From Paramecium tetraurelia (lineage: Eukaryota), in contig CT867985.1 of assembly GCA_000165425.1 (NCBI GenBank), forward strand, positions 558,001 through 622,000: a stretch of DNA of 64,000 nt, read 5' to 3'. The position numbers were made by a program, and so were the translations under genes. Shown here piece by piece: positions 1 to 64,000 of the stretch. The notes beneath the pieces are model-generated. The model made no database searches, was not told where the DNA came from, and saw nothing but the letters and a program-made list of their open reading frames with translations. The stretch's first letter is position 1. Every line of letters starts with the position of its first letter.

Positions 1-327
1 CCATTCATAGCTTTGGATAATGCAACAGCAGAAAGAGGCTGAGGATCCTAATCCAGAACTAATGGGTACTTCAGATTCCACTTCTATTATTGAGGGTTTG
101 ATATTTAAGATGCGTGCCACTTAAGCTAACTAAGAATTAGTATTATTTGAATCTAGATTCAAGACTTCATGCCAATCATTTCCCCATCTTATCTCTATTG
201 AATTAGCTTTGTTTGAGTGTATTTTAATTTTGGTGTATTTATTGATGGCTGCACATAATGCTTTATGTCCATACACAACAGAATGCTCACCAGAAATGAT
301 TATCTTGGCTGGTGCTCTTACAAACAT
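1..327 (-). CDS. MVK: Mevalonate kinase (GHMP kinase), 3' part runs off the window
   Basis: Translation begins MFVRAPAKIIISGEHSVVYGHKALCAAI (GHMP motif I) and, reading TAG/TAA as Gln, continues to ESEVPISSGLGSSA (ATP-binding loop PxGxGLGSSA). Confidence 0.9.
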
Positions 328-390
328 AATTAAAATTGAATATATATAGAATTTATTGAAACAATCATTCCTTATACAACAAACCAAATT

Positions 391-1548
391 ATGATAGGAG
401 TTAATGCCAAGATTGCTTAGAAGTTTGAAATTGGCTTAAGTAACCCTTATTCTTCGGATTCAAGTTTTTAAAACATTGAAACCCATTGGCTTTGATAAAT
501 CATTTCAGATCTACATTTATTAAGAAGAAGAAGGAGACTGCAATTTATTCAAAGGAAAACATCAAGCTTGGAATTTGAACCTCGGAAAGTTTGAGCTACT
601 CCTAGAGTAGAATAGCCTCCAACACATATTATTATGATGTCCGTTTAATTGAGATAAGATTATGGACCTTAAATAGAATGATAAAAGATCATGGAAGATG
701 AAAGAAAGATTACGTAATAAACATATCTTAGATAATGAAATAGAGGGATACTAATCAAGAGAAAAAAATTGAATTAAGGAATTGAGCCTCTACTTATAAT
801 GAGGATTAGTTTTGATGAATACAACTATGATCATATTTGTAATCTCTTTGCCACATGCAATAACTAAAGAAAGAAGGATGTTATTAGAATATTACTATGA
901 TATTCCACTTATATATAGCAATTGTATCATTTCTTAACAAAAGGAAGTAGAGCTAGATGAAGGTAAACAAGTTAGTTAGAAAAGAAGAAAGACCATTATA
1001 GAATTGGAGGAAGATCAAAAACAATAGATCTAATTATCGCCTGGAGATAACCTTGGTCTAAAACATATCATAAGAACAAATCTATATGAAAAATTCATAT
1101 CATGTAAGATACTAACCTTAAAACAATCTAATTTAGAAGGATAGTTGTTTTATTTAGATCGTGATAAGTATATAAGAGTACTATTGAATAATAGAATTTA
1201 AACTTCATCTTAAAATAATGGGGCAGAGCAAAGTCTATAAAAAATAGTCAAACGCAAGCAAGATAGAAATACCTTAGATTGAAATATTGTTGTAAAGTAA
1301 ACCATGATAATGATTATACAAAATAAAAGCTTATATTACATACGTTAATTTTTCTTTTAAATCTTCAGCCACTACTTTGTGAGGATATTGTGAAGAAAAA
1401 GTTCAACTATTAATGGTTAAAAGTATAAGGAAACTAATAGTAGAAATTAGTGATATCACTTGTTTAATAAAACACTGAATATAATCATAACCGACATAAT
1501 CACAAAAGCAATATTGATAACAACCAAAAATCCAAAACAGAAGAATGA
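391..1548 (+). pseudogene. Degraded or unresolvable hypothetical gene
   Basis: ATG at 391, a 25-nt GT..AG intron candidate at 440-464, and coding-like stretches (e.g. ELDEGKQVSQKRRKTIIELEEDQKQ). All three frames carry TGAs that I could not remove with tiny introns. Last coding-like segment ends TGA 1546-1548. Confidence 0.35.
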
Positions 1549-1627
1549 TTGGTGAATATAATGTGTTTATTATTAAATCAAATGAAGATTGTATTAATTT
1601 AAAAGATTTAATTAAGATCTTTTAATC

Positions 1628-2081
1628 ATGGGAGTTGGTAAACCCAGAGGTATGAGAGCCGGAAGAAAGCTCAAAGATCACAGAAGAGTTAACAGATGGG
1701 CTGATAAGGAATACAATAAGGCTATGATTGGGTCAAGATATAAGAATCCATTCATGGGTGCATCACATGCTAAAGGTTTGGTTGTCGAAAAGATCGGAGT
1801 GTAAATATACTTTTTAATGTGTATCTAGTGAATCCAAATAACCAAACTCTGCTGTCAGAGAGTGTGTTAGAGTCTTATTGAAAAAGAATGGTAAAAAAAT
1901 ATCAGCCTTCGTTCCCAAGGATGGTTGCTTAAACTTTTTAAATGAAAATGACGAAGTCACTGTAGCTGGATTCGGAAGAAAGGGACATGCAGTCGGTGAT
2001 ATTCCAGGGGTCAGATTTAAGATTATTGCAGTTAAAGGAAAGTCACTTTTGGCTTTATGGCTTGGAAAGGTTGAAAAATGA
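1628..2081 (+). CDS. RPS23: 40S ribosomal protein S23 (uS12)
   Basis: [15 protein letters not shown]...[12 protein letters not shown] / 28-nt intron 1801-1828 / [15 protein letters not shown]...GDIPGVRFK; the Q of KQPNSA is encoded by TAA. Confidence 0.98.
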
Positions 2082-2935
2082 ACAACTTATATTCCCTTTT
2101 TGTCAGTATATTAAGAATAATATTTAATAAATAATACTTTATTGGTTTCATAATATTAATGATTTGAATTTATAATCACTAATTATTAATAGAAATATGT
2201 GTTACAATGAATGTATAATCTTCATTTCTCTGAATTGGAGTGAGTTTAAGTTTACAAAAACTATTTAAGATTATTATAATTATTATTAGATTAGTAATTT
2301 TCTACATTCAAAACAATTGTTAAGTTAAATTTATTGAGCTTCCTATAAGAATTAGGGCATCCAATAGTATCAAGTATTTTTGCTTTAATATTAAATATGT
2401 AATCAAATGATTAATATCGTGATTATTTAGATAATAATTTTCTTTGGACGTAATAAGTGTATTTTTTTTCATTTCTTATAATTTATCTGGATTGGAATAT
2501 TTGTTGTGGCTGAAAAACAATGATCTTCATCAATGCAAAAGTTCAGCTTTGATTTTAAGAAGTAATCATAACTCCAATTTTCATATTCTTGTAAATTAGT
2601 ATTAGAAAATGAAAAAGAAAAAAAAATTATAAAAAGCGGCTATGAATGTCGTAAGCAATACATATATAGGCTTTTGATCAAAATATGTGGGAAATATGTA
2701 GTACTTTAAAAATAATTCCATATTTTTTTAAATAAAGATGATGAAGTGAGTAAAGACAAAAAATAAGATGGGATAGTGAAGTATATTAGGATGGAGTGTG
2801 ATAGAGATGAGTACGAGCATTAAAAAATCAAAATAATGCGTATTAATTAACAATACATATTATGGATTTATTTAGCTAATTTGGATTCAAAAGCAAATCA
2901 TTTTCTAATAAATATCATTATTTAAAATATAAATT

Positions 2936-3712
2936 ATGAATAAATTCATCATTGCTTCATGCATCATTGCTTTAGCTCTTGGATGGACTGCTAGCCCATC
3001 AGATCATTGCTCTTGCAGTGATTACTATTTATCAACAGAATGCTCTTCATTATTTGGATGTTCATGGAATGCAGGAACAACATCTACTTGTCAAAAAGCT
3101 AATTGCACAGCCTAATAAGGAGCCGCTTGTTTGACCTTCCCAACTGCATGCTATTTAAATACAACTGCAGGTAACAATACTTGTCTCGCATTTTCATCAT
3201 GCAGCAGTCTAAAAGGAGCCACTGATGCTGATTGCTAAGCTCAAAATGCTTTATGCGGATAAACATCAACCACTGGAACAAATTGTGTTGATTTCAAATG
3301 CTCATCATATTCAGGAACTACCTGTCCAACAGCAAGAGGATGTTACCTAAATGGAGCCACATGTTCCAATACTCCAACATGCTCAACTGGAACAGCTGCA
3401 AACTGCACTACACCTTATTGTGCTATGAACGGAACAACCTGCCAATAAGCAGTATGTGGAAGTTACACAACTGAATTGTCCTGCAGCTTTGTCTATTTGT
3501 CAGGAACATCAGTTCAACCATGCTCTTGGAATGCCACAGGATCAGCTTGCATTAATGCCCCAGGAACCGGAAATTTAACATCAACTACATGCTTCACCAA
3601 TACCTTAGGTGCTTATCATTGGTCATCAGCATCTACAACTGATGGATCATGCAAGTCTTGCTATGGAGTCCTTTTATAAATTGTGTTTGCCATCCTTTTA
3701 TTGTTGGCTTGA
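2936..3712 (+). CDS. Small Cys/Thr/Ser-rich surface protein (mini surface-antigen type), signal peptide plus likely GPI signal
   Basis: Intronless, 258 aa. Starts MNKFIIASCIIALALG, has periodic Cys with C-x-W motifs (GCSWNAG, PCSWNAT), and ends in the hydrophobic tail YGVLLQIVFAILLLLA. Confidence 0.85.
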
Positions 3713-4066
3713 GATTGAGAAGATATTCATATTTTACACATAATCATATTCATAATATGTAAAGATTTGGTCTATTCTATAATTCTATTCTACAATTTCT
3801 GAATTCTCTTTTGACTAGGATCTAGTCTCTAAACTTAAACATTTTAAGAGGCTAGATAGATTGTCTAGTCTCGGCTATGTTAAATGTAGAAGGGTAACAC
3901 TATCAGAGAGAGAGAACCTGTAAAACTGAAATAATGTGTATTTTATTGTGTCATTTTATTTATAATAAATACACTATAAATTTAGTATAAATACAATTAA
4001 TTTGAATTTCCATATTTGGCAATTCTTTACCCCCTTCCTTAAAATATCTTGATTATTTATAATATA

Positions 4067-5937
4067 ATGGATTAATCAATAGTGAAACTAAATACAGAAT
4101 GTGAAGACATTCAACAGTCATTCCTTTCATCTCCAAGTGAGTACTTCTCGAATCAAAAAGATGACTTAGTTGAAAAATGTCAATTCTCTTATAAACTATT
4201 CAGCGAAACCAATCCCAGAGATCAAATCGCTTAGAAGATTGTTAATTTTCAACAAGAAAAACAACAACTGTAATCGATCCAACTTATATAGTCTCTACTT
4301 GATAGAGAAATTAGAATAGTACTTCATTAAAGATATAACAACCTTACTTGAATATGTTGAGCAATTAGAATAATCATACAATACCTTATACAATGGAGGA
4401 TTCAAAATAATCAATGAGCAATTGCTTACCTACTTTGATTACGAGAAGGTGTAAAAACTAAATGAAACAATTAATCTCCTGGAGTAGAGATGGAATCTAC
4501 CCTAAATTAAGGAAGCCGGCAAGTAATTTGAAAAGGTCTTAGGATTATCTAGTTTGAAATGCATGCTGGAAGAACATGTTAGAGATCAAACTATGGTACA
4601 GTTCTTTTTACAAAATTAAATACACAAACCCCCAGTTGAGTGTCTATTCTTAAGGAGTAAAGAAGTTGATAAATTGAATGAATCTGATGGGATTTACTTT
4701 GGGGAAGTATTGCAATAAATGAAACATGGATTTGGAGTTTGCATTAGGGGTTAAGCCATTTGGTAAGGATATTGGAAACACAATCATATCATCTGGGGTT
4801 AGTACACTTTCGAAGAAAATGGATAGAAAAAAATAATGTAAGGGTGTTTCAAGGACGATCTGCTTGAAGGAGAAGGAAAATGTATTGCGTTTAATGGAGA
4901 TACAGTCTAAGGCTAATTTAGAAGAAGTAGAATATAAGGCAGAGGTACTTATAAATTTAGCTATGGAAATATGTAAGATAGAAATTAATATATTTAGATA
5001 TGAGGGAGATCTAAAAAATAATACGATAGATGGATAAGGTTCCATGAAGTTTGCAAATGGTGATTAATACGAAGGGGATTGGAGAAACCATTCCATTTAT
5101 GGTAAAGGCAAGTACACATATAATAATGGGGATTTTTATGAAGGAGATTTTGTAAATGGAGACAAGGAAGGAAAAGGAGTCTTAAGATATGAAAATGGTA
5201 ACATATATTAAGGAGAATTCAAAAATAATATAATTCATGGATTGGGAGAGTTTAAATTTGTTAATGGAGACAAGTATATGAATCTTTAATTCAAGATATA
5301 ATGGAGAATTCAAAAATGGGTAAAGAGACGGAAAGGGAAAATATGAATAAGTGACTGGAGAATTTTATGAAGGCTCGTTTGTTAATGATAAAAGAGAAGG
5401 ATTTGGAGTTTAAAAATATTCTAATGGAGACATCTATGAGGGGTAATTCAGAAATGATAAAAGGGAAGGATAAGGAAGATATAAGTTTGCTAATGGAAAT
5501 GTGTATTATTCTTATTAAATTTTAGTTATATTGGAGATTTTGTTAATGACAAAATTGAAGGTAAGGGAAAAAAGAAATTTGTTAATGGCGATGTTTATGA
5601 AGGAGAATGGAGCAATCAACTTTTCAATGGTAAAGGCTAATATAAGTTTGCTAATGGAAACACATATATTGGAACTTTTGTGAATAATAAAAGAGAAGGA
5701 CATGGAGTTTATAAATTTGCGAATGGAAATATCTATGAAGGAGAGTACAAAAATGATAAAAGAGATGGCAAAGGAATATTTGTTTACGCTGATGGAAACC
5801 GAGAGATTGGAGAGTATTTTGAGGGCAAACCTTCTGGAGAACACTAAGTCTATAGGGGAAGATAAAGCAGTCCTTTCAAGATTAATAATTATAATTCTGG
5901 TAAACTGGATTCTACCTTCATTACCAGCAGATTTTGA
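4067..5937 (+). CDS. MORN-repeat protein with an uncharacterised N-terminal half
   Basis: About a dozen tandem 23-aa YEG(D/E)(F/W)xNxxxxGxGxxxxxNG repeats from ~5000 to 5830, with tiny introns near 4270, 5273 and 5503; TGA at 5935-5937. Confidence 0.88.
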
Positions 5938-6033
5938 TTAAGATTACATGAGTTTATAATTTAATTATAATGACTTGAAATCAATTTTGTATTGTGAGTA
6001 TGGATTAATAGAATTAATTATTCTTATAAAAAA

Positions 6034-8080
6034 TCAAACTCGTTTGTCAAAATTGAAGCTTTAATTTATATTAGCCTTTGTAGTACTACTGTTTGCTTTC
6101 TTAGTCTTTTAACCTCCTGCACTATGATCTCTTGATCCTTTTCTACTATTTAATTTTAGCCAGAGTTAAAATGGCATTGATTATGGTTTTGTGCTGGCTG
6201 GCATAGACAGATCCTAAAAGTCTAAAATAAAATATTTACTCCGTCAATGTGCAATGATCTTTTTTTACTATCAATATTAGTGGTATCTACTAAATTGATT
6301 GGTTTATTTTCTTTTTTTTTATCATAGGTAGAATCGAAATTTAAAATTGAACCCTTTTGATTTTTTGTAGTCTTACTATTTTAGGGTATTTTCGGTTACG
6401 AATTACCTCTAGGAGCTGTTGGAGTGCCTGTCTTTGTAGATGATTCTAATATTATTTTTCATTATACTTAGATAATTCAATAATTTATTCTGATGAGCAG
6501 GAGAAGCTGTGCATACATTTGATGATCTTTTACAAGTGCCCAAAAAAGTTGTTTTATTTAAACTATCATTGATTTAAATGTCAGTGGTCATCTTTTTATT
6601 GTTAGTCTATTGGAAGGATTAGGACTTTTTTTCTTTCAAAGAAGAATGATTAATCCTAAAAATGATATTAATTAGTTACTTCAATTGATAACGATGAATT
6701 TTAGTAGTTTTTAGATCCATTATTAGTTGATCTTGTATCATCTGAAGGAAGAACAGAAAGTCCTCTTGTTTAAGTATGGGATTTATTATTCGTCTAACAA
6801 GAACCAGATCTATTATGAGTAAGAGTTTTCATCATTTGGCTGTCCAAAAGACTACTGATTGGAGCTAAAAATAAATGAAAAAAGTCTACGTTTCTATGGA
6901 CGAGTTGCAGGTTCTAATAGTTTTTCATTGAAATTGCTTGAATTGATATCGGCAACTGATTTTCCACCATTAATGAGATGCTTCTTTAAGATAAGGAAAT
7001 AAGCTGTGGTTAGATTGTTGTGTTTGTTTGCATCAAGACATTTCTTTATGTAATCTGAGTTGAAGCCTTTGGTTGCTAGCTAATCAACTATTGCATCATC
7101 AATTGGAATTCTGCTGTAGCCTATTATAATTCCTTGAGGAATGGATTGAACTCTCTTATACAACTTAAACCAGGGATGTTATTTAATTTACTCCAGATTA
7201 AATCGTTTAGAAGGATCTGTGTTTAAAAGTCCTTTTAGAAATGATTACCCATCTTATGAGACATGGGAAGGTATTGTATATTGTCCTCCAAGTATTTTCT
7301 TATATAAATCACTGGTGTTTTTATCTTCAAAGGGTAATTGACCACAGATAGTAGCGAATAAGATGACGCCACAAGACCAAATATCAACCAAGATACTTTG
7401 GTATCTATGGCCTGCTATCATCTCTGGAGCAGCATAACAAGGACTACCACATGCTGTTTTAAGCAACTCTCCTTATTTATACGTGTTGGATAGTCCAAAA
7501 TCCACTATCTTTATTTGGTTTTAATGATCCAATAACAGATTTTCTGGTTTCAAATCTCTATGAACAATATTTAGTTTGTGAATGTATTCTATGCCTGAAA
7601 TCAACTCTTAGACTATATTCGACAAGCATTCTATTTCATCCAATCTAAGAAATTATCTTGGAATATTTACTTATCGTTCTTTACTATATAATCAAAGAGT
7701 TCACCTTTATCACAAAATTCCATCACCAAAAAGATGTGCTTCTTTGTTTCTATAATCTAGTTTTAATATTGATATTACCTCATATAATTAAATTACATGG
7801 CGATGGCGAATCAATTTTAAAATATGTATTTCTCTTGAAACTCTCTCAACATCTGCAACTTCTACTATTCGTTCCTTTTCCAATATTTTAATGGCCACCT
7901 TCTCTCCAGTAATCTGATGCAAACCCAATTTAACTAAACCAAATGTGCCAACTCCAAGAGTTTTAACTCTAATAATTAATACTCCAAACCTAATTAATAA
8001 TCTCCTATGATCCTTGGCTTTGATGTATCTTTATTATTTAATGAAGCATTCTCTTTATCTGAGTTTTTCTTTTGCAACAT
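6034..8080 (-). CDS. SNF1/AMPK-related (CAMK group) Ser/Thr kinase with UBA-like segment and low-complexity tail
   Basis: Motifs LGVGTFGLVKLG, VAIKILEK, HRDLKPENLLLD, DFGLSN and LKTACGSPCYAAPE; several tiny introns; TGA at 6034-6036. Confidence 0.93.
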
Positions 8081-8828
8081 AAATCAATATCGTTAAAATA
8101 TTAATATTTAGAACTAAATTAAGAACGAAGTTTCATAACCTTTTAACATCCACCCTCACACCCACTCTAGTTCTCCCATTTGCAATTGCACAACCTTAAT
8201 AATCTCTCTTTATCAATCTGTGAAAATTAATAAAATCAACAAACCTAAATATCATTAAAATCTTGAATATTCCTAGGCTTATTACTGATCTTTTTTAAGC
8301 GAATTATGATTTTTATGCCCCATGAATTAGTTAAAAGTGCATAAAAGAAACCTTTAAATCAATTTATTTACTCTAAATTTGTGTATTACGATTGAAATTA
8401 CATCTAAAATTCTTATCTATAAGGGGCAATAAAAGGCTCCTGGCGTTAAATGAATATCTATTTAATAATTTTCCCTTTTGGAATGAGACAAGTAATTAAA
8501 TCAAAATTTTAAATATCTTTTTTTGGTTTAAATTTATTAATTCACATAAATACTCAAAAATCAATTATTTTTATGTTTAAATAAAATATATTGATTAAAT
8601 TTTAACCTACTTCTTTAGAATGTCATTCATTTACAATATAAATCCTTTTTGAAGTTTTGCAATTAGAATGGAATACATTTGATAGATGGATTTGATTCAT
8701 TTTGCAACAACTAATAAAGTATTAAAAGTATATGATTAATACAATTGTGTAATATATTAAGACATAAAAAAGAGAGAATATAAAATTTATGTGTTAACTA
8801 TTTTAATTTTAAATTTTAAATTATATCA

Positions 8829-9133
8829 ATGCCTCATTATCCTGAAGAAATCGAATATTCCGATAAGTACTTAGATGACTACTATGAATACAGACATGTC
8901 ATTCTACCTAAACATATTTTCAAAAAAATCACAAAAGGTACAATTTGAATTTGAAAATGCTAGGGAAATTATTAAATGAAATGGAATGGAGAGCCTTGGG
9001 AGTATAGTAATCGAGAGGATGGTCTCACTATGAAACTCACAGACCAGAACCTCACATTCTTCTCTTTAGAAGACCAAAAAATACAGATCCAAACACTGGA
9101 TTACCACCTCCAGGATTTAGTGCTCCTTATTGA
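8829..9133 (+). CDS. CKS1: Cyclin-dependent kinase regulatory subunit (Cks1/Suc1)
   Basis: [21 protein letters not shown] / 26-nt intron 8938-8963 / [31 protein letters not shown]; the QQ is encoded TAG TAA. Confidence 0.97.
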
Positions 9134-9181
9134 ATATAAATTAGTTAAATCATCAGATACATGTATATACTTAAATTCAAT

Positions 9182-10459
9182 TCATAACAACGGCATTTTA
9201 GGATCATATAACTTTGCATATAAATCTATTCCTCCGATAATATTATATATATTTGGTGTTTTATCCTTTAGATATTCACAAGCCAACCTTGAATTATTAC
9301 CTCTTCTGCACATGATGTAGATTTCTTTATCCTTATATTCTTCAACTTAAAGTTAATCAATTTATGAATATGGAAGATTTGTGAATCCATCCAATTTGAT
9401 AATGTTATATTACGAGCTTGGCCTGACATCCAATAAAGCTACTTTCTCACTTCTTTAAATCTATAGGAAATCTTTCCATTCAATCTCTTTATATCCTCCT
9501 CTATAAGGAATAGATGAGCTACAAATAGTCTATGCAAAGGATGCATAATCATAGTCATTTATTTTTATTTACTTTTAACATGCTATACAATCCCTGAGTA
9601 TTAATAAATATTAAATACTTCTGTTATCCTCTCAGCTTTACAACTTTATAGACATCCCTTAATCCATCTATTAGTATCATCTTTTATGATAAAGTCTACT
9701 GTCCAATAATTATTTTAATAGCCTGCAATGCTTCTATGAGTCCAATCAACCCTGGCATAACTCCAAATACTCCTGCTTCATTGCAATTCTATACAGTCTT
9801 AGGACATTGTGGAAATAGACATCGATAGCAAGGTCCCTACATTCCATACACTGTTATCTAACCCTCCCATCCAACTGATGAACCTGAAACCAAAGGTTTA
9901 TTTAGATATATTGCTGTATCATTAATTAAATATCTTGTTGCAGGATTATCAGTAGCATCCAATATGACATCGTAATTTTAAAAGATTTCTATTGCATTTG
10001 CAGATGATAAATGATGCTTATAGGTAATAACATTCACTAAAGGATTAAACTCATTAATTTATAATTTTGCTGATTCACACTACGATATTTGATAATGAAT
10101 ACCTTATTCATCCCTTATCTATAATTGTTATGAATTATTTGACGATGTAAGTTTGATACATCTACACTATCACCATCAACTAATCCTATTGTTCCAACTC
10201 CAGCTCCAGCCAAATAATATATTGCAGGAGCTCCTATACCTCCTGCTCCTACTATCAATACCTTTGCAAGATGAATCTATTTCTAGCCTGTCAAACCTAT
10301 CTCAGATAAGATCATCTATCTTTTGTATCTATTGATGTGTTCATATCCAAATTCATTATTAATTTGGCTCACCTTATGTTAAATAAAGTCCTCTTCCTAT
10401 TCGAATTCAATCTTATTCTACTTCAGAAGGTTTTACAAGTATTCAATATATTCTTTCAT
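9182..10459 (-). CDS. MOCS3: Adenylyltransferase/sulfurtransferase MOCS3/Uba4 (ThiF plus rhodanese domains)
   Basis: [64 protein letters not shown], rhodanese active loop CRRGNNS and C-terminal DPKMP. Confidence 0.93.
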
Positions 10460-10591
10460 AAAATATATAAATATAAATATAATAATTTTTCAGGAAATAT
10501 TGAACTTGGATATTTTTATACTTAAATAAATACGAGATAATTGATAGGATTTATAAATATGAATTAATATAACAATATTCAATTAAGTAAA

Positions 10592-13500
10592 TCATTTATT
10601 CATTGATTTTATTAAGGATTTTACAAATCTACGTATACTCTTATTTTCTTTAACTACTTCCAATGGAATCATGTTGAGCATTTCGATTGTTTGGTTAATT
10701 TAGGTATTCAACCCATTCAAAAATGGAATCCAAACAAATAAAAAAATGGACACTAAAAGTACTATAAAGATTATTAATAAGATTAATTGAATGTTTTATA
10801 TGTTATCCATGCCACTAGAAATGAGATCTCTTTCATATGTAATTATATTAGTGATTGCATCATAAACATAATTGTATAAAGCCCTATCGATTTCAAAAAA
10901 TTGAGTTGCATTTAATAACATTGATTTTTGAGTAATGTTCTAATAAAAATTTTGAATATTGATTCTAAAATATTCCAAAAAGTAAGATTCAGTGTTATAC
11001 ATTCCCTAAAGTAAGATATTATGAATAAATAATTACTAATTATAAATTTGAATTGATAATTTGCTAACATTAATCGACTTCAGCTGTTTTGATTATTTAT
11101 TCACAAAGATTGCCATAGTAAATATTGATATATTTGTCTCTGAATGCTTACAGTTAAGATAGAATATCAAAATTAAACTAATGAACTCAAAATATTATAT
11201 TTACCGAGCTCATCTTTTCAGCATTCCCTGTAAAGATGGTGAGATTATTGATTGCATACTCAGAAACTTGGATGCCTTTGATTTTGGTTGTGTAATCAAG
11301 CATCATTAACTTTTAGATATTAATGTAATAACCATAATTATTGATCGAGTATAAACTTTAATAATATTGAGGCAAAAGAAAGTTTATCTATGATTACTAA
11401 GATTGACTTCCCAAGATATTATAGACAGTGAAAACCAAAGTGAAAACTGAAATAACAAAAAATCTAGATTATTATATATAAATATACTGGACAATGATGC
11501 CTTGATTGCCTTTAATCCTATTTTGTCTATATTTCTTAATGATTTTTTTTCTGTTTTAAGTTTACCTCAATAGAATATCAGATTCATCCTCATCAGGTGC
11601 TTTTAAGACTTCAATCTTTTCTTCTTGGAACTCCTTTTCATCTTCTGAACTTTCAAACCCCTATTATTCTTATTTATTTTATAAATCCTCTATGCTTACA
11701 TAACTTTTCAAAAATCTGTCACATTTCTTATAAAGAACATCTAAATGATAGGTTGGAATATCCAGAAATAGAAATAGAATATTTTCTCTTTAGGTTTTGA
11801 TTTCAAACATAAGAAATATAAATTTGACCATAGCCATTACTGATACAAATATTGATGCAGACAATAAGATCAAGAGATTCACTTATGGATTATCCATGAT
11901 ATCTTTGATATTATCATAGGTAGAGCTTGAAATATCACATATTTGCTGGTAAAGCACATCAAAGTAATTATGGATCACTCCTTAATAGTAAATATTATCG
12001 AAAGCTGCATGTGTATTGATAGCTGGTAACTGAAGAATTTAAAGCTAATGAACAAAACACCACTAAGGCAGTTTCAAGTCTTAAAGTGTCATCGTAATAG
12101 CCATTATCCTTGTAAAATCTAAATGACAATTCATCTTAAAATTGTGATTAGAAATTTAAATAATCTATTGAATTCATAGCAGAATTGAAATCAATAACAG
12201 AGGCAGCTGAAATTGATATATCATTTGCTATTTCAGTAGTATTGTATGTATAGAGATTGGCTGAATAGACAGCCAAATCTAAGACTCTAGAAGTCAATCT
12301 ATTGATTTCAACCAATTAATTATTTATTAATTATAAGACATCGACGTCTATTCTATAATTGGTGAATTGTTCAGAACAAAAGTATTGTTACAAACTTGTC
12401 ATAGCCAATATGAATACAATCCATAAAGATGAATAAATCTTAAAAGTTGTTATTTCTGGGTGTCTGTGGTGAGTCTTCAGGGCAATTTGAATCAAATTAG
12501 CTGAATTATTATAAGTAAATAATTTGTAGTCATCCTCATCTTCAAAATTGTTTCCTTAATTTCTGAACAACGAATTCTCCTCTTCCTCATCTTCTAAAAT
12601 TTATAAAAACAATTATTCCTACTCTTCATTAATACTAACTATTTATCCATTAATGTATCTCTTGGTGATGATGCTTCCTGCTAAATCAATTGAAGGAACA
12701 CTCTCAGTTTCTGCATTGCATTATTTAAATAGATCTCTAATTTCATCAACCTGTGGATTTTCATATAATTCTTGCATATAACTAAATAAATTGAGATCGA
12801 CATCTTAACAATCTTAATTTCTTAAAGGTACTTGACTATCTTAACTAACATTCGCCAAATTTGTGATTTTTTATTAAGAGGTGGCTTTTTATATCAATTC
12901 TGAATCTGGATTGCTAACACTGCCAGTATTTTATGCTCCCTTCTTTATCATATATTTAAGATTTGCTTCATTTTTTTCAATCTTATCGAGACGAATTACA
13001 TAGTATCCAGTGCGTTCACTTTTCTTCTATTCCTCATCACTGTCATTTGGATTGTGGAGTGGCAAGACTATTTCTTTCACTTGGCAATTGAAATAATAGA
13101 ATCCATCTTTCTTTGGGATTTTAGAGAAGACATCTTTGGCATTCTTAGTCAATACATCGGCTATGTAATCATTCAATTTAATTTTGTCTCCTAAGTTTTT
13201 TATTTCTAATTCAAAGAAGGTTATGGCACTAGAAGACATTTCTAGAATCTAAGAGGATTTGTCAACAACAAAATAGATTTAAGTTCTTAGAGTAGCTTCC
13301 GATTTGAAAGTGGCAATGTATACAAGGGAGTCTAAATGCAATGTCACTTAATATGTTAATGGAAATAGATATCCATTTTTATGTTTAAATAACCTATTTT
13401 AATCAACATCCAGATATTCACTTTCTATTCCTACCTCCTATCTTAAATTAAGTACAAAATTATCAAAAAAGTTACTCATATATTTATCATGATTCTCTGC

Positions 13501-15537
13501 ATATTTTTAGGGCATTAGAACATTTATCTTCTTTCCTACTATTTCTTCTTTTGTATATCCAAAATAAGCAGTAAATAATGAATTCATTTATAATATATTA
13601 CCTGTGTCTGACTTCTTAGCACTAACATATATAAATGGGATTTAATCGGTTTCGAAGTTGATCATATCTTTATGCACCTATTAGTTTTTTCTTAGATGTT
13701 CCTTCAATTATCTTGCTTTATTCAATAGATTAACCCCTCCCTTAGAGTCATTCATAACATGAATCATGAAATTACCAAATACTTACATGGTTTATGGCAT
13801 ATTTGAATTGATTTTTTGCATGTTCTCATAATTCTCCCTAGCTTCATTAGTAACTCTACTAATTCTAGCACCAATATTCATTAACCTTCCTAAATCAGGT
13901 TGATCCTCCTTTAATTCAATCCAAAATTCCTTATGTAAATTAGCAGAGAACTTCATTTTCTCTTCACATAAAGATAAGTAGTTTTTAAATGCAATTGCAT
14001 TTACAATATCATCGTCTTCTCCTTATTAAGAATTCATCCCCTTACTCCTGATGTCTTTTTTATATCGATATATGATAAACTCCTAATAAAGAGCTGGCTT
14101 AGTATATTGAGCAAGTTCAAATTATTCTAAAGCCTTAGATTTATTGTTTCTTCTCTCTATCAAAAATAAAGCATAAAAGATTCTCAAATATGTTGAATTT
14201 GGAAACTTCTTCAAACCTTAAACGAACATCCTATCTAATTCTTAGATCAATCCTCTTATAATTTCATCAATGTCATTCTAACCTCCCTTCTTCCTTTGTT
14301 TTAACTTTGTTTTTAAGGGACAATCATCATAATTGCAAGTCTCTTTGTGTTTTTCTATATAACCAACAAGTAACATATAAGAGTTTCTATCCTTATCTTA
14401 ATTTTGTATTAGTTGCAACACATATCTGATGTGACTCCAAATTTACTCTCCACTTCTGAATTTCGTTTAAGATTTAACGAGTGTCTCAATTTTAGATTTC
14501 TTCGTCAGCAGCATTATACTAATTATAAATGGAACACCTATCAACCAGGCAATAAATCCTCCAGTAAAATCAGTAGATTCCAATATTTTACAAACTAATA
14601 ACATGAAACAAGCCCATAAATAAAGTGTGCTACATATGCAATAAAATAATCCAACTTAAAAATCGTAGTAAGGATCGTTAAAATTGTATTATTTAAATAG
14701 CCAAAGTGATAAAATAAAGGAAGTGATAACCATAATCCATGCTTGTTCAGGATAGTTCGGTCTAAGTAAACTAAACATCAATTAACAAGTAATTTTATTT
14801 GTAATAAATGCCACTTCTCCATTTGAATCCTGTCTTGCAGATCTATCATTTGTATTCATAGCTGGTTCAAAAAAGGCATATGCAACAATACTGCAAATAA
14901 TTGAAAAAAATATGATGAATGTAAGATCTAAAACAGCATGAAATGTGTGCCAGTCTTGCCAACATTCAACAAAAATGTTATTGTAACCATATATGATGTA
15001 TTTTCCTGTGTCTGGATCTACGTAGCATTACAAAATAGATGTCAAGGTCTCTGTGATAGGTAGAAATCCTACAGTTACCACAAAGGAAGTAATCTTCTTT
15101 AATAACAACAGTGGCCAGAGCCAATAAAATCGATTACGAGAAAATGAGTAGGAAACATAAATAATGTCTAGAATGATCAACAAAATAAAAAATAGCAATA
15201 TGTAGACAGTCATTAAAAGAGATTCATAAGTTAAACTTGGAATGTAATTGCTTATTTGAAATAAGTTTTAGACTTGAGTGATAAATTCCATAAAAGTGTC
15301 TTACTTCCAAAGGTAATAGATTGTAACATAAAATGGAAATTGATGCATCTGAAAATAATCAAGAGCATTGAAAAAATAGAATCCAAACATTCCCTCTTCT
15401 TCATCTTCACTATTACGAATAACAAAAAGAACTTAAAAGGTAGTTAATTTTAGTTGTTCTAAGTAATAATCAATACCTCTCTTTTAGGTGCCCATCAATA
15501 AAGCATCATCAATTCCCTGTTTTTCTGAATCTTACAT
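10592..15537 (-). CDS. Large multi-pass membrane protein with a central PAS domain (TmcB/TmcC-like protist family)
   Basis: N-terminal hydrophobic helix cluster; PAS segment MNSLFTAIFGYTKEEIVGKKINVLMPQKYAENHD..FKHKNGYLFP (~13370-13600); further TM segments; C-terminal IWIPFLNGLNTQINQTIEMLNMIP; TGA at 10592-10594. Confidence 0.75.
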
Positions 15538-15792
15538 ATTAAATCAAATTTAATAATAAAAATAATAACATAATTTTTTCATTTCCTCTTTTTAACAATA
15601 CTATACTTGTTTGATATATTTTTAACCCTAGTTCAAAATAGCAAATAAAATCAACATACTAAAAATAAATATATTTCATTTTCATACAATATTATTTTAA
15701 ATAAATCAAGAGTTTTAAAAAGAATTAAAAATACTCAAAATCTTCCCTAATTGGATCCAAATTGAGAACAAGGATATTATTTCTAAGTAATA

Positions 15793-17853
15793 TCATGATT
15801 AAACATCTTTTTTTTTTGAAAGTATTCGAAAATGGGCTTCTCCTATTAGTTTAATTCTTATATAAATTCATCTAAATTTTGATAAATAAGAAAAGATAGT
15901 TTAGTTTATTAAGAATTCATGTACAAATTAGTCCCTCCGGAGTAATTTATAAATCTATTCTTAAATTGTAATTTATTACATGGGCCCAATTAACTTATCA
16001 AGTACTAAGCCATGGGATACCCTAAAATATTAAATTAAAATTATTATGGTATATGATTTTACACTGTGGGTAATCGTGATTCTTAACTTTAACACATGCT
16101 TTGTTTTTAAATATGGGGAAATAAATCCTCATCCATTAAACTAGTAGACTTATAGTTATCTTTCTTATAACCTTCAAACATTTATGAGTATGCATGAGTC
16201 AATTGATTTATCATGCTATAATAGTTTTTCGAATTCCAATTTCTTTTTTTATGATGAATTGCTGTTTCTATATTATAAAATAGCTCCTTAATAGAGGCTG
16301 GGAGGTACAACTTAGGATGAAACAATCCAAATTTCAAGCATTTTGGATGAGCCTTCGAATATTTTAAAGATATTAAAATCTAAAATCCGAATGGAGCACT
16401 TTAACTTAGGATTTTCTCATCCCCATAGATTATTGACATTAATATTTTTATATACTCAACCAAGTTAATGATTATAGAAATTAGCTTTGCTCTGTCAGTT
16501 TTAATTACATCAGAAATTGCTATTTATCTCCTCTTAGGATTACTTTATGCTTAAGTCAACAGCAAGTCTTCACACAACTATTCAATAAGCAATAATGGCT
16601 AAATTTCAATTGCTTCGAATTTAATTTACCTATGGGAAATTTTAAATTGATTCAATATATCAAAGTTCAGATTGAATATGTTATATCCCTTTTGGATCTA
16701 GTTATTGATACAGTTCAGAAGATGAGTAGGACATTAAAGTGATTTTCCTTTCGAAAAATACATTTTGATAAACTTTAACAACTAAATTTGCTGAGTTAAG
16801 ACCTAGAGTGAGATTCTGGCATAGGTTGACTAAGAATAGTCTCTTTGCTCTATCTATTAGATTAAGGATTCATATTTATCTTCTTTTAATTCTTCAAATA
16901 GCAAAATTACAGAAGGGTCGAAAGTTTTAAAATAAACTTGAGTTATCTTGAATTTTAATTATTTAGTTTTGCTTTCATTCTTATCTATCTCAGCATAGTA
17001 TCTCTCGACTGCATGCTCATCCTTTTACTATTGTAATAATCTGATTAGTGTGTGCTCCAACTTTATGGATTGAAAACTTTGTCTTTCTGATTCATAGGGA
17101 ATTGCTTTCATTTTTCTTAAAAAATCTCGAAAACATTTGTCATCTTGAATGTCGAGCTTAGCTTTCATATTGCTATTTATTTTATCTAAACTTAACTATC
17201 CTTAGTTTTTATCAAATTTAACTATGACAACCCAGGAGGGAAGTAAATCTTAAATAATATTTTCATACTAAATTTATGATTGATAAGCTACGAAATATTA
17301 CCTGCTTCCAGATTCAATTGAATATCTTAAGGCAATCATAAGCACAGTTATCAAATTATGTGTGATCATTTCATAAATTTGCACATTATTCATTAATATA
17401 AATGAACAACTTTAACAAAGGATCTAAAGACCAGTTTACATTATAAATTTATTACCTCTAACATAAATTACTAATTTAAAATTTAAATTTACTTAATTTT
17501 ATACATGCCAAACTATAGCCGATGTACCATTGATTCGCTTCTCCCCCAAATAATCTATAGAATTCACAAATTAAGCACATAAATATTTAGTTGAAAGTAA
17601 TAATAATTTCCACTCTTTCATGGTATTTCCTTAGGAAGAATAAAAGTGTAATTTCTAAACTTAGTATAATACACGAAATTATCAGAGGTAATAAAGTTCT
17701 TGTGCTGTTAAACTTGGAAATCATGACTGCTAGGTATACAATAATAAAGCAGAGTAATAGTTAATATCTTTTCTAATTCCTATTGAAACACCATTCTTTA
17801 TAGGCATCTTCCATTTCCAGAGAATGGAAAGTTAGACTAAATGTTTTTATCAT
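15793..17853 (-). CDS. Multi-pass membrane protein with a degenerate histidine-kinase-like C-terminal half
   Basis: Starts MIKTFSLTFHSLEMEDAY, then several TM helices and a PAS-like segment. N-box-like TDRAKLISIIINLV (~16460-16500) and G2-box-like LGYPMAQYLISQLGP (~15985-16027). No His in the H-box-equivalent helix. Confidence 0.6.
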
Positions 17854-18390
17854 TTTATAAATAAAATATAATTTAGAAAGAGAGCAAACTAAAAATATAT
17901 GACTAATTCTCAGAGAGTGGAAATCACATTCATATGAAAATTACAAAACCTCTTCCAAAAGAATGATTTCTTTCAGGCTTATACCAAAACAAGAATTGAA
18001 AAATATTATATAACATAAAAAATATATAAAAATTGAAAAAAAGTACTGAGTCTTTTAAAGTTAACTTTCTATTCAATTTAGTTTCCGTCTCCAAAATTCT
18101 TCATTGAGTAATATAACAAAAATCAAACTAAAAATTTAACCATCACATTGATTAAAGACTACTCTTAAATTCATATTCTACACCACTGATAAAGTCGTAA
18201 AAGTGAAAGTAGTATTAAATCCGATAAGCTCGCTATTCAATTCAAAAATAATTGATGATATTAGGCTTTTAATATAAATTGTAGGAGCCAATGTACAATA
18301 AAAATATTCAATACATAACAATTAAGCTAAAACGAAACAAAAATATATAAATTATTATAATAAAACTAATTTTTAAGTAATTCATACTAT

Positions 18391-21300
18391 TCACCCGCAG
18401 TTTACTCTTTCAGTAATAATATTGTTTATCATATTAAAAATTTGGTTTACATCTAATTGATCAGGATTCATAAATAGAGTCTCGAATCTATCCAAATCTT
18501 TATTATTTGTTTTTTTAATTGTGGTTACAGATATGTTTGGCTCTAAAAACTCTTCAAGATCTTCAGGACCCAAATTTAGAATGTTCATTGACTCTGAAAA
18601 TTTAGCAATATTTTTAGGTTTATTTTCGCCCTTAATCCCAACCTTGGCTTGGTTACCCTTATTTAATTCCATATAATTCTCTCTGTATATACGTTTTAAT
18701 AAGAAAATCAGCATATTGACTTAATTTTCAAACTTCTTGCTTCCAATTTTCCCTTATTCATTTTTCCTCATTTCCTTTTCTAAAAATATTAAAAATATAT
18801 TTAACCTAACTCTGATACAGTTTATGCATATTTAGAGGCATAGTCATTCTTATAAATTTCAAATTCATTTGACTTCTCTTCAAACTTCTATCTAAAATGC
18901 TTGATTGCTTAATCTTTTCTATTGATTTCATCTTTTAGTTTCTTAACTTATTAAATTAAATCTGATTTTTCAGTATCATTTGGTTTCTAACTTTAAAGCT
19001 AATCGATTTTATCTCTTAATTCTTTTATGTTAGCATCCTTCCTTGTATTGTCCTACTTAAGTTATTTATTTTTTTCTTATATACTCTTAATTTCATCTTA
19101 TATTTATTTCTCTTAAACTTTCATTTGATCATATTTCTCTTTGAACTCTTTGAAATTGGTGCTTTACCTTTCATTATCTCTATTTATTCTTTTTAACTTA
19201 TCATTTTCTGCCAATAATTCCTCATTTTATTTTTTTATTTTTTCAACAATTTATTTTTGATCTTCCCTATCTCCTCTAAATTAATCAGCTACATCTTTTT
19301 TCCTTTATATCTCATCCTTCAATTAATTAATTAATTGATCTTTTTAAGTAATAACTTCATTGAGAGCTTAAACTTTGTCTTCAGGTACAAATTTATTTTA
19401 AACCTAATTTAATTCATTAATTATTTTTTGATTTTCTTATTTGTATTGCTTTTAAAGTTCTTGAATTGTTTAATCCCTATTCTTAAGTAAATCTTGTAAA
19501 TATGAAGTTGATTAATTAATTTTTTTTAATTCCTATTCATAAATCAAATTAGCTTGTTTTAATTGATCAATCTTTTATTCAGCTAATTTCAATTAAATTA
19601 TATATTGATTAGATTTAGACTCAACTTCAGCCACCTTGCCTTGTTGTAATAGCAAGGTAATAGGTACTTATTCATCAGATTTCTATTTATTTTATTAAGA
19701 TGGTTTTGTTGTTGTGGATGGTTTTTTAAGACTTGGAATTTTAGGTTTATGTTTTTCAATTTTTTTAGTTAAATTCTAATTTTCTGTTTGAAGAGTGACT
19801 AATTTATCAGATAATTCTTTGAGTTATTATTTTTATTGGTTAATAGTTTACTATAGTTATTTAGTTTTATCATTATTTTATTTCTACTTCTACATATTCT
19901 GAGCAAGTTAGACAACATTATCATGGTATGATTGAATCAACTCTTTAAACCATTATTATTCTTTAGTGGGATTTAAACTCTTTTTATAAGCATCATTCTA
20001 ATTGAAATATTAATTTTATCTGCATTACAATTCTTAAATATCTTAATTGAACTTCTCACTAATTAATTCCATAGTATTATCCTATCTTTCAATAATTTCC
20101 TCATATATTTCCTTTTGATTAACAATTTCAGTATTAATCTTTTGAATGATTTCAGAATTTTCTTCATTATCCTTAATTAATACATCAATCTTTTATCTAA
20201 GTTCTTAGATTAATTGTTTTCTTGATGTTTCAACCTCTTGATGATTGGTTTTCAATTATTCAATTTCAAAATTTTATATATAACACTTCTCATTTATCTC
20301 TCTTCTCTCATTTGTTAATAACTTAGCTTATTCTTGATAAACTTAATTCTATTCTTCTCTTATGTTAAGTTCAAGCTTGAGTTTATGCAATTCTGCATTC
20401 TTTTATTCAAGAGTCCTTTTGAAATCATCATTTATATAACTTAATTTAATTTCCATTTATTCGAGATTTCCTTGTTATTATTAAACAAGGGAAGCATACT
20501 CTTAAATTTATTAGTTCAGATGATCAATTTAATAATCCTTTTCTTAGAGCTAATTAATTATCTTGTCTCTCTCTAATCTCATTTCAACCATAGTTTCTTT
20601 GAGTTCATTGAGATCATCAGCAAGGACGGGTGACTATTAAGCTAAAAGATCTTTTGCTTGTCTTTATTACAAAAATGTACTTTTTGTCTTTAGTTGATTG
20701 AAATCAAATTCAATTTACATTTTTTATTATCTGGAGTTATTTAATTCTTACTCCAATTCTCTAATTTTCTACATATATAAATCAGTTAATCTTCTTTCTT
20801 CTTCGATATTATTAAAAGTAGGGGCTGCTGTTTTATCGACTGAAGAATTGATACTTTTACTGTTTCTTCTCTATTTTTCTTTCTATTTCTAAACTAATTT
20901 TTCTATTTTTTCTTACATACTTCTAACTTCTCTTATTAAGGCATCCTCTCTTTAAGAGTATTAATCTCTTTAGACTTTGAGTTGATCTTATGCGAATAAA
21001 TATTGCTATTCTAATGATTTGTTATCCATTAATAATTAATCAATAGATGCTTTATGCTATTAACATAATTTATTCATTTCTAATTGTAATTCACTTTATG
21101 TAATTGACTTCTCTTTCATAATATTATTAATTTGATCTTAGAGACATAATTATCTATCTTAGAATTACTTTTCGAGGTTATCTCTTCTTTGTAATTCAAC
21201 ATCTGTTTTTTCTTTGAGAACAATGAATTCACTTTTTGTTTTTTCTATGTCAATTTAATTTTACTGATTAATCTTCTAGAGTTTTTGATATTTGAATTGT

Positions 21301-22915
21301 AATTCTTACATTTATTCTTCCTGTTAAGATAATTATTGTAATTTTTAATCTAGTTTATATTATGTTTCTTTTAACTGAGTATTTGTAAGTTCGTTCTCTT
21401 TTTTTAAATCATTAATAATTTTTTTTAATTTTTAGGCATCATCTTAATAAGCAACAATTTCATTTTCATAACTACCTTATAATTTATTAATTTCTTCTTC
21501 CCATCTCTTTTTGGCTTCTTCTTTTACATCCTATAAACTATTAGCTTATTTTAATGTTTATTCTAGAGCATAAATCTAAGACTCATATTCTAATCTTTCC
21601 TTTTTAATTAATTCATCTTATTCCTTTAATTTTTTGATTTCTTATCTTAACTTTTCATTATCTCTTTGACTTTTCCACAATTCATCTCCCAAATACCCAG
21701 CTTATTTGGTTTATTCATCTACTTACTTTTCTAGCAATTGAGATTTGGATAATGTATCATTGCATCTTTTTTCTAATTCTTTCTTTGACTTTTCCAATAT
21801 TTGATACTCTTTTTTTAATAGATCATCTGTTAAATTTTTAGATTGATTTGATGAAAAATTTTAACTTGATCCTTGTTAGTGGATAAGCATTTCCTCTAAG
21901 CGAGCATTCTCTTCAAGTAACTTCTCTTCTCTTAGTTTAAGTTAAGTAATACGAGCATTCAACCTATCTACTAATTCATCTCTAGTTTCTTCAACTCTGA
22001 TGTTTGAATTCTATAATCCACTATCATTTAATCTTTTTGCAATGATTTCAACTTCATCATTCATTGATCTATTAATCAATTCTAATTTCTTATTTTGATC
22101 AAGCACGCTTTCATATTTACGATACAACATCACATAACTCTCCCTCTCAGGTTAATGCTGATTGAAATATTACTCTCTAGCTTGATAGTCTTAGATTTTC
22201 ATCTATAATCTTTCATTCTCCTTAACTAACTCTTTGAGTTAATCTTTGGTATTACTGTTGAATTACTGTTTCTATAGTTGCAATCTTAAATCCTCAATTT
22301 CTCTATCTTTCTCCTCAATCATTAATAAAACTCTTTGACTCCTAAATTCAATATCCTATCGTTCCTATTCGATTAAGTGATTCAATAACTCCTTGATAGA
22401 ATTACCATCCATCTCTTAGTTCATAAATTGTTCTAAAGCATCATTAAGCAACTGGTTTTATTAAGTTAGATAGTTGACTCTTTGTTGAAGTATTTTATTT
22501 TCTTCTGCATTAAATTATTCACTTCTAACATTGCCAAATGTCTATAAATTTCCAAATCCTGGTGATGTCATCGTCCTATTTTGGACATCTTAATCAATAT
22601 ATTAATCCAAACGATCTGAATCACATTCAAAAGTAACTGCAATTCTGCAATCTAAATTATCTCCTTTTATGTAAATAAAGTCCTCTTGAGCTTCAACATT
22701 CCTTAATTTAACCGTTACTACAGTAGCCTCCCCTGGAAGTAGTTAAAGGGCAGTTGGGGCTATCTCATAATTTTTGAAAAGCCTGAATGCAAAATTAAGC
22801 ACAACCTTCCTATTGTTCTTGACAGTAATCTAATAATTATATATTGGTATACTGTCTTTTCTTGTCCAATTTTTTTAAATTTCAAATGTTTTGGTGTAAT
22901 CTCAACTTCTGTCAT
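18391..22915 (-). CDS. ~1450-aa coiled-coil protein with N-terminal Ig-like (MSP/ASH-type) beta domain, possibly basal body/ciliary
   Basis: MTEVEITPKHLKF...ITVKNN...YEIAPTALQLLPGEATVVTVKL, followed by more than 1200 aa of E/K/Q-rich heptads; TGA at 18391-18393. Confidence 0.65.
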
Positions 22916-22950
22916 AAATTTTGTATTATATATATTTTATTGTATAATTA

Positions 22951-25039
<2,089 letters not shown>

Positions 25040-25067
25040 CAAATTAAAAAGATATTTTAATTATTTT
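25040..25067. promoter_or_regulatory. 28-bp spacer between divergent start codons (SDHA / PP2A B'')
   Basis: CAT at 25037-25039 and ATG at 25068-25070, both starting well-supported genes; spacer is almost pure A/T. Confidence 0.55.
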
Positions 25068-26793
25068 ATGCTTTAGAAATCGTATTCTGAAGGAGTTGGT
25101 GCAGGTTTCTCACTGGCAGAGAATGTGAGATTTTAGTTGTCAAAAACAAGGGTTAATGACCTCTTCATTAGATGGCTGACGTAGCCTCAAACTTAAAAGT
25201 TAGTACAACAACTAATCAAAGATGCCAAAGATGGCAAATAAAATAATCTGATTGCTCAACCAAATGCATTTTTTATTAATAAAATGGCAGTGTCTGGTGT
25301 ATCATAGAGCGCTTTGTTTAGCTCACCAAACAAAAAGACTTAGGGACCTGCATCGCCGCCAAAAACAGACCCATTTCACGATCTGAAATTAAGAATACCT
25401 GAAGAGCTTTCATAATCACTTACTCAATCATAAATTTTGCAAAAGAAATGTCATGTAGAAAAAGCGTAGAATTACGAATAAGTTCCGCAATTCTATTTCC
25501 CAAATCAAGAGATCAATTTGTAATTATAATCTGAATAAAATGTAAATTCCATGTATTTATTAATTCCAGAAAATCATCAATGAAATTTTTGGGAAATCAG
25601 ACTTAATTGATGCCACCCATTTCGAATAAATTACAACAATTTTATGTGGACTTTGCAAATACACCACCAAAATTTTAATGACTGCTATTGAGGGTAATGC
25701 TACTAAGATAAGTAAATCTGGGTTTTTAAAGTATTGGAATTAACATTTAGCTTAAAAAGAACCAAAAAATAGATGCTTTTAGATTTTCAAAAAACCAAAA
25801 AATGATTACATTGAATTTGAGGATTTCAAGCCTTTCATGAAGAGTACATTCTCTTTCCTAAATAGTTTTGCTTTAAGAACATCCTGGATTAGAATTTTTG
25901 TAAGCAACACCTGAATTTTAAGAACGATATGCTGACACTGTCATTCACAGAATATTTTATCATTTATGTAGAAAAGACAATGGTAAAATTACATGGCGAG
26001 ACTTTAAACAAAGCAATCTATTTGATATTTTAGATTTAGTAGCAAAAGAAGATGATATAAATAAGGTACCTTTTTATAACTCCTTAGTTAGATTAGACAA
26101 TATTTTTCATATGAGCATTTCTATGTTATCTATTGTAAATTTTGGGAATTGGATGGAGATCATGATTTTCATATTAGCAAAGAAGATTTCTCTCGTTATT
26201 CTAGTCATGGACTGAGTAGAAAGGTAGTTGATAGAATATTTGATTAAATACCTCGTAGGTTCAGGAGTGAAATAGATCAGAAAATGTCATACGAAGATTT
26301 TGTCTACTTTATTTAATGTGAGGAGGATAAGACTACAATTCAATCTATTGAATATTGGTTCAAAGTTATTGATTTAGATAGTAATGGTATCATAACAGGA
26401 TTTGAAATGGACTACTTTTATGAAGAATTGAAACAACGAATGGATTGTTTAAATCATGAGCCCATATTGTTTCAAGACTTTGTTTGTTAGATGGTAGATC
26501 TTTTGCATCCTGATAATGATATTCTGTTTAAAATGAATCATTTTAAACAGAATCTATCTGTTTGTGGAGTTTTCTTTAACTTTTTAACTAATTTAAATAA
26601 ACTTGTTGGTTATGAAAACAGAGATCCTTTTCAAGTAAGAAATGACATCGTTGATCATCCAGACTTTACTGATTGGGATAGATTTGCATTTCAAGAATAT
26701 GTTAGGTTAGCAATGGAGGAGGAGAATTAAGAATAGGGAGAGGTATTTGAAGGAGACAATATTTGGGATAATGATGATTAAAAATAATTATGA
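25068..26793 (+). CDS. Protein phosphatase 2A regulatory subunit B'' (PPP2R3 family, EF-hand)
   Basis: [74 protein letters not shown]. Confidence 0.93.
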
Positions 26794-26810
26794 TATATAT
26801 TGTTATAATT

Positions 26811-29800
26811 TCAACTCATAATATTTTCGTATGCTCCTTATAATTAAGTTGATGAAAATGGATAAGTGGAGTTCTTCCAACGATCAAAATTGAATAAAGA
26901 TTGAATGATATTCAAATTGGTTTTCATAAATTTAGGACATGCTTAAGCAACTAAATAAATAAAAACTGGCAGAGTTCCATCTTAGCCAGGATTATCATCA
27001 ATTCCAGATATTTTCAATAATAAGGATAAGTTACTTAAACAATTAGAAATCATTTGTAGTTTCTCAATAGGAGTTATCACTTAATCAATCTATCTGAAAG
27101 CTAAATTCAATTTATATAATCAAATACATTCGCTCATTTTTATTAACATAGGTAGTTCTGATAAACAAATTTTCACCTCTTATTATTCTTCGAGATGTAT
27201 TAATTTCTTTTGACATTATTCAATAAATGGCTAATCTTCCTTTATCTCATTAACTGTACAATATTTCATCATGATTCTACGAACAACAGACTTCTCTGCT
27301 GTCTCATAACATAGATCAATATATTAATTATTCTTTTTCACATTCTAATTTTATGGGAAAAATGACTACTGTTCTAACCTTTCTTCTACTAATTTCATAT
27401 AACTTTAAAATAGTTTCTAAACACTATAATAATACAAATTTAAAAATTACATCTCTATAAAAACTTAATCTCCTTCTAAAGCAAGTTGCAAATGCTTCAG
27501 TCCACTCAATATATCTATAAAGTCTCTTATACTCTAAAATGGCAATTCCAATTATAATGAATTCAAATCTGCTCCATTCACAATCTATAAGAATTATTAT
27601 TTTTCATTATCTTTTGGATCTAATGATTTTGTTTTTGATGTGTCTTAAATTGAAATCAAATTGATTTATCCATATCTGAAACTCAATAAACATGGTATTT
27701 TGACATTCTTTAAAAAATAATTCAATTTTTTTTTTAATTCAATGGTTTTTAGCTATTTGTTCAAGGCTTTAATCTCTCTTCTCTCTGTTTGAAGTTATGT
27801 GATAATTTTCAAGAAAGCTTCTAACATTGCCTTTTATTCTAAATAAGAAACAAAGAGAACTTACGATTTTTAGCATTAGTAACTTTCTAATCGAATTCTT
27901 ATATCATTTCCTGACATAAAAGCGACAGATTATTGCTTGTATATTGATTTGGAATCATTTTATAAATTGAAAGCAAATAATTTGCGTATAACTAAGGTGA
28001 AATGTTCTCATATTGCTTGATTATTTGGCCCTTATTTTCATATGACTAAATTACATAATATAGATTACATCTTTATACATGTATATTAGGTTGTCGAAGC
28101 TTAGGATGATATTATTTCTCAATTTAGACAGAAGGGATATACGCTCAATAGAAATTAAGAATTATGCCACTACCTACTTTGCCTTGGAAATAAACAACAA
28201 CTCTTCCTTATCCTATGCACTGAACTTCTCTGTAAATTTAAAAGCTATGTCTATATAATTAACATTATAAAGATCAGATAGTCTATGTACTGAAAAATGC
28301 ATATTATTTGCCTGGACTTTCTATCCTTTCCATTGCACATGATTACTCATAAAATCACTTCCCATTTTTTAATTATACCTCATTATACAATCAGCTAATT
28401 CTCTTAAATCTGTATATCTGGTTAATTGTTTGCCTCCCAAAGAACCTTCTATTCTCGATTTTGATATAGTATTTAACAATATTTATAAATCCGATATAGA
28501 AAGTAAATAGGAAATGAAATGTTTTTCAGATTTTTCTTTGATATAAAAATTCAACTAAGTTGGAGGTAGTTCAATTAATTCTTTGAAATAATTAAATACA
28601 TTTTCATTGTTTAAAGAAATATTGAGGCCTTCAATGGCTTCTCCTTTCCAAACAGACAATAAAATTTTGCTTATAGCTGCAATATTGCTGGTCTAATATT
28701 AAGATGATTCTAATTATTGTTAATTTAAAAACATAGCTGTGAACTCAGGTAATATCCATTTGTTAATGAAAAATTAGATCAACAAGTTAAATATTTCTTC
28801 TTATTTATATGATTAATATAGGACTTTAAAGATTTGATATTGTAATCTGCATAAAGCTCTTATCATAAAAGGTAAATTGTGTAAACTGTTTAAAATGTTG
28901 TCACAAATAGAGTTAATGATCATCTCTGTCACTTTATGTCTATCATATAGAATTTTAGCGGTTTCTTCTAACAATTATGGGTCCATTATTCTCTATAAAG
29001 GAGTTTGACAATAAGATTAAATGGCTGGAGAGATTTATTCCATAATGGCATTCAGTATATATTCAGGTATATTTGTTCTTCTAACATTCTCATATACATT
29101 GATATCCTTGTTTTCTTCAGTTCCTTACATTAACATTGGTATAATATTAAACATTATTTTTCTTGCTTTGTTCTCTTGCTTTAATTTCAAAAGTTTTGCA
29201 GATTCTTTGCTTTCTTTCAATTTTAACTGAGATTCGTAAATTCTATATTTTATATATATATACAATTTACATCTTTGGATTCAATTGCAATTCTTCTTTC
29301 ACATTCATTAATAAGTTTAATGCTTATCCACAGATTTATTGTATATATGATTGACATAATGGTCCTTTGCTGAATCCAATGAGAAATTTGCAAACCAGAT
29401 TATTTTTATCCTGAAACAGTTCTAATGGATTCTTCAGATCTATCAATTCCAATTTTAAGAGTTCGCTTAATAATTTAAAAACTCCTTCTTAGAGACCAGC
29501 TCCTACAATAGGGTCATAGAGGAAAGTAAGAATATCAAATATAAACTCATCTAAATTATGAACACCAACATCCAAAGATGAATGGATTAATTGTGCAAAT
29601 AACTCTTGATTTTCCATTAACAAAAATAAGAATTTTTGGATTTCAGAATGATAATTATCAAATTTGAATCCCAGTATACATTGTTTTTGATTATAATTAT
29701 TTGCTTATTGTTGATTGTACATTCTACGTAAGTCTTTATATCGAAGTTAAGTCTGGTAATACTTCTCTGTCGTATTCAGTAGAATCTATATGCGCTCATT

Positions 29801-30002
29801 CTTGGTTTCATTTTCTAATTTGCAATTGCCACAAAGTACCCTTATTTAACAAATTATATTGCAATTATAGATTCTCCTACAACGCATTCCACTACAGAAT
29901 TGTATCTGATTTGAATGATTGCCTTTTGGAAAGTCTAAGCTGATTCGAATCTTGGACTTAAGCAATATCTCCATTGCTTAATTCTTCTTACATTTCGAAC
30001 AT
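26811..30002 (-). CDS. RasGAP-like plus VPS9 domain protein (GAPVD1/RME-6-like architecture)
   Basis: RasGAP-like NLPFMIRALC...FFINKWILPEF...NIAAISKIL (~28660-28890); C-terminal VPS9-like TPIEKLQMISNC...PGQDGTLPVFIYLVAQACP...TNLNII. Confidence 0.65.
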
Positions 30003-30346
30003 TTCTATATAATTCGATTTAATTTTAATTTATTAATGCAAAATAACATTATTCTACAAATATTTGGTTTAAATTAGAGTTCTCCTATAATTAACTCATC
30101 CACTCTGTTATCATCATCATTATAAATGTGAGTTTTGCAGAGAATGAATTATATTTTATAGACCTAACAATTAAACTCAACATATAGAAATTAATTACAT
30201 TTTGAGATTAACTAAGTTAATAAAGTTAAGTTCAGCAATATTTCGGCGTTACATATTATTCCTTATTTTGAAAGCATCAAAATTTGTTTCACTAAATTTG
30301 ATAAATAAAGTTATTTAACTACTTAAAATAATTTCAAATTAACACT

Positions 30347-30828
30347 ATGCTGCCCTTTGAAATGGAGCCATTCTTTCCTGTTTTAATTGAAAACAAATCC
30401 TTATTCAGAAAGATTAAGAGAAGGCATCATTCAACTTAACCCATCGAACGCAAATCTTAATAACCAATTGAATCCTTTTATGAAAGATCTTTTGTAATAT
30501 AGAGAAAAGAATTATAATGTCGCACCTTAGAACCAAAAAAATAGATTTCAATTTAGTAGCCAAAAACTTCAATGAGTGGTAGAGAAAACATTAATGACGA
30601 AATGAGTTTTGAAAAATTGATTCAAACATTTTTATAAGTAAATTCTTTCAATCCTTCAAAATAATCAACAATAAATAAAAAAGCCTTTAAGTTAATATCT
30701 CAAAATAAAGAAATTCAAATTCTTGAAGAAGAACATAAATGTATTTCAATTTTTAAACCTAACTAGCTCTTTAATCAAGATTTTTTAAAGAAATCCATTC
30801 ATATGTAAACAACTGTAGGAAATTTTGA
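30347..30828 (+). CDS. Hypothetical protein
   Basis: Open in code 6 from ATG 30347 with one 26-nt intron (30741-30766) to TGA 30826-30828; no recognisable domain. Confidence 0.6.
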
Positions 30829-31147
30829 TATTTAATTAAACTATTTTATAATTTGTATTCCCTTCATTATTCTAAAAAATCAATTATTCCAACAATTTCT
30901 TATGCCATAAAACAACGAAGGTTACAAAAAATGTGGTGTTAATAAAATTAACTTTATCAATTTAACTAATTTAATTATTAAACTATTATAGGATACATTC
31001 AATAAATCTCCATTTATTTATTTCTTAAAAGTAGAATATTGTACATGATTTATTTTCTAATTCTAATTCAAGTAATCATGAAACTTGTGTTATATATCTT
31101 TGATACTACACATTTTGGATTTAAAAACAAAACAATTTATTTTATTT

Positions 31148-32362
31148 ATGTAATTGACAAAAGAAAATATTGAATTTTACATTCAGAGAAGAAAATAGTA
31201 TTGCCAAGACTTCTTAAAGTTAACCAACCAGTTCAAACCGAAATTAGCGCTATTACAAAAAAGATTGATAGCTACAAAGTAGGGCATAGATGGCCCTATT
31301 AAATCAGTTTCTCATTAACATAAGATCAAAAAAGTCAATAAGGTGTTGGCTTCTCTCTCAAAATCAGAAGAAGTTCAAAATAAAATTGATAAAGAAATGG
31401 TTAGGCGTTAGTGTCAGTACAAATTAGATGAGGTTCCTAATTGCAAGTATAGAATAATGCAAATTTAGTTTCAATTACTCTTAAACTTGTAATAAGATAC
31501 AATAAGCTATGATACCCTTGATTCAAAATCTTTAAGTATAGATTAAAGATAAGGAGGATTAGATTTAGGGCGATTCAGACTGTTCTGATTTGTATATAAA
31601 AGTATATTAATAAACTTTATTAAGAGAGATGAGTTCCATCAAATGAAGCATAAATCGAAGAGATTACAATAAATTATAGAGAAATTATAGGTAATGGAGG
31701 TACAATAGGAAGAAAAGGTTTATAGAGAAAGTATCAGAAAATTGGAAAAGTTTGATAAAGAATTTGATTATGATGAAACGCTACCTTATTAGGCATTAAT
31801 ATCAAAAAGGAGATTAGAAGCAAAGGTGTTAATGGATGAAGAAAAAAGATAGAGAAGGTTAGTTGAGAGTGAAAGAGTTAGAGAAAATGTTGAAGAATAG
31901 AAATAAAAATATCATTTATTAGATAATAAAATAAAAATCCATTATAGAAAGATTGGAATATCAAAGGGAAAATTAGAGAGTGTAAGTGATTTTCAATAAA
32001 ATACAAATGATCACAAATCAATACCATAACTTAATGGAGATTCTCTAAAGTCTGCAATAAAACAGTAATTAAAAAGTATTTTAAATGCAGATAAACGGTT
32101 TTCGTTAACATTATTCTCAACATAATTGAACTCCTCAAATATCCCGTATTATATTAATTTATGATTAAGCCCCATTGGTGATGGTTTAACAGCCTCTATT
32201 GCAAGCAATATTACTAACAAACAAAAAACTGTAATAAGTGATTTTGGAAAGAAAACCTCGAAAAGATTTAACAAAGTAGAGAGACGGTATCATACTTTAG
32301 GGTAATAATTGGAGAATGGATCAAATTTTGATTTTTAAGATAATAAATTAATCTTATTATGA
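31148..32362 (+). CDS. Hypothetical coiled-coil protein
   Basis: Open in code 6 with three tiny introns (22 nt at ~31447, 23 nt at ~31602, 24 nt at 32146-32169); TGA at 32360-32362. Confidence 0.65.
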
Positions 32363-33889
32363 TCAAGATTATTTAATTTGACACTTGAGACAATTGACTG
32401 ATTGATTTGTAGGAAAAAGTACTAAGTAGATTTCTAAGCAATTCATACAATATCTATAACTTGGGTTTGAGATTCTAGGTGGGTGAAATTGATAACCATG
32501 ACATTGTGTGCAAGGATAAGCTTTGTTACAACAAGAGAAAATTGGAATGGTATTGCAAGGTAATCTGTGAGGACAATCTTAAGTGTATAGAATATGTGGA
32601 AATGTTCTTAACTGTTTCTCTCTTTCAAATTGTTTTTCATTCTTCTTTTGCTCTTCCTTTACTTTAATTTATTCAAGTTCCCTTTACTGTTACTCTTTTT
32701 TCTTTTGAATTAATTGTTATTTTTAAATTTGTGACTATCTTTTGACTTCCTCTTATTTTTGAACTTCAACCTTTTTTTCTTCCTCTTAAACTTCATTCAT
32801 TATTATTTAAAAGGGTCGAAATTGTTCGAGATACTTTTCCTGTTTTTATGCTAAAATCTAGAGTTTTTGTTAAGCATATTCTTTCCTTTATTTTGAATCA
32901 ATAATTTAGATTTTGTTATTGTCTCCTAAAGCAGTGCTTAATTCAAATTATAATTGTTCTCTGAAATCATTCCAAGATTATTGAACTTAATCAACTTTTG
33001 TTGTCAGATACTTTTCAGTTTCATCAATAATGTATTCAACTTCAGATAGATGTTTACCTTATATGAAACTTAAACTTTCTTTGAGTTCTTCTTAGGTCAT
33101 ATCAAATATATTTTTGTTGCTTAAGTAGTTTACTCTATTTTGAAGATCTCTTTCTAAAGGTTACCATGATAATGCTTCATCAATTGATTTAATTACATTT
33201 TCTTCTATTTACTATAATCTTTCTTAGACAGTTATTCTCAATTTTGCAAAAAATGTTCTTACTTAAGTAATTTTATCAGGAACTCTCATAATTTAATTGC
33301 AAAGGTTGTCAAACTAGGTTATAATGGTATATTGAATTTACTTAATGTCTTCTGTCATCGAATATTTTGCAAAATGTTTAGATCTCCATATTTTGAGATG
33401 CATGATTACCATGTTATTCAATTTAACAATAAGAGCAACCTAACCTATTATCTGCCTCACAATTTGGATATTGACAAATGAAGACCATCTTATTCTTCTC
33501 ATGAGAACTTTTGGTGCAAATAGCTTCCAAATTCAATCCTAACATTTTAATGATCGATCGTTCATGCATAGATTGAAGTTGTTATTTCGATATGATTTAA
33601 GAGGGTCTCTTTTACAAAGTTCTAGTTGGGGAGGGAGGATGCTGAAATGTTTTAGAGCTATTTATTAACGTAGATCTCACCTAACTGACTAACAATGACC
33701 GACGGGACTACTAGAACTATGAAATGATTATTATTAGGATTTCGACATTTCTAACTGTAGTTGGCTACCAGTCATCTGGTCTTGGGTTTAATTTGCTATC
33801 TTTTTAGGACTCGATGAATTTTACGAATTCAATGAGCTTCTCCTTAGATATTACGGTGTTTTAGCATATTTAAGTTAGGATTTTTGCAT
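32363..33889 (-). CDS. Protein with B-box-like Zn finger, coiled coil and C-terminal CHY-type zinc finger
   Basis: ICTKSSH...FICQYPNC...GCSYCQIEQHGNH after a 23-nt intron; C-terminal CPH...FSCCNKAYPCTQCH...H...YCMNC...NCLKC followed by TGA. Confidence 0.7.
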
Positions 33890-33916
33890 ATTAATTTAAT
33901 TTGCGGTCGATTTGAG
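33890..33916. promoter_or_regulatory. 27-bp spacer between divergent start codons (CHY-finger gene / CLU1)
   Basis: CAT at 33887-33889 and ATG at 33917-33919; spacer contains an unusual GC-rich core TTGCGGTCGA. Confidence 0.45.
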
Positions 33917-36900
33917 ATGAAACAAACAAAAGAAGAAAGTGTAAAATTGTATTTAGACTTCTATGACAAATATACTTGGCCACTAGAGATAGCTGAAACT
34001 TTGCTAGAAGTCAGACAATATCTTACAGAATCCACAATATTGTCCCTCTTTCAAAATTTCTACTTTTCTCATAAAGGATAGCGAATCAATGAGTACAGTG
34101 AGTTTTCCATTCCCGACGGAGGAAAGTTGCAAGTGTTATTAGGTACAGGTTTCAATAATCATATAGATGAGTTTAATGAAAGAACAGCTAGATTTCATTT
34201 AAGAAGAGTCTAAGAAATAATTGCCAATCTATCACATTATCAATATCTTTGCAAAGGCAAAATTTCGAATGAAGATTCATTATCACTAAAAGAAATAGGG
34301 GATTTGTAATTAAACGATATCCTCCAACCAGCTATCAAACCAACCTTACTCTTAAATGATGACAATAAGGCTATTAAATAGAACGTGTAATAGTTGGGGT
34401 TGTCATCTTTCAATCCCCCTCCTCTTTCGCGAAAATTAAAGGGTATTGGACACAACAATAATTAGGTGATCTCTTTTATATCGTCCTTAAAACCATTGAG
34501 TCAGTTGAACTGATAATAACAGCCTCGAATTTAGGTTTCTATGTCAATAGCTCTTAAGGGAGAACGTTTGAGTCAACTCAAAAAAGTGATTGCTACTACA
34601 ATCTGATAGATTTGATTGTGGATCACAGTCCCTCATTTAAGTAAACTGATCCATTTACATAATATTAGAAAGGAATTAATTAATGCGATCCCAGAGTAAT
34701 AACAACCTGCATTACCAGCTACTATAAAATATAATCATAAGTGGTTGTCAGTGCCTGAAGTTCCTTTGACATTGGATCATTAAAGAAGTGAGAGTTGGGC
34801 ATTGGATTTACATGGATTTGATGTTTCTAGTTTGAGAGATTGGAATGAAGAATTGTCAAGTCTTTCGTTCATTGCCCAAAATTGATTTAATTCAAAAATT
34901 GAATAGAGACAAAGCATTATCAAAGGTCTATGGAGACTTTGTTGAAGCTGCAGTTAGAGGAGCTTGTGCTGTTGTCGATAAAATTATCTAGCCTTTAAAT
35001 CCCATGGATGTCGAATGCTAATAGGTTTACGTTTACAATCAGATATTCTTTAGTTTTGCTATGGAAACACCAGAAGATTTTAGAGTATTTAAAATTATAT
35101 AAATTAAAGTAAGAAAGTGGTCCTGATGCTACACCAACAGTCTCAACAACTAATTGCGATTTTAGAAATTTGTAGATTCTCCATAAATTAGACATTCCTG
35201 GATTAAGTGTTTTGAATACTTGTTTAGTTGATTATAAAGGGAGAAGAGTTATTGCATAGTCCATTATACCAGGAATACTCAATAGTGATCATAGCAATTG
35301 CACTTAGTATGGTTCAATTGATGATGGAAAGACCATTCAAAAATCTGAAGAGTTTCACAAAGTCATGTCAAAAACATGTGAATTCTTCCATCTTGATACT
35401 GATATTGTATTTCTTGACAGCAACCAACAAAAGTATTCCATGGCTGGAAGCATAGAAGTCAAAGGTATCATGGGATCAGATAAAAGAATGTATTTGCTCG
35501 ATCTTTTAAGACTTTCTCCAAGAGACTATAATTATTAAGGAGAAAACAATTAATGTTGTGTTTTGAGATATGAATTACTTCAAAATTATTGGGTTGTTAA
35601 TACTATTTAAAAAATTAAACAAAATAATAGTGATGACCCTAAAACATAATAGGAAGCATATTAAAATATTTAAAATCTATTGATTGGCAATCCTAAGGAA
35701 GGATTAAAGTTGAACCCAGCTTTGGGCACTAAGACCGCATTATAAACCTCAGAGAAATTAACATAATAGGAGGAGGATTTAAAAAAATTGGCTACATTTT
35801 TATTAAATTAAGCAATTCCTCAACTGATTTAAGAATTATCATAACCAGAAACATCAAGACACTCAGATCTAAGCATCTCAGACATTTTCCATTCTCATGG
35901 AGTCAATATGAGATATCTTGGAAAAGTAATCAGTTTTATTCGTTCTGAAGAATAACCCTCTTTAAGACTTACTCTGGAAAGAGTTGTCTTTGCTAAGACA
36001 TTAAAACACATTTTTAGAGAATCCATGAGATAGGCACCTCAAAATTAATTATCTTAAATCTTGAGTCATCTTTTAAATGTAATATTCTCTAATTCCAATC
36101 CTTCAGTTAATAATAATAAATAAGAGGAGAAGAAGAAAAAGAAGAAGAACAAAAATAAAAGTACTCAAAATGGTGATAAACCTCACTTTCGATGTTTAAT
36201 TTAAGCCAACAATTATCAATATCCCACATACTAAGAGGTTTGGGATTAAATCAATAAGATTGCAGAAGCCAGATATTAACATAAAATAGATTCATCTATA
36301 TTGAATAAGAAAGGGTTCCATAAATTATCCTGTTTAAGAGAGCTATGTTAATAAATAGGATTACAATTGGTAGCTCGAGACTACCATGATTTCTAACCTT
36401 CTGATATAGTAGGAATCCAGCCAATTATCAAATTTATAGAGTAAGTATCAGAGGATGCTAAAAATAATATAGAAATTGGTCAAAAGTATATGCTTGAACA
36501 TTAAAATCTTCATCAAGCTTTAGAATCTTATCTTACTGCATCACAAATAATATTAAATTTACATGGTTAGATGCATAAAGAATTGGCAAATTGCTATTCC
36601 AAGATTTCAGCAGTCTATTTGAGAAAATAGGAATATGATGCAGCCATACACTTCTAAAAGCAAGCCATTTAGATTTATACTGCAATCTACGGTTATGATC
36701 ACCCTTTAACAATATAAGCTATAACAGCTTTGTCATTATATTACTTTTCGACCAAAAGTTATAAGGAAGCTTTCAATCATATGCTGCATACTTTATATCT
36801 TGCCAATTTAATTGGAGGGGAAGGCTAAGAAGTATTTAATCAATATACAAATTTGTCATTGCTTTATTCAGAAAGTGGTTAGCATTAGAGTGCTTTGAAC

Positions 36901-37501
36901 TGCTTATTTGAAGGACTGGAGAAGTGTGAATCATTGTTTAAGTCTTTCTCAGGGACAGAGACCTAATAGTACAAATTGAGAATATCTGGATATTATTCAG
37001 CGATTGCTTTGGAACATGGTGAAATTGGAGACTTCTAAAAGGCAGTTGAATTCTAAGAAAGAGCATCTGATCTATTAAAGAGAGTAATATAATGTATTAA
37101 AATTAGACTCTCAAGCCTGAAGACACAAGAGTCAAGGAAGCAGATGCTTTATTAGCCAACTTAAAAAAGGCTTTGAATGAAAAAAGAAAAGACACTCAAT
37201 AATCAAATTTAGGTATTCTAATTTTTCTATAAATCATAGATAGCAGAAGATAATTTGGTACCAATCGCAATTAGTAATTAAAAACAGAATAGTAAACCTA
37301 ACAAATATCAGAGGAAACATATGTAGAAACTGATAAGGTAAAAATAAGTTTTATTTTTCATAGGAAAGAGAGGCTTTATTGTAAAAATTAAGAGCAGCCA
37401 AATAGAGTATGAAATTCAAGAATAAAAACCAAATGGATATAAATCGATATATTCTTGCTTAATAACTTTATAGACAATAGCAACAATAGCAGAAAGAGTG
37501 A
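33917..37501 (+). CDS. CLU1: Clustered mitochondria protein (CLU/Clueless/TIF31), one apparent +1 frameshift
   Basis: SSFNPPPLSRKLKGDLFYI, RDWNEE, DFVEAAVRGA, VDYKGRRVIAQSIIPGI, KGIMGSDKRMYLLDL, HSHGVNMRYLG and C-terminal TPRs; frame shifts at ~34856. Confidence 0.92.
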
Positions 37502-37579
37502 AAGATAACTGTGATTATTATGTATTTTGTTTAATATTGTTTATTAATTGTAATCACTAATACTGTTGGATTTGTTATT

Positions 37580-38638
37580 ATGCAAATTATTCTAATGTGA
37601 AAACTTAACTTACATTTGCTAATTTAATAAAAATAGTAAATTAAATTGACGAGTCTAAATTAATATTTATAACCCTGATCTTTAATTAGAGAATGTTAAC
37701 CATTGATATCGTTTATGAAGGGCGATCCAACTTAATTTGGACATGAGCAATGCAAGATGAGTTAGATAGGTTATGATATTGTTAAGTCTGAGATCCCGAA
37801 GTCTTAGAATCACTCCTATTGCCATTCAACTGGTACTCAAGTGAGAAAATATTAATTATAATCAGAGAATAAATGGTAAATTGATTTAGAGGATTTGAAG
37901 AGCGAGTTAGATGAAAACACTAAGTTTTTTATATGTTATAAATCCTTCGAATCCTTGTGGATCAGTATTTTCAAAGGAACATGTTTAGGAAATTATAGAT
38001 TGGGCGAATTAGAATAGGGTTTTAATAGTTGCTGATGAAATTTACTATGGTATGTCATTTGGGGAATTTGTGTCATTCTGAGAATTGGCAGATAAGGGAC
38101 CCATAATACGTTTGGGAGAAATGGACAAGATGTTCTTTACACCTGTTTGGTAAATATCATGGATGATTTTTTATGATAAAAATCACTATGCTGTTGAAAT
38201 CAAATAGGCAATGTACAATATATGTCAGTTTTTATTGTATGCCAATGTATTCGTAATTAATTCTCTACCTTAAATACTTGATTAATTGACAATATTTTAT
38301 GCTAGAGACAGAATGACGCATTTTAAGGAGAATCATGATTTTTTAATCTAAGAATTAGATCAAATTAGAGGTTTAAAATGCATTCCAGCTTAAGGAACAT
38401 TTTATTTAACTGTTCTTATTGATTTGGAGGTGTTTTAAGTTAAAAGTGATACAGAATTTGCCAAGAAGTTACTTGGGGAGGAAAACATAATTTTGTTACC
38501 CTTGTCTTGGAATGGCACTGAGAAGTATCAAGGGTTTAGGTAATGATTCTCATAATTAAAAGAATGCTGACGATAGCAACTAAGGATGTGTATGTAGAGA
38601 TGATTGGAAGATTGAAGGAGTTTGTAAAAAGATTGTGA
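37580..38638 (+). pseudogene. Tyrosine aminotransferase-like (class I PLP) pseudogene
   Basis: KGDPTQFG, YCHSTGT, INPSNPCGSVFSKEH, IVADEIY and PAQGTFYL present. Disabled by an in-frame TGA at 38079-38081, a frameshift in the T-run near 37925, a missing internal block after ~37840 and an eroded PLP-lysine region (GEMDKMFFTPVWQISW). 5' boundary approximate. Confidence 0.8.
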
Positions 38639-38698
38639 TTTTATTTTCATTTATAAACAGGGTTGATAAATATTATCTTTTATTTAAATTTTTATTAA

Positions 38699-42272
<3,574 letters not shown>

Positions 42273-42317
42273 ATGATAAATCATAAATCAAATAAAATCA
42301 TATATATATTATTTGTA

Positions 42318-43749
42318 TCATTCCTCCACCTGCTACTAGAACTATTTTAATATTTGCACAATATTTATCAATGCTAAAATTAAATTATCCGCTGATCTAT
42401 CGTAGTAGAATAAGGCTGGCCATATAGGCAACGATAACAGCTACATAATCTATTCATTCCTTACATATATCTGCATGAGACGAGAGAATATCAGGTTCTC
42501 CTGATGGATATGCAAAGTTACCACCAACGTAACCACACTCAAAAGACATAATGTAGAATTAAAATTGCAAACATCATATTTGTATTGAAATAACTGATGT
42601 GTAATCAAAGGAGTGTAGCATACGAATAAGTCAAATACCTATTTCCCCACAAATACTTGGACAAAGAGTTTTATGTTAACATTCATTTCAGTGTCAACCA
42701 AAAATATCAACAATAACAATTTGTAATACCTAATTAATAAGTTGCTATACCATTGTTCTGCTATGAATAATCCCACTACCACCAATATATATCTTAAATA
42801 CATCACTTGTTTCTCCTACCTGAATTATAAGCAAAGCTATATAAACTGAACTTATAACAATATATGTGTATATATAAATTGCTGTTTAGGTTTCAAATGC
42901 ATATATCAGCAATGGAATATAAAAGAGCGTCAACTATTTTGTGCTAATAAAATAATTAATATGATGTACTTCTTATTTTAAGAATCAAAAATGTAAAAGC
43001 TTAAAAATATTATCAAATTATAAAGATTCCGTATTCGTAATCCAGATATGTGATGAAAATCTATTCAGTCAAAAAACAATAAGAATAGATCTTTTGGTCA
43101 TTTATGAAATTCGGCAATATTGGTACAGTTAACATTGCTCTTATATCTAATGTCAATGAACATAACATAAATTTGATTGAGGAAATGACTATCTTGAACA
43201 GAGTTGTATTATAATCTGATTTGTAATAATATTATTAGAAAGCAGTATTTAACAATTATGCAGTGTCTTTTGAATAGTTAACATTCTAGTACAATTATAT
43301 TTTGGTATTGCTATGTAACACAAAGTTATACAACCAATATGAAAATATTCATATTTTTTGAGGCTCTGTGCATTTTATTTGATGACATTTTGAATGTGAA
43401 TGCTATGTTGATTATCAATCTAAGCATTAAATGATCTTCTTGGAGGGGGAATCGGTTTCTTTGGTAATCTGATAATGATATCACTATTTATTTAATCTGT
43501 AAGAATCAAATAAGGAATGATTCCCGCACTCACCATATCGAAATTCATAATAGTTAGTACCATCTAAAACGGAACGATCATCCATAAACATCTCGGAAAT
43601 AATTGGCTGCTGCTAATGTATATGCACGCATATAGACTGATAAGGATTGTCATCATGCATAAGTAATAGATCACTCCAAAATCATAGGTGAATTGAGCAA
43701 ACATTCCCAAAAATATTTGCCCTGGTATTGCATATAATTGTATATACAT
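42318..43749 (-). CDS. Hypothetical multi-pass membrane protein; exon structure unresolved, may be degenerate
   Basis: Hydrophobic N-terminal ORF from ATG 43749 and a hydrophobic C-terminal frame ending QFQQQVEE-TGA (42318-42320). Internal frame changes not all explained by introns. Confidence 0.45.
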
Positions 43750-43761
43750 TATATTATTAAA

Positions 43762-44048
43762 TCACTTCTTCATTCGAATTTCAATGATCGATTAATCCTT
43801 CAAATTTTTGATATCATTTAAAGAGAAGAACTCTGGCATTATCTTCCCTTCGAAAATCAGGTCCTAATTTATTTTAATCCTAATTGCCATACAAAATCGT
43901 TTCTTCCACAGTCTATTTTTTCAGCCACACATTTCTTAGCCCATTCAACATCTTATCCAACCTTAAACTAACTTATTATGAAATTATAAGTTTTACCTCT
44001 AAATCGTAATAACTCTCCTCTAATTAAAATTTTAACTAGCTTACTCAT
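43762..44048 (-). CDS. Small ubiquitin-like-fold protein
   Basis: FKVGQDVEWAKKCVAEKIDC / 29-nt intron / DLIFEGKIMPEFFSLNDI...IIEIRMKK-TGA resembles the beta-grasp pattern (LIFxGKxL..LxD). 5' exon uncertain; no terminal GG. Confidence 0.5.
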
Positions 44049-44205
44049 ATATATATTACCTTTATACTCTAACCAGCAAATAAATCATTTTCTTATTCAA
44101 AAGTCATTACGTTTGCATTTTAAAAATTCAGATTGAAACCCTTCGACATTTTCTATATTTATTAATATCATAAAGTAATTCAAAAAAGAATGTTAACATT
44201 TAAAA

Positions 44206-44622
44206 TCAATCCTCTTTCCAACTATTAATCATTTACGACAAGAGTAGAGATTTCATTCCGATTAGAATCCTCTCCATCTTATCTAATACCGATTTTATCT
44301 CTTGGCAATTTTGTAATTACTTAAAGACAAACCCTTTGTTAGCTTATTAAATCGACTCATTTATAATCTATTCTAGCAACCCTTTAAGATGCAAGCCTAG
44401 TTCAAGAACTTATTTTTTCCCTTTGCTGTTCCTCCTTATTTTCTTCTTTCTCATTTATGATTCATTTTCTTTAAATTTACACCAATTTTTATGCTATGAA
44501 GATTTTAATAGTTGCTTAAGCTTTTTCTATTATAAGAAAATTCCATCTGCAGGTTTTAGATCTTCTATCCTCCCATGATCCTAGTCTTCCTCAACTTCAA
44601 ATATAAATTAGTAATTTTTCAT
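44206..44622 (-). pseudogene. Short coding-like remnant
   Basis: MKNYQFIFEVEED... needs a frame change near the A-run at ~44490 to join a second open segment that ends in TGA at ~44206. Confidence 0.3.
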
Positions 44623-45217
44623 CTTTAATTGAAACTTTATTTTTATTTGAAATTAGAATTCTTAATCTCTTATATTAATTATCCAAGATGCAAAAGTATA
44701 ATTAATACAAAATATTGTAATTCTAATAAAGTTATCTCTTTTTTAAAATCCAATAAAAAGATAGATAGCATTAATAGTCTTAAATTAATATTATTTGTTA
44801 ATCATAAAAAAATATCAAAAAACTATCAGTTTTTAATTTAATTATTATAGATACAAGAGTATGTGTTGGTTATGAAATAATGATTTAATAAATAATAAAA
44901 AGATATTTATTAAGTAGTTTTTTTCTAGATGCTCATTATTTTATTAGTAGTGATATGAGATCAAAATTATAGTATAATAATATATTATTTTCTATTTATT
45001 TCCTAAAGTTGAGTTTGATTCATTATTCTCTATTGATAATCTGATTTAAATAAATTTTATGAGTTCAATATTTTTATGATTTATTTATGATTTATTATCT
45101 ATTCGAAATGTATTTAGAGATAAAAATTCATTATATGATATGTTTAATCGTATTTATAATTTGATATTTTTGATTACTTCTTCATTATTATATTAATTAT
45201 TATTTTAACGAATATAA

Positions 45218-47053
45218 ATGAGTTTTTAATCAATTTCATCTTCAGATTTATCAAATTCAGATGAAATGAGTTTCGTAAAAACTGATTAAGAGAGAATTTT
45301 GAAAAATTCAAACATTTTAAAACATGCTAATAATGATAGCAACAACTGTTTGAAGCACCCAAATAAAAAAGTAATTTGTTTGTTAAAATATAGGCAAAAT
45401 TTTATGTATAGCAAAATAGCAATTAATTATTTTGTTCAAAATGTGCATTGAATTTAGCTTTGCAAGGTCTTAAAATAGAAGAAACATAAGAGGTATAATT
45501 GGAAATATAAAGGAAAGATAAAATAAATAACTTTCAGAAGGATTTACATTAAGCTCTTTAATAATGTGATTAAAAATTAGTTAACATGAATGATATTAAA
45601 AACAACTTAATAAACTAATGGGAGGAATAGAATATCAATTGTGAAGAATTTTTTAATATAGTTCTAAAGACAACTAATTAGTTAAGACAAACATATCAGC
45701 AGAAATTATAAAATGACTATTCCACCTATTAAAATCAAGTTTAGGAGCAAATAGAGAATATCAAGCAATTAATACAATAATTGAAGCAATTTTCTATTGA
45801 TATTTTTACTAATCATGACAACATAGTTAAGAAAATGGAAATGAAACCATTTGATGAGATTATGCAAAAGTATTAAAAAAAAGTAAATGAAATACGATAT
45901 CAATAAATAAATAATCAATTTCAATTATCTCTAAAATAGGTCAATGTTGATTAAAATTAAATTCTAACATTTATGAATAAAATGTGTTATAATTTGCTCA
46001 TTAAAAATGACAATATGGAATATCATCAAAAGACGATGACTAGTTAATAAAATTTTGAATCTAATTTGTCAAATCATTAAAAATATTTTGATATGTTTGA
46101 AAATGAGGAGGTTAATAGTCCTATGTCTACTATGAATTAAGTACAATTGCAGTCTCCTATTCGTTAACAGTTTAATAAATTTGAATCAGTCAATTCAAAC
46201 CCTGTCAGAAGTAATGCAAATACCCCTGAAAGTTGGAAATAAAAGCTTAGTTTGAGAAGGGATAATATAACACCAAATGATAAAATCTCTTATTAAAATA
46301 GTTCTCGTGTTTTAGAGTAGGTAAGTTCGAAAAAAGCACTTTAAAAGTAATTAATTGACAAATATTCTTATTAATGCAATGAAAAATAAAAAACAACAAC
46401 TGATTGCGAAAGAATAAGTGAAAAATCTTATTCATTGTTAAATAATAATTTGAGTTGCTTTCAAATCCAGAAATTTATAAAAGAAGCTGAAAGAGGAAGT
46501 CTCGAAGATAGAGAACTAACGCCTAAACAAAAGATTATTCCTGCTAGTAAATCTATTTTGTAAGGGTAAACCTATAATAATTAAATAAAGAATAATTCTA
46601 ATCAAAAATGTATTTATCTAATTATTATGTTTAGCTTAGTAAAATCTAATATAAAATTACCTCCACAAATAATAATATGGATCAGTTCCAAATTTAAAGT
46701 CAGCCTCTCACTTATAATAACAATGTGATGCTGTCTACTTGCATCGTTAATAGGAAGGCCACTTAAGATCTAAATCAAAATAAATCAAGCCATAATCCAC
46801 AGAATAAGAAAGTAAAAGACAGTTTATCATGAATGTTGGGATGAACTCAAATCCGTAAGTTTAAAATGAAGATACATTGAAAGATAAAATATTAAAAGAG
46901 CTTTGTAGTCATCCAAGCGAATCGGTTTATGGCCAAGTGATTAGAAATCATTAACAAAAATCAAAAAATCATAAAACAACAAGCAAAGAAAATTATGAAT
47001 GGACTTCCTAGAAAAATAGAAGGATTGGATAAAATATAAACAAGAAATAATGA
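45218..47053 (+). CDS. Hypothetical protein with B-box-like Zn motif and coiled coil
   Basis: CLKHPNKK / 23-nt intron / AKFYV...FCSKCALNL, then coiled coil and Q/N/S-rich tail; second intron at 46610-46634; TGA at 47051-47053. Confidence 0.7.
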
Positions 47054-47439
47054 TTTATATATTTCAAATAAATCTCTAAATATTTCTTTGTCTATTTAAT
47101 TTTTAATTCCAAGAGTCCTAATATAATATTTATTTAAGAATAAATTTAATTAACCTCAATTAAATGGTGCTATTTTCAGAAATTTAATAATATTAATTCA
47201 AAATACCTTATTATCTCTTAAGTGTGATACTTAAATACATGTTTAGTACTCCTAAAATTTAAAAAATAAAATTTTCATCATTTCGAAATACTAATAATTT
47301 AGATACCTCTTATTATCAATTGTAATCCTACAAGAGATTCTAATCTTAAAAATCCATTTTTATTTAAATCAATTTATTCATTTTTTGAAACTTTATTGGC
47401 TTCTATAAATTAATATGACAATTTATTTTATTATTTAAT

Positions 47440-50400
47440 ATGACCATAATTCATAGGTTTATTTCTTACTGTTATTTATGGCTACCAAAGTAAATTTAGA
47501 AATCAGTCTAAAAAACGCTATTTTAATAACAGGAAAATGGTTAGGTTTATAAAGTATTAAATGTGTAAATTCATAGATTGAATTTTCCAATGGAGAAGTG
47601 CAAAAGATAATAAATTTTGAAAATACAATCAATTATATATAATTTGTTGGAGTAAAGAATTGTCTTTTATCTTTAGTCATTCCAAGTTATTAAAAAAATG
47701 ATTGATTTAATAAAAAGAGTCGAAAATTTGATCCTTTTAATTATATTAGTCATTGCATTATCAGGAAAAACTTTTTATTAAGATTTTACTGAATAAATAA
47801 TAGTTTTTTATTCATTGACATGTTACTTTTTAGATAAGCTTTAATATTTAGTAAACTTGCTATTAATCAGTTATAAACTAAGAAAACCAATAATCTATAG
47901 TTAATAATTCTAAATGTCGAATATTTTCGAAGTTTCCTAATATTTCTGAAGAAGAAATTTAACAAATGGAAGAAAAAAATTAAGATTATTTAGAGTATGA
48001 TATTATAAGTATTTAGATTCAAATCCTACAAATCAATAAAATGGTCAGAACTATAATTGGGAGATATTGTATGTCTAAAGAGAGGGAAGTAGAGTCCTGC
48101 TGATCTTCTCATTTTAGACTCAAGTTAAGAGGAGCTTCTAGTTGATTTTGAAGTGCGTACTGCATGTTCTTGTACATTTGTTAACATTAATCACAACACA
48201 AAAGGTAATATAATGGATTTCATTACAAAACTAAATGGACAAATCTCTTTTAGTATATAAGAGTCGCCTGTAGGGAGTATAAAATTAAAAAATGATCCAA
48301 AAGCTACTTCATTTAATAAAAAAAATATGATTTTGAAGGGAGAAACGCTGGATAGGGTAGACTGGATTTTTGGAATGGCAATTAGAGTTGGAGAGGATTG
48401 CTGTTATGGTTAAACAACTCTAAAGAAATAAAACTATTCATAAAAAAGCTGGATAGTAGAATTTCAGACTTACATCTCTTATACTTGTTGGATCTTATTT
48501 TCAATATGTTTTATATCTAATATGGTTTTTTCATCCTTTTTTATACGTGAGTATTTTTTTAAAAGTCTAATTTACTGCTTGTTAATATTTCCTTAGAACT
48601 TATAATTGTTAGAAAAAATATGTTATTTTTTTATTATTATCAAAAATAATAAAGCATTTTATAAGGAATAGTAAAAGGTGAAAAATAAATACAAAGTTAA
48701 AAAATAGTAAAAGTTAAGAGCAAATGATTATCCAATAGTTCTTAAATCATAAAATGATAGGAAAATACTAATGCCTATAGAAAAATATTTTAATTTGCCA
48801 CTATTATCATTTCAAAGACAAACATAATTATTAGGGTTCAAATCTCATAATAATAATGAGACAGGGCTTATGATGTTAACTTCATAGAATGTCTTAGATC
48901 TTATTAGGACTGATATTCTAATTTTGGACAATCCAAAATTTTTATTTAAGGCCAAACCTAAAGTAGTCTAACTTGTTGAAAACTTTAAAACATACCATTT
49001 TAGTTATAATAAACTTAAAAATTTGGTGAGAAATGCTTCACCAAAATAAAAGACGAATTGTGACAAATTATTAATTGACACTAATAGATAATAAACATAA
49101 GATGAAATGAAAACTTTAGATATTGATCTTTTGATTTCTGAAAAAAGAGTTCCTGATCTCAGAAATTGTACTGATATTTTATTAGCTTCAATCTAGATTT
49201 AGAAAATAGGGAATATTAAAGATAACAACTAAAAGGATTAAAAATAAAATGATACAAAATTGAATAATGGCATAGGCAAGAAAAAGAGTGCCAGATACAT
49301 TTTTGATTCTTCTTTTGTTAAACACTAATAAAATAGCAATTAAGTTTTTGACAACAGTAAAGATGCATCCAATCATAATATCTCTTAATCTTTCTAATCA
49401 TCACATATTGGATTGTAAAAATAAAAAAATCAATTTGTCAAGCCTGGAACTATTATTAAGCAAAATCCTAATTTTAGCCAGATGTCCTAAAAAAAAATTA
49501 ACGACCTAAACTCTGATAGAATTATAAGCGAAAATTATAATGAATAGGACTTTATTGATATTCTTTACAGCCAAGATGATAGAATATATAATGAAATTTT
49601 AGTGATGATGCTTCTAACAAATAGTATTATAAGTGTGTTTAATGAAAAATTAAATAAATTAGAATTTATCTTTGAAAATAGTTATGATGAATCCATTCTA
49701 TAATTTTGTGAATTACTTGATTATAATCTAATTTGTTCAACAGAATAGGAGAATACTAAATAAGAATTAAATAGCAGAACAATTATAAAAAAGGTTATTT
49801 CAATTGGTACCAGTTCCAAAGTCTTTGAGATTCTAACTTTTTTAGAACCTACAGAGAATAGGAAACACATTTTATCAGTATTAGTTAGAGATCCAGAATC
49901 ATTTTAGTTAGATGAAGGTGCATTGTTATATACAAGAATTGAAACAAATAATCAGACAGAAAATAAATATCATGAAAATTTATAAGAAATGAATTGGGAC
50001 GGATTAAAAACATTTTTATATTAGAAAAGGTAATTAGGATATTCCTAAACAAATGATATCTTGAAAAAATTATCCGCTATCTCAGAGACATATGGAAATA
50101 GATCTCATGAAATAGAAAAACTATTCATTGAACTTGAATCTAAGAGTGAACCTATTTTTGCTATTGGAATATCATCAACAAAATAAAAATTATTATAGCA
50201 TTCATCTTAAGAATTCATATAGGAATAGGTAAATTAAGAAAGAATCTTTTTCACCTTATAAAATTATAACATCAAACTATGCATCATTATACCTGATTCT
50301 TATGACGATTTAATGCTTTTTGTTAGAACATATTCAATAATCTAATCAAAAGAACAAATTATTGAATTCAAAGAAAGGGACTCTTAATAGTTACAATATA

Positions 50401-53400
50401 AGTTTAGGTAGTATCTTTAAAATCTGATGTCTAATAATATACCAAATTATCAGGATAACTTTATAATTGTAAGTTCTGAAGCATTTGATAGTATTTTAGA
50501 GGATGAATATTTAAAATATCATTTTGTTTTTATATTCTAAATGTCTGGTGGATTAGGTGCTTATCGATTTACAAGTAGATAAAAAGGAAAATTAGCAAAA
50601 ATTCTATAAAAAACTAATTAAAAAATACTCAGCGTTGGAAATTCTTTAGATGATGAATATCTATTTAGTAAATCTCATTTAACAGTTAGTTTAATGAAAA
50701 AAGAATAGGAAATAACTATTATAAATTCAAAATTTGTAGCTTTAAATATTAAATAACTATTAAAGATGATTTTTCTTATTTGCCCTAGATAGATGTAGAA
50801 TTATTTAGCATTTTTAGAAATCCAATTATATAGATGCTTACTATTAGGTTTGATAATATTTATTATTAGCTTTTAATTTGAAGATATTTAACTATTTTGG
50901 CTATTGATATTTTTTTTAATTCCAAGCAATATTTTGTCATCTATTTAGCACTATTTTTTATTGTGTAATCAGAAAGAATAAACGCTTAAATTTTAATCTA
51001 CTTATGTTATGATATTTTAAAGTATAAAGAAGAGAAGTATGTTAAGAGGAATTTTAGGGGTTTTTGTAATAGTTATTATTGATTTAGTATATTTGATTCT
51101 AACTGAATAAACTATTTTATTGGTTATCTCTTCAAATGGTAAAATTGATTAAACATCAAAATCAGTATTACTTTACATAAGCTTAGAATTATTAGATAAA
51201 TCTAAAATTTTATTCCATATTATAAAGAAATATGAAAATATCTATTATAAACTTATGTAATTAACTATTACAATTTTTATATTGACTCTGTTAATAATAT
51301 GTTTTAATTTGGTTTAAGCCTCTACTGATGATTAAAGACTGATAGATGAATTCAATTAATAAAATTTTTTAGCTTTCATTTTCATAAGTGTTTTTCTAAT
51401 TGGTTTATCATTTGTGACTCAAGAGATCTTGGAGATTTATTCGATAAATTTCATGATACCCTCAGAACAAATCACCTTTGAGTAAAACTAAAAAGATATT
51501 TTGGAATTAAAAAAAAAACTAAATTCAAGCAATTCACTTAGCGAAGAAGAAGAAGAAGAAATGCAGTTAATTTTTAATTAAAAAATTAAAAAAATTACAG
51601 ATTAGCTTTTTGATAATAAAGATTTAGTAGATGAAATAATAACTAAATAAATAAAGGGAGATTAATCAGTAGTAGATGAAATGGATAAATTTCAAGGATT
51701 TCAAGATAAAAAAACCGAAAAGGATTTTTAAGACTTCTTTAAATAATAGAACTAACATAAATTTAACATTTTCTATGCTTTTATATTTTATGATATATGC
51801 ATACTAATAATGTACTGTTATGAAATACTTACAAGTAGCGTATTTCCATTATCAATTTTATTAACTGTATTAATTTAATTTATCATTTAACTTTTTATTT
51901 CTCTTTTATAATTAAGGGTGATCACTAATAAAAAGATCTAATAATATTTTTAGTTGCTATCCCTTATTTTAAGATACATTTTTAAAATATTAATAGATGT
52001 ACTTTATATAGGAAATTATCAAGAATTTGTTGGATTCATGTTTAATATCTAATTTATTCTTGCTTTTGCAATAACAACTCAACCAATAGTTCCAATTATT
52101 TTCTATGTTATCTTATAATTGGTCATTTACATAATAGATTTGATAATAAATGGATTTTCAATGAATTTTCTTAATTAAAAAGAAGTGATATATTGCTTAG
52201 TCAAATTTGGGTTTCTATTAGTTGAAATATCATATCCAATTTTTGAAAATGTTTAAAAGTTTCAATTTTTACAGAGATCTTCATATATTTATTAGAATAG
52301 ACTGAATATTGAATAAAAGAAGATAAACTATATTTTAGGTTTATTGATGCCAAGATTTATTTAAGAGAGAATGAATAAAGGTTAGATTTAGATTTAGCAA
52401 GATCAAGGCGATGTTACAATATTATTTTGTGATATTTACCAATTCGACAAGGTTATTAAATATGAATAAGAAAATATATTGAACTTTTTAGATACTCTAT
52501 ACAGAGCCTTTGACTAATTGTGTTAGACGTATGATTTGTAAAAGATAGAGACAGTTGGTAAAACTTATATGGCAGCTGGAGGATTGAAGGATTATGATGC
52601 AGTGATAAGTAACAATATAATCTAAAAATAGATTAAAAAAATGCTAATAGCACAACTAGAGCTTTAGAAACGGCTATAGCTATGATGGATGCTGTAAAAA
52701 CAATGAAATATGGTGATAATCAAGATGTTAAATTAAAGATTGGAATTCATTATGGTAGAGTAATTGCTGGTGTAATTGGAGTTCATAAACCATAATTCTC
52801 ATTGATAGGAGATACAGTAAATACTACAAGCAGGGTTTGTAGCACAGGTGATGCTGGATTCATTACATTGAGTGAATCGGCCTATAACAATATTAAAGAT
52901 ACAACTAAATATTAATTTGATGAAAAGGCAGTGGCTGCTAAAGGAAAAGGGACACTTCTAACATTTCGATTCAAGGTATAACTAAAGGATAAAGATTCAA
53001 CAAGATTAATATCATCTAAATTAATTAAAGATCATTAAGAATCCAGCAATGAAACTAGAGTTCAAGTTATGCCATTAAAAAATCCTGAAAATAAGAAACC
53101 TCCTGCCAAAATTTTGATGAAAAGAGCTTCTGTTATGAATCCAATAGGATTGGGAAATGATCCCAACAAATCCCCTATACTAGTTTTAAGACAGCTCTAG
53201 TAATAGTTATAAAACAAAAAGACGTTTTAAATTATGATCAAGAAAAAGTAATCGATTGATCATGAAACTAAAGAACAAGAAGTCAAACGTTAAAATTCTT
53301 AAAAATCGATATCTAGTTCGAATTAAGATCTAAATTAAGGATAATAAATATAGAATGAAAATCAATCTCAAGTTTAATAGCAGCCCAAGGTTGTAAATAC

Positions 53401-55436
53401 AAATCCAAAAATGAGAAGTAGTATACTGTAACTGCATAAACCACTTAAAAGGGGAAATGAAGATGGAGCTATTTAGCATTATCCATCAACCTTGTAATAG
53501 TTTTCAATGAGTCTATTTTAACCTATTTCAGACATTAGACTTTAACCCTCTTCTAATTAGATCTCGTCCTCACAAAACTAATAGAGCTCAAGTATATAAC
53601 CTTAGTTAAGTGTACTACAATAAAATTCTTAAACTCAAATGGTCTAGATTTTGGAACACCCAAGTAAAGAGAGCATAAAGTAGGTGAGGATTGCAGAGGA
53701 AGCATAAAATTAATAGAATAATCAATAGCCTCAAAGAGGATAAATCAAAAGGAAGGGAACTGTAATAATGGCTGATTTGGTTAATAAGAAAAAAATGATG
53801 AAATCAAACACTAAAATAATTCTACCGGAAGATAAGGAACGACCTCTTAAGTTAGTTTAAAAGGAAAATGAAAATCATTTTGAGGGAAAAGGAAAATAAA
53901 TAGAAAATCCTGGATTTTTTGAAGCTTAAGAGAATCTTATAAAAAAAGAAAATGATTTTGTTGAAAATTCTGATGAAATTGAAATAAATAAAAAATAGAG
54001 CATTTCAAAACTTTAGTAAAGATTAGATTTGATAAAATTAAAGAACATTAAAAAATTTAAATTAGACTTTGATAAAGATTTTGATTATGAATTGAATAAA
54101 AGTTAATACGATAGCAAAGACCATGTATTGTATTATTAGATCTACGAAGAATATAATCTGCAAGAATTTATATAGTTTAGAAAAACATTTATACTGTTAC
54201 TAATTCTTATGATTTGTAAAAGCCTTTTATATTTCTTATTAGACGAATTAAATCCATCAAATAAAATAGAACTAATCATTGTTATTTTATGTCAACTCAT
54301 TGTTAGTGTATTGATTATCTTTCCTTTTTACAAATTCTAAGATCTTTAAGATTTTAAAAAAGCTAAATCTTTAAGTTTAATCTATTTTATAAGCATAAGT
54401 TCATTAAACATTTTAATAGTTTACTTTGTGGATGAATAAGAATTTGAGATAATTTTGTAATTATGTTAGATTACTTCAATCTATATCAACTTATTTCACT
54501 AATAACTTTTTATTCTAAAAGATAAATAATATTTATAAATCATTTACTTTATTCTTTTGATTCTATTAACTGTATATAAAAAGTACATATTGGAAATAGT
54601 ATTTTTCATAATAAGCACTGATGGTTTAACCTATTACTTTGAGCATTAAGTAAATGAAATCCTTGTTAAAAATTATAGAGTGAGTCAACAATTATAAACT
54701 TAAATATTTAAATATGAAAATATTTTGTAATACTTGATGCCTCCTCATGCATTAAAACGATTATTACAACCAGAATCAGATAAAACTGAAACATTTATAG
54801 ATGTTCTAGACCATGCTACTGTTTTATTTGCAGACATCGCTGGTTTTACTAAATATTCAAGCTCTGTTTAGCCTGAAACTGTTGTTGAAATGCTTAGAAA
54901 CTTGTTTCAATCTTTTGATTTATATTGTTAAATGGCATAGATATATAAACTGTTTACTATTGGTGATTGCTATGTGTGTATGGGAGTTTTGGATTACACA
55001 AAAAGAGATCCTGCCGAAGAAGTATTATATTAAATTGATTTAGGCATAAAAAGTACTAGCTTTTGGTCTCAAAATGATATAGATAATTAATGATATCAAA
55101 TAGGATCCCCAATATTAGCATTTAAACATGAGAATAGGAGTGCATACTGGTAGAGTCCTCGGTGGAGTAGTTGGAACTGATGTTGTTAGATATGATATTT
55201 ATGGAGAAGATGTCACAATTGCTAATTTGATGGAGTCATCGGGAACTGTAAGATATTTTATTTAGTTTTAGGAAGGAAAGATGTTAATTAGCGATTATAC
55301 AAAGAATTTGGTTGAATCTGAATATGATGACTTTAAATTTGAATATGCGAAGGATGTTTATATTCAATCAAAGGATATGACAATACCCACTTTTTTTGTT
55401 TCACTTAATGATTTAGATTGTTGTGAAGAAAATTGA
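47440..55436 (+). CDS. Bifunctional-type P4-ATPase-like / guanylyl cyclase (alveolate membrane GC)
   Basis: ATPase-like WSELQLGDIV..SPADLLILDSS, NMILKG and SVGNSLDD; two TM blocks; cyclase domain 1 LFCDIYQF..KIETVGKTY..PQFSLIGDTVNTTSR; cyclase domain 2 LFADIAGF..KLFTIGDCY..RYDIYGEDVTIAN; TGA at 55434-55436. 5' exons approximate. Confidence 0.92.
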
Positions 55437-55476
55437 ATCGAAGAGATTTTGAATATTATATATATTATTTATTATT

Positions 55477-58400
55477 ATGAGTTAAAATAAAGAAAAGGTT
55501 GAATCAGAGCTTTTTCAAATGTATCAGAATGCCATTGATTTGTTGGAAGAAGATTAAATTGCAGATGGCATTGCAATCCTTAAGAAATTGATGAATCACC
55601 CCTCCATAATAAATTAAGAGGATAAAAAGATTCTCTATGGAATTTATATGTCTTTGGCTGAAATATTGGCACAAAGCGAAAATGTTTCTGAAAAATGCGA
55701 AGCCTTAAATTATTATTATTAGAGCACATTAATAGTAGAAAATTGCTGGTAAACCTACAGAAAGATGTCGCTTTTATTTCGTCAACTTGGAATGATGCCA
55801 AGAGCTTTAAATTTAAATTTAAAAGCGTATTTTAACATTAAAATTTTATAGTCTTTAATATTGTTCATAATGCATTCTAACTTAGCCTCTTCTATATTAA
55901 GCTTGTTGCATTAGCTTTTTAATGGATAGTTGGGATGATTTCAATCAATATTTTAAGATGATGAAGGATGATACTAATTTGAAGCAATAGATACAAGAAC
56001 TAGAAAACTACCATTTAACTAAACAAAAAACAGCTTTTGTTAATACATTGTTGATTGAATATAATCAAATTGAACAAAAGCTACAGTCTTTACCTGAGAA
56101 TTAAATTTATTATCTTCTCTAAGAACAACAATTTGAATAAGAGATTTTTTTAGATACTTAAAATATCAGAAAGTTCTTTAAAGATATCAAATGTTTGTTT
56201 CAAATTAATCTCAATTTTAGAAAGAATCCATCTAAAGATAATTATCTAATCGCTAGTACAAGGATTACTGTAACATCAAATCAAAACAAAAAAAAAACTT
56301 TTGTTTCAAAAGAATAGCCAAGTCAAGTAGTTAGATAAATTGAAAAGCAGAAATCAAAACAATCATAATATTAATAATAGTTTAATCTAGATTAAAATAT
56401 CTATAATTCTAATACAAAATTAATCGATCTTATTAAATAAAATTATGGTTGGGATATGGTTTCATTTTCCATGATAAATAACAATACTAAAATATCAAAT
56501 GAGCAGAATGAATATTAAGGGTGTTCCATTTCTAAATTTTTATCTGAACGATTAAGCAACTAAAGTTTCCTTACTGTTATTGAACTTTTAAAGAAATTAA
56601 TTATATTAATTCTACAAGATTTTCTTTCTTATAAATAATCAATTCAAAATTTTAACTTTGTATCCAAAGGATTAATTAATTGTGTTGTTTGGGCTCAATA
56701 TTTCACAAACAAATTGGTGGATGATCCCTTTTTAAAATTGTAACTATTAGAAATTGCTTTTGACGAGTTAAAATCACGTTTCAAAGAAAAAAAGCCTAAA
56801 TCTCCTGAAGAATAAAATAAAATCAAGAATTACATTCTTTTCATCAATAATATGAAATTGGAATTACTACAAACTGATATTTCGAGCATTTTGATTAATA
56901 GCAATTAAAGAAAAGAATATTTGACAAAGTATTCAATCATAATGGCTACCATTCATAGCGATATTCATTTCTTTTAACCTAAAATGGCGAAGCATTTTGC
57001 TAGTTAATTGAAAAACAGTAAATTAAAATAGTAAATTAATGACAAAATACTAGCTTATAAAATAGAATCTGAACTCAAAACCTCAAAGTAAGTTCTAAAG
57101 ATTATTACGTAATGGGAAGAGAGAGAATAAAAATTGGAAGATAATGAAAAAATAAGAACATATATTATATAGGTTATTGAATATTTAAAGTCTAATAAGA
57201 ATAATAATTTATTGTAAAGGTTGTCAATCATTTTTCTAAATTAATTTTAGTTTGCTTGTCGAATTGAGGATTTAAAAGAGATATAAAAGTTTGTGTAACC
57301 CTTGGTGTTGTAAATTTTAAATCTTAATAATTTCGATTTCGAAATAGATATAGGATTCATTTTCCTCAAGTTTTCTTTCGTTTATTCTTTGATAGAAATT
57401 GACTCTAGTGAAATTTTGGCCAAATTTACTGAAATATTTCTAGCATCACCAAATAACATTAATAAATATCTAATTCTTTTAGAAGTACTAAAAATACATA
57501 ATTTTAAACTAAATGATTATTTTAACTTTGTAAATATTGATACTATTTTAATGGAGTTTATTGATATTAAAATAAAATCCAAATAAAAGTACAATTAATT
57601 AGTAGAATTTTTTAAAAATAATATTGAAGCTGATTTAGAGTTAAATTATTATTTACTCCATTTACTAGAATTAAAAATTCAACATACACCTTAATTCATT
57701 GTCTAGCCTAATACACTTGCTATGGAAGTTGATAAATTTGAAACTAAATTACCTCAACCAGACTCATTTTCTGATGCATCAGAAGATGAATTGGAATAGC
57801 CATGTTAGTATAAAAATGAATTCAAAACTATGGTATTAGAAGAAAGTCAAATTGAATCTTCTTTTAGGATAACTAAAAAAATCTTCTAATTTTCAAATAA
57901 AACAGTGGAATTTCTAATTAATCATTCTATTTAAATTAATGTAGGCGACCCTAAGATTATTAATCATATTAAAAGATTTGCTAAAGAATGTGTCAAATGC
58001 GAGTTCGGCATGAGTACTAATGAATTAAGTACTTAACTATATCAAATAGTAATCTAAAAATATTATCTCTAAGCTGAATTCAAAAAAGAGTTGACAAAAA
58101 TAGAACTACAATTTTTGGGTTATTTTTTACCTCATTGCATCAAGACTGTTTCAGATTTCAAATAAATCAATGAATTTTTACTAACCAATGTATATCCATC
58201 ACTTAATAAGCAAATTGAACAAGAAATCGGTGTATTTGTAGAAGAATTAGAATCATATATGTTTGATAATCAAGAGTTAGCATAAAGCTTTCCACTTGAG
58301 GAACATTATAATAACATAAAGAATTGGAAAATTGAAAGTGATTATAAAGCAAATTTATTCTATTTGTTATAAAGAGCTCAAGAAATTCTTGATGAATAAT

Positions 58401-60025
58401 CTGAATATTCACAATTTAAGAATTTTCTGTTTGCTCTAGCATATAAGGATTCTTAATTTTTATGGAATGAATTTTATATTACATTATTTGATAAAGCTAG
58501 GAATCATTTATCATAGAGGAAAAAGTCAGATGTAGATTGGTTTAACTGTCAACAAAGAGTACAATCAATAATTTAGAATTATCCTGATTTACATTATTTA
58601 GAAGAGCATTTTATGATAATGGATCTCTTACAATTATAGGAATAATAAAATATCTACTAAACAACAGTTTCTTAATAAAAATTCAATTAAATTTAATAAG
58701 TATATGAGAAATTGTTCATGAAAAAATAAATGATACCAACCAATGTTTTTGATATAAAAAATAACTTTAGACTATTGCTGCTTTAAGAAAAGGTTGTAAT
58801 GAGAAAATATTATAAAATTAATATTGAAGATATTGCATAAAATTTGGAAAATCTTTAAATTCTCAAATCTTTGATTAATCAAATGAATAACCATTAAATA
58901 TTGTATTTCCTTCATTCAAAAGATAGTGAAGTAGAAATTAAATAAGATTTATTAATATCAATATATAAATTTATCAGAAGATATTTAAGACATCAATTAC
59001 ATAATCAATTGAATTAATTGATAGAACTCATTAAGTAAAAACTTCCTTATTTATTGAATCCATCTTAAAATTAACTTTAATTCTAATTTGAACTAGATAA
59101 AAAACATTTTAAAATCCAAAATTTTGATTAGGATTAATTAGAATAGGAAAAAAATACACAATTTTCCAATTTAGAGGTAAACCTAATTCTAAACAATATA
59201 TTAGAGGAATTTATTGGGAATAAAAAAAGATTGATTAGAAAAAAACCATAAAGGTTTTTGATTGAATCATTTTATTATTCTACTCATTTATTATTTCATA
59301 GTAATGCCTCAATTGATTAAGTTTTCAATTCAATTCAATCGGTTTATTTACCGAACACAAAAGACTTAATTTATTATTACAAATCAATTGATAGGTATAA
59401 ATGTGAAAAAGATAAAATTCTTAGTTAGTATTATTTTCATGAACTTAATTTTTCATACTAGAAATCTAAAATATTGAAATTAATCCTTAAAATTTTATTG
59501 AAACAAAAGAAATACAAAGAAATTGTAACACTGTTAGACAAGCTTAACAAAACATATGATTTAAGGTTGTTTTAAGCTGTTATTGGATTATTAACAGCCA
59601 TTAAATATATTGAAGAGAAAATCTTAATTAGAGATATCATCATAAAGGTTGAATCTTTAAGTAAAACTAATGATTTTTTAAAAGATGATCAAATCTTGGA
59701 ATTATTAAATAGAATGTATATAAAATTATATGAGAAAGAGCAATAGGAATAAGGTCTAAATGATGTTGAAACTGAAATAAGTGAAATTAAAATTGAAAAA
59801 GGAAAGAAAATCATAGAGGATATCAAGGCAATAAAAAGGAAGCCAACGAAAATAAAAGATAATCAATAGATTTCCTAATAATAATAATCTTAAATCTAGC
59901 AATCCTAAATTTAGAATTAATAATAATTGTATTAATAGTCAAGTGAATACATTAATGATGAAATAGGCTAATTTAAAACCTAAGAGGGATCTCTTTCGCC
60001 ACTTATTGATTTAGATATTGTATGA
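55477..60025 (+). CDS. ~1500-aa helical protein with N-terminal TPRs resembling CABIN1/Hir3
   Basis: ESELFQMYQNAIDL..ILKKLMNHP..ILYGIYMSLAEILAQ..EALNYYYQSTLI..WQTYRKMSLLFRQLG; 25-nt intron 55827-55851; one long frame to TGA 60023-60025. Family call is by eye only. Confidence 0.55.
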
Positions 60026-60305
60026 TTTAATTTATTTATTAATTCAACTAAAGTGGTTAATGAAATATGGGTTAACATATATAAGTTTTCTAATTTTTAG
60101 TCGCAATTATATTTTATATATATATAACTTATCTTTTAGTCTTTTTGTGAAAAATAATTAATACAATAATTAATTAATTAAATAATTTATTTATTAATAA
60201 AATAATAAAAGGATAATGGCATAATAATCTATTTATTTGCAAGATAAATGAAAAGCATATTTGAGATTGAAAGCTTTTAAAATAAAATAATAAAATATCA
60301 TAGAA

Positions 60306-62513
60306 ATGAAATAAGAGACTTTGAGTAATTCAACAACTTAGACTATTGGAAGTTCCTAATAGACTTAATCACTTGATGAAATAGAAAAATATAATTGTTT
60401 TTGGAAATAAGAAATAATTTTGAGTGATTGTGAAGAGTAATTTGTTTAAATAGTATCTGATGATGAGAGGGATTGCGCTGCTATGGTAAGCTTTGGAAAA
60501 GCACTTAACATCCAACCAACAGATATTTCATAAATAACTGAGATCTTAAACTATTTGGACACCCCGTAATTAAAGATGACTTCTTTGTAGAGTCCATAAA
60601 ATGTTTTGAACTATTTCCTGCCTAATAGTTTTGTATCTACACTAACAGAGATGATCAATCATTACCTTTTAATGGTGTTACAAGAAGATGTAAAATAATA
60701 GCAATAAACTCAATAAATTTATCACAAGAAGAAATACAAAGAAGCTGAGATTTAATTTTACTTAGGTTTGCAAATTTTGTTTGGAGTGTATAGATTTCCA
60801 TCTCTGGATGATTATTGGAATGCTGAATCCTGGTTAAAAGGAGGAGTAGAAGTTACTATGCCAATAGGTAGATTCAAATTTGTAGATCTTCATATTTTTT
60901 CATACTTTGATGAATAATAAAGAGCAAAATTACAATTGGAAGTCAGCAAATTTTCAAAGAAATTAAAATCACTTTATAATCCAGATTAAGAGTTAATTAT
61001 TGTCGAATAAAATCAGAAGGCATACAAAGCATATTACATATTTGATTATGACAGTTCTTAAATTATTGATTTGCTAGTTGTTTGCAACAATGTGAAGAAT
61101 GAGGATAGAATTAACAGAGTGATGAGAATGCTTTATAAGTATTCTAATTAGAATCATGTTACTTACATATTATTTGATCTTAGTTTAGACAAGATAATTC
61201 AATTGGTGGATCAATCTATCTACCCAGTCATTCGCTATTAAAACATCAGCCATAATTTGATTCAAATGCTATAGGATGGAGAGTACGAATTGGATTAATT
61301 ATTTTTAGTTAAATAGGGAACTTAAGTGGATGTTTTCCCATAAAGACGTCTGATATCGAATAGACCTTACATGACTTCTTATGAAAAGATAAAGGAGTAA
61401 TTGCAAGAACACATAACAAATCTATAGTAATTTAGAAGTAACTTTTATTAGTCATCATAATTGAATAATACTGAAGGATTTCATCAATTGAGAGTTGAAT
61501 TTGAAGAATATTTCGAAATTATGATTCATAACACATTTTTATTGATTCAGCAGACATCTCAATCGCAATTCAGACATGATTTAGCTAAGATTCTACTTAA
61601 TGAGAAAGGATAATAGATAGAGAGAGATCGTAATGAAGCCAAACGTAAATTGAATGTCACTTACTAAGAAAACACATCAAATACAGACCAGTTGTCATTT
61701 GGATTATAAAAACAGTATGCTGATCAATTCCATACTCCTATACCTTAGAAATAAGAAGATACATTTAAATATTGTTTGGTGTGTATGAAATTTGAAGGCT
61801 TGACTAAACCATACTATAGATGTTAATTGTGTGAAAAACTCTTGAAGGTCAATAAGATATTCTTGTGTCCATTTCCTTGTTTTGAACTATTTCATAGGAA
61901 TCCAAGTGATTTCATGGTTTGTGATATGAAAATGTTAGAGCCACTAGGAGAAGGTGCGTATTTCAAAAATGAATCAACTATGTAATTGGTTAGTAATGGA
62001 TAAGAAGAAGATGCGAGTGGAAAGAAAAGAAAATATAATAAACCTCCACCTAGAACATTTTGGTCATTCAATAAAGAGATCTACAAACAAGCAAATATCA
62101 ATGATGATCAGAACTTGAATGACATCTTAAATACTTTCAAAAAACCTCAGGTCCCTGCTCCTTCACCAAATTTGCTATAGCCTATTGTTCCTTAAGAATA
62201 ATAAGTATAGACGTCGACTTTGGGACACAAAAAGGATATGAAAGATATTGATCATCTCTTAAATTAGGAAAGAGAGCAGAAGGATAAATTAATAAAGGAA
62301 ATGTAGGAGAGGGATAAACAATTATAAGAATAATACTTCCAATAATAATACGAGAAACAATTGTAAAAGGAATAGGAATCGAAGAAGGGCAAGAAGGCTC
62401 AGAAAGAGAGTGAAAAGAAGAAATAATTAGAGGAACAACTTAAGAATGTCAGTCCTCTTGAGAAATTCATGGAACAAATAAATAAAAGAGCTAAGGTTGA
62501 GGATGTTGAATGA
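60306..62513 (+). CDS. PGML: Domesticated piggyBac-family transposase, catalytically inactive (PiggyMac-like, PGML type), 735 aa, intronless
   Basis: DDE_Tnp_1_7-type blocks SPQNVLNYFLPNSFVSTLTEMINHY, EIQFYLGLQILFGVYRFPSLDDYW, MPIGRF, YNPDQELIIVE, IMIHNTFLL and QSQFRHDLAKILL. Cys-rich domain H..CLVC..CQLC..LCPFPCFELFH, then a coiled-coil tail. No terminal inverted repeats seen. Confidence 0.85.
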
Positions 62514-62602
62514 TGGAATAAATTTATTGGCAAATCATTATATATATATAGAATTAGTATTAGTATTATTTAAGAAATACTGAATTTTTGCATATAATAT
62601 TA

Positions 62603-64000
62603 TCATCTATTGTAGAATAGACCTCCATAATTTCTAGAATATCCATTAGTAGTGCTTTTACTATGATAATCATTCAAAACATAATTGCTTTTTTTAAATC
62701 CCTATTAAACTGCTACTGTAGGATCATATTATTTCAATAAGCCTAAATCCTTCAATTTATAGACATTTTATTCAAGTAATTTATTGTTGATTATCAAGCT
62801 TGCATCTTCTAGGATTGAATCCAAAATATCTCCTTATTTCCTGCCTAAATAACTTCTGCTAGATTGATTCTCAACAAGTAAGGTGTCTTTCAGCTTCTAG
62901 ATTGCAGGATTTGAGTTGGCCATAGAACAGGATCTCCGATTATTGAGTTATAAATAAGGCAGTTTCTCTTAGGAAGATTGCATTAAATTAATTATTCAAA
63001 ATCATTTCACCTAAACCGGTTTAAAATACAACGCAGTTGCCCTTTTCTTTTTCCTATGATGACTGACATCTTTCTGGGGACTTACAAGCTGGCTACCTCT
63101 AAGAATGGTTTAGCGATATTTTCTTATATTTTCAATTATAATTACTTAATGAATTCATATGGAAAAGTAAGAAAGAGACTGAGTTACTTCCATTATTCAA
63201 AGAATTTCAAGTTTATTTTTGTACTTTTAAACAGCCAAGCAGAATTAAAATCAGGATGATAATTTTTGTAATTCTTAATACAATCTATTTCTAAATTAAT
63301 TCTCTAGTTCAGTTTTAATTTTAAGTCTTCTAACAATATTTTATCACTTTCTCTTAAACATTCTTCATCAAATTCTCTTGGATTATGTAATTCTAATATT
63401 TAGACAGTCTAGTTTGTAGGGTGTAATTTTTATCGTATTTACTTAATATTTAAGGCTTGTTTGTTGGGAAATTATCTCCTTGTGATATTTTACATTTTTT
63501 AAAAGTAGTTTGAATGAGAAGCTTTCCAAGATTCTTTTAATTCAAATTCAGAAGAATCTGATGATTCTATTGTTGGGATAGTTAATTAAATCTTATCTGC
63601 ATTATCATTTTATTTAAGTTCCTTAAAAATAGCTCGTCTTTTCCTTTCAAATATCCTTTTATAGGGCCTTCTAGTTTGTAATTAAGGGTACTGATGTTTT
63701 TTGATGACTGAATCTGTGTCTGGATTAAATGTCAGCAAAGGACACTGCTGAATAGTATGTTAAAGGCTTTTGCATGAATAACAATCCATACCAAAATATG
63801 ATTTGTCAAAGATGAGTTGTTCTTTCAATTAGCAATATTATTCATGATCTTCAGGATATTGTTAAAGGACTTTCATGAAGTCTTTTTTTGTGATGAAGAC
63901 CAATTTGCTAAAAGCAACAGAAGTGTATCTTAAAGATGGGATATCATCAAACATAAATTCTCTTAATCCAAAATTATCTCCAGTTTAGAGGGTTGCTAAT
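62603..64000 (-). CDS. 3' part of a cyclic-nucleotide-binding-domain cation (K+) channel-like gene; 5' end outside the window
   Basis: LQTGDNFGLREFM..LVFITKKDFMKVLQQYPEDHEQYC (end of CNBD) followed by the CCHC knuckle CYSCKSLQHTIQQCP, typical of ciliate EAG/CNBD channels; TGA at 62603-62605. Pore region not in window. Confidence 0.72.

Follow-up and report, generated by a model that had tools for sequence, protein, structure and literature searches.

The open reading frame (ORF) at positions 60306..62513 (+) of the 64,000-nucleotide stretch of Paramecium tetraurelia DNA analysed here (the window) is, judging from its sequence, almost certainly PGML3a. There are nine PiggyMac-like genes in P. 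tetraurelia, in five groups, and PGML3a is one of them (Bischerour et al. 2018, eLife 7:e37927, PMC6143343). The table in that paper lists its accessions as GSPATP00000358001 and PTET.51.1.G0010374 and its earlier name as PTMB.169c; a footnote of its supplementary file 2 refers to Nowak 2011. The gene and its function are already known, having been published in 2018, and there is no new paralog here. The protein, PgmL3a, would be a derived and inactive member of the piggyBac superfamily, with a total loss of metal binding suggested by its residues. An earlier note, made from the raw sequence, had described a 735-codon intronless code-6 ORF with piggyBac core blocks, a His/Cys-rich domain and a coiled-coil tail, lying between ordinary genes and with no TIRs, and on each of these points the analysis below agrees with it.

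The coding sequence is delimited by ORF and codon counts, by an exact database protein and by RNA reads without joints:

60306..62513, + strand: intronless coding sequence of PGML3a, with 735 codons and a TGA.

The ORF runs from ATG to TGA and encodes 735 amino acids in NCBI table 6, the 57 in-frame TAA and TAG codons (41 TAA, 16 TAG) being read as Q. Because these codons interrupt the frame outside code 6, the gene is, as had been remarked, invisible in the ORF track: in table 11 the ORFs that overlap the region reach 59 amino acids at most, and in the gene's own frame the longest run free of TAA and TAG is 58 codons. The deposited protein is identical to the uninterrupted ORF, letter for letter.

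Evidence for transcription comes from three raw-read runs (X22, X23 and X24; stranded, oligo-dT, chosen by species label), with depth taken in 284-base bins:

60328..62599, + strand: transcribed span.

The whole ORF is covered by transcription from the + strand (first mate on the - strand), and there are no joints, i.e., no introns, over the gene in the reads of the three runs. Bin depths over the gene are 17.9-83.6 in X22, 5.0-20.6 in X23 and 0-2.4 in X24 (means of 8 bins about 54x, 13x and 0.9x, respectively); the downstream neighbour on the - strand is steady, at 5.8, 8.1 and 6.5x. The variation of about 58-fold between runs shows regulation, which need not be specific to autogamy. The reads also show minor variant letters and loose ends within the gene, e.g., at 60703 and 62154; the loose end at 60703 lies 8 bases from the site, residue 137/138, where a one-codon indel distinguishes the a and b proteins. 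Cross-mapping of PGML3b reads is a more probable cause of these features than editing or splicing.

In its overall plan, PgmL3a keeps the architecture of piggyBac, in which a helical region at the N-terminus is followed by an RNase H-like core and by a Cys-rich domain, here of the Pgm type. The first part of the transposase domain is recognised by Pfam DDE_Tnp_1_7 and by similarity to piggyBat 9c0f, and the predicted core by the AlphaFold2 model and fold comparison:

60591..61010, + strand: N-terminal part of the piggyBac transposase domain, residues 96-235.
60990..61448, + strand: predicted degenerate RNase H-like core, residues 229-381.

DDE_Tnp_1_7 (PF13843) matches with E=4.3e-11 and 43.2 bits, above the curated gathering score (22.4), the match being limited to residues 96-235 (profile positions 1-133 of 349). 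A phmmer search of PDB sequences gives one weak match, to piggyBat 9c0f over residues 100-234 (E=0.029); a clear match comes only with the comparison of folds. The AlphaFold2 model as a whole has a pTM of 0.49 and a mean pLDDT of 56.5; block means of pLDDT are mostly 80-89 over residues 201-340 and 83-89 over residues 229-311. The elements of the modelled core follow in the order β1 229-236, β2 240-247, β3 253-260, α1 265-277, β4 284-289, α2 294-302, β5 305-311, a β insertion at 325-345 and a helix at 352-381. In Foldseek, all three matches with E<=0.001 are chains of Myotis piggyBat (9c0f) or T. ni piggyBac (6x67), with E from 7.6e-9 to 1.7e-7, probability 1.00, a target-normalised TM-score of 0.44-0.47 and 12-13% sequence identity in the structural alignments. 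The protein has, by prediction, an RNase H-like core with the piggyBac fold, the RNase H part being recognised by predicted fold only. Outside the core, an N-terminal motif at about residues 28-53 is nearly invariant and is modelled as disordered.

Downstream of the core there are two further regions, the first recognised by a weak zf-Tnp_2 match, conserved Cys and His columns and a published construct, the second by the AlphaFold2 model and the composition of the tail:

61716..61955, + strand: Pgm-type Cys-rich domain, residues 471-550.
62229..62441, + strand: long C-terminal helix of 71 residues, residues 642-712.

The match to Pfam zf-Tnp_2 (residues 477-530; E=0.036, 15.1 bits) lies below the cutoff of 24 and is insufficient by itself to establish the domain, which is modelled with pLDDT below 50. 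In an alignment of 22 sequences, eight residues of this region (H476, C490, C493, C506, C509, C521, C525 and H530) show 90% conservation or more. PgmL3a has a C-terminal Cys-rich domain, in an arrangement that is a Pgm-type variant, whereas active piggyBac-family transposases have the PHD-like CxxC-CxxC-CxxH-CxxC. The C-terminal helix has pLDDT block means of 68-79 over residues 651-710, and E, K, Q, R and D make up 65% of residues 641-735. A coiled-coil-rich C-terminal extension is typical of PgmL3, PgmL4 and PgmL5, and the PgmL3 group is described as having such an extension and neither the conserved Asp residues nor an N-terminal extension (PMC6143343). The window protein has a coiled-coil-type tail, a transposase domain that starts at residue 96 and none of the catalytic Asp residues; the suggestion, from Asp loss and a coiled-coil tail, of one of the more divergent PgmL groups fits the published description of PgmL3.

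The DDD catalytic triad of piggyBac transposases is absent from PgmL3a. The three positions were located in the published alignment and in our own, the first also from the piggyBat match:

61002..61004, + strand: V233 codon, in place of catalytic Asp D1.
61170..61172, + strand: L289 codon, in place of catalytic Asp D2.
61446..61448, + strand: Y381 codon, which the published alignment puts at the position of catalytic Asp D3.

V233 is aligned to the Asp of QQLSLDE in piggyBat and of TIDE in T. ni piggyBac and Pgm, so that the reading of D1 as LIIVE stands. For D2, which had been read as TYILFD, the string is indeed present, but the aligned residue is L289 and the final D of the string (D291) is two residues past the catalytic column. 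Our own MAFFT alignment sets D3 three residues further on, at S384, instead of at Y381; by either alignment, residues 376-386 (FRSNFYQSSQL) are free of acidic residues, whatever the register, in agreement with the claim that no D3 is recognisable. In the published alignment, Pgm keeps the triad (ITIDE, VVMDN, GGV-D) where PgmL3a has V, L and Y (PMC6143343). All 14 PgmL3-family proteins have V or I in the D1 column and L or M in that of D2; of four piggyBac-like proteins from outside Paramecium, three have D in the D1 column and three in the D2 column.

It is highly improbable that PgmL3a is more than architectural and keeps a non-canonical enzymatic activity, e.g., via D291 or further acidic residues. 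Such an activity would fit with an RNase H-like core that is well conserved and confidently modelled, and with the D or E found at position 291 in 13 of the 14 PgmL3-family proteins. However, the one exception is the Tyr of P. tetraurelia PgmL3b, a protein reported to be redundant with PgmL3a (PMC6143343); all 14 carry hydrophobic or aromatic residues at D1 and D3; and mutation of a single triad residue abolishes the activity of T. ni piggyBac in vitro (cited in PMC6143343). The evidence supports the view taken in the earlier note, of a catalytically dead, domesticated, PiggyMac-like architectural subunit; the protein is the published PgmL3a, and its architectural role is a proposal of the authors of that paper.

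The note had left the PgmL group open and had allowed for a new paralog; the group is now PgmL3 and the member PgmL3a, and a new paralog is rejected. The exact 735-residue protein is present in NCBI, UniRef, EukProt and MetaClust. The same set of sources is carried by two known P. tetraurelia proteins, PgmL3c (P0039) and PgmL1 (P0027), and, among the species in three match listings, EukProt and MetaClust sources are found on no protein of another Paramecium species. In the 10 of 12 blocks compared from the core-domain alignment of PMC6143343, every letter of the row "PgmL3a-Ptet" agrees with the window protein (residues 86-402), and so does the numbering. In the same blocks, the row "PgmL3b-Ptet" differs from the window protein at diagnostic sites (FLPNS in the window protein vs FLPSS, LLMVL vs LLTVL, EDVKQQ vs EDLKQQ), and the row of P. 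biaurelia PgmL3a also differs from it, e.g., in FLPSS, EDLKQQ and VIYIM. The published PgmL3a and the window protein also share the length of 735 amino acids, the Cys-rich domain at 471-550, the coiled-coil-rich C-terminal extension and the absence of the conserved catalytic Asp residues; no difference between them was found in the compared blocks. The published constructs PgmL3a[aa 438-735] and PgmL3a(471-550) have coordinates that agree with the ORF, both in its length and in where its Cys-rich domain lies.

The relatives of the window protein form the pattern of ohnologs, i.e., a close twin from the recent whole-genome duplication (WGD), b, and a more distant paralog from the intermediate WGD, c. 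PgmL3b (P0011, GSPATT00003675001) is 86% identical to the window protein over 644 amino acids, and PgmL3c (P0039, GSPATT00000770001) belongs to a clade at 50-52% identity, itself being about 52% identical. Both have the same architecture as PgmL3a and the same substitutions in the D1, D2 and D3 columns. The deposited PgmL3b model, of 649 amino acids, departs from the sequence of the window protein beyond about residue 615 and is missing the tail, which is probably a difference between gene models. In a tree built from 14 proteins of the PgmL3 family, the c clade is split from the a/b clade at 100/100, and the window protein groups with one protein from P. primaurelia and one from P. pentaurelia (98/99), apart from PgmL3b. 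The nearest proteins after the PgmL3 family are PgmL5b (E=8.7e-8) and PgmL1 (E=1.3e-7). With P0011 and P0039 taking the places of PgmL3b and PgmL3c in P. tetraurelia, only the "a" slot is left.

There is very little probability that the ORF is a different PgmL3 gene, i.e., an alternative gene model of PgmL3b, the ortholog of PgmL3a in another species of the P. aurelia complex or an unrecognised extra paralog. Sibling species do hold proteins that are 90-95% identical to that of the window, and the assignment to the accessions is made by elimination and by the published alignment row, with no direct accession match. Against this, identity to P. tetraurelia PgmL3b is just 86%, the compared blocks of the alignment separate the P. 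tetraurelia row from that of P. biaurelia, the database sources are those of known P. tetraurelia proteins and the b and c slots are occupied, all of which argue for PGML3a.

PGML3a is a domesticated gene, being present as a single copy in the window, without TIRs and between ordinary neighbouring genes. No second copy of the gene and no tRNA gene (ARAGORN) was found in the window. The inverted-repeat search found no TIRs around the gene besides a single bracketing pair at 60111-60127 and 62538-62554, which is a self-complementary (TA)n run and is listed among the direct repeats too (D1). A piggyBac-style end motif has 15 matches in the window vs 19.9 expected, none of them beside the gene; TIRs, a TTAA target duplication and dispersed copies, i.e., the marks of a mobile element, are not found within the window. 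That the ORF is an ordinary or recently decayed copy of a piggyBac transposon rather than a host gene is a reading of negligible probability: it would account for the transposase profile and fold and for an inverted pair flanking the ORF, but that pair is a (TA)n run, piggyBac-like ends are not found, there is one copy within the window, the frame is intact and transcribed, the catalytic Asp residues are all gone, and full-length orthologs of syntenic size occur in at least five P. aurelia species with a mean column identity of 77%. An active transposon and a pseudogene were likewise considered and rejected.

Unlike the active piggyBac and piggyBat, PgmL3a has no DDD triad, no TIRs and an added C-terminal helix. 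Its likeness to PiggyMac (Pgm) extends from the piggyBac-derived core and the Pgm-type Cys-rich domain to developmental expression and localisation in the new macronucleus (MAC). Lia5 of Tetrahymena is not known to keep catalytic residues. Lia5 and the human PGBD proteins are domesticated relatives in the same published alignment (PMC6143343).

The experiments that the earlier note proposed, i.e., induction in autogamy, new-MAC localisation, pull-down with Pgm and IES retention upon knockdown, have already been published for PgmL3a or for PGML3a+b (PMC6143343). The gene is induced together with PGM during development of the new macronucleus, with maximum expression at T5-T11 of autogamy, and the protein localises to the developing new MAC and co-precipitates with Pgm at 500 mM NaCl (PMC6143343). 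Viable sexual progeny, the stable anchoring of Pgm in the nucleus and genome-wide IES excision all depend on PgmL3a together with its recent-WGD twin PgmL3b, the two being functionally redundant in RNAi, and the residual excision after PGML3a+b knockdown is error-prone; PgmL3c is the least expressed of the three PgmL3s and its knockdown is without phenotype (PMC6143343). The authors propose that PgmL3 would be a non-catalytic architectural subunit that helps to set Pgm-dependent cuts on the correct TA boundaries, and that, together with PgmL1, it would act in a subset of the machinery that is independent of condensin I (PMC6143343).

In the literature, such a boundary-positioning module is inferred from shared knockdown phenotypes only. 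It is conceivable, if doubtful, that PgmL3a pairs directly with PgmL1 via an interface like that of piggyBac dimers, and that the pair would form this condensin-I-independent "boundary-positioning" module. Complex prediction, run without the custom alignments, for PgmL3a 90-550 with PgmL1 78-545 was graded as "weak support", with a score of 0.60 vs 0.02 for the best of three controls; the three runs share at least 39% of contacts and partner pLDDT is at least 65. In calibration, the pass mark was reached by 51/78 solved complexes and 2/108 mismatched pairs; scores of 0.60 or lower were those of just 5/78 solved complexes and of all four mismatches that passed (of 180). A resemblance to the solved piggyBac-family dimers (6x67, 9c0f) may account for the pass, which does not tell which family member binds.

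From the raw sequence alone, the earlier note correctly recognised a code-6 gene, its family and the loss of its catalytic triad. The gene so recognised encodes what would be an inactive partner of PiggyMac, the enzyme that cuts germline DNA from the new somatic nucleus, and the biology of PgmL3a is important; it was published in 2018 and extended by papers in 2021 and 2025.

By sequence, the 735-amino-acid protein is almost certainly the product of PGML3a of Paramecium tetraurelia, and the reading of the earlier note, a catalytically dead domesticated piggyBac transposase acting as a PiggyMac-like (PgmL) subunit of DNA elimination, is supported. Both gene and function are already in print and are not new. 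The gene and its surroundings are as follows:

60306..62513, + strand: PGML3a open reading frame, ATG to TGA, 735 amino acids in NCBI table 6, uninterrupted
55922-60025, + strand: 1367-amino-acid open reading frame directly upstream, no Pfam match
47820-55093, + strand: P-type-ATPase-like/guanylate cyclase gene (Pfam)
34930-37176: CLU/eIF3-p135/TPR gene (Pfam)
11959-15537: TmcB-TPR/PAS gene (Pfam)

The 735-codon frame was borne out by translation with table 6, in which 57 in-frame TAA/TAG codons (41 TAA and 16 TAG) are read as Gln, versus 20 CAA and 9 CAG. With table 11, the open reading frames overlapping the region reach at most 59 amino acids, and the gene's own frame runs for at most 58 codons without a TAA/TAG; thus, the gene is absent from a standard ORF track, as had been claimed. 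The G+C content is about 0.18-0.20 in the upstream spacer and climbs to 0.27-0.33 within the frame.

Word-indexed homologs of the protein number five, all from the P. aurelia complex, and the exact protein is present in NCBI, UniRef, nr, EukProt and MetaClust. GSPATT00003675001 shares its 90% cluster and GSPATT00000770001 sits in a 50-52% cluster relative to it; these are PgmL3b and PgmL3c, respectively, in supplementary file 2 of Bischerour et al. 2018 (PMC6143343), where PgmL3a is GSPATP00000358001 / PTET.51.1.G0010374, alias PTMB.169c. PgmL3b is excluded as the identity of the protein, being only 86% identical to it over 644 amino acids. In the published alignment (PMC6143343), residues 86-402 are identical to the 'PgmL3a-Ptet' row in 10 blocks compared of 12, with consistent numbering, and the PgmL3b-Ptet and PgmL3a-Pbi rows differ from the protein. 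Passages of later papers name a Cys-rich-domain construct, PgmL3a(471-550), and an antigen, PgmL3a[aa 438-735]; both sets of coordinates are compatible with the frame.

In a maximum likelihood tree of 14 PgmL3-family proteins, rooted at the midpoint only, an a/b clade stands apart from a c clade (support 100/100). The nearest neighbours of the protein in this tree are a P. primaurelia and a P. pentaurelia protein (98/99), and PgmL3b forms a separate group with P. octaurelia (100/99); the tree does not resolve the deeper branches of a/b. An exhaustive library search gave 25 proteins at E<=0.001, the nearest full-length ones beyond PgmL3-like proteins and fragments being PgmL5b (GSPATT00017164001, 8.7e-8) and PgmL1 (GSPATT00004877001, 1.3e-7). 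The deposited model of PgmL3b (GSPATT00003675001) has 649 amino acids, versus 735-739 in orthologs from other species; beyond about residue 615 it no longer follows PgmL3a (residues ~616-649), and the coiled-coil tail is missing from it. This end is probably an old 3′ gene-model error rather than a true truncation.

Membership of the piggyBac family was confirmed by Pfam and by fold. The DDE_Tnp_1_7 match spans residues 96-235 and scores 43.2 bits (E=4.3e-11; cutoff 22.4), covering only profile positions 1-133 of 349; zf-Tnp_2 matches 477-530 weakly, under its cutoff (E=0.036). The sole phmmer match among PDB sequences is piggyBat 9c0f (E=0.029), in which QQLSLDE is paired with QELIIVE of PgmL3a. 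An AlphaFold2 model built on a 22-sequence alignment has a pTM of 0.49 and a mean pLDDT of 56.5, with block means mostly 80-89 over residues 201-340, and it has the RNase H-like order of elements:

229-236: beta1
240-247: beta2
253-260: beta3
265-277: alpha1
284-289: beta4
294-302: alpha2
305-311: beta5
325-345: beta insertion after beta5, then long helices
448-648: Cys-rich region, poorly modelled (pLDDT <50)
642-712: C-terminal tail, a single helix

All three Foldseek matches of this model in PDB at E<=0.001 are piggyBac-family transposases (9c0f_C, 7.6e-9; 9c0f_D, 6.3e-8; 6x67_C, 1.7e-7).

In the published alignment (PMC6143343), the rows of Trichoplusia ni piggyBac and of PiggyMac (Pgm), the catalytic transposase of Paramecium, hold the three Asp (D1, D2, D3) in LTIDE/ITIDE, CDN/MDN and GGV-D; in the same columns the PgmL3a-Ptet row reads LIIVE, YIL and SNF-Y, i.e., V233, L289 and Y381 (supplementary file 1). 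Our MAFFT alignment of 22 sequences (14 PgmL3-family, two PgmL5, two PgmL1 and four non-Paramecium piggyBac-like proteins) agrees on the D1 and D2 columns. At D1, which reads LIIVE as had been stated, V or I is found in 14/14 PgmL3-family proteins, I in both PgmL5, Q in both PgmL1 and D in three of the four non-Paramecium proteins; at D2, L or M is found in 14/14 and D again in three of the four. The D2 claim (TYILFD) holds as to loss of the Asp, but the final D of this motif is D291, two residues beyond the column occupied by L289. D3 falls at S384 in MAFFT, three columns later than Y381; since residues 376-386 (FRSNFYQSSQL) contain no acidic residue, D3 is missing in any register, as had been noted. 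The codon of D291 is 61176-61178 (+ strand), and position 291 is acidic (D/E) in 13/14 PgmL3-family proteins, PgmL3b of P. tetraurelia having Y.

On the evidence of the window, a transposon reading is rejected. Just one inverted pair brackets the frame (60111-60127 / 62538-62554; 17 nt each), and it consists of (TA)n and appears among the direct repeats as well; a piggyBac-style end motif is unenriched in the window (15 matches, 19.9 expected) with none adjoining PGML3a; and tblastn (code 6) finds one copy in the 64 kb. The claims of missing terminal inverted repeats and of ordinary flanking genes both hold. The 47820-55093 locus (+ strand) comprises two abutting code-6 frames of 1621 and 803 amino acids. 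At its N-terminus the first is E1-E2 ATPase-like (25.6 bits, under the cutoff of 28.1); a single guanylate cyclase catalytic domain straddles the frame boundary at 52682, with profile positions 4-82 closing the first frame and 85-180 opening the second, in which two stretches match Guanylate_cyc. The pair looks like one gene whose frame is broken, either by a short intron or by a frame change, and it presumably resembles the ciliate P-type-ATPase-like guanylyl cyclases.

Raw reads of three oligo-dT stranded RNA runs from one study (X22, X23 and X24; 1105, 1294 and 1278 million letters, similar per run) were mapped to 55500-64000, where they list no joints, which supports the intronless claim. 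For read pairs whose first mate lies on the - strand (+ strand RNA in the usual library type), depth over eight PGML3a bins (60328-62599) is 17.9-83.6, 5.0-20.6 and 0-2.4, respectively. The - strand neighbour is steady (5.8, 8.1 and 6.5 in bin 62600-62883), and the 1367-amino-acid gene is nearly silent (depth <=1). PGML3a expression is thus regulated, about 58-fold between runs, a variation that does not by itself imply autogamy specificity. On the - strand, 62603-62983 holds a 126-amino-acid frame with no Pfam match; depth over 62884-63167 is likewise steady (4.4, 4.8 and 4.3), and as it is 0 in the next bin, 63168-63451, this transcript appears separate from the - strand gene 63007-63999. 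Minor variant letters occur at seven places within 60587-62168 (about 11-42% of X22 reads), and loose read ends at 60571, 60703, 61291, 62080 and 62154, that at 60703 being 8 bases from the one-codon indel separating the a and b proteins; both are most likely due to PGML3b transcripts that cross-map.

Residues 28-53 (60387-60464, + strand) form a motif (K28, Y29, N30, C31, W33, K34, Q35, E36, L39, S40, D41, C42, E43, E44, Q48, S51, D52, D53) that retains at least 90% conservation among the PgmL3a, b and c proteins, which share only about 50% identity overall. It is modelled as disordered (pLDDT 26-28), and the consulted published PgmL3 passages contain no description of it.

Complex prediction for PgmL3a 90-550 with PgmL1 78-545 gave 'weak support', with a score of 0.60 (runs 0.60, 0.61 and 0.59) and 0.02 for the best of three controls. 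In calibration, the mark was reached by 51/78 solved complexes and 2/108 mismatched pairs; scores <=0.60 comprised only 5 of those 78, and every one of the 4 passing mismatches (of 180). The three runs share at least 39% of contacts, with partner pLDDT of at least 65. As solved piggyBac-family dimers exist, the pass may reflect likeness to them; PgmL3a may pair directly with PgmL1, as a lead only, and the prediction cannot single out the family member that binds.

The role of PgmL3 has been described in print (PMC6143343). The protein has a C-terminal extension rich in coiled coil and none of the conserved catalytic Asp. All PGMLs are co-induced with PGM, peaking at T5-T11 of autogamy; PgmL3a-3xFlag is found in the new MAC as it develops, and MBP-Pgm co-precipitates HA-PgmL3a at 500 mM NaCl. 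Viable progeny amount to 30% after PGML3a knockdown and none after PGML3a+b knockdown. PgmL3 knockdown lowers the Pgm nuclear signal by 50-60% and inhibits excision of IESs (excised germline DNA) genome-wide, except for 3511 IESs, longer on average, of which 89% are also excised in PGML1 knockdown; the leftover excision is error-prone. The Cys-rich domains of all PgmLs keep the Pgm-type zinc ligands, do not bind DNA in vitro, and recognise the H3(1-19) tail irrespective of methylation (PMC8086355). Neither PgmL1 nor PgmL3 co-precipitates with developmental condensin I, and the localisation of both barely depends on it, and this independence has been taken to place both in a second subset of the machinery (bioRxiv 10.1101/2025.10.03.680307).
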